IMG/VR virus record: IMGVR_UViG_3300015188_000003
Location: 1-40,896 of that record
DNA from: a virus
Taxonomy: Duplodnaviria; Heunggongvirae; Uroviricota; Caudoviricetes
Reading direction: 5' to 3' (one strand)
Length of the DNA: 40,896 bases
The notes beneath the pieces are model-generated. The model saw only the letters and a program-made list of their open reading frames with translations. It ran no database searches and was not told the DNA's origin. Positions within the stretch are counted from its first letter, which is position 1; each line of letters begins with the position of its first letter. The position numbers were made by a program, and so were the translations under genes. Positions 1 through 40,896 of the stretch are shown one piece after another.

Positions 1-141
1 CTGTTGTTAGCGGCCCCCGACGCCTCCATCGGGGTGGGTTCGAATGTGATAGTTTCGCCGGTTTCCAGTGTCGCCGTAAGTTCCTGTAGCCCACGAACAA
101 GATAGTACGTCTTTGACAACAACGGGTGGCTGATTTGCAAC
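1..141. repeat. 141-bp terminal direct repeat, identical to 40756..40896 (circular-closure overlap)
   Basis: First and last 141 nt of the window are the same sequence. Confidence 0.95.
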
Positions 142-218
142 GTGATGTAGTCCATCTCGCCGTCGGGATTTGAGGCCAGCTTACGGCGATAGGCGGCTTC
201 TACAGATTCCTGGCTCAT
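1..218 (-). CDS. minor tail protein (lambda L-like position), N-terminal part of a gene that crosses the circular junction
   Basis: ATG at 218..216 just after the stop of the upstream gene; reads MSQESVEAAYRRKLASNPDGEMDYITLQISHPLL in frame into track ORF 40458..40895; joined length 171 aa. Confidence 0.6.
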   Translation of the reverse strand, partial: MSQESVEAAYRRKLASNPDGEMDYITLQISHPLLSKTYYLVRGLQELTATLETGETITFEPTPMEASGAANN

Positions 219-221
219 AAA

Positions 222-1619
222 TTAACCGTCCACATTAAAATCAATACGAGTGATGTACTTACTACCCCACGCCGAATCCGCTTGGGGTATGGAGGCGTAA
301 CCGTCAACAGCCTGAACGTTTATCACGGAGCCGTCTGAATAGGTAATGTCGATGCTTGTTGCGCCGTTCATTGCTACTTTTGCCGATGCCATAGGGCGTG
401 CAGATGGTGATGCGTCAGTTACTATTGGCGACGTGGCAAATGGTGATTTTTCTATTTGCATCGCGCACACTAATATCCCACTAACCCCGTCGCCGACAAA
501 TGAGTCACCGGCGGAGTTTTTGTACACCCATGACGCTAAAAGCAGAGAAGACGCACCACCCTGGCGTATAGTTACCGTTTCTGTAAATCGATACCAACCA
601 TCGCCAAGCTCTGCTATATCGCTGCCGGGGGCGCCTATGTAAATAACCCCTGTCGATAAGTTAGCAACACAATCCGCGATAAACCCAGCATCATCAGCGG
701 CGCGAAGTCTCGCATAATTATAACCATAGGCCTTAGCAACGTAACTGAGAGTGTATACATCACCCTCCGCAAAAGCGGAAGACACCGATTGATATACGAG
801 ATGGCTGCCGTTTGTCTGGGTCGGGACTAGTGAGAACGTACCGCCGTTTAGAAATCCGTCAACTGCGTCAGACACTGTTGCTTTGGTTTTAATCCACGAT
901 GCGTCAGATAATTTCGACGATTTAATCAGGATATTACTGGACGCGGATTCCGGCGGCACACGCCCGACAGCAACCCCGTCAATAAACGTAAGGGGCCATT
1001 CATTGGCGGCGGACTGTACAAGATTACCATTGCGGTTGATGTAGTAAATCTGCGGCCCGTCGTAAATAATCCGGCTATCAAGCGTGGATGACAGCATGTT
1101 AATCGGCGGGTATCCTGCAGGCCCCTCATTGCTCCAGATGCGCGGGAACGTTGTCTCATAGTTAGCATATATTTTCAGGAAACTACCAAGGCAGTCACCA
1201 TAGCAGCCGTACAAATCCGGCAGATTATTGACAAGGCACTGGTTCTCGAGGTCCTGGAACGGTGATTTCTCAGCGGTTGCCGTGAAAGTAATCGTCCAGT
1301 TAATCCCGTCTTCAGTGGACTCCGCAATGGTGGACGTGATTGTCACCTGGTAGTCCTCAATACCCATGCCGAAGTCGTGCGCCATCCAGAAACTCGACGC
1401 ACCACCGTCGACTTTCTCAAGGAACGACAGAAACGCCTGCCGACCCAGCGCCGATGTAATCAGGGTTACGCTTATCGGGAACACGTCGTAATACGTGTCA
1501 CGGCCCTGACGCACCCCGCCACCGGCTAAATCTACACTCCAGACGTTGTTGCGTCTGGTCATTGAGTAGCCTTTCGATACCACCGGCTTAAGGCTACGTG
1601 GGAAATATAAGTCGCTCAT
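222..1619 (-). CDS. minor tail / distal tail protein (465 aa), first gene after tape measure
   Basis: Track ORF; start overlaps tape-measure stop at 1619; position-based call. Confidence 0.7.
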   Translation of the reverse strand: MSDLYFPRSLKPVVSKGYSMTRRNNVWSVDLAGGGVRQGRDTYYDVFPISVTLITSALGRQAFLSFLEKVDGGASSFWMAHDFGMGIEDYQVTITSTIAESTEDGINWTITFTATAEKSPFQDLENQCLVNNLPDLYGCYGDCLGSFLKIYANYETTFPRIWSNEGPAGYPPINMLSSTLDSRIIYDGPQIYYINRNGNLVQSAANEWPLTFIDGVAVGRVPPESASSNILIKSSKLSDASWIKTKATVSDAVDGFLNGGTFSLVPTQTNGSHLVYQSVSSAFAEGDVYTLSYVAKAYGYNYARLRAADDAGFIADCVANLSTGVIYIGAPGSDIAELGDGWYRFTETVTIRQGGASSLLLASWVYKNSAGDSFVGDGVSGILVCAMQIEKSPFATSPIVTDASPSARPMASAKVAMNGATSIDITYSDGSVINVQAVDGYASIPQADSAWGSKYITRIDFNVDG

Positions 1620-3931
1620 TATTTAAACCCCGGCGCGTTTCTTGTGGCCTTGCGGGCCTTGCTAATCTTACTGTTGCTGTTCTGCAAAGATGCAGCAACT
1701 TGCTCTTCTATGATGATACGCAGACGGCCTTCATCATCTTGCTCAGTGGACACGTTGCCAATCTGACTCGATGTATTATTTACAATGGTAACATTAGATG
1801 GGCCGGAAGAAGACCCGTTTTGCCCCATAATTTCTTTCATCTGCTGTGCGGTGCGTACACGTGACGCACCAGCGGGCATGATAACTTCTGGTTTACCACG
1901 TTCAGCGATGGTGGAAGCCTGCCCGGCTGATAACTGTCCGCCCTGTTCACGTGCGGACCTGATAGCGGAAATCTGCGCCATACCCGCCCCAACGGCAGCG
2001 GCGGCAGCTACAGGAGCCAGGAACGGACCAACTACAGGGATAGCCGCTGTGGACTTGTACGCCTCGATAGCCGCGGTGTACGTGGCGATAGTGGCCTGTA
2101 CGATAGCGAATGCCTTATACGCGCCAGAAGCCTCGCCCAAAGCCGAACCGATGTTTGAAGCCATGTTACCGAAGGCGGTTGCCGTTGCGTCGGCACGCTT
2201 CGTAGCATACTGCTCATTGATGGCGTTAAGCGCCGCCTGGTACTGCTTCTCACTAATAAGCCCCTGCTCACGGTACTTATCCGCTACCTCCAGTTTCTGC
2301 TGTTCCTGGATGTCGAGAAGCTCAAGCTCAGTAGCGTTCTGACCCATAATCTGTGCCATGAAGTCCTCGCCTTTCTGCTGCTTTTCCTGCTGCTCTTTTC
2401 TTTTCTTATCCAGTTCTTCCTGTCTGGCCTGCTCGGCTGTGAGCATAATTTGAGTTTTGGCGTTTTCATACTGCTGCTGGCTTATCGTTCCGGTGCGGTT
2501 GAACTCCTCCAGTTTCGCCAGTTTCTGTTCTTCCGCAGCGGTAATGCGCGAAATCTCATCTCCGGTTGTGCGGTCGACAGTAGCCAGGAAATCTTCCGCC
2601 GCTTTTTTCTGTCGTTCAGCCGCCGTTTCTTCGCGTTTGGCTTGTGCCGCCAGCCGTTTCTCGTTCGATTTGGCCTCGCGGTCGGCCTTCGCTTTTTCGG
2701 TAGCGTCGATGCGAGCGATGTCTTGTTGTGCTTCCGTGTCACGCGCAGCATTATACGCGGCGATCTGTTCTTTGGTGACAGCTTCACGTTTAGCGAACGC
2801 CTGCTTATCCAGTTCAGCTTGCGCACGGATACGCTCGCGGTCACTTAAGATAGCGATTTGCTGGTTTTTGACGATAGCTTCGTTCTGTTCCTGGAATCTC
2901 TGCGTTGTTGAGTTGACGTTACGACCAAGATTCTTTTGGGCCTCCGCCGCCGCGTTTGCGGACTTCTCCGCGTTCTCCAGTGCCGTGGCGTTCTTGTTGG
3001 CATTGTCGGTCAGGCGGATAAGTTCCGGGTTCAACTGTTTTGTATTACCGAGCCAGTCGGTAAACACATCGGCGATGCGACGGGCATTCTCGGCGGTTGG
3101 CTCTTTGTTAAACGCACTCTGCGCCGCTATCATCTCCAGCGCCTGGTCACGGTTAACCCCAAACTTACTGCTAAGCTCTGCGATATTCTGCGCCAGCATG
3201 TTGACGCCTACGATGTTACCCTCGTAAGTGCCACCGAGTTTTTCTAACGTGTCGCCTACATCCGCACCTTTAGAGACCAATGCATCGTACTGGCTGATAG
3301 CTGATGCTGTGGATGCCTTCCATGTCTCCCATGATTCTGCGTCCTCACGAACAGCTTTAGCTGTTTGCTGTGCGATAAGGTCCGCGTTAGCCTTAGCCAG
3401 CGCAAGCTGAGTCTCCGCCGCTTCTCTGCTGATTTGGGTAAGCTGGATAAGGCCGTCTGTCAGTTCGAGAGAGCCGGACGCCGTTTGCTGGAAAGTATCT
3501 TTTAGCTGTTTCTGTGCGGCTTCGAGGTCTTTTGAACTGCCTTCTGCTTCGGTTAACGATTTATACAGGACACCACCGATTGCTGACGCAAGAGCAATTA
3601 CGGCCCCAAGCACCGCGCCACCAGGGCCGAAAGCACCCGCAAGCTGAGAGCCTTGTTGCCCGATTGCTACGAATGCAGACGTGCCGGACTGCAACTGGAC
3701 GACCATGTCCTGCACCTGGAAGCCTACCTGCCCGGCGGCGTTACGGAATTTAGCGAAACCGTCAGAAGCCGCTTTAGACGTAGCGGAGTTTACTTTATTA
3801 ACATCCGGCGTTAGTTTGTTTACGGATGTGTCCGCACGGTCTGCGGATGCCGCCATAGCGTCAAGCTGTTTAGCGGCTACATCAGCGCCTTCTGTTTTTA
3901 CTCTGGCAATTAGGGAAGCCGTATCAGCCAT
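1619..3931 (-). CDS. tail tape measure protein
   Basis: Long Ala/Gln/Lys-rich coiled-coil ORF with Gly/Ala-rich hydrophobic segment, directly after G/G-T; ATG at 3931 with GAGGG SD (track start 3946 is TTG). Confidence 0.85.
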   Translation of the reverse strand: MADTASLIARVKTEGADVAAKQLDAMAASADRADTSVNKLTPDVNKVNSATSKAASDGFAKFRNAAGQVGFQVQDMVVQLQSGTSAFVAIGQQGSQLAGAFGPGGAVLGAVIALASAIGGVLYKSLTEAEGSSKDLEAAQKQLKDTFQQTASGSLELTDGLIQLTQISREAAETQLALAKANADLIAQQTAKAVREDAESWETWKASTASAISQYDALVSKGADVGDTLEKLGGTYEGNIVGVNMLAQNIAELSSKFGVNRDQALEMIAAQSAFNKEPTAENARRIADVFTDWLGNTKQLNPELIRLTDNANKNATALENAEKSANAAAEAQKNLGRNVNSTTQRFQEQNEAIVKNQQIAILSDRERIRAQAELDKQAFAKREAVTKEQIAAYNAARDTEAQQDIARIDATEKAKADREAKSNEKRLAAQAKREETAAERQKKAAEDFLATVDRTTGDEISRITAAEEQKLAKLEEFNRTGTISQQQYENAKTQIMLTAEQARQEELDKKRKEQQEKQQKGEDFMAQIMGQNATELELLDIQEQQKLEVADKYREQGLISEKQYQAALNAINEQYATKRADATATAFGNMASNIGSALGEASGAYKAFAIVQATIATYTAAIEAYKSTAAIPVVGPFLAPVAAAAAVGAGMAQISAIRSAREQGGQLSAGQASTIAERGKPEVIMPAGASRVRTAQQMKEIMGQNGSSSGPSNVTIVNNTSSQIGNVSTEQDDEGRLRIIIEEQVAASLQNSNSKISKARKATRNAPGFK

Positions 3932-4702
3932 CTTCTCTGCCCTCAAATATTCCGTCTAAGCCCATGATAACCTCGGCTTCGAACAAACTTATGCCGTAAC
4001 CGGCGACATCACGAAACGCTACCAAATCTTGCCATTTGAGCGCATCGCGCGGGATTATAACGATGGTATCATCTGTTTCGCGCTGTAGGAATTTAATGGC
4101 ACGGTATTTCTCGAACACGTCGATAAGAGAAACGGGGCATTCAGGCCCCGTCGTTTCTTTTATCTGCGGTTCTTTAATCACGCCCATTGCAATCAAAGCC
4201 GCCTGGTGGCCCGCCGCGATGTCGTCGAATTGCTTACGTTTGTGGCGGTCGACAAAGCACCATTGCGCAAATTCATACAGCGCTTTTACTTTTCCGAAAG
4301 TTTCTCGCGGCTATCGGTGTGGTGCTTAACTACGGCTTCTGCCAGTCCGCTGTACTGGTCAAACAGGTTAGCCAGCGCCTCTTTGCTGAACGGTTCGTCG
4401 AACGACCAACCGGTGACGATTTCCACGGCAAGCTGCTTGTTCAGGTCCATCACCCGCCAGCCCTTCTCATCATTATAACGCGCCCAGTTATTCAGTGCCT
4501 CGCACTCTTTATCTAAGGGCGCAAGTTCTTCCGTAAGGCGTCGAATTGCCGTTGTGTAGGCGCGGCCTGCACGAACACCCGCATCACAATCAGGGCCAAT
4601 GACCTGCAGCCATTCGCCGGAGTCTTTACCACTCGGCAGAAGGATAGGCATTTTAGTACCAGCAGCGTGGCGGTCGGCAAAATAAAAATCAGAAAGTTTC
4701 AT
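3924..4702 (-). CDS. tail assembly chaperone G-T fusion via programmed -1 frameshift (inferred)
   Basis: -1 frame is open from 4310 to 3924 and overlaps the last 8 codons of G; mRNA ends GAA-AAG-TAA where tRNA-Lys can slip AAG to AAA; T frame stops 8 nt inside the tape-measure start. Confidence 0.55.
4286..4702 (-). CDS. tail assembly chaperone (G-like)
   Basis: 138-aa ORF immediately upstream of tape measure; overlapping -1 frame open to 3924. Confidence 0.7.
   Translation of the reverse strand: MKLSDFYFADRHAAGTKMPILLPSGKDSGEWLQVIGPDCDAGVRAGRAYTTAIRRLTEELAPLDKECEALNNWARYNDEKGWRVMDLNKQLAVEIVTGWSFDEPFSKEALANLFDQYSGLAEAVVKHHTDSREKLSEK
4289..4295 (-). other. candidate -1 ribosomal slip site (mRNA G-GAA-AAG just before G stop)
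   Basis: Only position where G and T frames overlap with a Lys AAG/AAA slip option. Confidence 0.4.
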
Positions 4703-4809
4703 TCTTTAATCCTTTGGTTAAGAGGTTACAGGTTAAGGTTAATGCGCCAGACGGGAACCACCCGCTTTTCGTGTGCGACACTAGGCGCAAACTTATTCTA
4801 ACACACTAC

Positions 4810-4838
4810 TTGCGCGCCCCAATATAATAGGGTACTAT
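4810..4838 (+). promoter_or_regulatory. sigma70-like promoter TTGCGC-N17-TACTAT with embedded operator-like 18-mer (4824..4841)
   Basis: Near-identical to the block at 13046..13074; sits upstream of + gene 4867. Confidence 0.45.
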
Positions 4839-4866
4839 TCACCAGTAACTTACTGAGGGTATAATT

Positions 4867-5193
4867 ATGCGTAAATTAGTATTAGCTCTGGGGTTTATGT
4901 CTTTTGCTACTTTTGGAGCCCCGTGCGAACAGGTATTTAGTGAATCTGTTCTTATGACTTCTGGTGTGCTTGATAAAGCCGACCCTACTATTGTAAAGGC
5001 ATTTAAGGACTCCACAGTCCGTGAATGCGAGGCCGCCGTAGATGTCGGTAAATCGGGCCTACCTCCGCAAGCCGTAACATACACGGTAATACGTTCGGTA
5101 GAGAAAACCGGAGACGCGTTTTACAGCCTTCTGACAGCCACCCGTCTGCAAATGGTAATGACTGGATGGGCAATAGGCGCAGAAAGTAAATAG
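4867..5193 (+). CDS. secreted/periplasmic small protein (108 aa), function unknown
   Basis: N-terminal signal peptide MRKLVLALGFMSFATFGAP; GAGGG SD 7 nt upstream; AT-richer than flanking genes; opposite strand to surrounding tail genes. Confidence 0.75.
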   Translation: MRKLVLALGFMSFATFGAPCEQVFSESVLMTSGVLDKADPTIVKAFKDSTVRECEAAVDVGKSGLPPQAVTYTVIRSVEKTGDAFYSLLTATRLQMVMTGWAIGAESK

Positions 5194-5257
5194 TTGCCTT
5201 TATTTAAAGGAATCCACTGTGGTTAAATAGGACAAATCCTAAGCACGAGGAATAAGC

Positions 5258-6388
5258 ATGGCCCGGAAGAAAATAACCGACGAACAGTTACAGGAAGAAT
5301 TGAACGCCGGTATGAAGAATATCGACATCGCCCGTAAATACGGCATCTCAGACCGCGTTATTCGTATCCGTAAAGCGAAGCTGGCTAAGAAAGGCGTAGG
5401 CCACGGGCGCGACGTCAGCCACCTTGTGCCAGATGGCTACAAGATTAAAGGAACGTCGTCACTTGTGGACGAATACGGCAACACTAAGCTGCAATGGGTT
5501 AAGACCGACACCGATGCCGAACGTCAGGTCGAGTTGATGAAAGCCGTAATCGAGGGCATGAAGTCAGAGATTACGCCCGTTGCGCCTGTTAAAGCCGTTC
5601 GAGCCAAACGCGACGATAAACTGCTCAATCTTTACACTGTATCTGATTTCCATCTCGGTATGCTGGCGTGGGCCGACGAGAGCGGCGACGACTGGGACAT
5701 AAAGATTGCGGAAGACCTGTTCTCCCGCTGGTTCGATGCGGCGTTTAAGAAAGCACCGGACGCGGGGACAGGTGTTATTAACCTGCTGGGTGACCTTGCG
5801 CACTTCGATAGTCTGGATGCCGTTACACCAGCGAGTGGTCATATCCTTGACGCGGACACGCGCTACCAGAAACTTGTCCGCTACATGATTCGTATGGTAC
5901 GTCGTGTCGTTGATATGGCTCTTGTTAAGCATAAAACTGTTCGCTTGCTTATCGTGCAAGGGAACCACGACGAAAGCGGAATGATTTGGTTAGCTGAGAT
6001 GTTCAGTACGCTATACGACAACGAGCCTCGTGTGTTCGTCGATACGTCGCCGGATGTTTACAAGATGGTGCAACACGGCAAAACGACGTTGTTCTTCCAT
6101 CACGGGCATAAGGCACGCTTCGACGCTATCGAACCGGTTATGATTGCCAAGTTCCGCAAAGCGTTCGGTGAGAGTGTTTACAGCTACGCCCACGTAGGCC
6201 ACCTGCACCACCAGAAGATTGTAGAAAGCCGTAACATGATTGTTGAGCAACACCGCACCTTAGCGGCGAAAGACGCCTACGCCTCGCGCGGCGGATGGAT
6301 GTCTGGGCGTAGCGCAAACGTAATTACTTATAGCGCCGAATATGGCGAGGTCGCACGTTTAACTATTTCACCGGAGATGCTGGGATGA
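5258..6388 (+). CDS. HTH-domain protein fused to calcineurin-like metallophosphoesterase
   Basis: N-terminal HTH-like NIDIARKYGISDRVIRIRK; phosphoesterase motifs SDFHLG, GDLAHFD, GNHDE, HHGH, GHLHH; GAGGA SD. Confidence 0.8.
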   Translation: MARKKITDEQLQEELNAGMKNIDIARKYGISDRVIRIRKAKLAKKGVGHGRDVSHLVPDGYKIKGTSSLVDEYGNTKLQWVKTDTDAERQVELMKAVIEGMKSEITPVAPVKAVRAKRDDKLLNLYTVSDFHLGMLAWADESGDDWDIKIAEDLFSRWFDAAFKKAPDAGTGVINLLGDLAHFDSLDAVTPASGHILDADTRYQKLVRYMIRMVRRVVDMALVKHKTVRLLIVQGNHDESGMIWLAEMFSTLYDNEPRVFVDTSPDVYKMVQHGKTTLFFHHGHKARFDAIEPVMIAKFRKAFGESVYSYAHVGHLHHQKIVESRNMIVEQHRTLAAKDAYASRGGWMSGRSANVITYSAEYGEVARLTISPEMLG

Positions 6389-6615
6389 CTTCAAAATACA
6401 ACCGCACAATGACAAATACTCACGGCAGCACTATGACAGTAGACGTTTATGATGTGCTCCGCGCTTTCGACATCCGCGACCCGGCGTTACAGCACGCATT
6501 GAAGAAGCTATTGTGCATGGGTTTACGTGGACACAAGGACACCGGAACCGACTTAGCGGAAGCAATTGAAAGTCTGGAAAAGTTACGGGAGTACAGGAGT
6601 AACATTGATGAGTAA
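6385..6615 (+). CDS. hypothetical protein (76 aa)
   Basis: ATGA start/stop overlap with upstream gene; followed by terminator. Confidence 0.6.
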   Translation: MTSKYNRTMTNTHGSTMTVDVYDVLRAFDIRDPALQHALKKLLCMGLRGHKDTGTDLAEAIESLEKLREYRSNIDE

Positions 6616-6647
6616 TAAAAAAGGCCCCTTTCGGGGCCTTAGTTTTA
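6616..6647. terminator. bidirectional rho-independent terminator (AAGGCCCC-TTTC-GGGGCCTT flanked by A-run and T-run)
   Basis: Perfect 8-bp GC stem with U-tracts on both strands between convergent genes. Confidence 0.75.
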
Positions 6648-7811
6648 TGCGTAGGTGATACGCTGAATAACAATAGACGACTGGTACTGGTTGCCAGTAG
6701 CCTGGCCTTCAATGGACTGAGTGATTGACTCAGGTCCGCCAATCTCTGGGGTAACTGCCGTAAGCTCCGCACGTTTCAAACTGAAAGACATAGCCCCGTT
6801 TACCCCCGCCAGAATAGAGTTAATCTCTACCTGCTGCTCGTTGATAAACTTCTGAATCATCGCCATGTCATACAGCTTGCCGGAGATGGAGAAGGTGTTA
6901 GCCGCGCGGCTACGTTCTACAAACGCTACGTTAGTGTTGCCGAGTTCGAACTGCGCGGATGCGCTGTTGTCGTTGGTGATGGTCAGGCTGTCGCAACGCA
7001 ACGGCGTATAGCCGTCAAACACAGAAACGTCAACCGAGGAGAATGGCTCATCACCAAACGTGACAGAGGAGAAGTTGGAACCAGACGGCGGCGTAGTAAG
7101 AATCTCCTGGCTGCGCCCGATGAACGGGAAGCTACCTGTAACCATCGCGTTAACGGCCTGCTCAACGGTGAAACCGGAAACTTCCACACCTTTGGTTAGT
7201 GTGTATGCGTAAGTCCCGCCGCACTGTCCTTTGTACCAGGTGAGAATAGAGAACGTCTTACATGTGTTACCGGTTTCCAGCGTGTCGCCAGTTTTAGCCT
7301 TACTAGTTTTTGTCTCGGTGGTCAGGGTGTGTTGGATGCCTGCACCAGTAACAACGGTAGCCGTTACTGCGGTAACAATAAATGGTTTTGCGTTATCGCC
7401 TGTTAAGTCGGTAAACGCAATCAGGTCGCCTACCTCAACTCCGTCAGTGATAAAACTGCCGGTAGCGCGTGTGAACGTCTTGCCCGCGGGTGCGACGGTG
7501 ATCGATAGTCCTGGCAGAGAAACACCGGATTGCCACGTAGAGCCTAAAGCACCTGCCAACCAGTCATCCTGGCTTTTAGAGCTAAGCTCAATTGCGTATT
7601 CACCGCTAACCTGTTTGTTACCGGTGCGGATGGATGTAGTTTCACGGCTGCCGTCGAGTTCGTTGGAGGTCAGTGTGTCACGGGTAATGGCAGGAACACC
7701 GCCCGTGTTACGTAATGGTGACCAGACCGGGTTAGTCGGTGTTACACCCGGGGTCACTTCCGCCACATAGAATTGCGCGGTATTCGCGCCCTTAAAAGGA
7801 GTTGTAGCCAT
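6645..7811 (-). CDS. major tail protein (candidate)
   Basis: 388-aa ORF, last large gene before the chaperone position, followed by strong terminator; ATG at 7811 with AAGAGG SD (track start 7817 is GTG). Confidence 0.65.
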   Translation of the reverse strand: MATTPFKGANTAQFYVAEVTPGVTPTNPVWSPLRNTGGVPAITRDTLTSNELDGSRETTSIRTGNKQVSGEYAIELSSKSQDDWLAGALGSTWQSGVSLPGLSITVAPAGKTFTRATGSFITDGVEVGDLIAFTDLTGDNAKPFIVTAVTATVVTGAGIQHTLTTETKTSKAKTGDTLETGNTCKTFSILTWYKGQCGGTYAYTLTKGVEVSGFTVEQAVNAMVTGSFPFIGRSQEILTTPPSGSNFSSVTFGDEPFSSVDVSVFDGYTPLRCDSLTITNDNSASAQFELGNTNVAFVERSRAANTFSISGKLYDMAMIQKFINEQQVEINSILAGVNGAMSFSLKRAELTAVTPEIGGPESITQSIEGQATGNQYQSSIVIQRITYA

Positions 7812-7813
7812 AT

Positions 7814-8227
7814 TCACAGCCTCTTGGTGAATGCTATAAAGTTAATTGACAATGGCCGTTTGGCCCATCCGTTTTCTACAATCAGCGGCCCCAGGCTAAC
7901 CGATTGAACCTCGGCGCAGATGTCGTTACGTGAAAATGACTTACCTGCTTTAAACGCCGTGTTAAGTAAGTCTGCCATTTTATTGATTTCCGCGCTACCT
8001 TTCGCCGATGCGTAGTTAATGTCGACCTGATAAATACCAGAGCGTTGTTCCGTGAAGAACAAATCCGCCTGCTCGGTATCCGCCAGTAACATGTAACTTG
8101 CAAGATACGGCGTATCGGTTGACGTCGGCGCGTCGATGTTTTCAAGCGCGACTTTGATGCCGTTGGTGGTTCCGAAGGCCACCAGCGGCACATCAAACGC
8201 TTTGGTTAAGTCCTCAAAGTAGCCCAT
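7814..8227 (-). CDS. tail terminator / tail completion protein (position-based)
   Basis: 137-aa ORF immediately upstream of major tail gene. Confidence 0.55.
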   Translation of the reverse strand: MGYFEDLTKAFDVPLVAFGTTNGIKVALENIDAPTSTDTPYLASYMLLADTEQADLFFTEQRSGIYQVDINYASAKGSAEINKMADLLNTAFKAGKSFSRNDICAEVQSVSLGPLIVENGWAKRPLSINFIAFTKRL

Positions 8228-8727
8228 TATTTATACTTCCTCGCTTCTTCTTCCAGCAGTTTATTGAACCGCTGAACGTTAACCCGGACAACACCTTGCG
8301 GGGCCTGAAGGGAATACCCGTCTGTGGTTGTTCTGCTGGGTGCTTTCGGCCTCAATGGCCCAACAAATTTAGAGCCTAAGTTAGAAGGACGCTTAGGGCC
8401 ATGGAAGCCGGTAGCGTAACCCCCGAACTCTATAACTTCCGCATACGGCAGATTATTTGTCAGGGTGAACTCGCTCCAGTCGGGTAAACCAGACACGGTA
8501 GAAACCATGGCACTTATTGCGTTCGCCCCGCTAGGGTCAGTACCGCGGCTTGTACCGGAAGCGGGGGTACTGCCAGAGGCCATCCAGTTCATTCGGAACC
8601 GGCCTGTATCTACCGGACTCGCCTTTATAATAGCGGAAAACAGCTTGATAGACACCTGACGCATCACCTTCTCGGGGTTCTTCTTCGCCTTTTCCACGAA
8701 CTTAGAGACATCAAGCGCGAAACTCAT
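8227..8727 (-). CDS. head-tail joining protein, HK97 gp10-like (tentative)
   Basis: 166-aa ORF with PVDTGRFR-type motif; 1-nt overlap with next gene. Confidence 0.55.
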   Translation of the reverse strand: MSFALDVSKFVEKAKKNPEKVMRQVSIKLFSAIIKASPVDTGRFRMNWMASGSTPASGTSRGTDPSGANAISAMVSTVSGLPDWSEFTLTNNLPYAEVIEFGGYATGFHGPKRPSNLGSKFVGPLRPKAPSRTTTDGYSLQAPQGVVRVNVQRFNKLLEEEARKYK

Positions 8728-9083
8728 TTTCTCACCTGAATAAAGTATGCCACGACATCACCATTAACCATCTTCTTCTCGATGGCTACGACAGACCATT
8801 GCCCGCCGTCGAATTGCACCTTGTCTTCCATCTTCGGAACGACACTGCAATCGGCTTTAACAATCACATCACCGGCCTGAATCGTCGTACCGTTTACCAG
8901 TCCAGCGTTTACCGGAACCGGAACCGCTTTCAACGGCAACACTTCATCCGCAGACCAGACGTATTCACCGAGAACTTCATCCCACACTTTCGAGCCAGCG
9001 CGGACGAGAGATACCGTGCTGCCGAACTTGGTTAGCAGGCGTGTACCCACGCCTTGCATACGTTTACTGAAAGCGGTGCTCAT
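8724..9083 (-). CDS. head closure / head-tail adaptor protein (position-based)
   Basis: 119-aa ORF; ATGA overlap downstream. Confidence 0.55.
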   Translation of the reverse strand: MSTAFSKRMQGVGTRLLTKFGSTVSLVRAGSKVWDEVLGEYVWSADEVLPLKAVPVPVNAGLVNGTTIQAGDVIVKADCSVVPKMEDKVQFDGGQWSVVAIEKKMVNGDVVAYFIQVRK

Positions 9084-9193
9084 TCTAACCCTCTCTTGGT
9101 CGAAAGAATGTTGGCTAATTCCTTACTTGCATCAGACAACCGCTTCTTATAACCGTAACTACGTTTTATTACTAGGCGTTTTTTAACCTCCAT
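9080..9193 (-). CDS. small basic peptide (37 aa), not on ORF track
   Basis: ATG overlaps upstream stop (TAATG), own stop overlaps downstream ATG (ATGA), GGAGG SD 7 nt upstream; MEVKKRLVIKRSYGYKKRL... Confidence 0.45.
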   Translation of the reverse strand: MEVKKRLVIKRSYGYKKRLSDASKELANILSTKRGLE

Positions 9194-9807
9194 TACGCGG
9201 CCTCCAGTCTCGAGATAACCAGTAGCGCGGATGGTGCTGTACCCCATGCGGTTACGGTAGCTACTTGCGGGTATACACCACCGAAGTTAGTTCCGACGCT
9301 ATCCCGCATAATCTGAACGGCAAACGTCTGGCCTGCTGTTGGGTTAATAACGACGCGGGGTTCAATCGGGATTGTTACATCGGCGCTTACCAGTTTCGTG
9401 GCAGCTGGTGAGCCGTATTGAGCTCCGTTAAGAAGAATGCGCGATAACAGGATGGACGTGCCGCTGGCCCCTGTGCGCCCCGCCTGTAACTTGATGCGAA
9501 CGGCGTAGTTGCCAGCGGTGTTAAATGTAACCAGGCCAGCGGCATTAATCATTACCGGGCCGGATGCACTACCCTGCGCAGCGCCGAAAGTTAACTGCAA
9601 TGCTGTATCTACCGCGGTAGGCGCTTGTATTACGGTAGACGCAGCGCGGAGAACTTCAACCTCTTTAAACCCCGGAGTGGCGTAAATAGGCGAGTCAGCC
9701 ATCTGCGTCATTACTTCGCGTAATTTCGCGGGGGTGATAAGCCCGGTAGTGTTATCGGGAAGATTCGCTCCGATAAGGGTAAACATCTCTGACTTAGTCT
9801 TCGCCAT
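9193..9807 (-). CDS. virion structural protein (204 aa), function unknown
   Basis: Track ORF within head-tail gene string. Confidence 0.7.
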   Translation of the reverse strand: MAKTKSEMFTLIGANLPDNTTGLITPAKLREVMTQMADSPIYATPGFKEVEVLRAASTVIQAPTAVDTALQLTFGAAQGSASGPVMINAAGLVTFNTAGNYAVRIKLQAGRTGASGTSILLSRILLNGAQYGSPAATKLVSADVTIPIEPRVVINPTAGQTFAVQIMRDSVGTNFGGVYPQVATVTAWGTAPSALLVISRLEAA

Positions 9808-9809
9808 TT

Positions 9810-10322
9810 TTAACCCCGGTACACGTTAAACGAGAATCCATTGTTAAGCCCACCACACAGTAACGGGCGTAAGGCGTCGTCCGCAGCGGTAATAGAAGTT
9901 GTAGTGCCACTGTTGCCGTTGTTGAAGTATGTTACTGTTACCGCACCCTCAACACGCTCAGTCTGCACGGAACGCCCATCTGAGTTAGCCCGAACATCAG
10001 TACCCGCCCCGTACGTGGTGGACGCGATTACCTGCGCAAGAATCACCTGTTTTGGGATGGCATTGTTCGATACAGGGAACCCATTCAACGTCACGCCAGT
10101 GCGAGGGTATGCAAGAGACTGTTCGGCGGATACACGGCGACCGCACATCTGCGGTTCTGCAAGCCCGACATAAGTAGCACCGTTGCGCAAGGCCGCCTCT
10201 GCAGCGGTATCGTCTTCCGGTAGCTCAAGGCCATAATTAGCCGCTAACGCGCGGGCGTCAGCCAGACTAACGTAACTGTCGGCATTCGGGACTATTGCCC
10301 CCGTTTCCACGATTAACGGCAT
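9810..10322 (-). CDS. head-tail connector/adaptor protein (position-based)
   Basis: 170-aa ORF downstream of capsid gene. Confidence 0.6.
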   Translation of the reverse strand: MPLIVETGAIVPNADSYVSLADARALAANYGLELPEDDTAAEAALRNGATYVGLAEPQMCGRRVSAEQSLAYPRTGVTLNGFPVSNNAIPKQVILAQVIASTTYGAGTDVRANSDGRSVQTERVEGAVTVTYFNNGNSGTTTSITAADDALRPLLCGGLNNGFSFNVYRG

Positions 10323-10325
10323 AAA

Positions 10326-10493
10326 TTATTCCTCTGATTTCGCCCGGCGCTGGCGGCGTGGTGTCTCTTCTTTAGTCGATTCTACCACGGTGCCTTCTGG
10401 TGCGAAACGAGCATCTACCACACGGAACCCCTGACGGTTATACTCGCGCTTCTGCTCGATGGTAATCGGCATTGGTACGTATTTAATTTCCAC
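10326..10493 (-). CDS. small protein (about 55 aa), not on ORF track
   Basis: GTG start with AGGAG SD 8 nt upstream; sits between capsid terminator and next gene. Confidence 0.3.
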   Translation of the reverse strand: MEIKYVPMPITIEQKREYNRQGFRVVDARFAPEGTVVESTKEETPRRQRRAKSEE

Positions 10494-10510
10494 TTTAATT
10501 TCTCCTAGTA

Positions 10511-10537
10511 AAAAGGGGCCGTAGCCCCTTTGTTTTT
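10511..10537. terminator. rho-independent terminator after major capsid gene (AGGGGC-CGTA-GCCCCT + T-run)
   Basis: GC hairpin with flanking A/T runs directly after capsid stop. Confidence 0.7.
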
Positions 10538-10549
10538 ACTCCAACCGTA

Positions 10550-11518
10550 TTACTTGTCCGCGTCGGCGATTGCCAGAGTACCGAGGGTGTGTTTGTTCTC
10601 AGCAACAGCTTTGTCCCAGTTTGTCGCGGTGAACAGTTCTGCGTCCAGTGGAGATTTACCGCCGTTGGCAACATCCCAGCTATAGCCTTTCAGTTTCAGG
10701 CCGAAGCTGTAATCCGCCTGCCAGGTGGTCTGGATGCGGGTGTTACCGTTGCTGGTGTCAATGTTGCTGATAATGTCAGAAGCATTGTCAACGATGATGC
10801 CGTTTGCAACTACGGACAGGACCTTAGTCTTGTTCGGAGTACCGGCCCCGTACAGCGCAGGAATGTCAGAGATTACGTAACGCTTGCCGAGAACATCGAC
10901 AACCATAACGTTACCAGCAACGAACAGCTGGTTTGCGTTAGTCAGCGCTTTATCTACCAGCGTGTGATAAGCAGCACCAGTCATGATGTCGGTAATCAGC
11001 AGCTGAGACTGGTCGCCGAATTTAGCGTGGCTGTTGTTCAGCACGTTCAGGGACAGACCCGCGGTTGCAGATACGTCGTTAACCAGCGCGGCCTGACCAG
11101 ATACCGCCGCAACAGCTGCGCCAACAGCGGTGTTGAGCTGGTCCGCTAACAGTGCGTCAGAGAAGCCTTCGGAAATAGCACGAATCGCGCTTGCCGGGTC
11201 TTCGTTAAGCCAGGTCATTTGCGCAGGCTCGAACAGTACCGGTCCGAAGCCGCCAGCGACTTTAACGCCTACATGCTCGCCCTGAGTCAGCGCGGTAGCT
11301 GCCTGAGACGCGATAGCGGCGTAACGGTCAACGCGGCGTTTAGCGGAGGCAATCTGGTTAAAGAAAGACTCACGGGAGAAGTCACCGCGCCATGAAGCGG
11401 TAGACAGTACAATTGCGCCACCGGAGGCTGCGTTAAACTGGTCAGTTTTCTGGCCAAGCAGTTCGATAGTGGTACCGACGATATCGTCGTTATAAACCTT
11501 CATATCTGACAGAGACAT
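10550..11518 (-). CDS. major capsid protein
   Basis: 322-aa ORF directly after scaffold gene, followed by strong terminator. Confidence 0.75.
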   Translation of the reverse strand: MSLSDMKVYNDDIVGTTIELLGQKTDQFNAASGGAIVLSTASWRGDFSRESFFNQIASAKRRVDRYAAIASQAATALTQGEHVGVKVAGGFGPVLFEPAQMTWLNEDPASAIRAISEGFSDALLADQLNTAVGAAVAAVSGQAALVNDVSATAGLSLNVLNNSHAKFGDQSQLLITDIMTGAAYHTLVDKALTNANQLFVAGNVMVVDVLGKRYVISDIPALYGAGTPNKTKVLSVVANGIIVDNASDIISNIDTSNGNTRIQTTWQADYSFGLKLKGYSWDVANGGKSPLDAELFTATNWDKAVAENKHTLGTLAIADADK

Positions 11519-11524
11519 ATTCTG

Positions 11525-12151
11525 TTATCCTCGTTTGCCGTATTTGGCGTTAAGTTTTTGCTGGATTACGTCCGCACCACCGGCCCCGCCAGTAGAATTT
11601 TTGTTACCGGAAGCCCCGCCGCCGGTTGCTGCATCTGCTTTAATCAGATGCGAAAATGCTTTGTGCTCACGCAGATACTTTTTAAATTGCTCTGCGTCGG
11701 TGGTGATGACATTACCGTCTGCACCTGTGAACTTGGTCACAACATCATCGCCGTCAAATTCGGTCTTGACCATCATAGCGATGATATCCGCTGCACTCTC
11801 ATCAATCAACATGCCAGACAACTGGCTGATAACTGATTTACGTTCTGCGCCGAGGATACGCTCAGCCATTTTGCTAATCTTACCGTCTTTCTCGGCTAGT
11901 ACGGGCTCATACTGACTACGCAACGTTTTCTCGAATGCCTCAAGTTCGCCGTTCTGTTTCGCGCGTTCCTGTTCGGCTTTCAGCTTCGCATCTGCGGCTT
12001 CTTTAGCGGCAGCGGCAGCAGCTTTCTTTTCAGACAAGAGTTTCTCGTTGTTAGCTTTAAGACCTGATACCAGCGCGTCAACTTCTTCTTTGGTAAACGT
12101 GGTCTTAGTCTCTTGTTGTTCGATAGTTTCGTCTTTCACTTCTTCGCTCAT
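11525..12151 (-). CDS. scaffolding protein
   Basis: Coiled-coil Lys/Glu/Ala-rich protein just upstream of capsid gene; ATG (MSEEVKDE) with AGGGGA SD; track start 12202 is TTG. Confidence 0.7.
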   Translation of the reverse strand: MSEEVKDETIEQQETKTTFTKEEVDALVSGLKANNEKLLSEKKAAAAAAKEAADAKLKAEQERAKQNGELEAFEKTLRSQYEPVLAEKDGKISKMAERILGAERKSVISQLSGMLIDESAADIIAMMVKTEFDGDDVVTKFTGADGNVITTDAEQFKKYLREHKAFSHLIKADAATGGGASGNKNSTGGAGGADVIQQKLNAKYGKRG

Positions 12152-12230
12152 CAGTATGTCCCCTGGACGTTGGAATCCGGGCCACCCGGATTTACATGTC
12201 AAGAATAAATTATTCCAACATACAAGGCAA

Positions 12231-12494
12231 CTATTCCAGAATATTCCTCACATAATCCTGCAACATGAACACTTTCAGCCTTAGCTGCCGTACGCATTCA
12301 GCGTTCTGAACGTCGATAGCTAAATCCTCGTCAGCGTCGCTACTTGGCGCTGCCAGTTTGCACGGAGGCTGCATCATCGTCGTATCCGGTAATGGAATTA
12401 GCGTTTGCGACGGCGTGGGACTTGAGCAGGACGCGAGCATCGTCGAAAGTGCACACGCTGCGACCCGGCGTTTTAATGTATTTAACAACTTCAC
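12231..12494 (-). CDS. o-spanin (Rz1-like outer-membrane lipoprotein)
   Basis: GTG start with AGAGGTGA SD; lipoprotein signal ending lipobox LASC; Pro-rich; starts inside the i-spanin gene in another frame and extends past its stop. Confidence 0.6.
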   Translation of the reverse strand: MKLLNTLKRRVAACALSTMLASCSSPTPSQTLIPLPDTTMMQPPCKLAAPSSDADEDLAIDVQNAECVRQLRLKVFMLQDYVRNILE

Positions 12495-12726
12495 GGGTAA
12501 TCACCTCTGATTTCGTCTTGCCTTCGTTGTCAGCGGCGGCGGCCTTTGATTCGTCCTGCTGCTGCCGTTGTGTTTTCTTCGCTAACTCAGCCTGCGCTTT
12601 CTGCTGTTGCTGCGAAACGAGATTCGCCCGGCCTTCGCTCCAGCCGCTGCGATACTGGTAAATGCCGTGGGCGTAAGCCAGGATGATGAAACATGCTCCT
12701 GCTACGACAGTTGCTTTAAGATTCAT
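12340..12726 (-). CDS. i-spanin (Rz-like)
   Basis: N-terminal TMD ATVVAGACFIILAYAHGIY followed by Gln/Lys/Glu-rich coiled-coil. Confidence 0.6.
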   Translation of the reverse strand: MNLKATVVAGACFIILAYAHGIYQYRSGWSEGRANLVSQQQQKAQAELAKKTQRQQQDESKAAAADNEGKTKSEVITREVVKYIKTPGRSVCTFDDARVLLKSHAVANANSITGYDDDAASVQTGSAK

Positions 12727-12740
12727 GTTTCCCCTTTCTC

Positions 12741-12770
12741 GATAAGTAAAGCCCCGCCATAAAGCGGGGC
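12741..12770 (-). terminator. GC hairpin (GCCCCGC-CATAAA-GCGGGGC) plus U-tract; possible 3' end of leftward transcript from repeat element A
   Basis: 7-bp GC stem followed on - strand by TTTACTTAT. Confidence 0.4.
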
Positions 12771-12849
12771 GCTAGTCCTTATCATTTAAACATAGAAACG
12801 GCGTAATCTCAGTAAACCAGTTACTTTTTACACAAGCAATAGAGTATGG

Positions 12850-12979
12850 CCCTTCCGAACGCGTCAGCGTAACTACACTCAGGACTTACGTCCCGCTCCG
12901 TTACCTGCCCGCGCCGCGGTCGCTTGTTCATACTTCACAAGCTCAGGTGGAGCTTATCATATTTTTAGTGAAAAGTCAA
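12850..12979 (-). repeat. conserved ~130-bp intergenic element, copy A (candidate sRNA/leader; paralogue of 23858..23988)
   Basis: Long blocks identical to copy B with indels in the central part; contains candidate - strand promoter and an AAGCTC...GAGCTT hairpin. Confidence 0.6.
12951..12979 (-). promoter_or_regulatory. candidate leftward promoter TTGACT-N17-TAAGCT inside element A
   Basis: Conserved with identical spacing in copy B. Confidence 0.35.
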
Positions 12980-13045
12980 CTATTCGAATAGTTTATTCCA
13001 ACATTTACAATTCGGTGGAATAACTGGAATACGTAAATAAATAGT

Positions 13046-13074
13046 TTGCACACCCCAATATAATAGGGTACTAT
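13046..13074 (+). promoter_or_regulatory. sigma70-like promoter TTGCAC-N17-TACTAT with operator-like 18-mer (13060..13077)
   Basis: Same architecture as 4810..4838; precedes strong SD and + gene 13102. Confidence 0.45.
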
Positions 13075-13101
13075 TCAGTTAACTTAAACAGGAGGTGAAA
13101 A

Positions 13102-13305
13102 ATGTATGCAATTTGCGAAGTAGTTCAAGAGTTCGATGAAGAGTTCGACGGTGACTTGTGCCGGGTTAAAAAGGTTCTGCAGGTTTTCCCTGACGCAATG
13201 TCTGCTTACAAGGCATTAGATATATTTGAACCTGGAAGATACGGGGATTATGACACTGTTCTGAGGGTTGTCCATGAGCAGGATTTAAACACAAGATTCC
13301 GTTGA
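13102..13305 (+). CDS. small acidic protein (67 aa), accessory gene on opposite strand
   Basis: AGGAGGTG SD; own promoter and terminator; embedded between leftward head genes and spanins. Confidence 0.7.
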   Translation: MYAICEVVQEFDEEFDGDLCRVKKVLQVFPDAMSAYKALDIFEPGRYGDYDTVLRVVHEQDLNTRFR

Positions 13306-13335
13306 AAACTAAGGCCCCTTAATGGGGCCTTTTAT
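13306..13335. terminator. bidirectional terminator (AAGGCCCC-TTAAT-GGGGCCTT + T-run)
   Basis: GC hairpin between convergent genes. Confidence 0.7.
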
Positions 13336-13796
13336 CATTCTGGTTTAGCGACCTTCGCCGCTTTACTGACGGCCTCTACGCCACCGGCATCGGTAACTTT
13401 AACGAAGTATTCACCAACTGCATTAACCGTCAGAGACAAGGCCTCTTCCGGGGCGTTTACCACTTCCTTACCGTCTTTGTACCAGGTCAGAGCATACGGT
13501 GCTTTACCTGCCTTAACTTCGACAGTGATAGTTGCGCTGCCATCTGTAAGTTCAGTGTCTTTCGGTTGCACAGAGAAATACACGTCACCAGCGTCCGCCA
13601 GATACGGAATTTCATAAAGCATACCAGCGGCAGAGAGTGCGATACCTGTCTTGTCTGCGTACGGCATCTCGTCTACAGGTGTACCTAGTACACTTTCATC
13701 CTCAACGTAGGTTACGTTCTCACCGGAGCCAGACACACGAGCGTACTGGACTACGCGACGTGACGGCACATCAGTTACTTTGAAAAAGCCCATCAT
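13335..13796 (-). CDS. virion-associated protein with Ig-like C-terminal region (153 aa)
   Basis: Translationally coupled to upstream head morphogenesis gene. Confidence 0.6.
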   Translation of the reverse strand: MMGFFKVTDVPSRRVVQYARVSGSGENVTYVEDESVLGTPVDEMPYADKTGIALSAAGMLYEIPYLADAGDVYFSVQPKDTELTDGSATITVEVKAGKAPYALTWYKDGKEVVNAPEEALSLTVNAVGEYFVKVTDAGGVEAVSKAAKVAKPE

Positions 13797-14872
13797 TAAT
13801 CCCCTTTCAGATAATCAGCAACACGTTTATCGAGTTCCGCCATCTGCTTAAGCGTGAGCGGATTCCCGAAACCATCTACAGATATTACGCGAAACTCTTC
13901 CGGCGATATACCGCTGTTACGGAAAATCTTACCGCGAACAGGACCGAGCGCCTGGTCCTGAAACCATGCTGGTTGTTGTTTCAGGAACTCGTAATAGGTG
14001 GTGTCTGCGCTTACCTGAGTACCGCCGTCCGCACCCTTAGCCGCACGTTTTGCGCCTTTATCAAGGAAGTCGAACTCTGAACTGATTACCGGTGCAGTGG
14101 TACTTCGGCAATTAGGATGGGCTGGTGGCATCGGACCTTTACCGATTTCCCACGTCATTCCGTCTCTGGCCCTGCAAATCGTGCTGGTACGGCTGTCCAA
14201 AGTTGACACCCACTCATATTTCTCGATGATGTCGTCGTTCTGGCGGTACGTCTCGTTACGGGCCTCGTTGGATACGTGGGACAGCGCGGTGCGGATTACC
14301 GTAGTCGCGTTACGTTCTGAGATGTCGGCTAGTCCACCAGCGCCAACAACATTCTTAACAATCTGCCGTGTGGTTTGACCTTGCACAAAGCCCATCTTAA
14401 CTCCAGTTACAAGACGTGCTACTTCCGTTTCACCCCAGCCGTCCATCAGCTTAGTGAAATCAACGGGCTTGTCGCTCAATGATAATGGTTGAAACTCGGC
14501 AGCGGCCCATACCTGCTCAGCGGTAGGCGTAACAAATTCCGCGTCTATGTTGGCGGTCAGTGTCTTTACGTTCCACTCAGCCTCGTACGCCGCCAGTTCC
14601 TTAAGGTCGTCTGTTAGCTTTGTTTGCCAGTCACCCGTAATACCGGTTAGTGCTTCTTCCAGGTCGCGTAACAGTTTATTCAGTCGCGCAGTGCTGCGAC
14701 CGTCGTCACCGAATAACAGCACCTGCCGTTTGATTTCATCCCTTATCTCCTGAATGAACGGCGTGAGGTCTTTCACTTCACCGGATGCGGTGCGTTGCAG
14801 CCATATCTGATGGCTGATTAGGGATGTAAGTAAGCTCATAGATAAACCCTGTGGCGCTAAAGTTAATAGCAT
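13796..14872 (-). CDS. head morphogenesis / minor capsid protein (Mu F / SPP1 gp7-like, tentative)
   Basis: 358-aa ORF immediately after portal gene, the canonical position. Confidence 0.65.
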   Translation of the reverse strand: MLLTLAPQGLSMSLLTSLISHQIWLQRTASGEVKDLTPFIQEIRDEIKRQVLLFGDDGRSTARLNKLLRDLEEALTGITGDWQTKLTDDLKELAAYEAEWNVKTLTANIDAEFVTPTAEQVWAAAEFQPLSLSDKPVDFTKLMDGWGETEVARLVTGVKMGFVQGQTTRQIVKNVVGAGGLADISERNATTVIRTALSHVSNEARNETYRQNDDIIEKYEWVSTLDSRTSTICRARDGMTWEIGKGPMPPAHPNCRSTTAPVISSEFDFLDKGAKRAAKGADGGTQVSADTTYYEFLKQQPAWFQDQALGPVRGKIFRNSGISPEEFRVISVDGFGNPLTLKQMAELDKRVADYLKGD

Positions 14873-14877
14873 ACTAT

Positions 14878-14900
14878 AAGAAAGCCCCTTTCGGGGCTAT
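14878..14900 (-). terminator. hairpin AGCCCC-TTTC-GGGGCT with U-rich tail (partial terminator)
   Basis: Between portal and head morphogenesis genes. Confidence 0.4.
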
Positions 14901-14908
14901 AGGTGAAC

Positions 14909-16402
14909 TTACTGCTGAGTGGTGTCCTGTTGCTGCGCCGACTGCGGAATCTCTCCCGCTACCTGAGCAACAGAACCCAACGGCAGAGGTGCGTCTTCAA
15001 TAGCGTTCTGAATGTCCTCATCTGTCCAGTCAGTCACACCTGCCTTGCGCAACGCAGCATAGTAAGCGGTGGCGGGTAGCAGGCCAGCGTTAATATCCGC
15101 CATCCACTGAGCGCGGTCCTGAGCTGTCATAGGTTGCAGGAAGAATTCCATATTCAGCTTGAACTCAATCTCAGTATCTTCACTAAGCCCAAGCATACCC
15201 GCAACCCAGCGCAACGCATCGGTATACGCCATGCTTACATTACGTGCTATTGTTGCCATGACTGACGTGTCGGCGCCGCGTTGCAGCCGTGCCGATTCAG
15301 CGGTGATTTGCTGCGTCGGGGTGATAAGCTGCGCGCCAATCTGGATGGCCTGATTCTCTTTATCCAGCATATTCTGTTTGGCGAGGTTAGTTTCCGCCGC
15401 CTGAACCAGAAACGCATTGCCGCCGGAGCCGATGTTGTGGCCTGAACGCGACCCCATGCGTATGCCGTGTGGGTTGGCTTCTTTCCACTGCTCCATGCTC
15501 ATGTTCTCGCCGGGGGCAATGAACAGTGTCGGTTGACCTACTATAAAGCTGGCCTCTTCCACATCGGCCGAATTTCTGAAGTGTCCTATATTTAGCTCAG
15601 CTAACGGCAGTAAAGGCGCATCGTCTATAGTGGCGTCGTTGTTGCTTGCGCCGATGAACGTGAACGGAATCACCCCTACAGGAATATTACCGAGTTTCGG
15701 GAAGATTTCGATATAGCCTCCTTCCATCAGTGCGCCTTTCTGGTTAAAGCGGTACAGACGCTGGCGATACTGGCCTTCGAAGATGTCAAGGACGCGGTAT
15801 TGTTCACCATAGTTAGGGCTGAACTCATCCGTGCCGTCGGTGTACTCGTATTCTTCACGCAATACAACCATAACCACACGATTGACCGACCCGACGCGCT
15901 GAAGACGCCAGTTGATGATGTTCTCTGCGGTGTAGAAAGCGATTGTCGGGTTAAGTAATCCCTCGTTTTGCTCCGCCATAGTAGCGACTTCTACCGCAGG
16001 CGCGTCCACCAGCAAACCGCCACGACCAACAGCATCAATCTCATACAGGGTATCCTGCGCGTGCTGCCACAGACCAACGCCCGACCCATCGCAGTTAGTG
16101 GTCAGGTACTCCATCTGAGACGGAATAATCATCTCAGGGTCTTTGCGCATTACGCTACCTACCATGCCGGAAAGCGTTCTTTTGGTGAAGTTATAGCAAA
16201 TAGCCCCCGCTTCATATTCAGCCTGACGCTGGCGACCGTAAACTGGATCCGGCTCGTTCTTACCGACGTCACGTAAATATGATGTCAGGTCACCAGAAAG
16301 TGCGTGGCGTACCTTCTGCCATTTAGGAAAATATTCTTCGTACTGGCGGTGGCGGGTTTTAACGTTCTGCCCTTGCCCTGCGTTAATATTTGCGGAAACC
16401 AT
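14909..16402 (-). CDS. portal protein
   Basis: 497-aa ORF directly downstream of large terminase; AAGAGGA SD. Confidence 0.8.
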   Translation of the reverse strand: MVSANINAGQGQNVKTRHRQYEEYFPKWQKVRHALSGDLTSYLRDVGKNEPDPVYGRQRQAEYEAGAICYNFTKRTLSGMVGSVMRKDPEMIIPSQMEYLTTNCDGSGVGLWQHAQDTLYEIDAVGRGGLLVDAPAVEVATMAEQNEGLLNPTIAFYTAENIINWRLQRVGSVNRVVMVVLREEYEYTDGTDEFSPNYGEQYRVLDIFEGQYRQRLYRFNQKGALMEGGYIEIFPKLGNIPVGVIPFTFIGASNNDATIDDAPLLPLAELNIGHFRNSADVEEASFIVGQPTLFIAPGENMSMEQWKEANPHGIRMGSRSGHNIGSGGNAFLVQAAETNLAKQNMLDKENQAIQIGAQLITPTQQITAESARLQRGADTSVMATIARNVSMAYTDALRWVAGMLGLSEDTEIEFKLNMEFFLQPMTAQDRAQWMADINAGLLPATAYYAALRKAGVTDWTDEDIQNAIEDAPLPLGSVAQVAGEIPQSAQQQDTTQQ

Positions 16403-16413
16403 TTGTTGTCCTC

Positions 16414-17685
16414 TTAAAGTGCGAAAGTCACCGGGATGTTGATTACTGGTTTGCGAATCGGCATTTCATACGCGATGGGATATGTGGTCCCGTCATTCTG
16501 GTGGTCCACACCACCCGATTTATCCGGTTCGCCGTTCTTGTCGTAAGCCTGTTGCTCCAGGCATCGCGCGGTAACCGGGCAAGCCTGCTCATTAATCATG
16601 ACCATACCAGATTCAAGCGCCTTATTCATCGCCGCTACGCGGTCTTTAACCGGTGGGTTTGTCGATTTAGCGCGCACTTCGAAGCCGGCCTGCTGTAACT
16701 GGGCAATATCAGATGTGCTGGCGTTGTTACTTTTACGGTTTTTACCGCTTGCGTCGGGGTACATAACGATATAGTGGCCCTTACTTTTCCAGCGCTCTGT
16801 TACGGCTCTCACCACATCGGGCGTATCGGACATATCCACCAACTCGGCGACTGCATGCCAGACTTTGCCACGTTGCACGTAAACTGTACTAGCCATGTGG
16901 CCTACGTTAAAGTCCTGCCCGATATACAGAGTCTCGCCTGGTTTTATTGTTTCGCGGCTGCTGTTTTTCCTGCGGTCATAGGCGTAATAGACAGTCCCCG
17001 CCGTCAGGTTGACGAACTCGCCGTTGATGTAGGCGTCAATCAACTGACCTGGGTATGTGTCGCGTAACGACTGCACATAATCTTCTGGCAGGAACGGGTT
17101 AGACAGGGTGGACGCCTGAATCATCTCGTAGCCTGGATTCTTTTTGACTACCCAGCGGTCATGTACGAAACGGAATCCTTCCGGGGTAGTGAACACGGAA
17201 ACGGTATTAGCAGGTTTCGGTGTAATAGGTTTATATGTCCGCGGCAACTGGCGGTTACGGGCGATGACTTTGTTCCACGCGTGCTCGGCGTGCTCCATGT
17301 TAAGGGTGTCCAACTCGTCGATTTTCGCACGAAACGATTCGTAGCCAACGATTCGTGCTGGATTATCAAGTGTACGCAGAACAAAATCCCCAAATTGTCC
17401 GGAAGACGTATAGATTATGTTGTCAGACTTGTTGTATTTGTACCGGATACCCCAGTCGGTGAGCTTTTCTTCCATACGCGGTGCAAGGATGAGGCGCACC
17501 AGGTCATAAGTCGGCTCATACATGGCGATGATAGAATCGCTACCACCTTCCATGCTGTCGAGTAGTGCAGAGTTGCACATAACTTCGGATTTACCCGTAC
17601 CGAAGCCAGCTACGAATGCCGGAAACTTGCAATGCATACCGAGAAACGCGCCTTGCGGCTCCGTTGCCGTGATATTAACGTTCAC
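16414..17685 (-). CDS. terminase large subunit
   Basis: Walker A-like GFGTGKS near N-terminus; GTG start with AAGGTGG SD; overlaps small terminase. Confidence 0.85.
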   Translation of the reverse strand: MNVNITATEPQGAFLGMHCKFPAFVAGFGTGKSEVMCNSALLDSMEGGSDSIIAMYEPTYDLVRLILAPRMEEKLTDWGIRYKYNKSDNIIYTSSGQFGDFVLRTLDNPARIVGYESFRAKIDELDTLNMEHAEHAWNKVIARNRQLPRTYKPITPKPANTVSVFTTPEGFRFVHDRWVVKKNPGYEMIQASTLSNPFLPEDYVQSLRDTYPGQLIDAYINGEFVNLTAGTVYYAYDRRKNSSRETIKPGETLYIGQDFNVGHMASTVYVQRGKVWHAVAELVDMSDTPDVVRAVTERWKSKGHYIVMYPDASGKNRKSNNASTSDIAQLQQAGFEVRAKSTNPPVKDRVAAMNKALESGMVMINEQACPVTARCLEQQAYDKNGEPDKSGGVDHQNDGTTYPIAYEMPIRKPVINIPVTFAL

Positions 17686-18184
17686 CGGACACCACCTTAA
17701 TTGTTACTTCGCTGATTGGCTCGTCGCGTACTTCTTCGGCGACAACTGTTTTATTCAGGCCCAGTTTCGCGGCAGCAAACGTAGCAGAGATGCCCGCGGC
17801 CCCCGTTTCAGTGAAGTATGCCTCTTCCAGCGCCTGTGCTGTCTCCCAGGCTTCTGCAAATGCGGGAATCTCACGCAGCCAAAGCTTAATAATCGGGATA
17901 GTGACTCCGATGTGTAAGGCGAAGCGGGCCAGTGACGGTGGTTTATCCTGAATCAGCGGGCGTTCGTCACCCTTAGACGTTGGCACAAGCTCCCACGACG
18001 TGCGGTCGAAGAACTCGATTAACGCGTCACAGTAGTCCGGGTCCCACAATGCCGCAGAATTACGGGATGATTGATAAAGGCTCTGTTTACCGCGCGGTCG
18101 TTTACGGCGACGGTTTGCGCTAACAGCTTCTTCATGTGCAGCTTGTACCACCTCTGGCGATGGCTGCTTAAGTTTCAGCTTCAT
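17675..18184 (-). CDS. terminase small subunit
   Basis: Basic N-terminal region, immediately upstream of and overlapping large terminase; ATG (MKLKLK) with AAGGGGA SD; track start 18223 is GTG. Confidence 0.7.
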   Translation of the reverse strand: MKLKLKQPSPEVVQAAHEEAVSANRRRKRPRGKQSLYQSSRNSAALWDPDYCDALIEFFDRTSWELVPTSKGDERPLIQDKPPSLARFALHIGVTIPIIKLWLREIPAFAEAWETAQALEEAYFTETGAAGISATFAAAKLGLNKTVVAEEVRDEPISEVTIKVVSGER

Positions 18185-18280
18185 AGAATCCCCTTGCATA
18201 TGCGTCTGACCATCAGAGCGCACCAGACGCGCCCTACGCGTCTAAATGGATTATATAAGGGGATTGGGCGGGATGTACAG

Positions 18281-18301
18281 AAAAGCCCTCCGTAGAGGGC
18301 T
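18281..18301 (-). terminator. terminator separating the early microgene string from the packaging operon (AGCCCTC-CGTA-GAGGGCT + U-tract)
   Basis: GC hairpin followed on - strand by TTTCTGT. Confidence 0.5.
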
Positions 18302-18311
18302 TGTGGGTTGG

Positions 18312-18467
18312 TTATTCTGTTATATCGCCGCCGTCTACCAGTGCGATTGGTATTCTCACTTCACCGTTGAATGTTTCGGCATACCAGAACTTTTCACACT
18401 GCGTTACGCTGAAAACATCGAGTTCTGACGTAGCCCCTGTTTTCCAGTAGATAGTTAACTTTTTCAT
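18312..18467 (-). CDS. small protein (51 aa), not on ORF track
   Basis: ATGA overlap with upstream gene; AGGAG SD. Confidence 0.4.
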   Translation of the reverse strand: MKKLTIYWKTGATSELDVFSVTQCEKFWYAETFNGEVRIPIALVDGGDITE

Positions 18468-18700
18468 TCTCCACTCTCCTCTTTAGCAATACGTTGCTCA
18501 GTTTTAGTGATACCACGGCGCGTGAATAACACCGGGCTAGTCTTAACGTGCGTCATCAGACGATTGTTATAAATTACGTGGCGCTCACAATCAACGTCTT
18601 TACTGTACTTAGCAATCGTCATTTCGTTGATACCGGTTTGTCGGCATGTCTCCGCCATCGTACCAAATTCTTTAATCAGGTTAGGAATGCTGGTAATCAT
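18464..18700 (-). CDS. hypothetical early protein
   Basis: Track ORF 18464..18724; likely ATG at 18700 (MITSIPNL) via ATGA coupling to upstream ORF. Confidence 0.6.
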   Translation of the reverse strand: MITSIPNLIKEFGTMAETCRQTGINEMTIAKYSKDVDCERHVIYNNRLMTHVKTSPVLFTRRGITKTEQRIAKEESGE

Positions 18701-18867
18701 CCTAAGAAATTCCTCGTTGTCCACATCGCATTCGGATATTTGTTATCGCGGTCCTGCACCACGGCGACCATGTTACCACGTTGCACCAGGCAGAAGTGAC
18801 GCTGTTGCTCGCCGTTGTAACGGCGCCAGATTGCTTCTTCGATTGCTGCGTTGATGTCGCTGAACAT
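18697..18867 (-). CDS. small protein (56 aa), not on ORF track
   Basis: Coupled by ATGA downstream and TAATG upstream. Confidence 0.35.
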   Translation of the reverse strand: MFSDINAAIEEAIWRRYNGEQQRHFCLVQRGNMVAVVQDRDNKYPNAMWTTRNFLG

Positions 18868-18950
18868 TAGTATCTACCCCACAGAAAACCGACCAATAGC
18901 CCAATGAAGTAACTAAGACCAACCAGACTTATAACAACCTCAAGACTCAT
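18867..18950 (-). CDS. hydrophobic 27-aa peptide (single TM helix), not on ORF track
   Basis: MSLEVVISLVGLSYFIGLLVGFLWGRY; stop overlaps next ATG. Confidence 0.3.
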   Translation of the reverse strand: MSLEVVISLVGLSYFIGLLVGFLWGRY

Positions 18951-18954
18951 GCTC

Positions 18955-19152
18955 TCACCCCACTATCTCATCGCCAAGCCACGCCGTTTCTCGTATATCG
19001 TCTACTACACACGCAGCGTGCTCGCGGCTAATCGCAAAAATGTAGAAACTGAACTTCTTCCCATCGGCGTCGATGTGGTTAACCGAGTAAGGTTTCCACA
19101 GGACGCCATCGATAACTACCGGCTCAGGCGTGCTCATCTGGCGCCTCAACAA
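18955..19152 (-). CDS. hypothetical early protein (65 aa)
   Basis: Track ORF in tightly packed leftward string. Confidence 0.55.
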   Translation of the reverse strand: MLRRQMSTPEPVVIDGVLWKPYSVNHIDADGKKFSFYIFAISREHAACVVDDIRETAWLGDEIVG

Positions 19153-19432
19153 GACAACTCAGCATGTCAGTAATCTCCGTCTCAAGCCGTTTTCCTAACG
19201 CCGATTTAGTGCAGTGTTCGGCCCACTCCCCGGATTGCAACAATCCAATCATATTTTCTATGTCAGACGCGATGGCTTGTAGCTCTTTAAACGCCTCTAG
19301 AAGTTCTTTATACGCCTCCAGTTGAAACTCACCGTTAATTGACAGTTGCCCGCCTAACGTCTGTTTCTCCGACTCAAGCACCATAATACGGCGCTCGAGC
19401 GATGCAATTGTGATTTTAGGCATTGGTGTCAC
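19124..19432 (-). CDS. hypothetical early protein, coiled-coil (102 aa)
   Basis: Track ORF. Confidence 0.6.
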   Translation of the reverse strand: MTPMPKITIASLERRIMVLESEKQTLGGQLSINGEFQLEAYKELLEAFKELQAIASDIENMIGLLQSGEWAEHCTKSALGKRLETEITDMLSCLVEAPDEHA

Positions 19433-19601
19433 CTTTGTTCAGGTTGAAGCGGTTAATCAGTTCGCGGCGCGTCTCATAAAGCGACTCCACCATTTGCTCG
19501 GCTACCGCGATTTTATTATTCAGGACGCACATCACGTGGCTAATGTCTACGCCGCCGTTAACGGCCTCTACCATCATCTTTTCATATTCACGGTCAGTCA
19601 T
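19416..19601 (-). CDS. hypothetical early protein (61 aa)
   Basis: Track ORF. Confidence 0.55.
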   Translation of the reverse strand: MTDREYEKMMVEAVNGGVDISHVMCVLNNKIAVAEQMVESLYETRRELINRFNLNKGDTNA

Positions 19602-19755
19602 TTTTACGCTCTCCCCACATGCGGTTGAGATACTTGTTCTTGTCCGGCCCAGGGAAACTGTTACGTTTCATCAGTTCCTCGCGTGTCGGGAACGGGGTGT
19701 GACTCACCTTACGGCCTACTCGTAATGGTTGGCTTACTTGACCTTGTTCGCTCAT
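19594..19755 (-). CDS. small protein (53 aa), not on ORF track
   Basis: ATGA overlap with upstream gene and GGGAGG SD 7 nt upstream. Confidence 0.45.
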   Translation of the reverse strand: MSEQGQVSQPLRVGRKVSHTPFPTREELMKRNSFPGPDKNKYLNRMWGERKND

Positions 19756-19949
19756 TCTACAACCTCCCATTTAACGCCGTGGAAACCATCACCGTCATCG
19801 TTACCAAAGTCTATGAAAATATGGCAGTCGTCGTCGGAGTCTATATAACCGAAACCAGTAGCTGTCGGGTTGTATACATCATACACTTTACCCTCTGTGA
19901 CATAGTCAAGGGCGGCTAACCAGAGAATTTTAGCGGCTTTAACTTTCAT
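19752..19949 (-). CDS. hypothetical acidic early protein (65 aa)
   Basis: Track ORF; ATGA overlaps both sides. Confidence 0.6.
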   Translation of the reverse strand: MKVKAAKILWLAALDYVTEGKVYDVYNPTATGFGYIDSDDDCHIFIDFGNDDGDGFHGVKWEVVE

Positions 19950-20194
19950 TTCTTCTCTCCTGCATAAGCTGCTTTCAGTGTCTGCATAGCAGCGAACCAG
20001 AACGCATCCGCAGGGATATTGCGGCTCAGGTTACTAACGGCGATACGCGCCATCAGTTGTGCGTCTTTGAATGCTTCGGTATCTGTGATTTTCATTGGAA
20101 ATTTACGCATAGCAACCGGGTCATTACCCATAGTCCATGCGATACATTTGGCTTCAAGTTCCTCGGTTATTGCGATTGTCTGTACGTTACTCAT
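19946..20194 (-). CDS. hypothetical early protein (82 aa)
   Basis: Track ORF, first gene after promoter 20228..20256. Confidence 0.6.
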   Translation of the reverse strand: MSNVQTIAITEELEAKCIAWTMGNDPVAMRKFPMKITDTEAFKDAQLMARIAVSNLSRNIPADAFWFAAMQTLKAAYAGEKK

Positions 20195-20227
20195 CTTCTC
20201 TACTCCGTTCTCGTTGTCGATGGAGTA

Positions 20228-20256
20228 AATATAATAGGGTCGTAGGTAATAGTCAA
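20228..20256 (-). promoter_or_regulatory. sigma70-like promoter TTGACT-N17-TATATT (leftward)
   Basis: Immediately downstream of terminator 20277..20310; shares ATAATAGGG with the operator family. Confidence 0.4.
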
Positions 20257-20276
20257 CTAGTCATTGCAGAAAATAG

Positions 20277-20310
20277 ATAAAAAAAATCCCGGCTGGGTCA
20301 GGGCCGGGAT
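20277..20310 (-). terminator. rho-independent terminator after lysis cassette (ATCCCGGC-loop-GCCGGGAT + 9-nt U-run)
   Basis: Perfect 8-bp stem followed on - strand by T9. Confidence 0.8.
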
Positions 20311-20374
20311 AAAACTGGAGAGCAGAGGTATGGAACAGGAGGTGATTTAAGTATCGTCGGATTAGTCTCAGGTG

Positions 20375-20860
20375 TCAACCTTTCACCGCGCGCCCGATAG
20401 CCTCTGCCTCTTGCCACGGTTTACCGTCGAACAGCGCCAGACGACCGGCAGTACGGCGGCGCAGACCAAGTAACGGTCTGCCGTTCTGGTTGATGAACAG
20501 TGTCAGCTTAGCCCGCAGCGTTGCAATATCACCAGAACGCAGTGCCTTACCCGTGCCGGTAGTAGCAGCAATCACACCAGCACCTGCGTTGTATACCAGG
20601 TCGCACACTGCATCGAACTGTGCCTGTGTCAATGAATGGTGTGCTGCTGCGTCAACCGCAGCTACGGCCTTAGCCATATCACGATTCAGTAACAGGAGGC
20701 CTTGTCCCGGGGTGATGGTCTTGCCTGGCGTTACGTCTGGCCCATAATGACCGTACCCAATAGTCAGGTACTTCTCATTTGGCGTAGCACGATACGCAGT
20801 TCCGCGGAATCCCTCGAACGCGGCGGTGAATTTGATGCCATTGTTGCTAATGTTTCTCAT
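20375..20860 (-). CDS. endolysin, GH24 lysozyme-like
   Basis: FEGFRGTAYR...TIGYGH and GL..RR...LF motifs typical of phage lysozymes. Confidence 0.8.
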   Translation of the reverse strand: MRNISNNGIKFTAAFEGFRGTAYRATPNEKYLTIGYGHYGPDVTPGKTITPGQGLLLLNRDMAKAVAAVDAAAHHSLTQAQFDAVCDLVYNAGAGVIAATTGTGKALRSGDIATLRAKLTLFINQNGRPLLGLRRRTAGRLALFDGKPWQEAEAIGRAVKG

Positions 20861-20950
20861 AAAGCACCTTCCCGTAATTTATGGTTCGCGAAAACTCCGG
20901 TATCGGGGTCGTAGTGTAAAACCTCGCGCAGCTTATCTGCGGTAAGTCCA

Positions 20951-21223
20951 TTATCTGAAATATTTCGAGACACGCTTATGTCCTCCGTATGACAGCCACG
21001 CCTGACGAATCTGGCGCAGCGCAACTAATGTGATTAATGTCTCAGGCAGCGTCGGAGACATGCTGCCCTGTAACAGGTGGATACATCCTGCGGCGCAGAC
21101 AATAGCAGTCAGGATATAGAGCACCCGGCCAAATAGCCCGTCGTCAACGCTGGGATGATACACATTAAACAGCGATGTGCCTCCGATTGCCAGCATACCG
21201 CAGAACCAGAATAACTCATTCAT
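20951..21223 (-). CDS. membrane protein with 2 predicted TMDs (second holin/antiholin-like)
   Basis: ATG (MNELFWF) overlaps holin stop as ATGAATGA; two hydrophobic helices; track ORF 20951..21403 has a spurious N-extension. Confidence 0.5.
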   Translation of the reverse strand: MNELFWFCGMLAIGGTSLFNVYHPSVDDGLFGRVLYILTAIVCAAGCIHLLQGSMSPTLPETLITLVALRQIRQAWLSYGGHKRVSKYFR

Positions 21224-21524
21224 CCGGGCCTCCTCGACGTGCGATGTATTCTCCGGCGACGATACCGGACAGACGGGAATAGATAGGCATCCAGAGAATA
21301 GCGATAATGAAGCCCAGGCCTGCGATTTCACGGTCGCCCGTGATTCCAAACCATTGAGCTGCGAGAGGTGCGCCAAATACGGCGCAAGTGAAGCCAGTTG
21401 CAATAAAGCAGAAGCCGTCGATAGGGCCGGAAATAGCGGACTTATGTTGCCTTAGTCCGATTACCCCTCCGGCTAGTGCGGCAGCGAGAAGCCACCCCGT
21501 CACAGTTTCAGTAAATTTATCCAA
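21216..21524 (-). CDS. holin (3 predicted TMDs)
   Basis: TTG start with GGAGG SD; three hydrophobic segments and charged C-terminus; adjacent to endolysin. Confidence 0.65.
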   Translation of the reverse strand: MDKFTETVTGWLLAAALAGGVIGLRQHKSAISGPIDGFCFIATGFTCAVFGAPLAAQWFGITGDREIAGLGFIIAILWMPIYSRLSGIVAGEYIARRGGPDE

Positions 21525-21583
21525 GATGAATCCTCCAGGTGCGTATTAAGTATGCAGTAACTGGAGGATAGCACGGGTAGGAA

Positions 21584-22024
21584 TTATCCTAATAGTTGTT
21601 TGGTAATAATCTTGCCGCCGGTGTCAGGGTCGAACTTCGATGCAACTGCTACACCACCTTGCGCCGAATACCCACATTCCATAGCCGCTAGGGCATAAGG
21701 GGCGCCTGAACCAACGGCGGAAAAGCTGTCCGCAATCTGAATAACCAAACTAAGAGCACAATCCCAAGATTTATAGAACTCCACCCTACACAACGTTTCG
21801 ATGTCTTTAACCCACACCAAGGCAGAGAAATCAAAATCGTAGTGCTTAGGCACTAAAATACTATCGTCCTCCACTAAAAGGATACCAACCCCTGCATCGC
21901 CAGCCGCCCCAATAACAACAAATTCGTTCTCGTATATCTTTGTGTCTGTGTTGTAACAGTTACTCCCGCACACAACACGGGTATCACAGGCCATTGTCTT
22001 TCCGTCAAACGCGATAGTAGTCAT
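21584..22024 (-). CDS. HslV/proteasome beta-like Ntn-hydrolase homologue (146 aa, truncated relative to HslV)
   Basis: Starts MTTIAF (Thr right after Met as in HslV MTTIVSV); VIGAAGDAG and VGSGAPYALAA resemble HslV AGFAGG and IGSGGPYAQAA. Confidence 0.6.
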   Translation of the reverse strand: MTTIAFDGKTMACDTRVVCGSNCYNTDTKIYENEFVVIGAAGDAGVGILLVEDDSILVPKHYDFDFSALVWVKDIETLCRVEFYKSWDCALSLVIQIADSFSAVGSGAPYALAAMECGYSAQGGVAVASKFDPDTGGKIITKQLLG

Positions 22025-22314
22025 TTATGTCTCCAGATGTATTGTCGTCTCTGTGGTTTCGTCGGAATATCATCGTACCCCAGCGATTTCCAGTAATTAA
22101 ATAGCCGGTTCGCGATAGCTGCGCGTTCCTTTGTTTTAAACTCACCGAGATTCACGGCCTTTCCGTTCTGGAATCCACAGGCGCGGATAGCTTTACGCCG
22201 TTCTTGTATCTCTGGGTACAGCACGTTACGGCGACGCTTGTGTATACGTGTCTTCGCTCTCGGTGACAGCGGCGCAAGGCCGCTTCGTTTCAGGATGTCA
22301 GTTGCTAACGACAT
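22021..22314 (-). CDS. small basic protein (97 aa) coupled to HslV-like gene
   Basis: Track ORF 22021..22359; likely ATG (MSLATDILKR) at 22314; ATGA overlap with downstream gene. Confidence 0.55.
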   Translation of the reverse strand: MSLATDILKRSGLAPLSPRAKTRIHKRRRNVLYPEIQERRKAIRACGFQNGKAVNLGEFKTKERAAIANRLFNYWKSLGYDDIPTKPQRRQYIWRHK

Positions 22315-22583
22315 CACTCCACCCCCTCCACATGTGTAACCGACCCGCAGTTCGCGCACTCGACGTAATCAGGGTACTGGTCTTTGTATTTCTGTAGCTC
22401 GGCGTTTACTTCTGCCAGTCTCGACACAAGCCCTTCTATTTCCTTGTCGGCGTCGGCTAGACGTTCCTGGTAATAGTCGTCCAGTTCCTTATAGCTGTCG
22501 TACTCTACATAATCGCCGTATGCGTACTCAGCCATCTCAGGCTCTGGCAGGCCCCACGCTTTTACCTCATATCTCTGTACCAT
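22314..22583 (-). CDS. hypothetical acidic early protein (89 aa)
   Basis: First gene after promoter 22613..22641. Confidence 0.6.
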   Translation of the reverse strand: MVQRYEVKAWGLPEPEMAEYAYGDYVEYDSYKELDDYYQERLADADKEIEGLVSRLAEVNAELQKYKDQYPDYVECANCGSVTHVEGVE

Positions 22584-22612
22584 ATTATCTCTCCTCTCGT
22601 TTGTGTAAATGA

Positions 22613-22641
22613 ATAGTAGCCTATTCTATCTTAGTGTGCAA
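22613..22641 (-). promoter_or_regulatory. sigma70-like promoter TTGCAC-N17-TACTAT with operator 18-mer (22610..22627), leftward
   Basis: Reverse complement matches the 13046..13074 block. Confidence 0.45.
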
Positions 22642-22758
22642 GTAAATTTTATTGGTGTTTGTATTGTTGCATCTCCTGCAATAGCCGCTTCGATTGTTGC
22701 GTTTGGTGAAATAGAACAAAAATGAGAAAAATGATACGCTGCTGTGTAGCAGCGTAGG

Positions 22759-22998
22759 TCACTCAGTAAAATCCCAAACTATTGTTACAGTATAACATAA
22801 CACTTCTGGTGGCTCGGGTAACGGCATCCAGTGCGTCACGTACTTATCGTAGTTATTCCAGAAAGGCTTTCTCCCGTCATCAGGAACGATGTAATAATCG
22901 TGTTGAACTGCGTTATTTAACGTTTCATACACCAGGAACTCTTTATCCGTATACCCATTACCTGGCAGCATCTCACTACACTTAATCCACTCGCCCAT
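22759..22998 (-). CDS. DUF551-like phage protein
   Basis: MGEWIKCSEMLPG... and THWMPLPEPPE resemble the DUF551 signature. Confidence 0.55.
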   Translation of the reverse strand: MGEWIKCSEMLPGNGYTDKEFLVYETLNNAVQHDYYIVPDDGRKPFWNNYDKYVTHWMPLPEPPEVLCYTVTIVWDFTE

Positions 22999-23001
22999 AA
23001 A

Positions 23002-23145
23002 TCACCCCTTATTCATCACAGCTTGCGCACCAGCTTTCCACGCCCGCCACGCAAGACGCGTCTTAACGTTCAGGTACTCTTTCTTCGAACCCTTGTTAAC
23101 CGGCAGACCCTCGACTACGGCCCATCGTTCGAATGCTTCTCTCAT
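23002..23145 (-). CDS. small protein (47 aa), not on ORF track
   Basis: GGAGG SD 8 nt upstream; stop 3 nt before next ATG. Confidence 0.4.
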   Translation of the reverse strand: MREAFERWAVVEGLPVNKGSKKEYLNVKTRLAWRAWKAGAQAVMNKG

Positions 23146-23148
23146 AAC

Positions 23149-23349
23149 TTAGTCCTCCAGAACTTCGCATTCACTTGCATACACAACTACATACCCCGCG
23201 TCACGTTCAATAATGAACATAGCGGAACCGGCGTGTGTAACCTCAAACTCATCTCCTACTGCAACGCCCCAGTAACTAAGCGGCAAATCGTCACCATCGC
23301 GCGGGTCCACATAATCAATATCAGTTATACGAATTCTTATTAACGGCAA
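23149..23349 (-). CDS. hypothetical acidic early protein (66 aa)
   Basis: Track ORF. Confidence 0.55.
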   Translation of the reverse strand: MPLIRIRITDIDYVDPRDGDDLPLSYWGVAVGDEFEVTHAGSAMFIIERDAGYVVVYASECEVLED

Positions 23350-23397
23350 CCTCCCTCAGAGTCGTCGGCACTGGCGCCATGATTCGGCGCCGTGGGT

Positions 23398-23616
23398 TTA
23401 TTTAAAGTAGATAGCGAATTTCTTGTAACCCGCAGGCTCATTACGAAGCCCCTTACCGATAGCGAAACGTTGTACGTTGTTAAAATCGTTTCCATCCATA
23501 CCGTCGGTGCCGAACGTAAAGAAGTTGCGTTTGTTCCCGATAATTACGCGCTCTGAAATATCGATGCCGTAAACTTGTTTGATTGCGGAAACTACGCTTG
23601 CGGTCGCTTTGTTCAT
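23398..23616 (-). CDS. hypothetical early protein (72 aa)
   Basis: First gene downstream of promoter 23651..23679. Confidence 0.6.
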   Translation of the reverse strand: MNKATASVVSAIKQVYGIDISERVIIGNKRNFFTFGTDGMDGNDFNNVQRFAIGKGLRNEPAGYKKFAIYFK

Positions 23617-23650
23617 TTCTAAATTCCTTATGTCTCGTTTCGATAAGTGA

Positions 23651-23679
23651 ATAGTAACCTATTATGTTGGGGTGTGCAA
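23651..23679 (-). promoter_or_regulatory. sigma70-like promoter TTGCAC-N17-TACTAT with operator 18-mer (23648..23665), leftward
   Basis: Reverse complement near-identical to 13046..13077. Confidence 0.45.
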
Positions 23680-23714
23680 GAGAATAGTTACGTTGCCGTT
23701 GTGATTCTTTCGTT

Positions 23715-23777
23715 TCTTAAAAGAGTACGCAACGCAGTGGGTGGGCGTTAGCCCACCCCAGCGGAGTGAAGTACTCT
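23715..23777 (-). terminator. two-tier hairpin (outer AGAGTAC/GTACTCT, inner GGGTGGGC-GTTA-GCCCACCC) with U-rich tail; possible 3' end of transcript from element B
   Basis: Inverted repeats read directly; weak U-tract after outer stem on - strand. Confidence 0.35.
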
Positions 23778-23857
23778 CTACCTTGCTCACGGCAACTATA
23801 GAAACTTTTAATTATCAGTGACTTGGATATTTAGGCGGGATTAACAATAGACTTTGA

Positions 23858-23988
23858 CCCTTCCGAAAGCGTCAGCGGAACTACACTCAAGTGCCTAATG
23901 GCACGCGTTGCGTTCCCTGCCGCTCCGCGGTCGCTTGCGATATCTCACAAGCTCAGTGAAGCTTAGCATATTTTCAAGTAAAAGTCAA
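23858..23988 (-). repeat. conserved ~130-bp intergenic element, copy B (candidate sRNA/leader)
   Basis: Aligned with 12850..12979; shared blocks include CCCTTCCGAA.GCGTCAGCG.AACTACACTCA, CCGCGGTCGCTTG and TCACAAGCTCAG...AAAAGTCAA. Confidence 0.6.
23960..23988 (-). promoter_or_regulatory. candidate leftward promoter TTGACT-N17-TAAGCT inside element B
   Basis: Same boxes and spacing as in copy A. Confidence 0.35.
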
Positions 23989-24035
23989 TACCAGTAGCAT
24001 CTTTTGTATTTTAGTAACTTTGTGTGGTGTTTTGG

Positions 24036-24064
24036 TTGCTTTTACATTCACGCTATCCTATACT
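24036..24064 (+). promoter_or_regulatory. candidate rightward promoter TTGCTT-N17-TATACT for the replication block
   Basis: Only good -35/-10 pair upstream of the first + gene. Confidence 0.4.
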
Positions 24065-24095
24065 CGGTTTCACCAAACAAACAGGAGATATAAAA

Positions 24096-24278
24096 ATGCA
24101 GCATTACATGACACAGAATGAAGTAGCTGAACGTATAGGGGTGACACGTCAGACAATTAATAACTGGTTGCGCAGTGGTAAATTCCCGGATTGTTGTATT
24201 AAGGTTATGGGTCGCCGTTTACCAGGAACATTTGACCGTAATAAAGTTGAAGCATGGATTAAGGAGAACGTGAAATGA
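24096..24278 (+). CDS. small HTH DNA-binding protein (AlpA/excisionase-type fold, regulator)
   Basis: MTQNEVAERIGVTRQTINNWL helix-turn-helix; ATG with AGGAG SD (track start 24024 is GTG). Confidence 0.7.
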   Translation: MQHYMTQNEVAERIGVTRQTINNWLRSGKFPDCCIKVMGRRLPGTFDRNKVEAWIKENVK

Positions 24279-24487
24279 TTGGACGTATGGGTTGTTACTT
24301 TGAAAACTGTAAAGTTAAATACTGGTTTAAGTTTGCGTCGGAAATTACTGACAGCGGATTCTATGTGGAAATATGTAAGCCTAATAATTTGTCGGAACCT
24401 ACGCGCATTATTAAGATGTCAGCAGACGTGTTAAGTAAATGCCGCTTCTATGATTCCGAGCACGCGTGGTTTTCTGGTTGTAAATAA
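24275..24487 (+). CDS. Cys-rich hypothetical protein (70 aa)
   Basis: ATGA overlap with upstream gene; AT-rich. Confidence 0.6.
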   Translation: MIGRMGCYFENCKVKYWFKFASEITDSGFYVEICKPNNLSEPTRIIKMSADVLSKCRFYDSEHAWFSGCK

Positions 24488-24555
24488 AAGAAACCCCAAC
24501 GCCAGAACGTCGGGGCTAAAGTACAAATCATCAAAGTAAGCATAAGGATTATACA

Positions 24556-24684
24556 ATGACAAAGTTAATAGTTCCACAGCTACGCCGCCAGAAACACGGC
24601 GCTGACTTCTTCGCACCGGTAAAGATGAACCGCGCAATGCGCCGTATGCAGGAAGCCTTAGAACGTGCGGAGAAAAAGAAATGA
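24556..24684 (+). CDS. small basic protein (42 aa), not on ORF track
   Basis: AAGGA SD; stop overlaps primase ATG (ATGA). Confidence 0.4.
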   Translation: MTKLIVPQLRRQKHGADFFAPVKMNRAMRRMQEALERAEKKK

Positions 24685-26933
24685 ATATTGTTTTTGCAAC
24701 GCTGCGTAACACATTCGATAAAAACCCTGTAGCGCGTGAGATGCCGCTCGAGCAGTTTGTGGAGTATGTCTGCGATACATCGAAGCGTTTATCCGTGGAC
24801 CCGTCATGGACTAAGGAAGAGTACGACGCGGCCAAGATTAAACAGAAAGCTATTGCGCCTGTTGGCGGTCGCCGTAAGAACGCTATTCTGGAAGACAGTG
24901 TGGTTAAGTTCGATTTTGACCATCTCAACCGTACTCAGTACCGCGACCTTACCCGCAAATTCAAGAACGCACCGTTCTTCAATATTCTGCATACAACGGC
25001 ATCGCATCAGCATGTGTGTAAAAACGGTGATTACGCCTTCCGCGTTCTCGTACCGGCTCGCACGCCGTTTAACTCTAACGACGCGTGGATGGTCCAACGG
25101 GCTATTTGTGCAGAGTTAGAAATAGATGAAGCCTTGCGTGACCACTGCACGGAAGACGGCAACCGCCTTATCTATCTGCCACATAGAGAGTCAAAGATAA
25201 CGGTTACAGAAGGGCGCGTTATCCGTGCCGAGCGGTACATCAAGAAAGCCGAAGAGATGGGGTTGAGTAAACGTGAAGTTAAGACACTTGCCGCCGATGA
25301 GTATGGGCTTAACGCTGATATAGCGCATTTCTGCGAAGCCGAGCTTGGCCTTGACGCTTTATCTTCCGGGCGCGGGTACGAAGTCCCATGTCCTAACGAA
25401 CATCTGCATACAGGCAAAGGCTCCACAAGCATCATGCTTGATGGTAAAGAAGTGCGCTTTGTGTGCCAGCATACAAACAACGGCGCTTGCACCGAGCTTA
25501 ACCGCCGACAGCATTTGGCCCTGCGTATGTGCGGCCTGCCAGACGAGCTTAACGTAGACAAGCAACCTATCAGTATTAACAGCATTCGTGCGGCTCTGCC
25601 TGATTTACCGGATGAAGAGATTGAAGAACTGCACCGCACAGAGAACGAGGAGCCTGTAACTTGCACGCTGGAAGACCTTGAAGAAGAGGACGAGTTACCA
25701 GAACCGGTAAAGGCTGATTTCGTCGTTGAGGGGTACATGCCGTCGGATTGTATCTGGGATATTGTCGGGGAATCCGGCACGTACAAATCATTCTATACGC
25801 TGGGGATGATGTACCTGAGCGCCGCCGGGTACCGGTTTGCGGGGGCTGACACCCAACGTTGCCACCATTTCTATATTGACGGCGAGGGTGGTGCAGCTAC
25901 ACGAACACGTATTGATGCACTCGCGGCTAAATATGGCGAGGAAGGTAAAGATTATGTACATGTCATCGATATGGGCGAAATACTCGCTACGCATGGTGAT
26001 AAAAAAATTCCAGCTCTAATCCGCAGGATGCGCGAAACCGCAGGGGATGAACCTATTGGCATGGTTGCCTTCGACACCCTTAACCAGACGCTGGCCCTGA
26101 CGATTGATAAGTTCGACGAGAACAGTTCATCAACGGCAATCGGTATGGGTAAAGTTATCGCCATCCTGAAAGAAGTGCGCGATGCAACTAAAGCCGCTGT
26201 CGGTGTCGTTCACCATACTCCGAAGGGCGGAAAGAAAGCCCGCGGCAGTGGAGCATTGTATGCGGGTGTCGACGTGGAACTGACAATCGAACGCGCTACC
26301 GACCGTCAGATAAACGTATACCACTCTAAATTTAAGCACGGTCCGCAACAGAAGACGGTTGGCATGGTACTGGAGTCTGTACAGTTCCGTGAAGCACCGC
26401 CGCCGAAAGAGTACCGCGCGGTTGAGTTCCTCGGTAGCACAGAGGAATACGGCACAATAGTAAACCTCGACCTGCCTGAGCCGCACAAGGCGCTTGTATT
26501 GATGCCGTGGGGCTTCGAGCCATTCAAGACCGACGAGGAGAAAGAGAGGGAAGAAGGGTTAACTAACGAAGGTAAACAAAATGTACGTAAAACCATAGAG
26601 AACGCCGTCAACAGTTCCGAGGCCACGATACTCGCGGCGTTTGAACTGGCGGAGGGGACCTACAACGGCAACGAGGGCATCACGGTATCCGCAGCGAATA
26701 AGCTCGCGCAGTCTGACCCCAACGCAAAGGCGTTTAACTCCAAAGAAGCCATAGAACGCGGGAAGATTAAGAAAATGGTTGAGGCTGGGTATCTTGTTCC
26801 GGGTACTGACGAAAACAATCAGATAATCACAGGCCGTTACAGGCTGAATACCCGGATAACGGATAACAAGATTCCGAAGACACTATACGAACCGAATGAA
26901 ATGCTGGTGGTGACCGAGGATGATTTGGAATAA
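24681..26933 (+). CDS. replicative primase-helicase (primase-like N-terminal region, RecA/DnaB-like ATPase C-terminal region)
   Basis: 750 aa; Walker A-like VGESGTYKS; KFDFDH acidic motif; first large gene of replication block. Confidence 0.65.
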   Translation: MNIVFATLRNTFDKNPVAREMPLEQFVEYVCDTSKRLSVDPSWTKEEYDAAKIKQKAIAPVGGRRKNAILEDSVVKFDFDHLNRTQYRDLTRKFKNAPFFNILHTTASHQHVCKNGDYAFRVLVPARTPFNSNDAWMVQRAICAELEIDEALRDHCTEDGNRLIYLPHRESKITVTEGRVIRAERYIKKAEEMGLSKREVKTLAADEYGLNADIAHFCEAELGLDALSSGRGYEVPCPNEHLHTGKGSTSIMLDGKEVRFVCQHTNNGACTELNRRQHLALRMCGLPDELNVDKQPISINSIRAALPDLPDEEIEELHRTENEEPVTCTLEDLEEEDELPEPVKADFVVEGYMPSDCIWDIVGESGTYKSFYTLGMMYLSAAGYRFAGADTQRCHHFYIDGEGGAATRTRIDALAAKYGEEGKDYVHVIDMGEILATHGDKKIPALIRRMRETAGDEPIGMVAFDTLNQTLALTIDKFDENSSSTAIGMGKVIAILKEVRDATKAAVGVVHHTPKGGKKARGSGALYAGVDVELTIERATDRQINVYHSKFKHGPQQKTVGMVLESVQFREAPPPKEYRAVEFLGSTEEYGTIVNLDLPEPHKALVLMPWGFEPFKTDEEKEREEGLTNEGKQNVRKTIENAVNSSEATILAAFELAEGTYNGNEGITVSAANKLAQSDPNAKAFNSKEAIERGKIKKMVEAGYLVPGTDENNQIITGRYRLNTRITDNKIPKTLYEPNEMLVVTEDDLE

Positions 26934-26960
26934 GTAAAAAGAAAGGGGCATTAAGCCCCT
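26931..26960 (-). terminator. terminator for the regulator gene (AGGGGC-loop-GCCCCT + U-tract on - strand)
   Basis: Hairpin overlaps stop of 26951..27166. Confidence 0.6.
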
Positions 26961-27166
26961 TCACCGAACGCCAGCCACTTGGCGTCTACTTGTAGCACTT
27001 CCGCCAGCTTGAACAGCGTCGCCGGCCGGACGTCCTGAGTTACCCCGAGCGCAAGCTGGTTAATCGCGCCCTGGGAAACGCCAGCCAGGACCGCCAGACG
27101 GCGCTGGGAGATGCCGAGTTCTTTACGGCGTTGTTCTACGCGGATACCTAGTTCAGATGGTTGCAT
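26951..27166 (-). CDS. XRE/Cro-CI-type HTH transcriptional regulator (71 aa)
   Basis: LGISQRRLAVLAGVSQGAINQL helix-turn-helix; divergent from operator-bearing promoters. Confidence 0.8.
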   Translation of the reverse strand: MQPSELGIRVEQRRKELGISQRRLAVLAGVSQGAINQLALGVTQDVRPATLFKLAEVLQVDAKWLAFGEGA

Positions 27167-27186
27167 GTCAATTATTCCTTAGTCAG

Positions 27187-27215
27187 TTGATATGTGAATA
27201 GTACCATATTAATTA
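27187..27215. promoter_or_regulatory. operator 18-mer TGAATAGTACCATATTAA (27195..27212) in divergent region with weak promoter elements
   Basis: Motif family member 25 nt upstream of the regulator start codon. Confidence 0.4.
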
Positions 27216-27230
27216 TTTTAGAAAAGCCCA

Positions 27231-27259
27231 TTGACACGTGAATAGTTCGCTATTATAGT
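27231..27259 (+). promoter_or_regulatory. strong sigma70-like promoter TTGACA-N17-TATAGT with operator 18-mer in the spacer (27239..27256)
   Basis: Consensus -35, 17-bp spacer; operator occupies the spacer. Confidence 0.55.
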
Positions 27260-27290
27260 TAACCCATACCAAACGAGAGGAGAGAAACAA

Positions 27291-27791
27291 ATGTTAGAAC
27301 AATTCTTAAAATTACTGGAACGTTTCGTAGTTGCACATGAACTGATTGCGGCGAACAGCGTTCGCCGTACGGAACTGCCGAAGGCCATTACTGCGCCGTA
27401 TGGTAAAGACGCTGACAGCGGTGATGCAGAAACCGCAACAATCGCGACGACAAAAGAACTTCCAGTAGAAGGTGAAGACGTCGTCGACACTAAACCGGCG
27501 GAAGAAGAGAAGCCGAAACGCAAGCCGCGTAAAGCTAAGGCGGAGGAGCCAGCACCAGAACCGGAAGAGGATAAAGAAGAAGTCGATTACCAGTCTCTGC
27601 GCGACCAGATTCAGGCTATAGACGATGCTATTAACGAAGGCCCGAGCGATGCCGCGTGCGACGACTCTGATGAACTGCTGGAAGAGTTCACCGGCAAGAA
27701 GATGAAGATTGCCGCGATTAAAGACGAAGACCTGGCTGAATACCTGGAGCGCCTGACCGCGATTAAGAACAAGTATTTCGAAGAAGAATAA
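27291..27791 (+). CDS. highly acidic early protein (166 aa), function unknown
   Basis: AGGAG SD; Glu/Asp-rich with PEK-rich linker; first gene after operator-controlled promoter. Confidence 0.75.
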   Translation: MLEQFLKLLERFVVAHELIAANSVRRTELPKAITAPYGKDADSGDAETATIATTKELPVEGEDVVDTKPAEEEKPKRKPRKAKAEEPAPEPEEDKEEVDYQSLRDQIQAIDDAINEGPSDAACDDSDELLEEFTGKKMKIAAIKDEDLAEYLERLTAIKNKYFEEE

Positions 27792-27796
27792 TTTAT

Positions 27797-27817
27797 CGGC
27801 GGCCTTCGGGCCGCTTT
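27797..27817 (+). terminator. weak terminator/attenuator hairpin (GCGGCC-TTCG-GGCCGC + TTT)
   Basis: Tetraloop hairpin right after stop at 27791. Confidence 0.35.
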
Positions 27818-27834
27818 AACAGAGGGTCGGAAAT

Positions 27835-28107
27835 ATGATTTACCAACTCTACCGCGGCATCGACCGACGGGATAACACAGAGGCGTTGTGGCTGTTGCGT
27901 GCGCCGACAGGTGCACACCAGATGGAGGAGATGGCCTACCTCGGAAAAGTACCGAAGCCGAAAGATATAGGCCGTCACCTGTCGCAGATTAAGCGTACGA
28001 CTTTCGTTAAAAGTGACTTTTATGTCTTCGAGTCTATGTATAGCTGGGCGATGCATTGCCAGCACAAAACTCGGCATTTAATTGACCAGTGGGAGGTCAG
28101 GGTATGA
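27835..28107 (+). CDS. hypothetical protein (90 aa)
   Basis: AGAGGG SD; ATGA overlap with nuclease gene. Confidence 0.65.
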   Translation: MIYQLYRGIDRRDNTEALWLLRAPTGAHQMEEMAYLGKVPKPKDIGRHLSQIKRTTFVKSDFYVFESMYSWAMHCQHKTRHLIDQWEVRV

Positions 28108-29345
28108 TTTTGAAAGAACGCGGTGGCAATAACGATGTGCACGCTCTGCTGTCGCCGTCTGGTGCTAAGAAATGGTTGGCGTGCAGTGCATCGCTGGCAT
28201 GTGAAAAAGACATTCCTAACACGTCAGGTAAAGCCGCCATATCAGGCACGGCTATGCACACGATATCTGAGATTCACCTGAATCAGTACATCAAAGGAAC
28301 TGCTTTGCCGTTAGAACGAGAAGTCGGCGCTTACGTGCTGGATGAGGGTAAAGGTCAGATTAAGGCGCTAATCAGTCCGATGAAAGGTGCGGTACTTATT
28401 ACGGCTGACATGATTGAGCAGGTACGCAAGTACACCGACTACTGCAAAGCGATTATTGACGTGGCGACTTACGCTAAGCTGGAGATGCGCGTAAATCTTA
28501 CTGAGGTGCTGCATCCGGGTTACGAAGGCGTTGAGACGTTCGGAACCGCCGACCTTGTAGCCGTGCAGGAACTGGCTAACACCGACGGGCACATGCTCAT
28601 TATCGGTGACCTGAAAACCGGGCGACATCGTGTCGAAGCGAAAGAAAACAAGCAGCTTATGCTTTACGCTCTCGGTGTTTATCGCCGACTCAAGAGACGC
28701 TATAACATCACCGTGGTTCGTCTGGTCATCTTCCAGCCGTATGCTGGAGGCGCGTCGGAATGGGACATCTCGGTTGAAGGTCTGGAGCTGTTCGCTAAGT
28801 TCGCGCGGAAACGAGCGCTGTTAGCCCTTGATGCTTATTCCCGTGGCAAGAAGAACCTTAAAGCGTCGGACTTCAAGCCGTCGGTAGATGGTTGTCAGTG
28901 GTGTCGTTTCTCGGAACAGTGCGCAGCTCGTACAAAAACCGTTAACGCGGTACTGGCGGAAGAACTTGAGGACGACTGTGCGCTGGAACTTACGCCAGAG
29001 CAACTCGTCGCTGAGTATGAGAAGCTGCCGTTGTTGCGCCAGCACATCGACAAGGTTGAGAAAGCGATGGCTGCTGCTTTGCATTCAGGTAAGAAAGTGC
29101 CAGGATACAAACTGGTTGAAGGTCGCCCCGGTAATCGTGCGTGGAAAGATACCGACGCAGTATTCGAGAAGTACGGTACTATGCTGCAAAAGGTAGTTCT
29201 TATGACACCGACCGAAGCGGTTAAAATTGTACCGGAAGAAGAACTGAAAGACTTCATTACCCGTAAGCCCGGTGCGCCATGCGTCGCAACGGCGGATGAC
29301 ACACGTCCTGAGTGGAATCAAGTTACAGAGGAGGATTTAGAATGA
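28104..29345 (+). CDS. PD-(D/E)xK nuclease, Cas4/RecB-like with Cys cluster (DUF2800-like)
   Basis: GDLKTG and QLMLYALG nuclease motifs; C-terminal CQWCRFSEQC; ATG 28104 (track start 28089 alternative). Confidence 0.7.
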   Translation: MILKERGGNNDVHALLSPSGAKKWLACSASLACEKDIPNTSGKAAISGTAMHTISEIHLNQYIKGTALPLEREVGAYVLDEGKGQIKALISPMKGAVLITADMIEQVRKYTDYCKAIIDVATYAKLEMRVNLTEVLHPGYEGVETFGTADLVAVQELANTDGHMLIIGDLKTGRHRVEAKENKQLMLYALGVYRRLKRRYNITVVRLVIFQPYAGGASEWDISVEGLELFAKFARKRALLALDAYSRGKKNLKASDFKPSVDGCQWCRFSEQCAARTKTVNAVLAEELEDDCALELTPEQLVAEYEKLPLLRQHIDKVEKAMAAALHSGKKVPGYKLVEGRPGNRAWKDTDAVFEKYGTMLQKVVLMTPTEAVKIVPEEELKDFITRKPGAPCVATADDTRPEWNQVTEEDLE

Positions 29346-29545
29346 TTCAAGTAAATGAAATGCCGACTGATAAAGATTTTTTGATGGTATGGCGCTGGGA
29401 TGGGTATCTACACTCGGAATCGTTCACGTTCTTGAACGGTACCATGATGCGATACGACCCTGTAGAGGATGAGTTCGAACCGGCCAATATGCTTAATTTC
29501 GAGAACATAATCCCTATTGCAAAATTTTATTTGACACATGAATAG
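29342..29545 (+). CDS. hypothetical protein (67 aa)
   Basis: ATGA overlap with nuclease stop; last codons overlap promoter 29531..29559. Confidence 0.6.
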   Translation: MIQVNEMPTDKDFLMVWRWDGYLHSESFTFLNGTMMRYDPVEDEFEPANMLNFENIIPIAKFYLTHE

Positions 29546-29559
29546 TTAGCTATTATAGT
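29531..29559 (+). promoter_or_regulatory. sigma70-like promoter TTGACA-N17-TATAGT with operator 18-mer (29539..29556), overlapping the 3' end of the upstream CDS
   Basis: Same architecture as 27231..27259. Confidence 0.5.
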
Positions 29560-29617
29560 TCTAATCACTGGCCGGGCAGATCCCGGAGTAAACTGAAACT
29601 GAAAAGCGAGAAATCAA

Positions 29618-30244
29618 ATGGGACTGAAATTAAATCTGCGTAAAGTAAACACTGCCTGGGTTAACGTATTCGAACGCGAAAAAGACCGTGAAAACGACGA
29701 TGGCTCAATCACTAAAGGTCAGTACAGCGCTACTATTATCCTGCCGTCCGACCACGCGCAAATCGACGCGCTCTACGACACCGTTTACGCGGTAGTCGAA
29801 GAAGCGTTAGGCGCCGCCGCTGCCGAGAAATGGATGAAGTCCAACTACGGCGAAGGTAAGCACATGGATAAATGTGCGATTAAAGACATTGCCGAGCGCG
29901 ACAATCCGTTCGAAGACTTCCCGGAAGGCTTCTACTTCAAAGCGAAGGCACAGAAACAGCCTCTGATTGTAACCTCTAAAAAAGGTGAAACTCAGGTAGA
30001 GCCTGACTTCAACGTTGAAGGCGAACAGATTGAAGGTGGACAGGTTTACAGCGGCTGCGTTGCCAACGTAAGCGTGGAAGTCTGGTTTAGCCAGAAATAC
30101 AAAGTTCTCGGTGTTAACCTGCTGGCAATTAAATACGTCGGCGAAGGTAAAGCGTTTGGTGGTTCTAAAGTTGCCGCCAGCGTCAACGACCTGGAAGACG
30201 ACGAAGAAGATGAAGCACCTCGCCGCGAACGTCGCCGCCGTTAA
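29618..30244 (+). CDS. DUF2815-like putative ssDNA-binding protein
   Basis: 208 aa with acidic C-terminal tail, between Cas4-like nuclease and DNA polymerase. Confidence 0.55.
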   Translation: MGLKLNLRKVNTAWVNVFEREKDRENDDGSITKGQYSATIILPSDHAQIDALYDTVYAVVEEALGAAAAEKWMKSNYGEGKHMDKCAIKDIAERDNPFEDFPEGFYFKAKAQKQPLIVTSKKGETQVEPDFNVEGEQIEGGQVYSGCVANVSVEVWFSQKYKVLGVNLLAIKYVGEGKAFGGSKVAASVNDLEDDEEDEAPRRERRRR

Positions 30245-30261
30245 TATCTGAATCAATTTAA

Positions 30262-30288
30262 CTAAGGCCCTTCATTGGGCCTTTTTAC
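30262..30288 (+). terminator. rho-independent terminator (AAGGCCC-TTCATT-GGGCCTT + T-run)
   Basis: GC hairpin then TTTTT after stop at 30244. Confidence 0.65.
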
Positions 30289-30303
30289 TAAGGGTCGAAA
30301 ATA

Positions 30304-32505
30304 ATGAGTTACCTGTTCTTAGACTTTGAGACATTCTCCGAAGCCGATTTAAAGAAAGTCGGCTCTTACGCTTACGCCGAACACCCAACTACAGAAGTGC
30401 TTATCTGTACATATGCTTTTGACGACGAGCCTGTTCAGGTGTGGGATTGCACCGACGGCAGCGACATGCCGGGCGATTTGCACCGCGCGCTACGTCGCCT
30501 GATTAAGCCAAACAGCCGTATTAAGATGGTGTGGCACAACGGTGGACTTTTCGATAGGCTCGTCATGAAGCACTGCTGGGGCTTTGATATTCCCGTAAGC
30601 AACACCATTGATACGATGATTTGGGCGTTTCGTCACGCGCTGCCGGGGTCACTCGATGCGCTGTGCGAAGTGCTGGGCGTGTCTGCAGACAACGCGAAAG
30701 ACAAACGCGGCAAGGCGCTGATTCAGCGTTTTTCTAAACCTACGCCAAAGAACTACAAAATCCGCCGCTATACCGCGGAAACGCACCCGGATGAGTGGGC
30801 GCTGTTTATCAAGTATGCCGTGAGTGACATCACAGCGATGCGTGAAGTGTTCCATAAGCTGCCGCGGTGGGGTAACTCCGAATTCGAAGACCGTGTACTG
30901 GAACTGGACCAGTTAATCAACGACCGTGGGTTTAAGGTTGATGTGACGCTGGCGGAAGCCGCGATTGAAGCCGTGGAAAAACACAAGGCCCAGTTACAGG
31001 AAGAAGCCCAACGCAAATACGGCGGCTCACTTACCGGTAAAGACTTTCTGCCGATTCTGCGTGAACTTGCGCCAGCGCACCGCATTCACAACGCGCAGAA
31101 GTCAACGCTTAACGACCTGCTGGCGGACGATGATTTACCGGACGACGCCCGCGCGATTATAGAAATGCGCCTCGGGGCGGCATCCACTGCGTCAACGAAA
31201 TATAGCCCTCTGCTGTTGGGCCGCTCGTCTGACGACCGTCGTCGCGGTTGCCTGCAGTACGGTGGGGCAAAACGTACTCTGCGATGGGCCGGTAAAGGCT
31301 TCCAGCCACAGAACCTGGCACGCGGTTACTATCACGATGATGAGCTGGATAAAGGCATTTCGGCGTTACTTAAGGGCCGCGCCCATCGCCGTTTCGATGT
31401 AGCCAAGCTAACAGCATCGACGGTTCGTAGCTGCATTATCCCGGAAGCAGGACATAAGTTTGTCGTCGCCGATTACTCGAACGTTGAAGGCCGAGGGCTT
31501 GCGTGGCTGGCTGGTGAAGAAACCGCCCTCGATACGTTCCGCGCTGGACTGGATATTTACTGCGTAACAGCAGGTAAGATGTTCGGTATGGACCCCGACG
31601 ATATTAAGAAAAACTTCAAGGAAATCAGGCAGATAGGCAAGGCTTGCGAACTCGGCCTCGGCTATGAGGGGGGCGTCGGAGCGTTCGTTACGTTCGCTAA
31701 AAACTTAGGTCTTGATCTTATCGAGATGACAAAAACAATGGACGGTACATTCCCCGACCACATATGGGCTGCTACCGCACGTGGCTATGAGTGGGCGCGT
31801 ATCCAGGAAGCAAAGCGACCGCCGCATCCGGGTGAAAAGGATGACCGACCATCGTATATCCTCGATAAGAAAGTGTGGCGTACTTGTGATGCTATCAAGC
31901 GTATGTGGCGCGAGTCACACCCCGAAACAGTAGCGTTCTGGCGCGACCTTAAAGACGGAATTTTAGCCGCTGTTCGTAATCCTGGTCGTGAATTTTGGGC
32001 AGGGGCACACTTGCGCAGGAATGGGGAAAGGGCTATCCGCATATGGCGTACTGTGGAATTTGATTCATCCGGTAGGAAGGTTCCGGGTTGGTGGTTGTGT
32101 ATGGAGTTGCCGTCAGGCCGTATCCTCTCATATCCGGGAATCGGCGTTAGTGTGACAAAGGAAACCGACGAAGACGGACGGGTAAATACGAATGTGCGAA
32201 TAAAATATAAGGGCGAAAACCAGTTAACCCGCCAATGGACTACCCTGTACACCCACGGCGGCAAAGCCTGCGAAAACATTGTTCAGGCGCTGTGCCGTGA
32301 TTTACTTGCGTATGCGATGATTAATGTTGAGGGTGGCGGGTATCCCATCGTGCTTTCGGTACACGATGAATTAGTGTGTGAAACTCCTGATACACCTGAG
32401 TACACGGTGGCTGAACTGGAGAAATTAATGTGTTCGCTGCCCGAGTGGGCTGAGGGGTTCCCTCTTGTAGCAGAAGGTGCGGAGATGAAGCGTTATGCCA
32501 AGTAA
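30304..32505 (+). CDS. family A DNA polymerase with 3'-5' exonuclease domain
   Basis: 733 aa; N-terminal FLDFETFS exonuclease motif; C-terminal polymerase-like region. Confidence 0.85.
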   Translation: MSYLFLDFETFSEADLKKVGSYAYAEHPTTEVLICTYAFDDEPVQVWDCTDGSDMPGDLHRALRRLIKPNSRIKMVWHNGGLFDRLVMKHCWGFDIPVSNTIDTMIWAFRHALPGSLDALCEVLGVSADNAKDKRGKALIQRFSKPTPKNYKIRRYTAETHPDEWALFIKYAVSDITAMREVFHKLPRWGNSEFEDRVLELDQLINDRGFKVDVTLAEAAIEAVEKHKAQLQEEAQRKYGGSLTGKDFLPILRELAPAHRIHNAQKSTLNDLLADDDLPDDARAIIEMRLGAASTASTKYSPLLLGRSSDDRRRGCLQYGGAKRTLRWAGKGFQPQNLARGYYHDDELDKGISALLKGRAHRRFDVAKLTASTVRSCIIPEAGHKFVVADYSNVEGRGLAWLAGEETALDTFRAGLDIYCVTAGKMFGMDPDDIKKNFKEIRQIGKACELGLGYEGGVGAFVTFAKNLGLDLIEMTKTMDGTFPDHIWAATARGYEWARIQEAKRPPHPGEKDDRPSYILDKKVWRTCDAIKRMWRESHPETVAFWRDLKDGILAAVRNPGREFWAGAHLRRNGERAIRIWRTVEFDSSGRKVPGWWLCMELPSGRILSYPGIGVSVTKETDEDGRVNTNVRIKYKGENQLTRQWTTLYTHGGKACENIVQALCRDLLAYAMINVEGGGYPIVLSVHDELVCETPDTPEYTVAELEKLMCSLPEWAEGFPLVAEGAEMKRYAK

Positions 32506-32626
32506 ACTGATTATCGCGGTACTGGCTGGATTCGCCGCCGGTGTTTACTGTCATGAGGGTCAGTACGGCATGATGGTTGCCGTATTGGGTATATTCATCG
32601 CAATTTATCTGTGGGTGCTGGAATGA
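32495..32626 (+). CDS. small hydrophobic membrane peptide (43 aa), not on ORF track
   Basis: MPSKLIIAVLAGFAAGV...; overlaps polymerase stop and next ATG. Confidence 0.35.
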   Translation: MPSKLIIAVLAGFAAGVYCHEGQYGMMVAVLGIFIAIYLWVLE

Positions 32627-32721
32627 AAATTTACTGGTTATATGAAGAAGACTGTCGAATCTGCCCTCGCTGCGGTATCGCGCATACGAAACGGGAGGGG
32701 TGTATAGATGAGTACGCCTGA
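32623..32721 (+). CDS. small Cys-rich (CxxCxxC) peptide (32 aa), not on ORF track
   Basis: ATGA overlap upstream; DCRICPRCG zinc-ribbon-like motif. Confidence 0.3.
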   Translation: MKIYWLYEEDCRICPRCGIAHTKREGCIDEYA

Positions 32722-32995
32722 GGGGCGCGTGCAGAAATACGCAAAAGAGCGATTCGAGGCCCTGGGAGGCCTCGTACGCAAATTGTCGTACGAGGGGCGT
32801 TCCGGCGCCCCCGACCTGCTGGTAATTCTCCCTGGTGGCATCATCTGGTTCGTCGAGGTTAAGAAAGACGAAAACACGAAGCCGGACCCGCACCAGTTAC
32901 GAGAGCACGAGCGGATGCGTAAACGTGGTGCAAATGTTTTTGTCGTTGGTTCGTTTAAACAGGTTGACGACCTAATAGCGGGCTATTATAGTTAA
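32708..32995 (+). CDS. VRR-NUC domain nuclease
   Basis: GAPDLLVILPGGIIWFVEVKK...PHQ resembles VRR-NUC core. Confidence 0.7.
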   Translation: MSTPEGRVQKYAKERFEALGGLVRKLSYEGRSGAPDLLVILPGGIIWFVEVKKDENTKPDPHQLREHERMRKRGANVFVVGSFKQVDDLIAGYYS

Positions 32996-33025
32996 TCACA
33001 CACCAACAATATAAGGAATTGAGAA

Positions 33026-33217
33026 ATGAAACACGAATACGACCGCAAACCAGCACGTGACATCGTACCGGGTGACATGATTTTCAACGTTAAGACACGT
33101 CAACCTGTTGCCGTTGATACGGTGTTCGTCGAGTCGAACGGTAAACTGGTTATCGAAGATGTAACGGGTAACGTTACGGCGTTCGGGCGTAAAGAGCTGG
33201 TGCTGGTGGCGAAATGA
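33026..33217 (+). CDS. hypothetical protein (63 aa)
   Basis: AAGGA SD; ATGA overlap with methyltransferase gene. Confidence 0.65.
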   Translation: MKHEYDRKPARDIVPGDMIFNVKTRQPVAVDTVFVESNGKLVIEDVTGNVTAFGRKELVLVAK

Positions 33218-34008
33218 ACTATTACAATGAATGGGATAAAGGCGCAGCCGCGTGGCTGCGTGAGTTGATAAAACAGGGTCACATACCTTTTGGAGTTGTA
33301 GATGAAAGAAGCATTACCGAAGTTAAGCCAGAAGACCTTGACGGGTTCACCCAGTGTCATTTTTTCGCGGGTATCGGCGGCTGGCCTCTCGCGCTCAGAC
33401 TTGCGGGAGTTTCTGAAGATACGCCTATATGGACGGGAAGTCCGCCTTGCCAACCGTTTAGCACGGCAGGAAAGCAACTCGGACAGTTCGACCAGAGACA
33501 CCTCGCACCTGTGCTCCTCGACCTCATCAGCGAGTGCCACCCTCCAGTCATCTTTGGGGAGCAGGTTGCGGCAGCAATTGCAAAATCGTGGATGTGCGAT
33601 TTACAAACTCACCTGGAAAGAGAAGACTACGCCGTCGGGTTTGCCGTACTCCCAGCTTGTAGCGTCGGCGCACCGCACAAAAGGAATCGATTGTTCTTCG
33701 GAGCGCAGCAACTGGCCAACACCGTGTGCGAACAACTCGGCGGGAGCAGGCCATCAGGGCAGGAACGGGGGCCACAATCTGCAAACAGAGGCATCTCTGA
33801 CACAGCCAATCCGCCTAACGGGTTCTGGTCAGATGCTGACTGGCTCGGATGCCGGGATGGAAAATTCAGGCCAGTTGAACCCAGCACATTCCCGCTGGCT
33901 AATGGGGTACCCGCCAGAGTGGGACGATTGCGCGGTTACGGCAATGCTATCGTCCCGCAAGTAGCCGCTGAATTTATAAAGGCGTTCATGGGGGCCGTAA
34001 ATGAGTAA
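33214..34008 (+). CDS. DNA (cytosine-5)-methyltransferase, compact; possible internal frame disruption
   Basis: Motif I FFAGIGGW, motif [26 protein letters not shown] in track frame; canonical [16 protein letters not shown]-type motif sits in the +1 frame (33302..33964). Confidence 0.7.
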
Positions 34009-35425
34009 GTTTCAAAGGCGCGAATACCAGAAGCTAATGACTTCGTTCATGTTGCGGCACCATCGCTGTAATATTTGGGCGAGCATGGGCGCCGGGAAGA
34101 CTGGCAGCGTACTGTGGACATTAAACCGACTGTTCCGCAACGGGCAGCTTACAGAAGAGGACCGCGTGTTAATCCTCGCCCCGTTGCGCGTTGCATCAGG
34201 CACATGGCCGGCGGAACAAACTAAGTGGAATTTCCCATGTCTGCGTGTCGTAGACGCGACCGGTTCAGAGAAGCGCCGCATCGCGGCGCTGGAGTCGGAC
34301 GCTAACGTGGTGTGCACGAACTATGAGGTAATAGAGTGGTTGATTGACTACTACGGCAAAGACGACTGGCCTTTTACCGTTATCGTTGCCGATGAAAGCA
34401 CGAAACTGAAGTCATTCCGCAGCCGTTCAGGCGGCAGCAAGCGGGCGAAGGCGCTTAGTAGAGTGGCGTTCGGAAAGGTTAAGCGTTTTATCAACCTGAC
34501 AGGTACACCATCGCCTAACGGCCTCAAGGACTTGTGGGGACAGAACTGGTTTATCGACGCGGGCGAGCGCCTCGGTTCTTCGTACACGGCATTCACCGAC
34601 CGCTGGTTTAACTCGGTGCAGAAAGGCAAATCTGCTATGGCGCGCGAATACCACGCCCGCCCGGGTGCGGATACTGAAATCCACCAGAAGATGAAGGACA
34701 TCAGTCTCACGATTGACGCCGCTGAGTGGTTCGGATGCGAAGCGCCGGTTATCGTACCTGTTGAAATCGACCTGCCGAAGAAAGCGCGTCAGGCGTACAT
34801 AGATATGGAGGAGAAGTTATTTGCGGAACTGGAGAGCGGGGAAGTCGAAGCGGCTAACGCGGCGGCGAAGACGTCGAAGTGTTTGCAGATTGCATCCGGT
34901 GCCGTGTATGTATCCGGACCAGACGGAGAAGCAACGAAAGACTGGGAGAAAGTGCACGATACGAAACTGGATGCGCTGGAGTCAATTGTGGAGGAGTTGC
35001 AGGGCGCGCCGTTGCTGGTCGCCTATCAGTTCAAGCACGAACTTGAGCGCATCCTTAAGCGATTCCCACAGGCGCAGGCGTTTTCCAAAGGCGCGAAGGG
35101 TAATAAGCAGATGGAAGCGTGGAACCGCGGCGAAATAGAAATCTTATGCGTACACCCTGCGTCAGCCGGGCATGGTTTGAATTTACAGGACGGCGGCCAT
35201 CATCTGGCGTTTATTTCACAAGGCTGGAATCTTGAGCACTATTTGCAGGTTGTCGAGCGCATCGGCCCTGTTCGCCAGAAACAAGCTGGGCACGAGCGCC
35301 CGGTGTTCCTTTATCACATAGTCGCTAAAGACACGCTGGACGAGGTTGTTGCCGCGCGTACCGACGAGAAGAAATCGGTACAGGAAGAGTTGCTTAACTA
35401 CATGAAGAGACGAGGTAAGAAATGA
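34001..35425 (+). CDS. SNF2/DEAD-like ATP-dependent helicase
   Basis: Walker A GAGKTG, DExx box VIVADEST, C-terminal helicase region. Confidence 0.75.
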   Translation: MSKFQRREYQKLMTSFMLRHHRCNIWASMGAGKTGSVLWTLNRLFRNGQLTEEDRVLILAPLRVASGTWPAEQTKWNFPCLRVVDATGSEKRRIAALESDANVVCTNYEVIEWLIDYYGKDDWPFTVIVADESTKLKSFRSRSGGSKRAKALSRVAFGKVKRFINLTGTPSPNGLKDLWGQNWFIDAGERLGSSYTAFTDRWFNSVQKGKSAMAREYHARPGADTEIHQKMKDISLTIDAAEWFGCEAPVIVPVEIDLPKKARQAYIDMEEKLFAELESGEVEAANAAAKTSKCLQIASGAVYVSGPDGEATKDWEKVHDTKLDALESIVEELQGAPLLVAYQFKHELERILKRFPQAQAFSKGAKGNKQMEAWNRGEIEILCVHPASAGHGLNLQDGGHHLAFISQGWNLEHYLQVVERIGPVRQKQAGHERPVFLYHIVAKDTLDEVVAARTDEKKSVQEELLNYMKRRGKK

Positions 35426-35559
35426 ACATCATAGCCCCGATTCCAGCATTGCAAAAACGTATCAAGGAACTCGAAGAGGAGGTTCTACGCCTACGGCAAC
35501 AGAGAGATGCCGCTAATGCGCAACTGGCGTTTGTGCTGGAGAAGTTATCGGAAGAGTAG
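35422..35559 (+). CDS. small coiled-coil protein (45 aa), not on ORF track
   Basis: ATGA overlap with helicase stop; ends at terminator. Confidence 0.4.
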   Translation: MNIIAPIPALQKRIKELEEEVLRLRQQRDAANAQLAFVLEKLSEE

Positions 35560-35560
35560 A

Positions 35561-35590
35561 GAAAAGGCCCCAAACGGGGCCTTAGTTTTA
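35561..35590. terminator. bidirectional terminator between replication block and tailspike (AAGGCCCC-AAAC-GGGGCCTT)
   Basis: Perfect 8-bp GC stem with A/T runs on both sides between convergent genes. Confidence 0.75.
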
Positions 35591-37525
35591 TGTTATTGAT
35601 GGAGTCTGACGCCAGTTAGTCCCGTCGAAGGTGTATTCAATTATATCCCCTCCGCCAAGATTTTTAGCAATATTAGCATTGTTGACAATACCGCCAATAC
35701 CCGGATTGTGGTTGAACACAACGGTATTAGCGGAGCCGTTACGAATGGCTAATCTGAACCCGGGGGACACAGGCTGCCCAATTACGTCATTAACGTTAAT
35801 ACTGCTATAAGAACTAGAAGCCGCTGCCGTGGTGATAAACACTGCTCCAGAATTGAATAATGAATCCCCGACAGTAAGGGCCTGCGCTGCTCCAGAAACC
35901 GTTACCTCTGTGTATCCAGGTCTGGGCTTGCCCGCGCCTAATACCTTAGCACGCACGCCGGATAGCCTGTTATTCGCATAGCTGTTCCCGAGCGTAAGCC
36001 CCGCAAATGCGGGCCCGTAATTCACCGCCAAATGAATATTAGACCCGACGAACAATCCAACACCACTGGAAACTTCAAAGGCAGTATCAACGGCGGCGGC
36101 ATTCGTGATTGAACCATAGAACCCATCAACGGTGAGTTGCTCGCAGAACCCAACTGAAGCTAGTTTGACACTGCTAACCGCTGATACACCATTAAGAGAC
36201 ACATTATACAGCTTACCAGAGGCCCCGCCATCGATGACAAAATCGGCGTAGGTAGCCCCACTATAGCTGACCCCGTTAACTACAATATCGTTAACAACCC
36301 CGGCAGTCGACCCGTTAATACGGCAGTTTATCGCGGAGCCTGTACTTTCAAGATTAGATACAAGAATGCGCTCCATTTGTGCTGTGGTAGCAATCAGCCA
36401 CACGCCCTGGCTGCAAACGCCGTTGCCTACGTTAACATGGCCCGTAACAACGACATTTTTGGCTGTACTGAATTCGGCGTCAGATTTGATAATCAGCCCG
36501 GTATCGCAGCTATAAGTTATAAGACCCTTAGCCACAACATTTCTACTTTTTATGGCAACACCGAACAGGTTATACGCGCCGGTAACATCAGAAATATGGG
36601 CGGCATCGTACCCCTCTACCAGACAGGCATGGAAAGCGTCAGTTGCTGCAAGACCAGCAGCTACTACATTTCTAACCCTAGCGCTAGCACCTGCCGCGTT
36701 ATCTGTTGACAACACCAGGGCGTCTCCTGGGGAGCCGGTAGGCCGCTTAAACCCCATGTTTTCAATTACAACTTGATTTCCAGAAAAACGCATGCCGCCG
36801 ATAATTCTGCTGCCGGATGTCATTGTATTTGTCGATGCGTTATAAAAAGGTACTTTATCGCCAATAATTGTAATGTTTTGAGTTACAGTCCCGCCTGTAT
36901 ACACATATGGTTTTGATGGGACCCTGAGGGGGATGTTATTGGAGGAACAGTACACAATAGCGTTAGTTATAGCGGTAGTGTCGTCAGTAGTGCCATCACC
37001 TACCGCGCCGAAATCATCGGGGGTCATATACCCTATTTTGAAATGATCAACCTCGCCCTGCACCGTGCGCCCCGAAGACGTACCAACTAACCCTGCACCA
37101 GTGCTTAGGGCCAAATCACGGCGCAATGCAGCTTCGCTAACGGCAACCCATGCGGTCTTACCTACTCCGCCCGTCGAGGCTGGCGTCGAAGATGCCGGGA
37201 TAGTTTTTGGCAGAGCACCCTTCCATGCATAATAGTTGCCGTCGCCTGATGGCCCAGGCCACAACACCGCCAGGTCAGCGTCGTTAACGCCCAACGTCCC
37301 ACCTGTTTCGAATGTGAAAGACGCAGGTCTGAACCCGGCGTCGCGCAACACGGCGGGGAGTGTCTTCTGCGTCTGCCCTGTAACCTGATTTGTTGCGTAA
37401 TCAATATCAGCACCAGTAGCAACACCACCGGATTTACCAGTAATAACCTCAGCTTCAAAAATCTGGTGCTTCTTGGCGGTCTGTAAATCCGCCAGGCTTA
37501 AAACGTCACCGCATCCGCTTGACAT
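35588..37525 (-). CDS. tailspike / receptor-binding protein (645 aa)
   Basis: Last gene of the tail operon; Gly/Asn/Ser/Thr/Val-rich repetitive body suggesting beta-helix. Confidence 0.6.
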   Translation of the reverse strand: MSSGCGDVLSLADLQTAKKHQIFEAEVITGKSGGVATGADIDYATNQVTGQTQKTLPAVLRDAGFRPASFTFETGGTLGVNDADLAVLWPGPSGDGNYYAWKGALPKTIPASSTPASTGGVGKTAWVAVSEAALRRDLALSTGAGLVGTSSGRTVQGEVDHFKIGYMTPDDFGAVGDGTTDDTTAITNAIVYCSSNNIPLRVPSKPYVYTGGTVTQNITIIGDKVPFYNASTNTMTSGSRIIGGMRFSGNQVVIENMGFKRPTGSPGDALVLSTDNAAGASARVRNVVAAGLAATDAFHACLVEGYDAAHISDVTGAYNLFGVAIKSRNVVAKGLITYSCDTGLIIKSDAEFSTAKNVVVTGHVNVGNGVCSQGVWLIATTAQMERILVSNLESTGSAINCRINGSTAGVVNDIVVNGVSYSGATYADFVIDGGASGKLYNVSLNGVSAVSSVKLASVGFCEQLTVDGFYGSITNAAAVDTAFEVSSGVGLFVGSNIHLAVNYGPAFAGLTLGNSYANNRLSGVRAKVLGAGKPRPGYTEVTVSGAAQALTVGDSLFNSGAVFITTAAASSSYSSINVNDVIGQPVSPGFRLAIRNGSANTVVFNHNPGIGGIVNNANIAKNLGGGDIIEYTFDGTNWRQTPSIT

Positions 37526-37537
37526 ATAGAGTCCTCT

Positions 37538-40105
37538 TTAATTAAAACCATTGCTGAATCCATCGGAGAAACCGCTGCCGTATGGCGCGACGCCGTCGTA
37601 TTTATAGAATCCGTCGTCATAGTTGTAGCCAGTAATCTTGACCGTGCGGTCGTCGCCCGGGTCGATTGAAGAAACAACTATCTTCTGAGCATTATGCCTT
37701 GCTTCGTTGCCGAATGAAAACTCAGTTTTTAGCGCGCTATTCCCCGTGTAGATTGCTTCTTCCGGCGCGGAGAGCATAATCACCTCGCGGTCGTGGCTTC
37801 CTTTGATAACCGAGATACTCTGCACAGAGCCATCGCGCTTCTTGAGGATGATGGAGTGGTCGTCTCCGGGGGTAAACGTAACTGGCTGAGACAGCGTAAG
37901 CGTAAGCCCGTTAACGGCAACAACATAACCATCCTGCGGCGCGATGCGTGAGCCTTTAACCACGCTGATTACGCCGCCCGGTGTAGCGAGTGCCCCCTCT
38001 TCGGTAGCTTCGAACTCTACGACAACTTTACTTAACGCGTTGCGCTGGTAGCGACGCCACGCCAGCCAATATGCCTGCTGATAGTTACGTACGCCCTTCG
38101 ATTCATATTCCTCGGTGTTTGCTCCGAGTTCTTCCGGGATATAAATCGTTTCCTGTACGTTAGTATCCGGGTCGATGTATGAGAACGACAGGCTATCATA
38201 GGTTGTCGAATCGTTGAACGTGCGCGTCCATTTCTCTGTACCAGTAGTTTTGCTGCGGTGGGTGAACACCATCTCAGGCCCAGCAACCGGACGGTCGAAT
38301 CGCAGCATAATATCCGCACCTTTACGGTACGCAGTACAGAACACGGCTTCCGCTATAGTCTGAACGATGTCCTGCATCGTGGTGTCGTAGTCGTCGAACG
38401 TGTAGCAGAATTGTCCCGCTAATTCACTGCCGAAATAGGACTCAATTTCTTCCTGCACAGCGAGTAACTTGTCCATGTTTGCGGTTGTCAGTTCTAAGTT
38501 ACCTACCGCCGGGTCACGGGCCAGTCTGATTAGCGACTGCACCGCCTGAGTATTTGTGGTCATTACAGTATCGAATATGCCGTTACCTAAGTATTTGTAA
38601 CACATCTCGGTTGCTATCATGCGTAGTTCCGGTTCTGACACCTCCGCGGCACGTGGCGTTTGTTTACGAGCGCAGTGTACGGTGGTTCTGTTGCCGTAGT
38701 GTGGGGTTGTGTCCAGAGACTGCCCGTACATATTAGTGAAAGTAACCTCATCACTAACAGTACCTTCAAAATCTTTATCGGTGTCGGAAACACGACGCAT
38801 ACGGGCGCGGAATCTGGAAGCAGTTGGTAAACTTCCGTAAAGAGTAATACCTGTGTAATCCGTGTTCCGGCCTGTTACGGTTCCTTGTACAGTAAATATA
38901 TCACCTACAGGCTGTTTCAGCGCATCAACCATCTGGTATTGCAGTTCCACTGTCACTGAAGCGCGGTTATAGCCGCCGTTGTATTTATACATGCCGTTGC
39001 TGGCGGCGACATTGGCTACAACACGGTCGACAGTACCGCGGGTGATGTACGCCCATTCAGAGAGAGAAGCCGCGTAAGTGTCCGCCGGGCCTATAAGATG
39101 GTTACCCTCTTCACCTATAAACCACACAGACGCCCCTAGCTGGTTCCATACTGATTGATTTGTACTGACGTCCACAATAAGGGTGGTTTCACTAACCGAA
39201 AGAACAGTGTACCTCCCGTCTAAGTTAACCTCATTACCTAAAGACCCAGGAGTTGTGTCCGCATATACGTTATCGAAATATGCCAGGTCTCCGACAGCCA
39301 AAAACTCATCGAAACCAGCGTCATCGCCTATTACAACACCTGTTGTTCCCTGCCGCTGGACAGTGTAGTCCTGCACGTCTATAGCGATGTCATTAGGTGC
39401 GGGAAGAACAGCGCCATCGACATCGGCGTTTTTAAATGTAACGTACAATTTCTGGTCTATAGGGTCGCCGATATGCAATTGTGGGGTGCTGGTGTTATTT
39501 GGCGAAGTGTAAGGAGAATACACCGTCACCGACGAGCCGGTTATCTCGCTGATTCTGGTATCTGCCTCAGTTACACCGTCTTCCTCAATATGCAGATACC
39601 CTCGACCGGCGTCATAGTACGCATATTCAATAAGCGCACCCGCGGCATTAAACACCTTATATGTCTGCATCAGGTCATTGGGGATGGTCTGCACTGTCCC
39701 GCAGATATCATAGGAACGCTCATAAGGTCGTGGCTTGTTTGAGCGGTCGGTGAGACTGTTGTTAGGCGACGTAGCCTGATTGTTGGTAGCGGAATAATTA
39801 GCGTTAGCCGCTGTGTTTAGCCCGAACAATTTGGCGATTGGCTTAAGGATGAAACTGAATACACTCCCGATGGCGTCGCCAATGCCGCCGCCAGCGCCCT
39901 CAATAATGTGGTACACGGCGTCCTCGTCTTTGAGCGCGTCGAAGTCGTCTGTAACATCAGTATCATCACCAATCTCGCCAAGATAGACGCGTACCGGAAC
40001 GCCGTCCGGGATACGGTTAACGACAAACCCCATCGGCATCCCGACGTGTTTTGTACGGTTGAAAGCGCCATCAGCGTTTCGCGTGTAGTGCAGGATTATC
40101 GCCAA
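37538..40105 (-). CDS. tail-tip / central fibre protein (855 aa, lambda J-like position)
   Basis: Large ORF after NlpC/P60-like gene; Gly-rich C-terminus; true start may be MPMGFVV. Confidence 0.55.
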   Translation of the reverse strand: MAIILHYTRNADGAFNRTKHVGMPMGFVVNRIPDGVPVRVYLGEIGDDTDVTDDFDALKDEDAVYHIIEGAGGGIGDAIGSVFSFILKPIAKLFGLNTAANANYSATNNQATSPNNSLTDRSNKPRPYERSYDICGTVQTIPNDLMQTYKVFNAAGALIEYAYYDAGRGYLHIEEDGVTEADTRISEITGSSVTVYSPYTSPNNTSTPQLHIGDPIDQKLYVTFKNADVDGAVLPAPNDIAIDVQDYTVQRQGTTGVVIGDDAGFDEFLAVGDLAYFDNVYADTTPGSLGNEVNLDGRYTVLSVSETTLIVDVSTNQSVWNQLGASVWFIGEEGNHLIGPADTYAASLSEWAYITRGTVDRVVANVAASNGMYKYNGGYNRASVTVELQYQMVDALKQPVGDIFTVQGTVTGRNTDYTGITLYGSLPTASRFRARMRRVSDTDKDFEGTVSDEVTFTNMYGQSLDTTPHYGNRTTVHCARKQTPRAAEVSEPELRMIATEMCYKYLGNGIFDTVMTTNTQAVQSLIRLARDPAVGNLELTTANMDKLLAVQEEIESYFGSELAGQFCYTFDDYDTTMQDIVQTIAEAVFCTAYRKGADIMLRFDRPVAGPEMVFTHRSKTTGTEKWTRTFNDSTTYDSLSFSYIDPDTNVQETIYIPEELGANTEEYESKGVRNYQQAYWLAWRRYQRNALSKVVVEFEATEEGALATPGGVISVVKGSRIAPQDGYVVAVNGLTLTLSQPVTFTPGDDHSIILKKRDGSVQSISVIKGSHDREVIMLSAPEEAIYTGNSALKTEFSFGNEARHNAQKIVVSSIDPGDDRTVKITGYNYDDGFYKYDGVAPYGSGFSDGFSNGFN

Positions 40106-40461
40106 AATTCAATCTCCGTGTACGTGTCTCTGAGATCCGCCAGCCTGTCAAGCCGTACCTGACGGGAAGCAAGCTCGCAATGGCTCACCATCCCGTCGAA
40201 GTAAACTCCTGCGTGCCACACGATACGACCGCCGCGGCGATACCCCATAAGCACCGCACAGAAGTTTTCAGGCTTATCAATTTTTGTAAGTCCCTTCGTG
40301 TTGCGATGTCCTTCGTCGAACGCTTCGTTAATCGCCGTTGGGCTTGCAACGTCGAACGCTGGGGTTTCTAACCCGGCATCCGCGCGGACAATGCGCACGT
40401 GATGCCAGCAATTACGTTTGCGAAAGTCGTAAGGTATTCCCGTGTAGTCGTTAATATTCAT
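40096..40461 (-). CDS. NlpC/P60-like tail assembly protein (lambda K-like position)
   Basis: Cys in RKRNCWHHV and downstream HAGVYFDG...SHCE resemble NlpC/P60 catalytic elements. Confidence 0.5.
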   Translation of the reverse strand: MNINDYTGIPYDFRKRNCWHHVRIVRADAGLETPAFDVASPTAINEAFDEGHRNTKGLTKIDKPENFCAVLMGYRRGGRIVWHAGVYFDGMVSHCELASRQVRLDRLADLRDTYTEIEFWR

Positions 40462-40896
40462 GTAGTCAACAGGCCGCGTAATAACGGTATCTCTTTAGGT
40501 GTCATCAGTATACCAGTGCTTCGTTGGTTCAGCATAGGTGTACCGACATCCGCAGAGAACTCGCCCTTCTCCTGGTTGATGGCCTGTAACTCGTACACGA
40601 CAGGGCCGTCCGCCGGATAAGACAGGTCGGTGCTGACGTAACGGCGAAATACGAACTTCGGCAACTCCGTATTGCCCATTGGGATTTTATCCATCTCATC
40701 ATCAAGTTGATTGAGGATATCCGGTAAAGTAAACGTGGTCGTCTGGTCCATATCACTGTTGTTAGCGGCCCCCGACGCCTCCATCGGGGTGGGTTCGAAT
40801 GTGATAGTTTCGCCGGTTTCCAGTGTCGCCGTAAGTTCCTGTAGCCCACGAACAAGATAGTACGTCTTTGACAACAACGGGTGGCTGATTTGCAAC
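40458..40896 (-). CDS. minor tail protein (L-like position), C-terminal part of the junction-spanning gene
   Basis: Track ORF 40458..40895 appears to start at the window edge (TTG); frame continues into 1..218; ATGA overlap with next gene at 40461. Confidence 0.6.
   Translation of the reverse strand, partial: LQISHPLLSKTYYLVRGLQELTATLETGETITFEPTPMEASGAANNSDMDQTTTFTLPDILNQLDDEMDKIPMGNTELPKFVFRRYVSTDLSYPADGPVVYELQAINQEKGEFSADVGTPMLNQRSTGILMTPKEIPLLRGLLTT
40756..40896. repeat. 141-bp terminal direct repeat, second copy
   Basis: Identical to 1..141. Confidence 0.95.

What the first reader, a model, noticed from the sequence alone, without database searches (positions are those of the whole stretch)
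4810..6647. Opposite-strand three-gene accessory island inserted between major tail and tail chaperone genes
Three + strand genes (a signal-peptide protein, an HTH-metallophosphoesterase and a 76-aa protein) interrupt an otherwise uniformly leftward virion module. The island opens with its own TTGCGC-N17-TACTAT promoter carrying the phage operator 18-mer and closes at a perfect bidirectional terminator. The first gene is visibly AT-richer than the flanking tail genes. None of the three products looks like a virion or replication protein, which is the layout of a moron/host-interaction or anti-defence cassette and the best candidate here for an undescribed system.
Basis: partly seen in the sequence, partly recalled or inferred. 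Interest (0 to 1): 0.8.

Follow-up and report, generated by a model that had tools for sequence, protein, structure and literature searches.

The report
Opposite-strand gene slot in tail operon
Three genes that read against the direction of a coliphage's tail genes are real, but they are a fixed feature of this phage subfamily: a widespread nuclease-type enzyme gene flanked by two swappable passenger genes, not a self-contained new defence or anti-defence system.

Summary
The window is a Kagunavirus (Guernseyvirinae) genome, about 92-93% identical to phages Bas73 and K1H.

Three + strand genes (108, 376 and 76 aa) lie between the tail-assembly chaperone and tail-tube genes. They have a conserved promoter carrying a palindromic operator and a bidirectional terminator.

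The block was present at this junction in all six Guernseyvirinae genomes I opened.

- **Central gene.** It encodes an N-terminal helix-turn-helix fused to a metallophosphoesterase with Mre11/SbcD-type motifs. It has backbone base composition, is under strong purifying selection, and has homologues in about 2,050 phage records. In T1-like phages it sits in the DNA-metabolism module.
- **First slot.** It holds either this lineage-restricted secreted 108-aa helical protein or a T4 Imm-type superinfection-immunity gene.
- **Third slot.** It holds the 76-aa protein, sometimes with an HNH endonuclease or a small ORF, or instead a HAD phosphatase plus a P-loop kinase.

The three genes are therefore not one system.

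Most likely reading: an operator-controlled transcription unit around a DNA-processing nuclease, with a probable superinfection-exclusion passenger gene. All functions are inferred. Structure prediction of the enzyme failed. Interest is modest.

The parts
4810..4838 (+). Island promoter, class A: -35 TTGCGC (4810-4815), 17-nt spacer, -10 TACTAT (4833-4838).
   Evidence: Sequence. The 32-nt element occurs 3 times against 0 expected. A fourth TTGCAC-N17-TACTAT copy lies at 22641-22613(-). Each copy is 56-64 nt upstream of an ATG. It is conserved in Bas73, K1H, NTEC3, fFiEco02 and Ent1. It falls below the consensus scan threshold. No transcript data.
4826..4839 (.). Palindromic operator AATAGGGTACTATT (AATAG-N4-CTATT), overlapping the -10 hexamer.
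   Evidence: 7 exact sites in the window against 0.03 expected. One site lies upstream of the island in each of 5 Guernseyvirinae loci, and none in the 14 other loci then held. K1H has 7 sites at matching positions.
4855..4859 (+). Shine-Dalgarno GAGGG, 7 nt before the ATG of gene 1.
   Evidence: Sequence.
4867..5193 (+). Gene 1: 108-aa secreted protein. It has an N-terminal signal peptide (MRKLVLALGFMSFATFG/APCE), two invariant cysteines (C20, C54) and an all-alpha mature domain. It is a probable envelope or superinfection-exclusion passenger gene.
5258..6388 (+). Gene 2: 376-aa protein with an N-terminal helix-turn-helix (about aa 8-45), a linker, and a metallophosphoesterase domain (about aa 120-376) carrying Mre11/SbcD-type motifs: D130-x-H132-L-G, G178-D179-x-x-H182, G235-N236-H237-D238, H281/H282, G314-H315-x-H317.
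   Evidence: phrog_704 'DNA repair exonuclease', full length, E 5.5e-166. Pfam Metallophos, Metallophos_2 and GerE all below threshold. Motifs are invariant in 10-12 diverse homologues. The only PDB profile hits are nucleases (T. maritima SbcD/Mre11, Nuclease MPE, Mre11), all non-significant. hhalign against E. coli SbcD gives E 0.0018 over motifs I-III. Homologues occur in 2,050 phage records. The AlphaFold model is unreliable except for the HTH.
6385..6615 (+). Gene 3: 76-aa helical protein. Its start overlaps the stop of gene 2 (ATGA), which suggests translational coupling. Conserved motif: SKYxR...VDVYDVLxAF...PAxQHALKKxLCxGxRGHKD...DLxEAIxS.
   Evidence: Matches the C-terminal part of longer PHROG families (phrog_2452 at 150-220 of 235; phrog_17613). 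It is the C-terminal domain of 182-193-aa proteins in Acinetobacter and Seuratvirus phages. 774 phage records. Absent from K1H. dN/dS 0-0.05.
6621..6640 (.). Bidirectional intrinsic terminator AAGGCCCC-TTTC-GGGGCCTT. It ends the island transcript and the convergent tube transcript. The + strand T-run overlaps the tube stop codon (6645-6647).
   Evidence: Called on both strands. Similar copies lie at 13305-13333, 30260-30287 and 35562-35592. Conserved in relatives.

Best explanation
The locus is a conserved, opposite-strand transcription unit in the gap between the tail-tube and tail-chaperone genes of Guernseyvirinae phages. It is a composite, not a three-part system.

**Transcription (inferred).** Host RNA polymerase starts at a weak sigma-70-type promoter (TTGCGC-N17-TACTAT). 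Its -10 hexamer is overlapped by the phage-wide palindrome AATAG-N4-CTATT. The likely binder is the phage's 71-aa XRE-type repressor encoded at 26951-27166. Transcription stops at the bidirectional terminator shared with the convergent tube gene.

**Gene 2, the constant core (inferred).** It is a DNA-binding helix-turn-helix fused to a di-metal phosphoesterase of the Mre11/SbcD nuclease type. No SMC-like ATPase partner is encoded or annotated nearby. It most likely binds DNA through the HTH and cuts or trims it. The purpose could be host-DNA breakdown with nucleotide salvage, or DNA-end processing for replication and recombination. In related phages it sits in the DNA-metabolism module, in several directly beside a HAD phosphatase and a dNMP-kinase-like P-loop kinase.

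**Gene 1, a passenger (inferred from position only).** The 108-aa protein is exported to the periplasm as a small, probably disulfide-stabilised helical bundle. It occupies the slot that most relatives fill with a T4 Imm-type superinfection-immunity protein. It therefore most likely protects the infected cell envelope against secondary infection.

**Gene 3, a dispensable passenger (function not established).** It is a small helical protein, probably translationally coupled to gene 2, and may act in nucleic-acid or nucleotide metabolism.

**Shown:** anatomy, conservation, slot swapping, catalytic-motif integrity and purifying selection.
**Inferred:** all biochemical activities, expression timing and targets.
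For: **Anatomy and signals:**

**Fixed position.** The block is at the tube/chaperone junction in Bas73, K1H, NTEC3, fFiEco02 and Ent1. The outgroup Shewanella phage 3/49 (tube 63% identical) also has two opposite-strand genes in the same gap, but different ones.

**Slot 1 alternation.**
- Ent1 ORF24 is Pfam Imm_superinfect, E 2e-15.
- About 350 records carry that Imm at 60% identity or more, and 99 carry the 108-aa gene. About 494 records carry a tube protein at 60% identity or more.
- Both forms occur in both genera: phiEc3 has imm abutting the esterase, and Jersey and ER1 have the 108-aa gene.
- The window has no Imm.

**Slot 3 alternation:**

**Gene 2 as a core gene.**
- Homologues in 2,050 phage records.
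- Found in the DNA-metabolism module of T1, tuinn and MezzoGao.
- Backbone GC and GC3 and dN/dS 0.02-0.09.
- Catalytic motifs invariant.
- Motif I reads SDFHLG, against SDWHLG in SbcD. hhalign against SbcD gives E 0.0018 over 82 columns.
- All 8 marginal PDB profile hits are MPE nucleases.
- A distant homologue in Streptococcus phage Javan271 lies next to Erf and a Holliday-junction resolvase.

**HTH.** It is modelled with pLDDT 66-83 and hits the HTH_23, HTH_28, Sigma70_r4_2 and GerE families weakly.

**Gene 1 export.** Signal peptide, two invariant cysteines and a confident helical model.
Against: - No experimental data exist for any of the three proteins.
- Every match of gene 2 to a solved nuclease is statistically non-significant (E 0.28-2.2; hhalign probability 15%). 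Its Pfam scores are below the gathering thresholds.
- The structure model of gene 2 failed (pLDDT 43), so the fold subclass is untested.
- The phage already encodes a separate exonuclease in its replication module (K1H gp38), so the need for a second nuclease is unexplained.
- The superinfection-exclusion role of gene 1 rests only on positional equivalence. It shares no sequence or topology with Imm, and its fold has no informative match.
- The timing of transcription is unknown. The only transcriptome of a relative (PMC12645636) classes the Imm gene in this slot as late but is coarse.
Confidence: 0.5

Rival explanations
1. The three genes form one accessory moron or anti-defence cassette that is variably present and acts as a unit against host immunity.
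For: The block has its own promoter and terminator and lies on the opposite strand inside the virion module. Gene 1 is compositionally shifted and lineage-restricted. Genes 2 and 3 overlap by ATGA.
Against: - The block was present in every Guernseyvirinae genome opened.
- Gene 2 has homologues in about 2,050 phage records and has backbone composition.
- Genes 1 and 3 are each replaced independently of gene 2.
- Gene 3 occurs away from gene 2 in other phages.
- There are no PADLOC matches.
Confidence: 0.08
2. Gene 2 is mainly a transcription regulator, for example of late or lysis genes. The esterase domain would sense or destroy a small-molecule signal.
For: - The N-terminal HTH resembles the sigma-70 region 4 and LuxR/GerE type.
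- There is a weak match to phrog_836 'late transcriptional activator'.
- In tuinn, MezzoGao, T1, RcMcLean, Vibrio 92E46-1, Sulfitobacter pCB2047-A and EC115 the gene lies next to the holin or endolysin genes.
Against: - All catalytic metal ligands are strictly conserved, and the motifs are of the nuclease type.
- No shared palindrome or operator was found between gene 2 and the lysis genes in T1-like loci.
- The Guernseyvirinae operator has a better candidate binder, the 71-aa XRE protein next to a class B promoter.
Confidence: 0.12
3. Gene 2 is part of a nucleic-acid end-healing or repair pathway. As a 2',3'-cyclic or 3'-phosphoesterase, it would work with a 3'-phosphatase and a 5'-kinase to mend breaks in tRNA or DNA made by host nucleases.
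For: In K1H, MezzoGao and Vibrio JSF38, gene 2 is directly followed by a HAD phosphatase of the PNKP type (PF25109, E 7e-20 and 2e-15). In K1H and MezzoGao a P-loop kinase follows that. From memory, bacterial Pnkp joins a kinase with a calcineurin-type esterase.
Against: - The window phage and most relatives lack the phosphatase and kinase.
- In T1 those genes are far from gene 2.
- The kinase P-loop reads GKDT, as I recall for dNMP kinases, and MezzoGao annotates it as a dNMP kinase.
- No ligase is annotated in K1H.
- The HTH has no obvious role in this scheme.
Confidence: 0.12
4. Gene 2 is an anti-defence phosphodiesterase that degrades immune signalling nucleotides, or a lambda-type protein phosphatase.
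For: It belongs to the metallophosphoesterase superfamily. In Aeromonas phage Avpx2 the gene lies after a ninD-like gene, which recalls the position of lambda NinI.
Against: - hhalign against lambda NinI aligns only 10 columns (probability 0.8%).
- No phosphatase or cyclic-nucleotide phosphodiesterase appears among the PDB profile hits.
- A DNA-binding HTH and near-universal conservation fit a housekeeping DNA function better.
- Kagunavirus phages show no notable defence resistance in the BASEL phenotyping (PMC11990801).
Confidence: 0.08

Closest known systems
Mre11/SbcD nucleases (E. coli SbcD, T4 gp47) and the stand-alone Pseudomonas putida 'Nuclease MPE' (PDB 6NVO)
   Same: Gene 2 has the five-motif di-metal centre with the nuclease-type forms: SDFHLG against SDWHLG, GDLAH against GDVFD or GDFLH, GNHDES, and GHLHH. 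These were the only kinds of solved protein picked up by profile search.
   Different: - No SMC-like ATPase partner is encoded in the island or annotated in K1H.
- It carries an N-terminal HTH and a roughly 70-aa linker.
- It has a family-specific insert, TPxSGHxLDxDxR, between motifs II and III.
- The similarity is not statistically significant, and the fold and activity are untested.
T4 Imm / Pfam Imm_superinfect (PF14373), as carried by Ent1 ORF24
   Same: It occupies exactly the same slot: first gene after the same operator-bearing promoter and directly upstream of gene 2. It is a small envelope-targeted protein.
   Different: There is no sequence similarity. The Ent1 Imm is a 59-aa, largely hydrophobic protein. 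Gene 1 has a signal peptide and a soluble-looking helical bundle with two conserved cysteines. Its function is untested.
Superinfection-exclusion genes embedded in siphovirus tail modules (T1 Cor; from memory, HK97 gp15 and T5 Llp)
   Same: A small envelope protein gene inside or beside the tail genes. T1 cor is also on the opposite strand. Each has its own signals.
   Different: There is no homology. From memory, Cor and Llp are lipoproteins, and gene 1 has no lipobox. Here the passenger gene shares its transcript with a conserved enzyme gene.
T7 gp1.7 C-terminal domain / DUF3310 (SaV-like)
   Same: Gene 3 is a roughly 60-aa helical domain with a similar motif pattern: SKY/SHY, VDVYDVL/IEAIEVI, ALKKLL..G.RGHK/ILKYRLRAGKK, DLAEA/DLAKA. 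Like DUF3310, it is also found as the C-terminal domain of 180-250-aa phage proteins. phrog_23238 pairs an N-terminal region shared with Acinetobacter gp14 with a C-terminal region matched by the DUF3310 part of T7 gp1.7, whereas gp14 itself ends in the gene 3 type domain. One GenBank record labels the gene DUF3310.
   Different: The Pfam DUF3310 model does not match gene 3 or its relatives. hhalign against T7 gp1.7 gives probability 0.35%. Homology is not established.
T5 pre-early A1 (esterase-motif protein needed for host DNA degradation) with the A2 DNA-binding protein
   Same: The concept is the same: an esterase-type protein working with an HTH DNA-binding partner. This is a lead from the T5 record's notes and from memory.
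   Different: hhalign aligns only 20 columns around GNHD/SNHD (probability 5.7%), and A2 does not match the HTH. The resemblance is not supported beyond the superfamily motif.

Membership tests
Calcineurin-like metallophosphoesterase superfamily | Five metal-binding motifs: DxH, GD, GNH(D/E), H, GHxH. | tested here: met
   D130/H132, G178/D179, G235/N236/H237, H282 and G314/H315/H317 are invariant in 10 homologues down to 25% identity; most stay invariant when two 21%-identical homologues are added.
Calcineurin-like metallophosphoesterase superfamily | Score above the Pfam gathering threshold for Metallophos or Metallophos_2. | tested here: not met
   18.8 bits against a cutoff of 21.5, and 21.6 bits against 27. 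6 of 10 homologues hit Metallophos at E of 0.05 or better (best 7.8e-4). This is a divergent member.
Mre11/SbcD nuclease family | Nuclease-type motif forms (DxHLG, GDxxH/D, GNHD, GHxH) and significant profile similarity. | tested here: inconclusive
   The motif forms match. hhalign against E. coli SbcD gives E 0.0018, probability 15%, over 82 columns. PDB profile hits to SbcD/Mre11 and Nuclease MPE have E 0.28-2.2.
Mre11/SbcD nuclease family | An adjacent Rad50/SbcC-type SMC ATPase partner. | tested here: not met
   No such gene is in the island or in the annotated K1H genome. The P-loop protein of K1H is a 184-aa kinase-like protein.
Mre11/SbcD nuclease family | Nuclease fold with capping domain, and Mn-dependent DNase activity. 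| not testable with these tools
   The AlphaFold model has pLDDT 43 because only near-identical sequences could be supplied. No biochemistry is available.
Moron (passenger transcription unit in a phage late operon) | Own promoter and terminator. | tested here: met
   A conserved promoter element and a bidirectional terminator are present, both predicted only.
Moron (passenger transcription unit in a phage late operon) | Composition different from the neighbouring genes. | tested here: inconclusive
   Met for gene 1 (GC3 0.40 against 0.56-0.60). Not met for gene 2 (GC3 0.605). Gene 3 is close to its neighbours (GC3 0.558, GC 0.472).
Moron (passenger transcription unit in a phage late operon) | Present in some close relatives and absent from others. 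| tested here: not met
   The unit and gene 2 are present in all six Guernseyvirinae genomes examined. Only genes 1 and 3 vary, and they vary by replacement.
Imm_superinfect (PF14373), for gene 1 | Sequence match to the family model. | tested here: not met
   No Pfam hit. tblastn of Ent1 Imm against the window gives E above 2. Only the genomic position is shared.
DUF3310 / SaV-like (PF11753), for gene 3 | Sequence or profile match to the family. | tested here: not met
   No Pfam hit for gene 3 or for 11 relatives. hhalign against T7 gp1.7 gives probability 0.35%. The resemblance is at motif level only.
Known anti-phage defence system proteins (PADLOC-DB 2.0) | Match to any model. | tested here: not met
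   No family at E of 0.01 or better for the three proteins, for orf67, or for the two alternative proteins of K1H.

The most novel reading that the evidence does not exclude
Two parts of the locus could be new biology.

- **Gene 1** could found a new family of periplasmic superinfection-exclusion proteins that functionally replaces Imm in about a fifth of Guernseyvirinae.
- **Gene 2** could be a Rad50-independent, HTH-guided Mre11-like nuclease with homologues in roughly 2,000 phage records, most of those opened being small siphoviruses. It could carry out host-chromosome degradation. From memory, that function was mapped genetically in T1 and has not been assigned to a gene.
Probability: 0.2. 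Interest if true: 0.5.

Novelty: new member of a known kind. Interest (0 to 1): 0.3.

Why it matters
- **Gene 2.** If it is shown to be a nuclease, a gene with homologues in about 2,000 phage records, including phages considered for therapy, would get a function. It is currently labelled 'hypothetical' or 'DNA repair exonuclease'.
- **Gene 1.** If it excludes superinfecting phages, that matters for designing phage cocktails from Kagunavirus and Jerseyvirus isolates. It would also add a soluble periplasmic type to the known exclusion proteins.
- **The tube/chaperone gap.** It is a natural, tolerated insertion site with its own promoter and terminator. Small Kagunavirus genomes are already used for engineering, so the site could be useful for that.
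- **What it does not show.** None of this amounts to a new kind of system.

Tried and rejected
- **Structure of gene 2.** The job accepted only window sequences and near-identical database hits (96-99% identity). The model has pLDDT 43 and was not used for fold search.
- **Gene 2 against solved structures by sequence.** The single sequence found only a FixJ HTH at E 1.5. Profiles of 10 and 12 homologues gave only marginal hits. Two distant homologues alone gave nothing.
- **hhalign of the gene 2 profile.** Comparison with T5 A1, T5 A2, lambda NinI and lambda NinH aligned only short motif-level stretches. I rejected a NinH-NinI fusion idea and membership of an A1/A2 family.
- **Gene 3 against DUF3310.** Pfam and hhalign were both negative. 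It is kept only as a lead.
- **HTH of gene 2 binding the phage operator.** The palindrome is absent from the T1-like and other loci that carry gene 2. No palindrome precedes their lysis genes. A dedicated XRE protein is the better candidate.
- **Literature.** I found no functional study of these genes. A Kagunavirus transcriptome (PMC12645636) is too coarse to time the island.
- **Rfam.** No known RNA family in the window.
Full report
**What the window is**

The region 4300-7000 matches 309 phage records by megablast. The best matches are Kagunavirus phages of the subfamily Guernseyvirinae: Bas73 at 93.5%, and K1H, NTEC3 and fFiEco02 at 91-93%. The first and last 141 nt of the window are identical, which fits a circularly permuted genome written out with a short overlap.

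Yes.
- Three + strand ORFs lie at 4867-5193 (108 aa), 5258-6388 (376 aa) and 6385-6615 (76 aa).
- To the left are the leftward tail-assembly chaperone (4286-4702, with its frameshift extension 3924-4196) and the tape-measure gene.
- To the right is the leftward tail tube gene (6645-7817).
- All three genes are under strong purifying selection against four Kagunavirus relatives and Ent1 (dN/dS 0.02-0.10). They are therefore real coding genes.

**Signals**

By consensus it is weak: the scan did not list it, and promoter-like sites in the region are no commoner than chance. It is nonetheless part of a 32-nt element found three times in the window against none expected. A fourth TTGCAC-N17-TACTAT copy lies at 22641-22613 on the - strand. 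Every copy sits 56-64 nt upstream of a start codon:
- the island;
- a second + strand single-gene unit, orf67 (13102-13305), which has its own bidirectional terminator;
- the first ORF of the long leftward block (23398-23616);
- an ORF at 22314-22583. In K1H the corresponding stretch runs on into the holin, endolysin and virion genes.

*Operator.* All four copies contain the palindrome AATAG-N4-CTATT over the -10 hexamer. The same palindrome sits in the spacer of three near-consensus promoters (TTGACA-N17-TATAGT) that head the rightward replication genes. That makes 7 exact sites against 0.03 expected. K1H has 7 sites at matching places. Each of the five Guernseyvirinae loci has one site upstream of the island, and none of the 14 other loci then held has any. 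A plausible binder is the 71-aa XRE-type HTH protein at 26951-27166, which diverges from one of these promoters.

*Terminator.* The terminator at 6621-6640 is called on both strands. Its + strand T-run overlaps the tube stop codon.

**Is the island variably present?**

No. The block lies at the same junction in Bas73, K1H, NTEC3, fFiEco02 and the Jerseyvirus Ent1.

The outgroup Shewanella phage 3/49 (tube 63% identical) also has two opposite-strand genes in the tube-chaperone gap. They are unrelated small genes, and no esterase is annotated there. A more distant Vibrio phage has no insertion. The gap is therefore an old docking site, and what varies is its cargo.

- **Slot 1.** It holds either the 108-aa gene (99 records) or a 59-aa Imm_superinfect protein (Pfam E 2e-15; about 350 records at 60% identity or more). 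About 494 records carry a tube protein at 60% identity or more. Both forms occur in both genera. The window has no Imm.
- **Slot 3.** It holds one of the following:
  - the 76-aa gene alone (window, Bas73);
  - an HNH endonuclease plus the 76-aa gene (NTEC3, Ent1);
  - a 66-aa ORF plus the 76-aa gene (fFiEco02);
  - in K1H, a HAD phosphatase of the PNKP type (PF25109, E 7e-20) plus a P-loop kinase, instead of the 76-aa gene. K1H lacks the 76-aa gene altogether.
- **Extra cargo.** Ent1 adds a Rha/KilAC anti-repressor-like gene with its own terminators.

Only the central gene is constant.

**Gene 2**

*Family and motifs.* It matches phrog_704 ('DNA repair exonuclease') over its full length (E 5.5e-166). 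Its Pfam hits to Metallophos, Metallophos_2 and GerE are all below threshold. In an alignment of ten homologues down to 25% identity, the metal-binding motifs are invariant. So is a family-specific TPxSGHxLDxDxR segment between motifs II and III.

*Which kind of esterase.* The motif forms are those of Mre11/SbcD nucleases:
- hhalign against E. coli SbcD aligns motifs I-III over 82 columns: SDFHLG with SDWHLG, GDLAH with GDVFD, and GNHDES with GNHDSV (E 0.0018, probability 15%).
- The only solved proteins reached by a 12-sequence profile are T. maritima SbcD/Mre11, P. putida Nuclease MPE and archaeal Mre11, all at non-significant E-values.
- Lambda phosphatase NinI and T5 A1 align only at GNH.

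*HTH and structure.* The N-terminal 45 residues form a three-helix HTH (pLDDT 66-83). Their weak family matches are to HTH_23, HTH_28, Sigma70_r4_2 and GerE. The rest of the model is unreliable (mean pLDDT 43), because only near-identical sequences could be supplied.

*Distribution and context.*
- Homologues occur in 2,050 phage records.
- In T1, tuinn and MezzoGao the gene follows the helicase, VRR-NUC and Dam genes and precedes the lysis genes. In MezzoGao, K1H and Vibrio JSF38 it is directly followed by the HAD phosphatase, and in the first two by the kinase as well.
- A distant homologue in a Streptococcus prophage lies beside Erf and a Holliday-junction resolvase.
- Its GC and GC3 match the backbone.

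*Horizontal exchange.* The window protein is 76% identical to that of Dhillonvirus EC115 but only 55% identical to that of Ent1. The gene therefore moves between phage families.

I read it as a stand-alone, HTH-tethered nuclease of DNA metabolism. Its exact substrate is unknown.

**Gene 1**

- It has a typical signal peptide, no lipobox, two invariant cysteines and a conserved C-terminal helix.
- The model is confident (pLDDT 83, and above 90 for most of the mature part) and entirely helical.
- It occurs in only 22 sequence clusters among 5.8 billion proteins, all on Guernseyvirinae-like contigs.
- Its GC3 (0.40) is well below that of its neighbours.

The only functional clue is that it alternates with Imm in the same slot. 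I therefore propose an envelope-protection or superinfection-exclusion role, with low confidence.

**Gene 3**

- It is a small helical protein with a strongly conserved motif, found in 774 phage records.
- In Acinetobacter and Seuratvirus phages it is the C-terminal domain of 182-193-aa proteins. In the Seuratvirus that gene lies inside a 7-deazaguanine gene cluster.
- In Shewanella phage 3/49 it sits in the early region.
- It resembles DUF3310, the C-terminal domain of the T7 nucleotide kinase gp1.7, at motif level and in its domain-swap pattern. Pfam and hhalign do not support homology.
- Its function remains open.

**Verdict**

The anatomy is confirmed. The idea of a three-gene accessory or anti-defence system is not supported. 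The locus is a fixed opposite-strand transcription unit built round a widespread nuclease-type gene, with two slots that exchange passenger genes. This is ordinary phage mosaicism with two uncharacterised protein families, which makes it a new member of a known kind. No PADLOC model matches, and no Rfam family is present in the window.

**Limits**

- No experimental data exist for any of the three proteins.
- The structure prediction for gene 2 failed.
- The large representative search and the afdb50 fold library were unavailable.
- The record counts per slot come from identity bands of separate searches, not from a genome-by-genome table.

Noticed in passing
window 4743-4789: A non-coding element between the chaperone start and the island promoter is nearly invariant in five Kagunavirus phages and in Jerseyvirus Ent1, although the flanking coding DNA diverges. 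The consensus fold has an outer stem (GCGCC/GGCGC) enclosing two hairpins. Two pairs show compensatory double changes in Ent1 (GTGT..ACAC to CGGT..ACCG). There is no Rfam match. It may be the 5' leader of a leftward chaperone/tape-measure mRNA started from a conserved extended -10 site, TGT-TAGAAT (reverse complement of 4795-4803).
   Followed up: partly
window 13046-13333: A second opposite-strand mini-unit lies inside the head-gene region. It has the same class A promoter (13046-13077), a 67-aa ORF (13102-13305; GC3 0.43; only a weak phrog_27256 match) and its own bidirectional terminator (13305-13333). K1H keeps the palindrome-bearing element (at 4489 in its record) but has no homologue of the ORF.
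   Followed up: partly
window 4826, 13062, 22612, 23650, 27241, 29541, 32974: There is a phage-wide regulatory palindrome, AATAG-N4-CTATT, with 7 sites against 0.03 expected. It appears in two promoter classes: class A (TTGCRC-N17-TACTAT, palindrome over the -10) and class B (TTGACA-N17-TATAGT, palindrome in the spacer). At 23650 the site could serve divergent promoters.
   Followed up: partly
window 26951-27166 (-): A 71-aa XRE-type HTH protein, 97% identical to K1H gp41, is encoded divergently from the class B promoter at 27231. It is the most likely binder of the palindromic operator.
   Followed up: no
window 1-141 and 40756-40896: The two ends of the window are 141 nt of identical sequence. 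This fits a circularly permuted or circular genome record written with an overlap.
   Followed up: no
window 5258-6388 versus L006 (EC115) and L007 (Ent1): The esterase is 76% identical to that of Dhillonvirus EC115, a different group where the gene sits at the genome end after the lysin. It is only 55% identical to that of Jerseyvirus Ent1, while other Jerseyvirus phages carry an 88% allele. This indicates exchange of the gene across phage groups.
   Followed up: no
L007 5023-5694 (Ent1) and L004 4535-5167 (fFiEco02): Further cargo lies between the island terminator and the tube gene in some relatives. Ent1 has a Rha/KilAC anti-repressor-like gene with its own terminators. fFiEco02 has an HNH-like gene on the tube strand.
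   Followed up: no
L015 2135-2683 (Seuratvirus KurtStettler bas22_0042): A 182-aa protein ending in the gene 3 type domain is encoded inside the 7-deazaguanine DNA-modification cluster, between the preQ0 transporter and QueD genes. This hints at a nucleotide-related role for the domain.
   Followed up: no
phage database hits: Records named Campylobacter phage (59 records) and Acinetobacter phage NJ01 carry esterase genes 45-76% identical to coliphage versions. These look like T1-like or Dhillonvirus-like genomes under unexpected host labels, so mislabelling or contamination is possible.
   Followed up: no

What the first reader, a model, noticed from the sequence alone, without database searches (positions are those of the whole stretch)
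12231..12726. Overlapped spanin pair located in the head-gene region, 8 kb from holin and endolysin
An Rz-like i-spanin (N-terminal TMD plus coiled-coil) and an Rz1-like lipoprotein (lipobox LASC, Pro-rich) in an overlapped arrangement lie between scaffold and head morphogenesis genes, whereas holin, a second membrane protein and endolysin are clustered at 20.4-21.5 kb. A split lysis module implies separate transcriptional control of spanins, here possibly via element A directly upstream.
Basis: partly seen in the sequence, partly recalled or inferred. Interest (0 to 1): 0.45.

Follow-up and report, generated by a model that had tools for sequence, protein, structure and literature searches.

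The report
Known spanin pair behind structured leader
These are the two overlapping spanin genes (outer-membrane disruption at lysis) of a Kagunavirus-type coliphage, placed apart from holin and endolysin just as in hundreds of annotated relatives. The one fresh point is a highly conserved, structured RNA leader with its own promoter directly in front of them.

Summary
12340-12726(-) encodes a 128-aa i-spanin and 12231-12494(-) an 87-aa o-spanin. They overlap by 155 nt in the +1 frame, between the Hoc-like and scaffold genes. Endolysin and holins lie 7.6-8.8 kb upstream on the same strand.

The window is a complete Kagunavirus (Guernseyvirinae) genome. K1H has carried "putative spanin" x2 at this position since 2010. 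Kongari 2018 lists the overlapped "Jersey" spanin family, and the Schulenberg genome paper states that the spanins are separate from holin/endolysin. Synteny held in 48 of 48 related loci.

The "separate control" idea is only partly supported. A conserved sigma70-type extended -10 promoter (12979-12951) faces the spanins. It is followed by a ~200-nt leader with two covariation-supported stem-loops and a terminator-like hairpin. A strong terminator follows the capsid gene, which suggests a unit of leader, spanins, scaffold and capsid.

In Kagunavirus a paralogous promoter-leader heads the unit that contains holin and endolysin, which suggests coordinated rather than separate control. The leader is 97.5% conserved, against 87-90% for the neighbouring genes. 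It matches no Rfam family, and I found no description of it. Its function is unknown.

The parts
12340..12726 (-). i-spanin gene (128 aa): N-terminal transmembrane helix, long helical periplasmic domain, Cys92
   Evidence: ORF. phrog_2536 Rz-like spanin E=2e-54. Hydrophobic window at residues 5-23. AlphaFold single-sequence helices 3-84 and 94-107 at low confidence. 100% identical to the spanin of phage vB_Eco_K-02; homologues in 529 phage records.
12231..12494 (-). o-spanin gene (87 aa, GTG start): lipoprotein signal with lipobox LASC (Cys23), Pro-rich mature N-terminus, Cys45 and Cys67, conserved C-terminal helix-like segment
   Evidence: The lipobox Cys and both other Cys are conserved in 48/48 loci. 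In Cornellvirus-type phages it is a nearly separate gene, with only 8-14 nt overlap.
12500..12507 (-). Shine-Dalgarno GAGGTGAT for the o-spanin, inside the i-spanin gene
   Evidence: Sequence read. The same motif precedes the start in relatives ('up' column).
12951..12979 (-). Promoter-like element facing the spanins: -35 TTGACT, 17-nt spacer, TG-extended -10 TAAGCT (inferred, not mapped)
   Evidence: The -35, spacing and TG are conserved while the spacer sequence varies in Kaguna, Jersey, Cornell and Hafnia lineages. A promoter is annotated at the overlapping position in MF431252. It is not flagged by the consensus scan, because the -10 matches only 3/6.
12980..13032 (-). Conserved upstream repeats: GTATTCC, TTATTCC and GGAATAA, plus the palindrome CTATTCGAATAG abutting the -35. 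A candidate regulator-binding array.
   Evidence: The same TTATTCC/GGAATAA array lies upstream of the promoter in Jersey, Cornell and Hafnia phages.
12836..12944 (-). Structured core of the leader RNA, copy 1: SL1 (12942-12922), long irregular SL2 (12919-12855), then the conserved single-stranded GGAAGGGCC..CUAUUG
   Evidence: CM R1 hit of 129.6 bits. 97.3% of cells paired, 16/28 pairs with both-side changes, covariation score 0.434 vs 0.137 in shuffles (0/500). Fold z-score -2.9. G-U pairs fix the strand.
12742..12770 (-). Terminator-like hairpin GCCCCGC-UUUAUG-GCGGGGC followed by UUUACUUAU, 16 nt before the i-spanin start codon
   Evidence: First-listed terminator-like site in the 9-24 kb scan. 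The hairpin is kept with different stem sequences in Jersey, Cornell and Hafnia, but their U-tracts are poor.
23719..23988 (-). Paralogous copy 2: promoter 23988-23960, structured core 23954-23844, strong terminator hairpin 23778-23719. It sits at the head of the leftward unit that contains holin and endolysin.
   Evidence: D5; 93.5 bits.
10507..10528 (-). Intrinsic terminator directly after the major capsid gene (GGGGC-UACG-GCCCC UUUUUACU). Proposed 3' boundary of the unit leader, spanins, scaffold, capsid.
   Evidence: (flagged on the + strand).
13046..13305 (+). Antisense island between the Hoc-like gene and the spanins: palindromic promoter element 13046-13081 driving a 67-aa ORF 13102-13305, with terminator 13311-13331
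   Evidence: (D8, I1, I2). The ORF is present in only 3 of 48 related loci, so the island is variable.
20375..21524 (-). The rest of the lysis module: endolysin 20375-20860, holin/antiholin-like 20951-21223 and 21216-21524
   Evidence: PHROG endolysin E=4e-48; holin phrog_2508 E=2e-34 and phrog_2359 E=1e-29.

Best explanation
The two ORFs are the phage's two-component spanin, of the overlapped 'Jersey' family.

From established spanin biology: the i-spanin is anchored in the inner membrane by its N-terminal helix, and the o-spanin is a lipoprotein sent to the outer membrane. The two join across the periplasm and, once holin and endolysin have removed the cell wall, disrupt the outer membrane as the last step of lysis.

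Their position is not peculiar to this genome. Throughout the Guernseyvirinae they are the first genes after a variable 'moron' island, immediately upstream of the scaffold and major capsid genes.

Inferred: they are expressed as the 5' genes of a compact late unit. This runs from the promoter (12979-12951) through a ~200-nt structured leader and hairpin, Rz, Rz1, scaffold and capsid gene, to the terminator (10528-10507), with read-through from upstream also possible. Because the holin sets lysis timing, the spanins only need to be present late, so linkage to holin and endolysin is dispensable.

Shown here: gene identity, architecture, synteny, and conservation and base-pair covariation of the leader. 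Inferred: promoter activity, transcript ends and the role of the leader.
For: Identity: PHROG Rz-like spanin hits E=2e-54 and 3e-30. TMD, lipobox, Ser at +2, Pro-rich region and Cys pattern.

Conservation: both frames and all key residues are conserved in 48/48 loci. The o-spanin is a nearly separate gene in Cornellvirus. A 38%-identical i-spanin lies directly after an endolysin-like (lysozyme-type) coding sequence, read by eye and not scanned, in the unannotated Klebsiella phage Kp4885-1.

Prior knowledge: K1H carries 'putative spanin' x2 at the same place. The Jersey overlapped family, including K1G, K1H and SETP3, is listed in PMC6139136. Schulenberg's 'genetically separate' statement is in PMC6763661. 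Golestan ORF7/8 versus ORF66-68 is in PMC7203180.

Unit: promoter and leader conserved in four lineages. Annotated promoter in PVP-SE2. Terminator after the capsid gene. Leader structure.
Against: There are no transcript or genetic data for this phage or its relatives. The one Kagunavirus RNA-seq paper gives no spanin detail.

The simple promoter scan does not flag 12979-12951, since the -10 matches only 3/6.

A terminator-like hairpin sits between the promoter and the spanins. If it is efficient, it would block the unit.

Pfam and NCBIfam give no hit for either spanin, so kinship with lambda Rz/Rz1 is functional and architectural, not shown by sequence.

The AlphaFold model is low confidence (pLDDT 60), so 'coiled coil' is not established.
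Confidence: 0.85

Rival explanations
1. The leader is a cis-acting antitermination or attenuation device. RNA polymerase starting at 12979-12951 transcribes the two stem-loops and becomes terminator-resistant, either through the RNA alone (HK022 put-like) or with a phage protein (nut/N-like or Q-like). It then passes the hairpin at 12770-12742 and the terminator after the capsid gene. Spanin and capsid expression is thus governed by the leader.
For: The layout matches put and lambda PR'-6S-tR'. The structured RNA starts about 2 nt after the predicted start site and has two stem-loops with bulges. There are two paralogous copies per genome with compensatory changes. Each is followed by a terminator-like hairpin and then a long operon (put features from PMC9378689). 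The leader is extremely conserved.
Against: There is no sequence or structure match to the HK022 immunity region with model R1. The core is longer (about 108 nt against about 70). The spanin-proximal hairpin has a poor U-tract in Jersey, Cornell and Hafnia phages, so it may not terminate at all. No Q- or N-like protein was recognised among about 40 ORFs scanned. Jerseyvirus has only one copy.
Confidence: 0.25
2. The module is a small-RNA gene. A discrete RNA of about 200-230 nt ends at the hairpin and acts in trans, or as an antisense RNA in the case of copy 2. The spanins are expressed mainly by read-through from upstream late transcription.
For: Copy 2 ends in a long hairpin followed by UCUUUU, and a separate promoter follows it. 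Copy 2 would be fully antisense to the 5' UTR of a rightward transcript from the 23640 promoter. The sequence is ultraconserved beyond the stems, e.g. GGAAGGGCC..CUAUUG.
Against: The universal copy 1 abuts the spanin ribosome-binding site in every lineage. Its hairpin is a weak terminator outside Kagunavirus. No target was identified.
Confidence: 0.2
3. There is no dedicated control. The promoter-like sequence is inactive or minor, and the spanins are simply transcribed with the head genes from a promoter far upstream. The leader then serves mRNA processing or stability, for example as a protective 5' hairpin after cleavage for the highly expressed capsid message.
For: All genes from 23616 down to 6645 are on one strand. 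The hairpins after the portal and Hoc-like genes are weak on this strand. The -10 matches only 3/6. A hairpin lies 13 nt upstream of the Shine-Dalgarno.
Against: The -35, 17-nt spacing and TG extension are conserved across four lineages while the spacer varies. There is an upstream repeat array typical of regulated promoters. The same promoter is duplicated together with the leader in copy 2.
Confidence: 0.15
4. The 87-aa ORF is a chance overlapping frame and the pair is not a spanin system.
For: It has a GTG start, no Pfam or NCBIfam hit, and many GenBank records annotate only a 47-aa fragment.
Against: It has a strong Shine-Dalgarno. The lipobox and Cys are kept in 48/48 loci at 45-100% identity. 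It is a stand-alone gene in Cornellvirus. PHROG E=3e-30. It belongs to a curated family in PMC6139136.
Confidence: 0.02

Closest known systems
'Jersey' family of overlapped two-component spanins (Kongari et al. 2018, PMC6139136): Jersey, SETP3, SE2, K1G, K1H, K1ind1-3, FSL SP-031 and others
   Same: Same protein families, same overlapped +1 architecture, and same genome position between the Hoc-like and scaffold genes. Amino-acid identity is 91-100% to Kagunavirus members and about 61-75% to Jerseyvirus members.
   Different: Nothing of substance. This is another member, and its i-spanin is identical to that of phage vB_Eco_K-02.
Lambda Rz/Rz1
   Same: An inner-membrane type II protein plus an outer-membrane lipoprotein, encoded in overlapping +1 frames. 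Both have periplasmic Cys residues and a Pro-rich o-spanin. In lambda too the spanin genes precede the head genes in the late transcript.
   Different: No detectable sequence similarity (no PF03245 hit). Rz1 is fully embedded in lambda but only overlapped here. The mature o-spanin is 65 aa with a C-terminal helix-like segment, against 40 aa in lambda. Lambda has holin and endolysin immediately upstream, whereas here they are 7.6-8.8 kb away.
T4 pseT.3/pseT.2 and T7 18.5/18.7 spanins
   Same: They are precedents for spanin genes unlinked from the holin and/or endolysin (T4 is described in PMC6139136). From my own knowledge, T7 18.5/18.7 lie between the terminase subunit genes, far from lysozyme gene 3.5.
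   Different: Different protein families. The T4 genes are separated rather than overlapped.
Lambda late promoter region PR'-6S RNA-tR' with Q antitermination
   Same: A promoter, then a leader of about 200 nt ending in a hairpin, then lysis genes and head genes.
   Different: No Q-like protein was recognised. The lambda leader is not known to need a conserved two-stem structure. Only the spanins, not holin or endolysin, follow the leader here.
HK022 put RNAs (putL/putR)
   Same: The RNA starts at the promoter and has two irregular stem-loops. There are two paralogous copies per genome with compensatory changes, and terminators lie downstream.
   Different: There is no homology detectable with model R1. 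The core is about 108 nt rather than about 70. The function is untested, and Jerseyvirus relatives have a single copy.

Membership tests
Two-component spanin (i-spanin/o-spanin) | i-spanin: single N-terminal transmembrane domain, with the rest periplasmic (type II) | tested here: met
   The best 19-residue Kyte-Doolittle window is at residues 5-23 (1.72) and there is no other hydrophobic stretch. A helix is predicted through it.
Two-component spanin (i-spanin/o-spanin) | i-spanin periplasmic domain is mainly alpha-helical or coiled-coil | tested here: inconclusive
   The single-sequence AlphaFold model gives helices 3-84 and 94-107, but with mean pLDDT 60. The domain is rich in Q/E/K/R/A (45%). 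No coiled-coil predictor was available.
Two-component spanin (i-spanin/o-spanin) | o-spanin: signal peptidase II signal with a lipobox Cys, and no Asp at +2 (outer-membrane sorting) | tested here: met
   The signal is MKLLNTLKRR-VAACALSTM-LAS|C with Ser at +2. The lipobox Cys is present in 48/48 relatives. Actual processing is not testable here.
Two-component spanin (i-spanin/o-spanin) | o-spanin gene embedded in, overlapping, or immediately following the i-spanin gene | tested here: met
   155-nt overlap in the +1 frame. The overlap is 8-14 nt in Cornellvirus-type relatives.
Two-component spanin (i-spanin/o-spanin) | Periplasmic cysteines available for intermolecular disulfides | tested here: met
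   i-spanin Cys92; o-spanin Cys45 and Cys67. All are conserved in the alignments printed.
Two-component spanin (i-spanin/o-spanin) | Required for outer-membrane disruption; complements lambda Rz/Rz1 defects | not testable with these tools
   This needs genetics. I found no experimental paper on this family in the literature searches.
'Jersey' spanin family (PMC6139136) / phrog_2536 and phrog_1267/5672 | Significant sequence similarity to family members | tested here: met
   PHROG E=2e-54 and 3e-30. tblastn gives 91-100% identity to K1-type phages and about 61-75% to Jerseyviruses. The family list includes K1G and K1H.
Lambda Rz family (Pfam PF03245 Phage_lysis) | Match to the Pfam model | tested here: not met
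   No Pfam family at E<=0.01 for either protein. Only a weak hit to other Rz-like PHROGs, phrog_214 at E=0.007.
Canonical lysis cassette (holin-endolysin-spanin adjacent) | Spanin genes contiguous with holin and endolysin | tested here: not met
   7.6-8.8 kb separate them here, and 7.2-9.6 kb in relatives. The distant Klebsiella homologue does sit directly after an endolysin-like coding sequence, read by eye and not annotated or scanned.
HK022 put-type antiterminator RNA | Nascent RNA with two stem-loops just downstream of a promoter | tested here: met
   SL1 and SL2 begin about 2 nt after the inferred start site. 28 pairs, 97.3% paired, 16 with compensatory changes.
HK022 put-type antiterminator RNA | Homology to putL/putR | tested here: not met
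   Model R1 with filters off finds nothing in HK022 24000-33000. There is no Rfam hit.
HK022 put-type antiterminator RNA | Suppresses downstream terminators in cis through the RNAP beta' zinc-binding domain | not testable with these tools
   Needs in vitro transcription or reporter assays.

The most novel reading that the evidence does not exclude
The ~200-nt leader directly upstream of the spanins is an undescribed class of phage cis-regulatory RNA. Its core lies at 12944-12836, and a paralogue lies at 23954-23844. In this reading it works like HK022 put, or like a nut-type recognition site: it makes RNA polymerase read through the hairpin before the spanins and the strong terminator after the capsid gene. 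It would thereby set the level and timing of spanin, scaffold, capsid and downstream virion gene expression across the Guernseyvirinae.
Probability: 0.2. Interest if true: 0.65.

Novelty: already known. Interest (0 to 1): 0.2.

Why it matters
The spanin finding itself adds nothing new. The family, its overlapped architecture and its separation from holin and endolysin are all in GenBank annotations and in print. It is useful mainly as a check on annotation, because many records still carry a truncated 47-aa o-spanin that lacks the signal peptide.

What could matter is the element in front of the genes. It is a promoter plus a structured RNA that is more conserved than any neighbouring gene, is supported by compensatory base changes, matches no Rfam family, and is placed where late-gene output would be decided. 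Kagunaviruses are being developed as therapeutic and synthetic-biology chassis (noted in PMC11990801). A defined control element for the capsid/spanin unit would therefore be practically useful. If it proved to be RNA-mediated antitermination, it would widen a mechanism so far known mainly from HK022.

Tried and rejected
- **Pfam and NCBIfam on both spanins:** no hits, so no claim of lambda Rz homology.
- **Rfam:** gathering threshold on the whole window, and E<=10 on both leader regions. Only noise was returned.
- **RNAalifold on a plain MAFFT alignment of 21 leaders:** recovered only 6 pairs, because the inner stems were misaligned. I replaced it with a covariance model built from 7 Kaguna-type sequences using a hand-derived structure, followed by model-based alignment. 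That alignment leans toward the model.
- **Model R1 on Cornellvirus and Hafnia leaders:** it does not detect them (best E=0.38-2.5). Their homology rests on shared layout and short motifs only.
- **R1 on HK022 24-33 kb:** nothing.
- **Coding hypothesis for the leader (36-aa ORF 12931-12821, annotated 'hypothetical protein' in several records):** rejected. Start codons differ between lineages, L005 is frameshifted, copy 2 has an in-frame stop, and there is no Shine-Dalgarno.
- **Second leader copy in Jerseyvirus SE2:** not found.
- **Pattern scan of bacterial genomes:** 26 hits. Only two tiny contigs, in one MAG and one draft isolate assembly, pass the model. The rest are chance matches in GC-rich genomes.
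- **Kagunavirus RNA-seq paper:** gives no per-gene data for the spanins.
- **First lipobox regex:** missed most o-spanins because of an earlier VAAC match and the LNGC lipoboxes. Fixed.
Full report
**What is at the coordinates**

The minus strand carries two ORFs. One is an ATG-initiated ORF of 128 aa (12340..12726). The other is a GTG-initiated ORF of 87 aa (12231..12494). They overlap by 155 nt, and the second lies in the +1 frame relative to the first. The second has a strong Shine-Dalgarno (GAGGTGAT, 12507..12500) five bases before its GTG.

The 128-aa protein has one hydrophobic segment (residues 5-23), then a region rich in Q, E, K, R and A, and a Cys at position 92. The 87-aa protein has a basic n-region, a hydrophobic core and the lipobox L-A-S-C (Cys23). 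Ser is at +2, there are six prolines in the first 25 mature residues, and there are two more Cys.

PHROGs assigns both to 'Rz-like spanin' families. The i-spanin matches phrog_2536 at E=2e-54. The o-spanin matches phrog_5672 at E=3e-30 and phrog_1267 at E=2e-17. Pfam and NCBIfam have no model that matches either protein.

A single-sequence AlphaFold model gives one long helix (3-84) and a second (94-107), but at low confidence. 'TMD plus helical periplasmic domain' is therefore supported, while 'coiled coil' is not shown.

**Surroundings**

Downstream on the same strand lie the scaffold gene and the major capsid gene. The scaffold matches phrog_206, and its start is most likely the ATG at 12151 rather than the TTG at 12202. 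The capsid protein matches PF20036 at E=3e-104.

Upstream lie a Hoc-like decoration gene, a Mu-F-like head morphogenesis gene, the portal gene and the terminase genes.

The endolysin (20375..20860) and two holin-family genes (20951..21223 and 21216..21524) are 7.6-8.8 kb upstream, also on the minus strand.

**What phage this is, and whether the arrangement is known**

The window is a complete, circularly permuted genome: 141 nt are repeated at both ends. It belongs to the genus Kagunavirus, subfamily Guernseyvirinae. The 11-15 kb region matches K1H, HSE2, BUCT823 and many others at 92-97% identity.

Several sources already describe the arrangement:
The BASEL Bas70-76 records do the same.
- Kongari et al. 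2018 list an overlapped 'Jersey' spanin family of 27 phages, including Jersey, SETP3, SE2, K1G, K1H and FSL SP-031 (PMC6139136).
- The Golestan paper lists spanins as ORF7/8 and holins and endolysin as ORF66-68 (PMC7203180).

tblastn finds homologues of the i-spanin in 529 phage records, and it is 100% identical to that of vB_Eco_K-02.

I examined 46 IMG/VR loci plus K1H and Bas73. In every one the order is Hoc-like gene, gap, i-spanin, o-spanin, scaffold. Where the flank is long enough, the endolysin lies 7.2-9.6 kb upstream.

Both spanin frames are intact in all 48 loci, with the lipobox Cys and both other Cys kept. In Cornellvirus-type phages the two genes overlap by only 8-14 nt, which shows independently that the second frame is a real gene.

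A 38%-identical i-spanin lies directly after an endolysin-like coding sequence in the unannotated Klebsiella phage Kp4885-1. I read that sequence by eye and did not scan it. This is consistent with the canonical cassette being the older arrangement, but the direction of change was not tested. Unlinked spanins also have a precedent in T4 (PMC6139136).

**The region directly upstream (12727-13334)**

Reading the minus strand from the Hoc-like stop codon:

1. A hairpin at 13331-13311 that is a good terminator for the plus strand and a weak one for the minus strand.
2. The antisense of a 67-aa plus-strand ORF (13102-13305). This ORF has its own promoter in a palindromic element (13046-13081).
3. 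An array of GTATTCC, TTATTCC and GGAATAA repeats, and the palindrome CTATTCGAATAG (13032-12980).
4. TTGACT, 17 nt, then TG-n-TAAGCT (12979-12951).
5. A leader of about 200 nt.
6. The hairpin GCCCCGC-UUUAUG-GCGGGGC followed by UUUACUUAU (12770-12742).
7. The Shine-Dalgarno AAAGGGG and the i-spanin ATG.

The palindromic element at 13046-13081 has copies at 4809-4842 and 23647-23680. It is related to five rightward early promoters at 23640, 27187, 27231, 29531 and 32964. Its better promoter (TTGCAC-17-TACTAT) points away from the spanins, and only a version with a poor -35 faces them.

The promoter-like element at 12979-12951 is not picked up by the simple consensus scan, because its -10 matches only 3 of 6 positions. 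However, its -35, its 17-nt spacing and its TG extension are kept in Kaguna-, Jersey-, Cornell- and Hafnia-type phages while the spacer sequence differs. A promoter is also annotated at overlapping coordinates in Salmonella phage PVP-SE2.

**The leader is a structured RNA**

A 45-nt repeat (12837-12881 and 23845-23889) led to a second copy of the whole module, meaning promoter, leader and terminator, at 23988-23719 on the same strand.

Both copies fold into a short hairpin (SL1) and a long irregular hairpin (SL2), with fold z-scores of -2.9 and -3.3. The copies differ by compensatory changes.

I built a covariance model from seven Kaguna-type sequences with a hand-derived structure. It finds exactly two copies in the window, at 129.6 and 93.5 bits. 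It also finds the Jersey-type leaders at 39-42 bits, with E about 1e-7.

On the resulting alignment of 25 distinct sequences:
- 97.3% of cells form standard pairs.
- 16 of 28 pairs show changes on both sides.
- The covariation score is 0.434, against 0.137 in shuffles (0 of 500 reach it) and at most 0.074 when the partners are slid.

Two pairs are G-U in 24 of 25 sequences. They would be C-A on the other strand, so the RNA is read in the direction of the spanins. One caveat applies: the alignment was fitted to the model.

The short ORF that some records annotate inside the leader is not conserved as a coding frame. No Rfam family matches.

**Conservation and distribution**

The 274 nt before the i-spanin start are 96-100% identical in 180 phage records. 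These include Salmonella phages whose i-spanin is only 63-75% identical at the protein level.

Across 35 loci the nucleotide identities to the window are as follows:

| Region | Mean identity |
|---|---|
| Upstream module (274 nt) | 97.5% |
| Structured core (108 nt) | 98.2% |
| Hoc-like gene | 87.2% |
| i-spanin gene | 90.3% |

A diverged version of the module occupies the same place in 269 further records, mostly Jerseyvirus. Cornellvirus and Hafnia phage TS33 have the same layout but are too diverged for the model.

Jerseyvirus SE2 has only the spanin-proximal copy. That copy is therefore the universal one, and copy 2 was seen only in Kaguna-type contigs among those examined.

In bacterial genome assemblies, the RNA turns up only on two tiny contigs, one in a MAG and one in a draft isolate assembly.

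**How it most likely works**

Immediately after the capsid gene there is a canonical intrinsic terminator on the minus strand: GGGGC-UACG-GCCCC followed by UUUUUACU, at 10528-10507. The simplest reading is a compact unit: promoter, leader, Rz, Rz1, scaffold, capsid gene, terminator. Partial read-through into the head-tail genes is likely, and some input from upstream late transcription is possible.

The spanins would then ride on the message that has to be made in the largest amount late in infection. Because the holin decides when lysis happens, the spanins need only be present by then. This explains why linkage to holin and endolysin is dispensable.

In this genome the paralogous promoter-leader heads the leftward unit that contains holin and endolysin. 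The two halves of the lysis module are therefore more likely co-regulated than separately regulated.

All of this is inferred from sequence. What the conserved leader does is open. My estimates are:
- a cis-acting antitermination or attenuation device (put-, nut- or PR'/tR'-like), about 0.25;
- a discrete small RNA, about 0.2;
- a processing or stability element on read-through transcripts, about 0.15.

Points against a put-type element are the lack of any match in HK022, the larger size, and the weak U-tracts of the spanin-proximal hairpin outside Kagunavirus.

**Verdict**

It is ordinary for this subfamily and already annotated and published, so novelty is 'already known' and interest is low.

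A dedicated, conserved promoter-like element does face the spanins. It belongs to a module that probably serves the scaffold and capsid genes as much as the spanins, and the same module also heads the holin/endolysin unit.

The structured, ultraconserved leader RNA is the one element here that I could not find described. It deserves a transcript-mapping experiment.

Noticed in passing
window 12727-12979 (-) and 23719-23988 (-): There are two paralogous modules, each made of a promoter, a ~200-nt structured leader RNA and a terminator-like hairpin. Base-pair covariation is strong, nucleotide conservation is 97.5% against 87-90% for the neighbouring genes, and no Rfam family matches. Copy 1 abuts the i-spanin in all Guernseyvirinae examined. 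Copy 2 was seen only in Kaguna-type contigs and is absent from Jerseyvirus SE2.
   Followed up: yes
window 23640-23669, 27187-27216, 27231-27260, 29531-29560, 32964-32993 (+); 4809-4842, 13046-13081 (+); 23647-23680 (-): A family of promoter elements shares a palindromic core, GTGAATAGT-N3-5-CTATTAT. Five read as TTGACA-17-TATAGT promoters for the rightward replication genes. Three read as TTGCAC-17-TACTAT toward small ORFs and as weaker promoters on the opposite strand, so they appear bidirectional. The core is probably an operator for a phage regulator, for example the HTH protein at 24024-24278.
   Followed up: partly
window 12980-13032: A conserved array of GTATTCC, TTATTCC and GGAATAA, plus the perfect palindrome CTATTCGAATAG, lies directly upstream of the -35 of the spanin-facing promoter. 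The array is also present in Jersey, Cornell and Hafnia phages. TTATTCC occurs 11 times in the window against 4.6 expected.
   Followed up: partly
window 10507-10531: A strong bidirectional intrinsic terminator lies directly after the major capsid gene. It would limit expression of the downstream head-tail genes relative to the capsid gene.
   Followed up: partly
window 12142-12230: The scaffold gene probably starts at ATG 12151 (Shine-Dalgarno AGGGGA), not at TTG 12202 as listed and as annotated in K1H. The 80-nt spacer after the o-spanin holds an 8-bp GC-rich hairpin (12193-12173) and GGAATAATTTATTC next to TTGACA.
   Followed up: partly
window 10550-12202; loci L003-L036: Kagunaviruses carry one of two alternative scaffold plus major-capsid cassettes. 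The window, K1H, L013, L022, L029 and L031 share one (scaffold 99-100%, capsid 95-99%). Most others have a scaffold only 56-59% identical and a capsid protein with no tblastn match. The exchange boundary lies just downstream of the o-spanin.
   Followed up: partly
window 13102-13305 (+); L109 1256-2110; L114 20651-21301: The gap between the Hoc-like gene and the spanins is a variable island carrying antisense cargo. Here it is a 67-aa ORF (phrog_27256), present in only 3 of 48 loci. In FSL SP-031 it is a PAPS reductase. A similar antisense island with an amidase lies after the portal gene in SE2.
   Followed up: partly
L002 12081-12224; L114 23652-23795; L110 2847-2990; L115 1140-1635: Many GenBank records annotate the o-spanin as a 47-aa fragment lacking the lipoprotein signal (Bas73, SE2, TS33). 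PVP-SE2 has the i- and o-spanin labels swapped. The full 79-93-aa frame with a lipobox is present in all of them.
   Followed up: yes
window 1-141 and 40756-40896: An identical 141-nt sequence at both ends shows that the window is a complete circularly assembled genome of 40,755 bp.
   Followed up: no
window 6619-6649, 13305-13334, 14879-14909, 30260-30290, 35557-35592: A family of near-identical terminator hairpins (AAAAGGCCCC-loop-GGGGCCTT) lies at the borders of gene blocks. They often flank the antisense islands.
   Followed up: no
window 30304-32995 (+): The DNA polymerase ORF has an internal endonuclease-like segment (phrog_93, residues 445-538), and a separate endonuclease/resolvase-like ORF follows it. 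This may be an intein or homing-endonuclease insertion, as reported for other Guernseyvirinae.
   Followed up: no
L130 2136-2246; L139 411-506: The leader RNA also occurs on a 6.2-kb contig binned into a 'Bacillota' MAG and on a 738-nt scaffold of a Taishania pollutisoli draft assembly. These are most likely phage contamination of those assemblies.
   Followed up: partly

What the first reader, a model, noticed from the sequence alone, without database searches (positions are those of the whole stretch)
12741..12992. Two paralogous ~130-bp intergenic elements with a conserved leftward promoter and downstream hairpin (candidate small RNAs)
12850..12979 and 23858..23988 share long identical blocks separated by indel-rich variable segments. 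Both contain the same TTGACT-N17-TAAGCT box pair on the - strand and an AAGCTC...GAGCTT hairpin at the predicted start. Each is followed 80-100 nt downstream by a GC-rich hairpin with U-rich tail (12741..12770 and 23715..23777). The indels break any common reading frame, so conservation is at the nucleotide/structure level, arguing for a non-coding RNA or regulatory leader of roughly 200-240 nt.
Basis: seen in the sequence. Interest (0 to 1): 0.7.

Follow-up and report, generated by a model that had tools for sequence, protein, structure and literature searches.

The report
Structured leader RNA before phage late operons
Two copies of a previously undescribed, strongly conserved folded RNA sit immediately after a promoter and before a terminator, upstream of the two leftward late operons of a Kagunavirus-type phage; they most likely control whether RNA polymerase reads through into the capsid, lysis and packaging genes.

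Summary
The window is a complete Kagunavirus-like genome. It carries two paralogous minus-strand modules: copy A at 12836-12944 and copy B at 23844-23954. Each module starts about 7 nt after an extended -10 promoter (TTGACT-N17 ending in TGn-TAAGCT). Each folds into a 5'-terminal hairpin P1 and a long three-part hairpin P2, and each is followed 70-95 nt later by an intrinsic terminator.

- **Structure:** it is supported by covariation. 96.6% of cells are paired, 7 of 29 pairs show compensatory changes, 0 of 500 shuffles reach this, and slid controls give about 35%.
- **Strand and coding:** G-U pairs place the structure on the minus strand. The short ORF that GenBank annotates over the element is not conserved.
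- **Distribution:** copy A occurs at 95-100% identity in 181 phage records and is better conserved than the adjacent genes. About 43 records carry a second copy, in several variants. Cornellvirus, phiEap-2, Pantoea and Hafnia phages have diverged versions at the same position.
- **Databases:** there is no Rfam match and no similarity to HK022 put.

Best explanation (about 0.4): a cis-acting leader RNA that licenses terminator read-through into the late operons, analogous to put or nut but not a family member. The rivals are a terminated small RNA of about 200-245 nt and an mRNA processing or stability element. The function is inferred, not shown.

The parts
12974..12979 (-). -35 box TTGACT of promoter P_A
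   Evidence: Read directly. Invariant in all homologues.
12951..12959 (-). Extended -10 box TGaTAAGCT of P_A, 17-nt spacer
   Evidence: TG and TAAGCT are invariant; the base between them varies (A, C or G).
12836..12944 (-). Leader RNA module, copy A (P1, P2 and the tail GGAAGGGCC...CUAUUG). Predicted start near 12944.
   Evidence: Model R1 scores 137.3 bits. Folds. Covariation.
12922..12942 (-). P1, the 5'-terminal hairpin of copy A (GCUUGU / ACAAGC, 9-nt loop)
   Evidence: 100% paired in the alignment. Replaced by unrelated hairpins in types C, D and AH01.
12855..12919 (-). P2 of copy A, a long hairpin. Basal helix CCG+GGCGCG / CGCGUU+CGG; middle helix CAG+GUAAC / GUUAC+CUG; 4x6 internal loop (GGAG / AGUGUA); apex CGGGAC-GUAA-GUCCUG.
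   Evidence: Compensatory changes at 7 pairs.
12771..12835 (-). Rest of the copy A leader, between the module and the terminator
   Evidence: As conserved as the module itself (0.96-0.98 column identity). Partly homologous to the copy B leader (ACUGA.A.UUA, GUUUCUAU).
12742..12770 (-). Intrinsic terminator of leader A (GCCCCGC-UUUAU-GGCGGGGC followed by UUUACUUAU)
   Evidence: 8 pairs, 7 of them G-C. It ends about 15 nt before the ribosome-binding site and ATG at 12726.
12340..12726 (-). First gene after leader A (Rz-like i-spanin). Scaffold, major capsid, connector and tail-tube genes follow, down to 6645.
   Evidence: annotation of relatives.
23983..23988 (-). -35 box TTGACT of promoter P_B
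23960..23968 (-). Extended -10 box TGcTAAGCT of P_B, 17-nt spacer
23844..23954 (-). Leader RNA module, copy B. P1 at 23933-23952 (8 bp, GAUA loop). P2 at 23863-23930 (apex GUGCC-AUUA-GGCAC).
   Evidence: Model R1 scores 82.2 bits. Fold z-score -2.9.
23706..23767 (-). Terminator of leader B: nested hairpin (AGAGUAC...GGGGUGGGC-UAAC-GCCCACCC...GUACUCU) followed by UUUUAAG
23651..23679 (-). Second promoter, TTGCAC-N17-TACTAT, lying between terminator B and the first gene (ATG at 23616)
   Evidence: Repeat families D2 and D6. Conserved in about 180 records, including those without a second module copy.
12980..12995 (.). Perfect palindrome AACTATTCGAATAGTT abutting the -35 box of P_A. Operator-like; same half-sites as AATAG-N4-CTATT in the other promoter families.
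   Evidence: Absent at P_B.
10512..10531 (-). Internal terminator-like hairpin just after the major capsid gene, inside the operon headed by copy A
   Evidence: GGGGC-UAC-GGCCCC followed by UUUUUAC. Annotated as a terminator in phage Snoke.
14883..14898 (-). Internal terminator-like hairpin between the portal and head-morphogenesis genes, inside the operon headed by copy B
22735..22756 (-). Internal terminator-like hairpin in the small-gene part of the operon headed by copy B
   Evidence: 9 pairs, tail UCAUUUUUCU.

Best explanation
The two elements are copies of a cis-acting 5' leader RNA module. Host sigma-70 RNA polymerase starts at an extended -10 promoter and immediately transcribes a two-domain folded RNA: the terminal hairpin P1 and the long, bulged hairpin P2 with conserved internal-loop bases. 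An intrinsic terminator follows 70-95 nt further on.

I infer that the folded nascent RNA makes the polymerase that produced it resistant to that terminator and to the further terminator-like hairpins inside the operons. It could do this alone, like HK022 put, or together with an unidentified phage or host factor, like nut. Read-through would allow expression of the spanin, scaffold, capsid, connector and tail-tube genes behind copy A. Behind copy B it would allow expression of the small-gene, holin/endolysin, terminase and portal operon. Transcripts that are not rescued would end as RNAs of about 200 nt (A) and about 245 nt (B).

Shown here: the promoter anatomy, the RNA fold with covariation, the strand, the lack of coding potential, the conservation, and the fixed order promoter-module-terminator-operon. 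Inferred: that the module affects termination at all, and by what mechanism.
For: **Position.** In types A, B and D the module begins at the predicted transcript 5' end. It always lies between a promoter and a terminator at the head of a long operon.

**Read-through is required.** Leader A is the only promoter-bearing region before the capsid operon, and its terminator ends about 15 nt before the ribosome-binding site. Capsid expression therefore needs read-through.

**Terminators are retained despite turnover.** The hairpins after the different second-copy variants are unrelated in sequence, yet one is always present. Examples are window B, RP180/Snoke (GGUGCC-UUCG-GGCACC) and ST20 (GGGCAGGCC-UUAAA-GGCCUGCCC followed by UUUAGUU).

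**More terminators downstream.** Further minus-strand terminator-like hairpins lie inside both operons (Snoke annotation).

**RNA-level selection.** 96.6% of cells are paired, 7 of 29 pairs have changes on both sides, 0 of 500 shuffles reach this, and slid controls give 34-38%. G-U pairs favour the minus strand.

**Conservation.** Promoter, module, leader and terminator show 0.96-0.99 column identity. The spanin gene shows 0.82-0.94 and the upstream region 0.26-0.73.

**Paralogous copies.** Two copies heading two operons is the arrangement of putL/putR and nutL/nutR (PMC9378689).

**No protein antiterminator recognised.** No N-like or Q-like protein was found among 20 small ORFs scanned against PHROGs.
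Against: - There is no experimental evidence of any kind. The one RNA-seq study of a Kagunavirus reports only gene-level timing (PMC12645636).
- There is no sequence or model similarity to HK022 putL.
- If the RNA acted alone and constitutively, a terminator placed directly behind it would regulate nothing.
- In second-copy loci the cassette is followed by another promoter that exists in all relatives. In K1G the P1-P2 part is replaced by an unrelated 5' module. The cassette therefore looks like a self-contained, exchangeable small-RNA gene.
- About 138 of 181 genomes manage without the second copy.
- In types C and D the hairpin before the ribosome-binding site has a poor U tract (UGUUACG), so it may not be a terminator there.
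- The tail operon and the plus-strand operons have no such module.
Confidence: 0.4

Rival explanations
1. The cassette is a stand-alone small RNA gene. Promoter, RNA and terminator form a complete unit producing an abundant RNA of about 200 nt (A) or about 245 nt (B). This RNA would act in trans on host or phage mRNAs or proteins. Read-through into the operons would be incidental leakage.
For: The unit is complete and compact. At the second locus it sits upstream of an independent, universally conserved promoter, and its 5' module can be swapped for another one in K1G. There is precedent: short RNAs terminated downstream of a constitutively active phage late promoter can act as regulators, as with StxS from PR'-tR' (PMC7547250, abstract seen). 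This explanation is not exclusive of the best explanation.
Against: Copy A leaves the capsid operon with no other promoter, so leader A at least must be read through. The U tails are short and interrupted, which is not typical of Hfq-type small RNAs. No target or seed region was identified or tested. The whole leader A, not only a seed, is conserved at 96-99%.
Confidence: 0.22
2. The module is an mRNA processing or stability element. P1 at the extreme 5' end would protect the late mRNA from 5'-end-dependent decay. P2, about 20 bp with an asymmetric internal loop, could be an RNase III site of the kind found in T7 or in the lambda N leader. Either would set the half-life or the translation of the late transcripts.
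For: P1 starts 2-3 nt from the predicted 5' end in types A, B and D. P2 has lower and upper helices separated by a conserved 4x6 internal loop. From general knowledge of T7 R1.1-type sites, that geometry is what such sites look like. The module precedes the most highly expressed class of genes.
Against: A stabilising hairpin does not need about 110 nt with conserved loop sequences. In type C the structured part begins about 25 nt from the predicted start. This explanation does not account for the obligatory terminator downstream. RNase III recognition cannot be assessed with these tools.
Confidence: 0.15
3. The conservation reflects function at the DNA level, for example a binding site for a phage regulator of the late promoter, or function as a short protein-coding gene.
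For: CTATT/AATAG half-sites recur at the promoters, next to the -35 box of P_A and in the module's tail. Several GenBank records annotate a hypothetical protein over the element.
Against: Compensatory changes keep the RNA helices intact while the sequence changes, and the apex hairpins are entirely different yet still pair. G-U pairs are tolerated on one strand only. The ATG is missing in window copy B and in L032, and the frame is broken or stopped after 9-22 codons in 9 further variants.
Confidence: 0.05

Closest known systems
HK022 putL/putR (polymerase-utilisation RNAs; RNA-only processive antitermination)
   Same: Two paralogous cis elements, each downstream of a sigma-70 promoter at the head of a long phage operon. 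putL, like this module, begins at the transcript 5' end. Both have a two-stem-loop architecture with bulges and internal loops, and both have terminators downstream (PMC9378689; putL located).
   Different: There is no detectable sequence or covariance-model similarity. This module is about 110 nt against about 74 nt for put, and its two stems are very unequal. The host phages are virulent siphophages of the Guernseyvirinae, not lambdoid phages. The module heads late, not early, operons. The second copy is optional. Binding to the RNA polymerase beta' zinc-binding domain is untested.
Lambda-type nutL/nutR with N protein
   Same: Paralogous RNA signals lie just after two promoters and act on downstream terminators. 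A factor-dependent version would explain why a terminator follows immediately.
   Different: There is no boxA consensus; the nearest candidate, CUCUAUUG, differs from GCUCUUUA at 3 of 8 positions (read). The element is far larger than a boxB hairpin. No arginine-rich N-like protein was recognised.
Lambda PR'-6S RNA-tR' late control by Q, and the StxS small RNA derived from it
   Same: The order is the same: a promoter that looks constitutive (strong consensus; its activity was not tested), a leader of about 200 nt, an intrinsic terminator, then lysis and structural genes. The terminated leader can itself be a stable RNA (PMC7547250).
   Different: Q acts through a DNA site and a sigma-dependent pause and does not need a conserved RNA fold. 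No Q homologue was found. No conserved -10-like pause element is shared by copies A and B.
T7-type RNase III processing hairpins
   Same: Repeated intergenic hairpins with lower and upper stems and an asymmetric internal loop (resemblance recalled from general knowledge, not tested).
   Different: There are only two copies, both directly at promoters, combined with a second hairpin and a terminator. No cleavage data exist.

Membership tests
HK022 put RNA | Sequence or profile similarity to putL/putR | tested here: not met
   blastn of the 74-nt putL against the window gives only chance 9-11-mers, none in the element. Model R1 on the HK022 PL/PR region gives a best score of 5.6 bits, E=2.9, not at put.
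HK022 put RNA | Two adjacent stem-loops with bulges, transcribed just downstream of an operon promoter, with terminators further downstream | tested here: met
   P1 and P2 are separated by 2 nt and start at about +3. Terminators.
HK022 put RNA | Two paralogous copies heading the two main operons | tested here: inconclusive
   True for this window and for about 43 of 181 related records. The rest have one copy.
HK022 put RNA | The nascent RNA binds the RNA polymerase beta' zinc-binding domain and suppresses pausing and termination without protein factors | not testable with these tools
   Needs in vitro transcription, rpoC zinc-binding-domain mutants, or cryo-EM.
Lambda nut site / N antitermination | boxA (CGCUCUUA / GCUCUUUAACAA) next to a short boxB hairpin | tested here: not met
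   No boxA in either leader. The nearest candidate is CUCUAUUG in copy A and GUCUAUUG in copy B.
Lambda nut site / N antitermination | Phage-encoded arginine-rich N-like protein | tested here: inconclusive
   PHROGs scans of 20 small ORFs found no antiterminator family. An Arg-rich window scan gave only out-of-frame ORFs, terminase and one unknown 112-aa protein at 22021-22359.
Lambda Q / qut late control | Q-family protein, with a DNA Q-binding element and a sigma-dependent pause site at the late promoter | tested here: inconclusive
   No Q family hit in the 20 small ORFs scanned, though not every ORF of the genome was scanned. No -10-like element is shared by A and B in the first 25 nt: AAGUAU is present in A only.
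Any Rfam 15 family | Covariance-model match at the gathering threshold | tested here: not met
   0 matches in the whole window. Only chance-level matches at E=0.7-8 in the two regions.
Trans-acting small RNA | Own promoter and own intrinsic terminator | tested here: met
Trans-acting small RNA | Conserved single-stranded seed with identifiable targets; accumulation as a discrete RNA | not tested
   No target search was done, and no transcript data resolve intergenic RNAs.
Protein-coding gene (as annotated in some GenBank records) | Conserved ORF with a conserved start and frame | tested here: not met
   The ATG is absent in 3 variants, and there is a frameshift or early stop in 9 more.

The most novel reading that the evidence does not exclude
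The module is a third, independently evolved class of RNA-only processive antiterminator, after HK022 put and Bacillus EAR. It would fold at the 5' end of the nascent transcript, bind the enterobacterial RNA polymerase that made it, and carry that polymerase through every terminator of the late operons of virulent Guernseyvirinae phages. The competing basal pairings of P2 (the local hairpin CCGC-GGC-GCGG against the long-range helix GGCGCG/CGCGUU) would act as a co-transcriptional folding switch.
Probability: 0.2. Interest if true: 0.8.

Novelty: new variant of a known kind. Interest (0 to 1): 0.6.

Why it matters
Jersey-like and Kagunavirus phages are among the phages most often isolated for therapy against Salmonella and E. 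coli, yet how they switch on their late genes is unknown. They encode no RNA polymerase, and no antiterminator was recognised among the small ORFs scanned here.

The module described here is conserved at 95-100%, is supported by covariation, and sits exactly where a late-gene switch would be expected. It is the obvious candidate for that switch, and a reporter fusion would test it directly.

If it acts on RNA polymerase as put does, it would be one of very few known RNA antiterminators, and a compact part for synthetic read-through control. At a minimum it is an unrecorded RNA family. Several GenBank records currently annotate it as a hypothetical protein, and that annotation should be corrected.

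Tried and rejected
- **Rfam:** scans at the gathering threshold and at permissive E-values found nothing. There are no tRNA or tmRNA genes.
- **Coding hypothesis:** rejected.
- **Plus-strand RNA:** rejected on G-U content, fold z-score, and promoter and terminator orientation.
- **Homology to HK022 put:** rejected.
- **boxA/nut:** rejected by inspection.
- **Pseudoknot, GAGU loop with ACUC tail:** considered, and rejected because the tail varies freely (CAUACU, CAUAGU, CGUACU, AAUAGU) and copy B lacks it.
- **Pairing of the P1 loop with the tail (MFE of copy A):** rejected for the same reason.
- **Terminator/antiterminator alternative pairing with the module:** no convincing complementarity in A, and none in B.
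- **P3 (AGGN/NUCU):** predicted in single folds, but both sides are nearly invariant, so it is left open.
- **Loose pattern scan of viral contigs:** it returned almost only chance matches. Only 3 of 77 new loci held the element, all from Guernseyvirinae-type contigs.
- **E. coli genomes:** no copy in 5,426 complete genomes.
- **Literature:** searches found no description of the element.
- **Broader model R2:** it reaches the diverged type D leaders only weakly (E about 0.1, though at the homologous position in 4 loci). It does not reach type C, whose relationship rests on position, shared leader 3' half and visible motifs.

Full report
**What the window is.** Bases 1-141 repeat at 40756-40896, so the window is a complete, circularly assembled phage genome of about 40.76 kb. 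A 2-kb segment around the finding matches 305 phage records. The best is Escherichia phage Bas73 at 97%. The hits are Kagunavirus and Jersey-like Salmonella phages of the subfamily Guernseyvirinae.

Gene order follows these relatives. A leftward (minus-strand) block of small genes, holin/endolysin, terminase, portal and head-morphogenesis genes runs from 23616 down to 13335. A one-gene plus-strand insert lies at 13102-13305. A second leftward block runs from 12726 to 6645 and holds the spanins, scaffold, major capsid, connectors and tail tube. A plus-strand insert and the leftward tail operon follow. The replication genes are on the plus strand.

**Checking the observation.** The two regions align over about 145 nt, from the -35 box to ...UCUAUUG. 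They share long identical blocks, with indels in between. They form repeat family D4. A profile HMM finds them with E=9e-36 and 4.5e-28. A covariance model scores them at 137.3 and 82.2 bits and finds no third copy in the window with filters off.

The box pair TTGACT-N17-TAAGCT is at 12979-12951 and 23988-23960 on the minus strand. Across 34 distinct homologous copies the -35 box, a TG two bases upstream of the -10 box, and TAAGCT are all invariant. The base after the TG is A, C or G, and the 4-6 nt after the -10 box vary freely (CCAC, TCA, CGTC, CAGC, CCTC). That pattern is what an extended -10 sigma-70 promoter with an unconstrained discriminator looks like. It places the start at about 12944 and 23954.

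It is also absent from the diverged types. The hairpin at the RNA 5' end is GCUUGU/ACAAGC.

Both downstream hairpins are terminator-like. One is at 12770-12751 with the tail UUUACUUAU. The other is a nested hairpin at 23767-23712 with the tail UUUUAAG.

**The RNA fold.** Every variant was folded on its own: A, B, the ST20/L018 type, L038, the hybrid L053, the RP180/Snoke type B2, and the L/G AB-2017 type B2'. All give the same architecture:
- P1 sits at the 5' end.
- Two unpaired bases follow.
- P2 is a long hairpin. It has a basal helix (CCG + GGCGCG with CGCGUU + CGG), a middle helix (CAG + GUAAC with GUUAC + CUG), an asymmetric internal loop whose 3' side keeps GAGUG, and an apical hairpin.
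- The apical hairpin differs completely between types but always pairs: CGGGAC-GUAA-GUCCUG, GUGCC-AUUA-GGCAC, GUGC-UUUA-GCAC, CACG-UGUAG-CGUG, CACGUC-UCG-GACGUG.
- The tail is GGAAGGGCC...(C/G)UCUAUUG.

RNAalifold on a plain MAFFT alignment of nine variants predicts the same helices, 6 of them with compensatory pairs.

The model-based alignment of 23 distinct sequences, with the weak type D rows left out, gives these figures:
- 96.6% of 650 cells are paired.
- 7 of 29 pairs have changes on both sides. One basal pair appears as C-G, A-U and U-A. One middle pair appears as U-A, A-U and G-C.
- 0 of 500 column shuffles reach any of the five measures.
- Sliding the 3' partners by 1-3 columns drops pairing to 34-38%.

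Including type D gives 10 compensatory pairs. These alignments are fitted to the model, which inflates pairing somewhat. The single-sequence folds and the MAFFT-based result are independent of that.

Of the paired cells, 63 are G-U. Read on the other strand, pairing falls from 96.9% to 88.1%. Copy A also folds no better than its shuffles on the plus strand. P1 does not vary within types A and B, so its support comes from the diverged types described below.

One ambiguity remains. The 5' strand of the basal helix can also form a local hairpin, CCGC-GGC-GCGG. That hairpin has its own compensatory change in the ST20 type (CCGU-GUC-ACGG) and a counterpart in type D (CGCC-GCAA-GGCG). The two pairings exclude each other and both have some support.

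**Not coding.** The 36-codon ORF annotated over copy A in several GenBank records (Bas73_0007, CPT_Snoke_007) starts in the P1 loop. Its ATG is missing in window copy B, in L011 and in the type A variant L032. One- or two-base indels stop it after 9-22 codons in nine other variants.

**Distribution.** Copy A is found in 181 phage records at 95-100% identity. The hosts are Escherichia, Salmonella, Raoultella and Shigella. There are 224 places in total, so about 43 records carry a second copy. No copy is present in 5,426 complete E. coli genomes.

Across 28 distinct type A contexts, the mean column identity differs sharply by segment:

| Segment | Column identity |
|---|---|
| Promoter to terminator (13002-12724) | 0.96-0.99 |
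| Spanin gene | 0.82-0.94 |
| Upstream of the promoter | 0.26-0.73 |

The whole leader is therefore the best-conserved local segment.

The second copy always lies between the divergent helix-turn-helix gene and the leftward small-gene block. It is always followed by a strong hairpin with a U-rich tail, and these hairpins are unrelated in sequence between variants. Next comes a TTGCAC-N17-TACTAT promoter, which is present in about 180 relatives whether or not they have the module.

Phage K1G lacks the second module. It keeps the 3' half of that leader, from GUCUAUU to the terminator. Behind a TTGACA-N16-TAAAAT promoter it has an unrelated 5' part. The leaders are therefore mosaic, and P1-P2 is an exchangeable 5' module.

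**Diverged relatives.** Other Guernseyvirinae have related leaders at the position of copy A, upstream of the spanin gene.
- **Type D.** It occurs in Enterobacter phage phiEap-2, Salmonella phages pink, FSL SP-031 and SenTO17, and Hafnia phage TS33. It has the promoter TGGACT-N17(TGA)-TAACCT and a different P1 (UUCGU/ACGAA). Its P2 keeps GUAAC...GUUAC, a GUAA loop and GGAAGGGCC.
- **Type C.** It occurs in most Cornellvirus phages and in Pantoea phage AH01. It has a TGTATAAT promoter. Its P1 covaries completely (AAGAUGC/GCAUCUU against CCCC/GGGG). Its P2 is CAGGGAC-GGGCC-GUAA-GGCC...GUCCCUG. It also has an extra domain.

The models reach type D only weakly (E=0.1-0.6), but at the homologous position in four loci. 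Type C is linked by position, by the shared 3' half of the leader, and by visible motifs. A loose pattern scan of viral contigs found the element only in Guernseyvirinae-type contigs.

**What it most likely does.** The fixed order is promoter, structured RNA, terminator, long operon. For copy A there is no other promoter before the capsid genes, and the terminator ends about 15 nt before the ribosome-binding site. Polymerases must therefore pass it. More minus-strand terminator-like hairpins lie inside both operons, at 22756-22735, 14898-14883 and just after the capsid gene at 10531-10512. The last is annotated as a terminator in Snoke.

Phages are known to control late or delayed genes with this layout: lambda PR'-tR' with Q, nutL/nutR with N, and HK022 putL/putR, which need no protein. 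I therefore favour a cis-acting leader RNA that licenses read-through, at confidence about 0.4.

The resemblance to put is architectural. Both are paralogous, both sit next to a promoter, and both have two stems. putL also begins at +1 (PMC9378689). Membership of the put family is excluded by sequence and by model. boxA is absent, and no N-like or Q-like protein was recognised.

A purely constitutive RNA-only mechanism would make the adjacent terminator pointless. A factor-assisted or partial mechanism is at least as likely as a strict put analogue.

**Rivals.**
- **Terminated small RNA (about 0.22).** The cassette is self-contained. At the second locus it is followed by an independent promoter and is exchangeable. 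The terminated RNA of about 200-245 nt may therefore be the functional product, as StxS is for Shiga-toxin phages (PMC7547250). This does not exclude the leader role.
- **Processing or stability element (about 0.15).** This would be a 5'-terminal protective hairpin plus an RNase III-like P2. It does not explain the terminator.
- **DNA-level or coding explanations (about 0.05).** Both are disfavoured.

**Novelty.** There is no Rfam 15 match and no mention in the searchable literature. The only RNA-seq study of a Kagunavirus gives gene-level timing only; it places the neighbouring helix-turn-helix gene among the early genes. This is a new RNA family of a familiar general kind, phage leader and antitermination-type signals. 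Its function remains to be shown.

Noticed in passing
window 1-141 and 40756-40896: An exact 141-bp terminal overlap. The window is a complete, circularly assembled phage genome of about 40.76 kb.
   Followed up: partly
window 27187-27260, 29531-29560, 32964-32993 (+); 4810-4841 and 13046-13077 (+); 23651-23679 (-): Two promoter families, TTGACA...TATAGT and TTGCRC-N17-TACTAT, share an operator-like palindrome AATAG-N4-CTATT in the spacer and -10 region. This suggests one regulator controls the early plus-strand operons and the divergent promoters. The candidate regulators were not examined: the helix-turn-helix gene at 24096-24278, and the Cro-like gene seen in relatives.
   Followed up: partly
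window 12980-12995: A perfect 16-bp palindrome, AACTATTCGAATAGTT, abuts the -35 box of P_A. It has the same half-sites in inverted order. It is conserved in type A copies and absent at P_B. It may be an operator that sets the timing of the capsid-operon promoter.
   Followed up: partly
window 6621-6640, 13311-13331, 14883-14898, 30260-30287, 35564-35583: A family of near-identical hairpins, AAGGCCCC-N4/5-GGGGCCTT, several of them bidirectional terminators. They flank the opposite-strand gene inserts and mark operon ends.
   Followed up: no
L059 (phage K1G) 280-620: At the second-copy locus K1G has a different 5' leader module behind a TTGACA-N16-TAAAAT promoter. It includes an inverted copy of the leader A terminator hairpin (AAAGCCCCGCCATAAAGCGGGGCGCT), joined to the same 3' leader half and terminator as window copy B. 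The leaders evolve by module exchange.
   Followed up: partly
window 12884-12919 and homologues: The 5' strand of basal P2 can form a local hairpin (CCGC-GGC-GCGG; CCGU-GUC-ACGG in ST20; CGCC-GCAA-GGCG in type D). This competes with the long-range helix. Each pairing has its own compensatory changes, so this may be a folding switch.
   Followed up: partly
L001 20671-20781; L046 6449-6559 and 37709-37816; L054 309-584: GenBank records annotate hypothetical-protein ORFs, some with ribosome-binding sites, over the RNA module on either strand. These are probably mis-annotations.
   Followed up: yes
window 4703-4866 (-): The tail operon has its own candidate promoter (TTGGGG-N16/17-TGtTAGAAT), divergent from the plus-strand promoter at 4810-4841. 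Its leader is about 100 nt with a GCGCC...GGCGC hairpin, and it has no P1-P2 module.
   Followed up: no
L042 1925-2050: A more distant relative has a different short unit upstream of its holin-like gene. It consists of TTGCAT-N17-TAGAAT, about 85 nt containing two AUAGACAU repeats, and a U7 terminator. This may be an unrelated small RNA or leader.
   Followed up: no

What the first reader, a model, noticed from the sequence alone, without database searches (positions are those of the whole stretch)
13046..13335. Single-gene accessory cassette (67-aa acidic protein) on the opposite strand between head genes and spanins
A small acidic ORF with a very strong SD (AGGAGGTG) is driven by the same operator-bearing promoter as the tail-module island and ends at a bidirectional terminator. 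It interrupts the leftward structural block. Small acidic early proteins in this layout are frequently inhibitors of host defence or host enzymes.
Basis: partly seen in the sequence, partly recalled or inferred. Interest (0 to 1): 0.55.

Follow-up and report, generated by a model that had tools for sequence, protein, structure and literature searches.

The report
Swappable one-gene cassette in phage
A small acidic protein gene of unknown function sits in a slot of a Kagunavirus phage genome where related phages carry a dozen other unrelated genes or nothing, so it is an optional, horizontally traded extra and only a candidate host- or defence-inhibitor.

Summary
Window 13102-13305(+) is a real 67-aa acidic ORF (pI 4.5). 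It has an AGGAGGTG Shine-Dalgarno, a conserved 32-bp upstream box and a hairpin terminator that folds on both strands. The window is a Kagunavirus (Guernseyvirinae). The same box occurs three times in the window: before this ORF, before the opposite-strand tail island, and before the operon of small ORFs. In 42 related loci, the interval between the Hoc-like head gene and the spanin gene is empty in 9. Elsewhere it holds one of at least 11 unrelated cargo families, always between the same box and the same terminator. This gene is in about 11% of relatives. It also occurs in a different slot of Jerseyvirus VSt10 and in unrelated Klebsiella phages. It is under purifying selection and nearly identical between phages whose flanking genes differ by 12-14%. 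So it is a mobile promoter-gene-terminator cassette, like a moron or a T4 PeSL cassette. Its function is unknown: no Pfam, NCBIfam, PADLOC, PDB sequence or fold match. The anti-defence reading is plausible but untested, and carriers are RM-sensitive. The more unusual feature is next door: a highly conserved, structured leader RNA with covariation support, present twice in the window and absent from Rfam.

The parts
13046..13077 (+). Conserved upstream box TTGCACACCCCAATATAATAGGGTACTATTCA, the presumed promoter. Best sigma-70 register is TTGCAC-17-TACTAT. It also contains a perfect TATAAT at 13059-13064.
   Evidence: Three copies in the window against 0 expected. Present at the same slot position (about 327) in cargo-bearing relatives and absent from the 9 cargo-free loci. 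Not flagged by the consensus promoter scan.
13090..13097 (+). Shine-Dalgarno AGGAGGTG, 6 nt spacing to the ATG.
   Evidence: Read directly. The SD-bearing 5'UTR (GTTAACTTAAACAGGAG..) is shared by several unrelated cargo genes in the slot.
13102..13305 (+). 67-aa acidic protein gene. It corresponds to Bas73_0006 ('hypothetical protein') and matches PHROG 27256 (unknown function).
   Evidence: AF2 model pLDDT 89, beta-hairpin/helix/strand. dN/dS 0.23 against the SHAK7858 copy.
13311..13331 (.). Bidirectional intrinsic terminator AAGGCCCC-TTAAT-GGGGCCTT. It ends both the cassette transcript and the leftward Hoc-like gene (13335-13796).
   Evidence: Retained in cargo-free relatives. Annotated on both strands in Schulenburg.
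12993..13031 (.). Left boundary of the insertion: a TTATTCCA...TGGAATAA inverted pair and a TGGAATAACTGGAATA direct repeat. In cargo-free relatives this joins almost directly to the terminator.
   Evidence: The repeats are conserved even in the distant-genus loci L044, L045 and L049.
4811..4841 (+). Second copy of the box. It heads the opposite-strand tail island: 108-aa, 376-aa HTH-metallophosphoesterase and 76-aa ORFs (4867-6615).
6621..6640 (.). Terminator of the same type (AAGGCCCC-TTTC-GGGGCCTT) closing the tail island.
   Evidence: A third copy of the GGCCCC-N-GGGGCC core is at 35566-35581.
23648..23679 (-). Third copy of the box (2 mismatches). It heads the leftward operon of small ORFs starting with the 72-aa ORF at 23616..23398.
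   Evidence: It corresponds to the region just upstream of Bas73_0056.
12745..12979 (-). Neighbour, not part of the cassette: a near-consensus promoter (TTGACT-17-TGaTAAGCT), a roughly 200-nt structured leader RNA ('RNA-A') and an intrinsic terminator (12770-12751), directly upstream of the i-spanin ATG at 12726.

Best explanation
The feature is a self-contained, horizontally mobile accessory cassette: upstream box, SD, one ORF and a bidirectional terminator. It sits in a hypervariable slot of a virulent Kagunavirus, between the Hoc-like head-decoration gene and the leader RNA and spanin genes.

Shown:
- The ORF is a real gene under purifying selection.
- The slot is empty or holds at least 11 unrelated cargo families in relatives, always between the same box and the same terminator.
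- The same cassette sits in a different slot in Jerseyvirus VSt10.
- Family members occur in unrelated Klebsiella phages.
- The cassette is nearly identical between phages whose flanking genes differ by 12-14%.

Inferred mechanism of spread: homologous recombination at the repeated box and terminator motifs swaps cargo between genomes and between slots, as PeSL cassettes do in T4-type phages.

Inferred function: the product is a small, soluble, acidic, single-domain protein (beta-hairpin, helix, strand). It is co-regulated with the operon of small ORFs. It most likely acts stoichiometrically by binding a host macromolecule. My first choice of target is a strain-variable defence component.

My confidence that it is a mobile accessory cassette is about 0.9. 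My confidence that it is specifically a counter-defence inhibitor is about 0.3. The single figure given for this explanation (0.55) is a compromise between the two.
For: Real gene. 33 phage records and 18 clusters at 90% identity hold homologues. There are 22 representatives at 50% identity among 1.84 billion proteins, nearly all 63-75 aa, with conserved motifs including an invariant C-terminal FR. dN/dS is 0.23. The AF2 model is confident, pLDDT 89.

Accessory slot. The interval is 339-1583 bp in 42 loci and 9 are empty. Cargo always starts at about slot position 375 and ends at ...AAGGCCCC-loop-GGGGCCTT. Cargo includes an N6/N4 DNA methyltransferase, a PAPS-reductase-like protein, an endonuclease-VII-like protein, a beta-clamp-like protein and several small proteins of unknown function.

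Mobility. VSt10 carries the gene between its portal and MuF-like genes, with the same type of box and terminator. Geezett, Kpn2-P2 and Shemara carry it in other contexts. The ORF is 97.5-100% identical in nucleotides where the flanking hoc gene is 86-88% identical. The 376/377-aa HTH-metallophosphoesterase sits in the tail island here but in the Hoc|spanin slot in L045 and L049.

Repeated boundary motifs. The window has 3 boxes and 3 terminators of one type.

Restricted to phages. No match in plasmids or in complete E. coli genomes.

The PeSL concept comes from PMC2839356.

Against: Bas70-76 all carry the gene, yet they are reported as highly RM-sensitive and variably Old-sensitive.

The box is a poor sigma-70 match, so promoter activity and timing are unproven.

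A net charge of -6 is modest for a DNA mimic.
Confidence: 0.55

Rival explanations
1. Host-takeover factor. The protein binds and inhibits or redirects a conserved host enzyme, such as RNA polymerase, a protease/adaptor or a nuclease, rather than a dedicated defence system.
Confidence: 0.2
2. Inter-phage competition. The protein protects the infected cell from superinfecting or co-infecting phages, or from satellites.
For: Hypervariable slots in phages often carry such genes. That is general knowledge and was not tested here. Another cargo in the slot is a 70-aa protein with an N-terminal hydrophobic stretch.
Against: The 67-aa protein has no hydrophobic stretch suggesting a signal peptide or membrane segment. 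It matches no PADLOC defence model; the best hit is AbiTi at E 0.053 in 1 of 13 members.
Confidence: 0.1
3. A passenger with little or no function of its own. The ORF persists because the box-terminator slot is a recombination hot spot, or what matters is transcription from the box (insulation or antisense control of the neighbouring late units) rather than the protein.
For: The slot tolerates being empty (9 of 42 loci) and accepts any cargo. The near-identical nucleotide sequence across diverged backgrounds could reflect recent spread rather than selection.
Against: dN/dS is 0.23 against a copy that is 13% diverged in nucleotides. Length and motifs are kept down to about 45% identity across phage genera and in quite different genomic contexts. 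The predicted fold is confident.
Confidence: 0.1
4. Head-assembly or virion accessory protein, given its position among head genes.
For: It lies between head genes here, and also in VSt10 and Geezett.
Against: It is on the opposite strand with its own signals and is missing from most relatives with the same head genes. In Kpn2-P2 and Shemara it lies among replication or post-lysis small genes.
Confidence: 0.05

Closest known systems
PeSL (promoter-early stem-loop) mobile regulatory cassettes of T4-type phages (Arbiol et al. 2010, PMC2839356; PMC4122927)
   Same: Repeated promoter-like and stem-loop-terminator motifs flank small, non-essential, mostly unknown ORFs. Close relatives differ by insertion, deletion or replacement of the ORF between the motifs. 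The same motifs recur at several places in one genome.
   Different: This is a different phage group: 41-45 kb siphoviruses of the Guernseyvirinae. The motif sequences are different. The cassettes lie singly on the opposite strand inside structural modules, not in long hyperplastic regions. The box is not a strong sigma-70 consensus. Mini-circle formation is untested.
Morons of lambdoid phages (promoter-gene-terminator units between conserved genes; my recollection of Juhala et al. 2000)
   Same: An autonomous transcription unit inserted between two genes that are adjacent in relatives, with presence/absence polymorphism.
   Different: Classical morons are expressed from prophages and benefit the lysogen. 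This phage has no recognisable lysogeny module in the closest annotated relative, and the family is absent from complete E. coli genomes.
Small acidic phage inhibitors of host defence or host enzymes (Ocr, ArdA, anti-CRISPRs, T7 Gp2)
   Same: Size, acidity, single domain, accessory distribution, and co-regulation with small ORFs of the presumptive early region.
   Different: No sequence or significant structural similarity to any of them. Carriers are RM-sensitive. No functional data exist.
For the neighbouring leader RNA only: HK022 putL/putR antiterminator RNAs (PMC9378689) and the lambda/Stx PR'-tR' leader (PMC7547250)
   Same: Two paralogous copies in this window. Each lies directly downstream of a strong sigma-70 promoter, folds into two stem-loops with bulges, and is followed by an intrinsic terminator and a long operon.
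   Different: About 100 nt rather than about 70 nt. Sequence similarity to put was not tested. Copy B is missing from Bas73. The phage is virulent. Antitermination activity is untested.

Membership tests
Moron / autonomous accessory cassette | Present in some and absent from other closely related genomes at the same junction | tested here: met
   9 of 42 loci are empty, 4 carry this gene and the rest carry other cargo. About 20 of about 180 GenBank records with the slot carry it.
Moron / autonomous accessory cassette | Own terminator | tested here: met
   8-bp GC-rich hairpin plus T-tract, about -16 kcal/mol on both strands.
Moron / autonomous accessory cassette | Own promoter | tested here: inconclusive
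   A conserved box is repeated 3 times ahead of operons, but it matches sigma-70 consensus at only 7 of 12 positions and was not flagged by the scan. No transcript data.
PeSL-type mobile regulatory cassette | The same promoter and stem-loop motifs repeated in the genome, flanking variable ORFs | tested here: met
   3 boxes and 3 AAGGCCCC..GGGGCCTT hairpins in the window. Both opposite-strand islands are bounded by one of each.
PeSL-type mobile regulatory cassette | Cargo exchange between motifs among close relatives and between sites | tested here: met
   At least 11 cargo families share one box, UTR and terminator. The 67-aa cassette is in another slot in VSt10. The 376-aa gene is in either slot.
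PeSL-type mobile regulatory cassette | Recombination-derived mini-circles | not testable with these tools
   Needs PCR or sequencing of infected-cell or virion DNA.
Known anti-defence families (Ocr/ArdA DNA mimics, anti-CRISPRs) | Sequence or fold homology to a characterised member | tested here: not met
Known anti-defence families (Ocr/ArdA DNA mimics, anti-CRISPRs) | Carrier phages escape the targeted system (for Ocr or ArdA, restriction-modification) | tested here: not met
   Bas70-76 all encode the protein at 98.5-100% identity and are described as highly sensitive to RM systems (PMC11990801). Other defence systems remain open.
T7 Gp2-like RNA polymerase inhibitor | Profile or sequence similarity to Gp2 | tested here: not met
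   hhalign probability 0.2%.
ClpS-like adaptor fold | Significant structural superposition | tested here: inconclusive
Virion structural protein | Detected in purified virions, and conserved with the head module | not testable with these tools
   No proteomics is available. The sporadic distribution argues against it.
put-like antiterminator RNA (neighbouring RNA-A/RNA-B only) | Two stem-loop RNA directly downstream of a promoter and upstream of terminators and a long operon | tested here: met
   Folds of 7 sequence variants (6 adopt the common fold, A2 differs). 96.2% of cells paired against at most 41.5% for slid controls, with 7 compensatory pairs. Terminator at 12770-12751. The scan flagged no minus-strand promoter between the terminator and the spanin ATG.
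put-like antiterminator RNA (neighbouring RNA-A/RNA-B only) | Terminator read-through that depends on the RNA and on the beta' zinc-binding domain | not testable with these tools
   Needs reporter or in vitro transcription assays.

The most novel reading that the evidence does not exclude
The 67-aa protein founds a new family of phage counter-defence (or host-enzyme) inhibitors with a fold not matched in the PDB. It is traded as a ready-made box-ORF-terminator cassette among Escherichia, Salmonella and Klebsiella siphoviruses. The Hoc|spanin slot of Guernseyvirinae would then be a compact catalogue of about a dozen further candidate host-interaction genes.
Probability: 0.3. Interest if true: 0.6.

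Novelty: new member of a known kind. Interest (0 to 1): 0.35.

Why it matters
On its own, the gene is one more uncharacterised small phage protein. Its context gives it practical value.

The slot is sharply bounded. It can be empty or hold any of a dozen cargoes, one of which is a DNA methyltransferase. That makes it a convenient place to look for host-interaction or counter-defence genes. It is also a natural 'safe harbour' for engineering Kagunaviruses, which are already used as small synthetic-biology and therapy chassis (PMC11990801). Seven BASEL phages carry this exact gene, so deletion and complementation tests are straightforward.

The adjacent leader RNA is conserved across two genera and is not in Rfam. 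It may explain how late genes are switched on in this phage subfamily.

Tried and rejected
Function searches that found nothing useful:
- Pfam, NCBIfam and PADLOC gave no significant match.
- PHROGs gave only family 27256, of unknown function.
- A profile search of PDB sequences gave only designed proteins at E of about 0.06.

Ideas tested and rejected:
- T7 Gp2 (hhalign probability 0.2%).
- A conserved partner gene. The roughly 170-aa genes that follow the homologue in Geezett and Kpn2-P2 are unrelated to each other and to the 173-aa Schulenburg cargo.
- Carriage on plasmids or E. coli prophages. No match.

Literature:
- No paper mentions the family's accessions or the PHROG number.
- The K1B4 Kagunavirus transcriptome paper and its supplements are too coarse to time this slot.

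For the RNA:
- Rfam at gathering thresholds and in E-value mode gave nothing credible. There are no tRNAs.
- The covariance model did not reach the distant-genus loci L044, L045 and L049.
- Five longer pattern hits in unrelated contigs were chance matches.

Full report
**What the window is.** The 1.1 kb around the finding matches 184 phage records, nearly all Escherichia Kagunavirus or Salmonella Jerseyvirus of the subfamily Guernseyvirinae. The best local match is Escherichia phage GertrudWoker_Bas73 at 98.8%. Across the whole window the match to Bas73 is mosaic, 87-99% in blocks with unmatched stretches, so this is another Kagunavirus and not Bas73 itself. In Bas73 the ORF is annotated as Bas73_0006, 'hypothetical protein'. 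It lies between a Hoc-like head-decoration gene and the Rz-like spanins.

**Checking the observation.**
- The ORF 13102..13305(+) encodes 67 aa. It has pI 4.5 and net charge -6.4.
- AGGAGGTG lies at 13090-13097, at optimal spacing from the ATG.
- The upstream box TTGCACACCCCAATATAATAGGGTACTATTCA (13046-13077) recurs at 4811-4841(+), ahead of the opposite-strand tail island. It recurs with two mismatches at 23679-23648(-), ahead of a 72-aa ORF that opens the operon of small ORFs. The 25-nt core gives 3 matches against 0 expected.
- The hairpin at 13311-13331 folds to about -16 kcal/mol on both strands, with U-rich tails. Its Schulenburg homologue is annotated as a terminator on both strands.
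- The same hairpin type closes the tail island at 6621-6640. A third copy lies at about 35566-35581.

So the description is correct, with two caveats. First, the box is a poor sigma-70 consensus. TTGCAC-17-TACTAT matches 7 of 12 positions, the internal perfect TATAAT has no suitably spaced -35, and the scan did not call it. Promoter function and 'operator' status are therefore inferred. Second, the structural block is already split at this point in relatives that have no cargo (see below).

**The slot.** I fetched 44 IMG/VR loci using the Hoc-like protein as query and measured the interval from the Hoc-like stop to the i-spanin start in 42 loci that have both flanks.
- Nine loci are 'empty', at 339-343 bp. 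They have only the conserved left part and the terminator, with no box and no ORF.
- All the others share one plan in the Kaguna/Jersey-like loci: the box at about position 327, an SD, a start codon at about 375, one cargo ORF (rarely two), then TAAAACTAAGGCCCC-loop-GGGGCCTTTTA.
- The cargo differs between loci: proteins of 57, 67, 70 (with an N-terminal hydrophobic stretch), 81, 83 and 94/106 aa; a 173-aa beta-clamp-like protein (the commonest, 9 loci); a 179-aa endonuclease-VII-like protein; a 242-246-aa N6/N4 DNA methyltransferase; a PAPS-reductase-like protein; and a 377-aa HTH-metallophosphoesterase. The last two occur in the three distant-genus loci, whose upstream sequence differs.
- The 67-aa gene is in 4 of the 42 loci. 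In GenBank it is in about 20 of the roughly 180 records that have the slot.

**Mobility.**
- In Jerseyvirus VSt10 a 63%-identical copy lies in a different opposite-strand slot, between the portal and MuF-like genes. It is preceded by a box of the same type (..CCAAATATAATAGGGTACTATT..) and followed by the same terminator type.
- Klebsiella Jedunavirus Geezett has a copy between its MuF-like and portal genes. Kpn2-P2 has one among replication genes. Cornellvirus Shemara has one after the endolysin.
- Against phage NTEC3 the ORF is 100% identical in nucleotides while the adjacent hoc gene is 86% identical. L016 and L017 show the same contrast. That points to recent transfer by recombination.
- Against the 13%-diverged SHAK7858 copy, dN/dS is 0.23.
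- The 376-aa HTH-metallophosphoesterase of this window's tail island is 85% identical to the cargo of the Hoc|spanin slot in L045 and L049. Cargo therefore also moves between box-driven slots.
- No copy exists in plasmids or in complete E. coli genomes.

The closest described phenomenon is the PeSL cassette of T4-type phages. There, repeated promoter plus stem-loop motifs mediate modular shuffling of small non-essential ORFs (PMC2839356). The lambdoid 'moron' is the other obvious analogue; I cite that from memory.

**The protein.**
- The family is small: 18 clusters at 90% identity, and 22 representatives at 50% identity among 1.84 billion proteins. Nearly all members are stand-alone proteins of 63-75 aa.
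- Conserved motifs are CEV, FDG/DQS, KVLQVF, an aromatic P-x-x-Y..DY loop, RVV, and an invariant C-terminal FR.
- AlphaFold2 gives a confident model, pLDDT 89: beta-hairpin 2-12/17-29, helix 32-42, strand 53-58.
- The secondary-structure order recalled T7 Gp2, but hhalign gives probability 0.2%.

**Most likely mode of action.** What is shown: this is an optional, selected, horizontally traded one-gene unit that shares its upstream box with two other transcription units. What is inferred: the box is a promoter; the gene is co-expressed with the small-ORF operon next to the replication genes; and the small acidic domain works by binding a host macromolecule. The sporadic distribution and the company it keeps in the slot (a DNA methyltransferase and other DNA-modification or nuclease-like cargo) make a strain-specific counter-defence role my first choice, at about 0.3. 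Inhibition of a conserved host enzyme comes next, at about 0.2. Against a broad anti-restriction role: Bas70-76 all carry the gene, yet they are reported as highly RM-sensitive and variably Old-sensitive (PMC11990801).

**The neighbour that deserves more attention.** The left, invariant part of the slot is not just spacer.
- On the minus strand there is a near-consensus promoter (TTGACT-17-TGaTAAGCT, 12979-12951) and a roughly 200-nt transcript region. It ends in a strong terminator (12770-12751, -19 kcal/mol) only about 25 nt before the i-spanin start. The scan flagged no minus-strand promoter between the terminator and that start.
- A paralogue lies at about 23988-23730(-), upstream of the third box.
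- The 284-nt region is 95-100% identical in 180 of 181 Kaguna/Jerseyvirus records. That is more conserved than the flanking coding genes.
- Six of seven sequence variants fold independently into one architecture: a short hairpin plus a long irregular stem. The seventh (A2) folds differently.
- On a MAFFT alignment 94.8% of cells pair, against 29-40% in slid controls, with 5 compensatory pairs. On a model-fitted alignment the figures are 96.2% against at most 41.5%, with 7 compensatory pairs and a covariation score of 0.183 against 0.073 (0 of 500 shuffles).
- One-base indels and loss of the ATG in some variants rule out the 36-aa ORF that annotators call here, Bas73_0007 / Schulenberg_008.
- Rfam 15 has no match.
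- Bas73 lacks copy B and has an unrelated promoter, leader and terminator in its place.

The spanin-scaffold-capsid operon appears to depend on read-through of this terminator. I therefore read the element as a late-operon leader. It could be a put-like cis-acting antiterminator RNA (HK022 putL/putR, PMC9378689). Alternatively it could be the terminated leader of a lambda PR'-tR'-type switch (PMC7547250, listed). No Q-like protein is annotated in Bas73. This interpretation is inference only.

**Verdict.** The 'accessory cassette' reading is supported. The 'defence inhibitor' reading is plausible but untested. The feature is a new, uncharacterised member of a known kind of element. Interest is modest for the ORF itself and higher for the slot as a resource and for the adjacent leader RNA.

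Noticed in passing
window 12745-12979 (-) and about 23730-23988 (-): Two paralogous structured leader RNAs. Each follows a near-consensus sigma-70 promoter and ends in an intrinsic terminator just upstream of a long operon. Copy A is 95-100% identical across about 180 Kaguna/Jerseyvirus genomes. The structure has covariation support and no Rfam match. Candidate put-like or PR'-tR'-like late-gene antitermination leader.
   Followed up: yes
window 12821-12931 (-): The 36-aa 'hypothetical protein' annotated in relatives (Bas73_0007, Schulenberg_008, SHAK7858_0006) lies inside the leader RNA. It is broken by 1-nt indels or loss of the ATG in variants, so it is probably a mis-annotation.
   Followed up: partly
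window 12978-13031: Perfect 16-bp palindrome AACTATTCGAATAGTT overlapping the -35 of the leader-RNA promoter, plus TGGAATAA inverted and direct repeats. These are conserved even in the distant-genus loci L044, L045 and L049. Likely a protein-binding regulatory array for the late promoter.
   Followed up: no
window 4867-6615 (+); L045 and L049 slot cargo: The tail island is driven by the same box. It encodes a 108-aa protein with a hydrophobic, signal-peptide-like N-terminus (my reading of the sequence), a 376-aa HTH-metallophosphoesterase and a 76-aa protein. The 376-aa gene is 85% identical to the Hoc|spanin-slot cargo of a distant genus, so it has moved between slots.
   Followed up: partly
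window 13247-13274 (-): A sigma-70-like site (TGGACA-16-CATAAT with an upstream TG, 10 of 12 matches) lies inside the 67-aa ORF on the antisense strand. It may be chance: 3 sites were found against 2.3 expected in the region.
   Followed up: no
L003 (Salmonella phage ER23) 4824-5474; L106 (VSt10) 1501-1704; L002 (Schulenburg) 3415-3984: Jerseyviruses have a second opposite-strand cargo slot between the portal and MuF-like genes. Schulenburg has an HNH endonuclease inserted between the MuF-like and Hoc-like genes. One GenBank relative (fEg-Eco06) is annotated with an intein in the minor head protein.
   Followed up: no
L003 2402-3130 compared with L027 slot cargo: The slot's DNA methyltransferase is a single 242-aa ORF in L027 but is split into 101-aa and 137-aa ORFs in ER23. 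This is probably a frameshift or pseudogene.
   Followed up: no
L051 (Bas73) 37030-37340: Where this window has leader-RNA copy B, Bas73 has an unrelated promoter, a roughly 270-nt stretch and a terminator. That stretch overlaps an annotated 106-aa ORF (Bas73_0055). It may be a different small RNA occupying the same position.
   Followed up: partly

What the first reader, a model, noticed from the sequence alone, without database searches (positions are those of the whole stretch)
18312..20194. Dense chain of translationally coupled microgenes, several below the ORF-track cutoff
In the early region and between replication genes, many short ORFs (27-57 aa) fit exactly between annotated genes with ATGA or TAATG start/stop overlaps and good SD sequences (for example 18312..18467, 18697..18867, 18867..18950, 19594..19755, 23002..23145; also 9080..9193, 24556..24684, 32495..32626, 32623..32721, 35422..35559). 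Repeated exact coupling is unlikely by chance and suggests a set of uncharacterised micro-proteins, including single-TM peptides.
Basis: seen in the sequence. Interest (0 to 1): 0.45.

Follow-up and report, generated by a model that had tools for sequence, protein, structure and literature searches.

The report
Phage operon of ten tiny genes
The chain is a real operon of ten very small protein genes in a Kagunavirus-type E. coli phage; nine are already annotated in relatives as proteins of unknown function, and the tenth, a conserved 27-residue membrane peptide, is unannotated in the public records I checked.

Summary
The window is a Kagunavirus (Guernseyvirinae) E. coli siphophage. Window 18312-20194 (minus strand) holds ten ORFs of 27-99 aa. 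Their junctions are -4, -4, -8, -8, -14, +4, -1, -4 and -4 nt, and each start has a Shine-Dalgarno match.

All ten show frame-specific purifying selection in relatives (pN/pS 0.07-0.37). Eight match existing PHROG families, and nine are annotated as hypothetical, NinH or DUF2737 proteins in related genomes.

The chain sits between the lysis genes and terS. It looks like a separate transcription unit, with a conserved terminator plus TTGACT-17-TATATT promoter upstream and a conserved hairpin downstream. Across 40 relatives the interior is highly mosaic, with 8-14 microgenes per island. Homology breakpoints fall at gene boundaries, as in a hypervariable accessory island.

The one new item is ORF 18867-18950, a 27-aa transmembrane peptide with a GxxxGxxxG motif. 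It is intact in 21/21 loci, has pN/pS 0.19, and occurs in 64 phage records. 53 of the 60 listed records show no feature under it, and the two overlapping annotations I opened are not this ORF.

Functions are unknown. Host-directed accessory roles are an inference. The Gp2-like "RNA polymerase inhibitor" label given to one member in a relative is not supported.

The parts
20278..20310 (-). Intrinsic-terminator-like hairpin (CCCGGCCC...GCCGGG) followed by T8. It closes the lysis cassette just upstream of the microgene operon.
   Evidence: ViennaRNA fold -13.8 kcal/mol; stem and T-run invariant in 37 distinct related sequences. The simple terminator scan did not list it. A terminator is annotated at the equivalent place in phage Schulenburg.
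20228..20256 (-). Sigma-70-type promoter TTGACT-17 nt-TATATT, with a predicted transcription start near 20221. Predicted promoter of the microgene operon.
   Evidence: 10/12 consensus match. Both hexamers are invariant in 37 distinct relatives even where the first gene downstream differs. Function is not tested.
19946..20194 (-). Gene A, 82 aa. The C-terminal 54 aa match phrog_2180. In most relatives this part is a separate 49-aa gene preceded by a different small gene.
   Evidence: pN/pS 0.14 in frame against 0.77-1.50 in the two shifted sense frames.
19752..19949 (-). Gene B, 65 aa, acidic (pI 4.3). Predicted SH3-like small beta-barrel. No PHROG or Pfam match.
19594..19755 (-). Gene C, 53 aa, basic. 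Member of DUF2737.
   Evidence: PF10930 38.9 bits, above the 25-bit cutoff; phrog_4684 at 1e-33; pN/pS 0.23 over 35 sequences; tblastn matches in 559 phage records, including Sf6, HK544 and P22.
19416..19601 (-). Gene D, 61 aa (phrog_1402). Its N-terminal 41 aa are also found fused to NinH-like proteins (phrog_268).
   Evidence: pN/pS 0.16.
19124..19423 (-). Gene E, 99 aa. The N-terminal part is conserved (phrog_9023/10200) and gave only a sub-threshold helical-domain Pfam hit; 'coiled-coil-like' is my reading of the sequence. The C-terminal half is variable.
   Evidence: (pN/pS 0.23).
18955..19137 (-). Gene F, 60 aa (phrog_10509). Predicted small beta-beta-beta-alpha-beta fold.
18867..18950 (-). 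Gene G, a 27-aa single-TM peptide MSLEVVISLVGLSYFIGLLVGFLWGRY with G17xxxG21xxxG25. Unannotated microgene. Its stop overlaps the start of H (TAATG).
   Evidence: ORF intact in 21/21 loci that carry the segment; 12 distinct DNA and 10 distinct peptide sequences; pN/pS 0.19 against 1.08 and 2.79 in the shifted frames; one in-frame 15-nt deletion variant. tblastn matches in 64 phage records; 53 of the 60 listed have no feature under the match, and two overlapping annotations I opened are not this ORF. KD hydropathy 2.34 over 17 residues.
18697..18867 (-). Gene H, 56 aa (phrog_5407).
   Evidence: pN/pS 0.07 over 30 sequences.
18464..18700 (-). Gene I, 78 aa, NinH-like (Fis-like HTH) DNA-binding protein. 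ATG at 18700 rather than the GTG at 18724.
   Evidence: PF06322 E = 5.5e-5 but 23.4 bits, below the 29.8-bit cutoff; phrog_268 at 4e-30; named 'NinH family protein' in RefSeq NC_042084; pN/pS 0.11 over 40 sequences.
18312..18467 (-). Gene J, 51 aa (phrog_22569). Last gene of the operon in this window; replaced by other small genes in most relatives.
   Evidence: (pN/pS 0.12, only 3 sequences).
18276..18302 (-). Hairpin AAGCCCTC-TACG-GAGGGCTT followed by TTTCTGT. Terminator-like end of the operon.
   Evidence: Fold -14.8 kcal/mol; near-invariant in 35 distinct relatives. Not listed by the simple scan, because the T-run is weak.
18250..18279 (-). TGTACA-18-TATAAT promoter-like site upstream of terS. 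It bounds the island but is not part of it.
   Evidence: conserved.
23002..23145 (-). Other listed microgene K, 47 aa (phrog_15836).
   Evidence: pN/pS 0.32 over 5 sequences.
9080..9193 (-). Other listed microgene L, 37 aa, basic. No PHROG. A rare cassette in the head-tail connector region.
   Evidence: tblastn finds it in only 5 phage records; the features listed under those matches are two 'hypothetical protein' entries plus a connector/neck gene, and I did not open the records to see whether one of them is L. The selection test is uninformative with 2 sequences.
24556..24684 (+). Other listed microgene M, 42 aa (phrog_23061). ATGA-coupled to the 750-aa ORF that follows.
   Evidence: No orthologue in the loci fetched.
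32495..32626 (+). Other listed microgene N, 43 aa, TM-like (phrog_10404).
   Evidence: pN/pS 0.22 over 37 sequences.
32623..32721 (+). Other listed microgene O, 32 aa, with CxxCxxC...C (phrog_38225).
   Evidence: pN/pS 0.11 over 37 sequences.
35422..35559 (+). Other listed microgene P, 45 aa, coiled-coil-like (phrog_5915).
   Evidence: pN/pS 0.10 over 30 sequences.

Best explanation
Window 18312-20194 is the hypervariable accessory-gene operon of a Kagunavirus (Guernseyvirinae) E. coli siphophage.

Shown: it consists of ten real protein-coding microgenes (27-99 aa) on the minus strand, packed stop-to-start, each with its own Shine-Dalgarno match. Each gene is kept under purifying selection. 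The unit lies between the endolysin and terS. It is bracketed by strongly conserved sequences: a hairpin+T8 terminator and a TTGACT-17-TATATT promoter upstream, and a hairpin downstream. Between these anchors, related phages carry different combinations of 8-14 small genes, and homology breaks at gene boundaries, so single microgenes are the units of exchange.

Inferred: host RNA polymerase transcribes the unit as one polycistronic mRNA from the sigma-70-type promoter. Ribosomes move from gene to gene by termination-reinitiation or closely spaced SD initiation. The products are individually dispensable, host-directed small modulators. They include a NinH/Fis-like DNA-binding protein, a DUF2737 protein, an SH3-like barrel, a small alpha/beta protein and, in gene G, a glycine-zipper membrane peptide that probably acts by packing against itself or a host membrane protein.

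The unit is the virulent-phage counterpart of the nin/ea regions of lambdoid phages and the hyperplastic regions of T4-like phages.
For: - Identity of the phage: 97-98% identity over 95-97% of a 4-kb query to Kagunaviruses XY2 and 590B; gene order matches their annotation.
- Coding status: pN/pS 0.07-0.37 in frame 0, against about 0.8-3.3 in the two shifted sense frames, for all ten genes. ORFs are intact in nearly all orthologous loci. PHROG matches for 8 of 10. DUF2737 is above the Pfam cutoff.
- Packing and SD.
- Transcription-unit boundaries: promoter scan; hairpin energies, and invariance of both hexamers and both hairpins in 35-37 distinct relatives.
- Mosaicism: 40 distinct islands and 59 ORF clusters, a few of which are parsing artefacts. 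246 of 300 homology breakpoints lie within 10 nt of a gene start or stop, against 42 expected.
- Link to lambdoid accessory regions: NinH-like I; DUF2737 matches in Sf6, HK544 and P22 next to eaE. NinH is a Fis-like DNA-bending protein (PMC7166090).
- Transcription: the NinH orthologue of Kagunavirus K1B4 is transcribed during infection (PMC12645636).
- Gene G.
Against: - No transcript, ribosome or peptide data exist for this window. The promoter, terminators and coupling are sequence predictions.
- Neither hairpin was listed by the simple terminator scan, and the downstream T-run is weak.
- The only Kagunavirus time course places the NinH gene in a broad 'middle' class together with most other genes (PMC12645636), so early expression is not shown.
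- Read-through from the lysis cassette, or into terS, is possible.
- Host-directed roles are inferred from analogy and from presence/absence variation.
- The relatives are closely related and not independent, so the pN/pS and breakpoint counts are descriptive, not formal tests.
Confidence: 0.8

Rival explanations
1. Some or all of the sub-60-aa ORFs are chance open frames in spacers between real genes. In particular, the 84-nt G segment would be a non-coding linker, regulatory RNA or recombination joint.
For: G is only 27 codons. It has no PHROG or Pfam family. No feature lies under it in 53 of the 60 listed records. It is absent from about half of related genomes. One gap-filling ORF of this size would arise by chance at roughly the percent level (my estimate).
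Against: - G's frame is intact in 21/21 loci.
- Substitutions concentrate at third positions: pN/pS 0.19 in frame, against 1.08 and 2.79 in the shifted frames.
- The one length variant inside the peptide is an in-frame 15-nt deletion.
- Where the TAATG junction is lost, the frame continues to a new stop overlapping H.
- The peptide keeps its hydrophobic core and G17/G21/G25 across 10 distinct sequences.
- No Rfam family matches.
- The other nine ORFs show the same selection signature.
Confidence: 0.05
2. The chain is part of the late transcript (lysis, then microgenes, then terS/terL), and its products serve DNA packaging or morphogenesis. For example, the NinH/Fis-like protein immediately upstream of terS could bend DNA at the packaging site.
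For: - The chain is on the same strand as, and lies between, the endolysin and terS.
- The downstream hairpin has a weak T-run, and neither hairpin passed the simple terminator scan.
- I, C, D, F and H are near-universal in the lineage.
- The NinH gene groups with most structural and replication genes in the K1B4 time course (PMC12645636).
Against: - A conserved strong hairpin+T8 and a near-consensus sigma-70 promoter separate the chain from the lysis genes.
- Gene content is far more mosaic than in the flanking structural and lysis modules.
- Homologues of C and I sit in non-essential early accessory regions of lambdoid phages (PMC7166090).
- None of the proteins matches a packaging or structural family.
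Confidence: 0.12
3. Gene F is a T7 Gp2-type inhibitor of host RNA polymerase, as annotated in phage fEg-Eco06, so the operon is specifically a host-transcription shut-off module.
Against: - phmmer against PDB sequences finds no Gp2 match.
- No RNA polymerase gene was seen in the relatives' annotation rows examined, so the phage probably depends on host RNA polymerase throughout. This is an inference; the window's long ORFs were not individually scanned.
Confidence: 0.05

Closest known systems
nin region (ninA-ninH, PR operon) and ea region (PL operon) of lambdoid / P22-like phages
   Same: Runs of about ten small, tightly packed, mostly overlapping ORFs that are mosaic between relatives. Two families are shared: gene I is NinH-like and gene C is DUF2737, found in Sf6, HK544 and P22 next to eaE. 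That these regions are individually dispensable is textbook knowledge (the nin5 deletion), not tested here.
   Different: The host phage here is a virulent siphophage. The unit lies between the lysis cassette and terS, not between the replication genes and Q. It has its own promoter and terminators instead of being read by antiterminated PR/PL transcription. Most member families are unrelated. There is no DNA match in 5,426 complete E. coli genomes.
Hyperplastic regions of T4-like phages bounded by promoter-early stem-loop (PeSL) motifs (PMC4122927)
   Same: Clusters of small ORFs of unknown function, variable between close relatives, associated with conserved composite terminator-plus-promoter sequences. 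Exchange is modular.
   Different: Here the conserved terminator/promoter motifs occur only at the two ends of the island. Inside it, modules are joined by overlapping stop/start codons, and breakpoints sit at those junctions, not at repeated PeSLs.
Bacterial and phage small membrane proteins (for example E. coli AcrZ, MgtS and MgrB, and type I toxins such as TisB and DinQ). Recalled from general knowledge, not tested.
   Same: G is a 27-aa peptide with a single hydrophobic helix and a glycine zipper. It is conserved under purifying selection and lies below gene-caller length limits.
   Different: There is no sequence similarity to any of them; the only hit is a sub-threshold Pfam EpuA match at E = 0.012. 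No antisense-RNA or SOS context is seen. G is translationally coupled inside a phage operon. Its activity is unknown.
Bas11 Gp54 (66-aa non-essential phage beta-barrel that triggers the CapRel-SJ46 defence; PMC11578894)

Membership tests
Real protein-coding gene (each of A-J) | Open frame conserved in relatives, with an excess of synonymous over non-synonymous change specific to that frame | tested here: met
   pN/pS 0.07-0.37 in frame 0, against about 0.8-3.3 in the +1/+2 frames; ORFs intact in 4-43 loci per gene. J rests on only 3 distinct sequences and A on 5.
Real protein-coding gene (each of A-J) | Translation detected (ribosome footprints or peptide) | not testable with these tools
   No Ribo-seq or proteomics data are available. 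The only evidence is transcription of the NinH orthologue in K1B4 (PMC12645636).
Translationally coupled polycistronic operon | Same-strand genes with stop/start overlap or a gap of a few nt, and an SD inside the upstream gene | tested here: met
   Junctions -14 to +4 nt. Anti-SD pairing -4.3 to -10.9 kcal/mol for A-J.
Translationally coupled polycistronic operon | A single promoter and terminator bounding the unit; downstream translation dependent on upstream translation | not testable with these tools
   The promoter and hairpins are predicted and conserved. Internal promoter-like hits are weak (9/12) and their number is near the chance expectation. Coupling itself needs reporter or nonsense-mutant experiments.
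Hypervariable accessory island (nin/ea-like, HPR-like) | Gene content varies between close relatives while the flanks stay conserved | tested here: met
   40 distinct islands of 1416-2622 nt as extracted, which includes about 40 nt of flank. They hold 8-14 ORFs and 59 clusters. Flanks are 95-99% identical.
Hypervariable accessory island (nin/ea-like, HPR-like) | Exchange in units of whole genes | tested here: met
   246 of 300 homology breakpoints lie within 10 nt of a gene boundary, against 42 expected. Exceptions lie inside E and A.
Hypervariable accessory island (nin/ea-like, HPR-like) | Genes dispensable for lytic growth | not testable with these tools
   Inferred only from presence/absence of A, B, E (C-terminal half), G and J among relatives.
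T4-type PeSL-mediated shuffling | Repeated promoter-stem-loop motifs between the shuffled modules | tested here: not met
   Terminator and promoter motifs occur only at the island ends. Internal junctions are overlapping codons.
Pfam Phage_NinH (PF06322), gene I | Score at or above the Pfam gathering cutoff | tested here: not met
   23.4 bits against a 29.8-bit cutoff, E = 5.5e-5 over 49 of 60 profile positions. RefSeq names the orthologue 'NinH family protein'. It is best called NinH-like.
Pfam Phage_NinH (PF06322), gene I | Fis-like dimeric HTH that binds and bends DNA (PMC7166090) | not tested
   No structure prediction or assay was done for I.
Pfam DUF2737 (PF10930), gene C | Score at or above the Pfam gathering cutoff | tested here: met
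   38.9 bits against a 25-bit cutoff.
T7 Gp2-type RNA polymerase inhibitor, gene F | Sequence or profile similarity to Gp2 | tested here: not met
   No phmmer hit; hhalign probability 0.6%.
T7 Gp2-type RNA polymerase inhibitor, gene F | Gp2 fold as the specific best structural match | tested here: inconclusive
   [not shown]
Small single-pass membrane protein, gene G | A hydrophobic helix of about 17-20 residues, conserved | tested here: met
   KD 2.34 over residues 5-21. The hydrophobic core and G17/G21/G25 are kept in the full-length variants seen.
Small single-pass membrane protein, gene G | Membrane insertion and a partner or activity | not testable with these tools
   Needs fractionation, fusion reporters and interaction assays.
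Holin / lysis-cassette peptide, gene G | Encoded within the lysis cassette and universally present | tested here: not met
   G lies 1.4 kb downstream of the endolysin, beyond a terminator and promoter, and is absent from about half of relatives.

The most novel reading that the evidence does not exclude
Gene G and its 30-32-aa variants form a previously unrecognised family of phage glycine-zipper membrane micropeptides. They have been missed because the 84-nt ORF is below the roughly 90-nt minimum of common gene callers (my knowledge of Prodigal and PHANOTATE defaults). The peptide would act on a host inner-membrane protein or form oligomeric pores, for example in superinfection exclusion, membrane depolarisation or counter-defence. 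More broadly, the terminator/promoter-bracketed island upstream of terS would be the lineage's hotspot for counter-defence and host-takeover microproteins.
Probability: 0.3. Interest if true: 0.5.

Novelty: new member of a known kind. Interest (0 to 1): 0.27.

Why it matters
For annotation, a conserved 27-32-aa membrane peptide gene is present in 64 sequenced phage records, including therapeutic-candidate and BASEL-collection Kagunaviruses. No CDS lies under it in 53 of the 60 records listed. Minimum-length rules in gene callers are the likely cause, so similar genes are probably missed elsewhere.

For biology, the island is a compact, well-delimited locus in which related phages swap 27-101-aa genes one at a time. 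That makes it a convenient place to look for small host-directed or counter-defence proteins.

Otherwise the finding is what is expected of a phage accessory region. It does not overturn anything.

Tried and rejected
- Cold-shock-domain homology of B: single-sequence E = 0.11-0.24 looked suggestive through a GFGY motif. The motif is not conserved in the family, the profile search did not improve (E = 0.37), and the model is an SH3-like barrel. Rejected.
- NCBIfam gave nothing for A-J. PDB sequence searches for C, H and I gave nothing significant.
- Rfam and tRNA scans of the whole window were empty.
- An IUPAC DNA scan of IMG/VR for G returned only contigs already in hand.
- The island has no match in complete E. 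coli genomes, so a prophage origin at the DNA level is not seen.
- My automatic ORF-chain parser split H into two false ORFs (f11, f12) in loci where H starts with GTG. Manual translation shows H intact in the four loci opened (L035, L039, L009, L019) and apparently frameshifted in Schulenburg. The figure of 59 families is therefore slightly inflated.
- Internal promoter-like hits inside the chain (9/12 matches) were set aside, because the total count was near the shuffle expectation.
- The K1B4 RNA-seq paper does not resolve the timing of the operon.
Full report
**What the window is.** A 4-kb query around the finding matches 441 phage records. The best hits are E. coli Kagunaviruses (Guernseyvirinae): XY2 at 97% coverage and 97.2% identity, and 590B at 95% and 98.3%. 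The first 25 kb gives the same answer. Gene order on the minus strand is holin, holin, endolysin (20375-20860), the chain in question (20194 down to 18312), terS (17675-18223) and terL.

**Checking the observation.** In 18312-20194 there are ten minus-strand ORFs, which I call A to J; their coordinates are in the parts list. Junction distances are -4, -4, -8, -8, -14, +4, -1, -4 and -4 nt. A one-strand chain of ATG ORFs covers 1879 of 1883 nt. In 500 dinucleotide shuffles the mean was 825 ± 193 and the maximum 1443; the opposite strand of the real sequence gives 922. Pairing to the anti-SD upstream of the 16 listed starts averages -7.1 kcal/mol, against -2.1 for all ATGs in the window (p = 1.4e-9). 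The observation therefore stands and is far beyond chance.

**Are they genes?** I collected 37 IMG/VR loci around gene F and seven GenBank regions. For each ORF I aligned the orthologues by codon.
- All ten show substitution patterns specific to their own frame. Pooled pN/pS is 0.07-0.37 in frame, against roughly 0.8-3.3 in the two shifted sense frames. As expected, the antisense frame that shares third positions mimics the signal.
- ORFs are intact in almost all loci that carry them.
- Eight of the ten match PHROG families at 1e-21 to 1e-35.
- C is DUF2737, above the Pfam cutoff. I is NinH-like, below the cutoff at E = 5.5e-5, and is named 'NinH family protein' in RefSeq.
- Nine of the ten are annotated CDSs in relatives.
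- Of the other listed ORFs, K, M, N, O and P have PHROG families. K, N, O and P show pN/pS of 0.10-0.32.
- L (9080-9193) occurs in only five phage records and one IMG/VR locus, so it cannot be tested. M had no orthologue in the loci I fetched.

**The one unannotated gene.** G (18867-18950) encodes MSLEVVISLVGLSYFIGLLVGFLWGRY. It has no PHROG or Pfam family.
- The frame is open in 21/21 loci that carry the segment. There are 12 distinct DNA sequences and 10 distinct peptides among them.
- pN/pS is 0.19, against 1.08 and 2.79 in the shifted frames.
- One variant has an in-frame 15-nt deletion. Where the TAATG junction is lost, the frame runs on to a stop that overlaps a GTG-started H.
- tblastn finds it in 64 phage records. 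Of the 60 listed, 53 have no feature under the match and seven show some feature. I opened two of the seven. In phiWAO78-1 the overlapping feature is an antisense ORF, and in SZH-1 it is the neighbouring upstream gene, so neither is G. The other five were not opened.
- Residues 5-21 have a Kyte-Doolittle mean of 2.34. G17xxxG21xxxG25 is kept in the full-length variants seen.
- G is present in roughly half of Kagunaviruses. Elsewhere its slot between F and H is empty or holds another cassette: a DUF3850/ASCH protein, or an 82-86-aa coiled-coil protein whose C-terminal TM segment aligns with G at the DNA level.
- At 84 nt including the stop, G is below the roughly 90-nt minimum of common gene callers. 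That figure is from my own knowledge, and it plausibly explains the missing annotation.

**Architecture of the unit.**
- *Upstream of A:* a hairpin (-13.8 kcal/mol) followed by T8, then TTGACT-17-TATATT, then the SD of A. The hairpin, both hexamers and the SD are invariant or nearly so in 37 distinct relatives, even where the first gene differs.
- *Downstream of J:* the hairpin AAGCCCTC-TACG-GAGGGCTT (-14.8 kcal/mol), a TATAAT-containing promoter-like site, and an inverted repeat just before terS. These are 97-99% conserved in 35 distinct relatives.
- *Between the anchors:* 40 distinct islands of 1416-2622 nt as extracted, which includes about 40 nt of flank. They carry 8-14 ORFs of 20-101 aa (median 60). 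There are 59 clusters in all, a few of which are parser artefacts.
- *Junctions:* of 398 junctions, 195 are -4 nt and 377 lie between -14 and +5 nt.
- *Breakpoints:* 246 of 300 homology breakpoints against the window fall within 10 nt of a gene boundary, where 42 are expected by chance. Recurrent exceptions lie inside E and A.

This is a hypervariable accessory island with conserved regulatory ends.

**What the products look like.**
- *I* is NinH-like. Lambda NinH is a Fis-like DNA-binding and DNA-bending protein (PMC7166090).
- *C* (DUF2737) has relatives throughout Guernseyvirinae and in Sf6, HK544 and P22, where it lies next to eaE.
- *The rest* have no informative matches.

**Mechanism.** The gene structure, the selection, the mosaicism and the conserved boundary motifs are shown. 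The rest is inferred: transcription from the sigma-70-type promoter as a single mRNA, coupled translation across the junctions, individual dispensability, and host-directed roles. The only Kagunavirus transcriptome shows that the NinH orthologue is expressed, but it places it in a broad 'middle' class (PMC12645636). Timing is therefore open.

**Comparison with known systems.** The unit works like the nin and ea regions of lambdoid phages, with which it shares two families. It also resembles the hyperplastic regions of T4-like phages (PMC4122927). It differs in three ways: its position between lysis and terS, its own promoter and terminators, and the absence of internal promoter-stem-loop repeats. 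The island has no DNA match in 5,426 complete E. coli genomes.

**Verdict.** The new element is G, a conserved micropeptide gene that is almost never annotated. Overall this is an ordinary phage accessory operon with one small annotation discovery. Interest is about 0.27.

Noticed in passing
window 18224-18311: The intergenic stretch before terS is 97-99% identical in 35 distinct relatives, which is more conserved than the flanking genes. It holds a hairpin at 18283-18302, TGTACA-18-TATAAT at 18250-18279, and the inverted repeat AGACGCG-TAGGG-CGCGTCT abutting the terS start. BASEL-collection records (for example Bas71) end or begin exactly here. It could hold the late promoter or a packaging signal.
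   Followed up: partly
window 18955-19137 (gene F); L005 1759-1944: The orthologue in phage fEg-Eco06 is annotated 'RNA polymerase inhibitor, similar to 2LMC_A' (T7 Gp2). Sequence, profile and fold comparisons do not support this. The label may spread to other records.
   Followed up: yes
[not shown]
   Followed up: partly
L029, L032, L034, L038 (slot between F and H): An 82-86-aa coiled-coil protein with a C-terminal TM segment (LIGVAVGVLVMWGIGY) occupies the same slot as G. Its 3' DNA aligns with G, so G may be a stand-alone version of that membrane anchor, or the longer protein may be a fusion onto it.
   Followed up: partly
window 19416-19601 (D) and 18464-18700 (I): phrog_268 (119 positions) matches the N-terminal 41 aa of D and, separately, almost all of I, so other phages carry a D-Nterm::NinH-like fusion. 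A database protein (P0021) is a D-Nterm::F chimera. Exchange therefore also occurs inside genes.
   Followed up: no
window 32623-32721 and 32495-32626: O is a 32-aa protein with CxxCxxC...C, which may be a mini zinc ribbon. N is a 43-aa strongly hydrophobic protein. Both are conserved under purifying selection and are coupled to each other by ATGA, downstream of a 733-aa ORF.
   Followed up: partly
window 19946-20194 (gene A): A looks like a fusion or extension. Residues 34-82 correspond to a separate 49-aa gene (phrog_2180) in most relatives, where a different 62-77-aa gene precedes it. In this window there is no SD before the internal ATG at 20095.
   Followed up: partly
window 20298-20417 (minus strand); L004 1950-2069: Bas71 annotates a 39-aa CDS that overlaps the endolysin 3' end and runs into the terminator hairpin. 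The equivalent GTG ORF exists in this window and looks like a spurious call.
   Followed up: no
window 20375-21524: Annotation tables of relatives list two holin-like genes and an endolysin in this cassette, but no spanin (Rz/Rz1-type) gene. I did not search for one.
   Followed up: no
most related loci, 3' end of the island (for example L004 83-184): Most relatives end the island with a conserved 33-aa ORF (MRLLIIPNAWAIAVANDHYGG...). It is absent from this window, which has J instead. It is annotated in Bas71 and Schulenburg.
   Followed up: no
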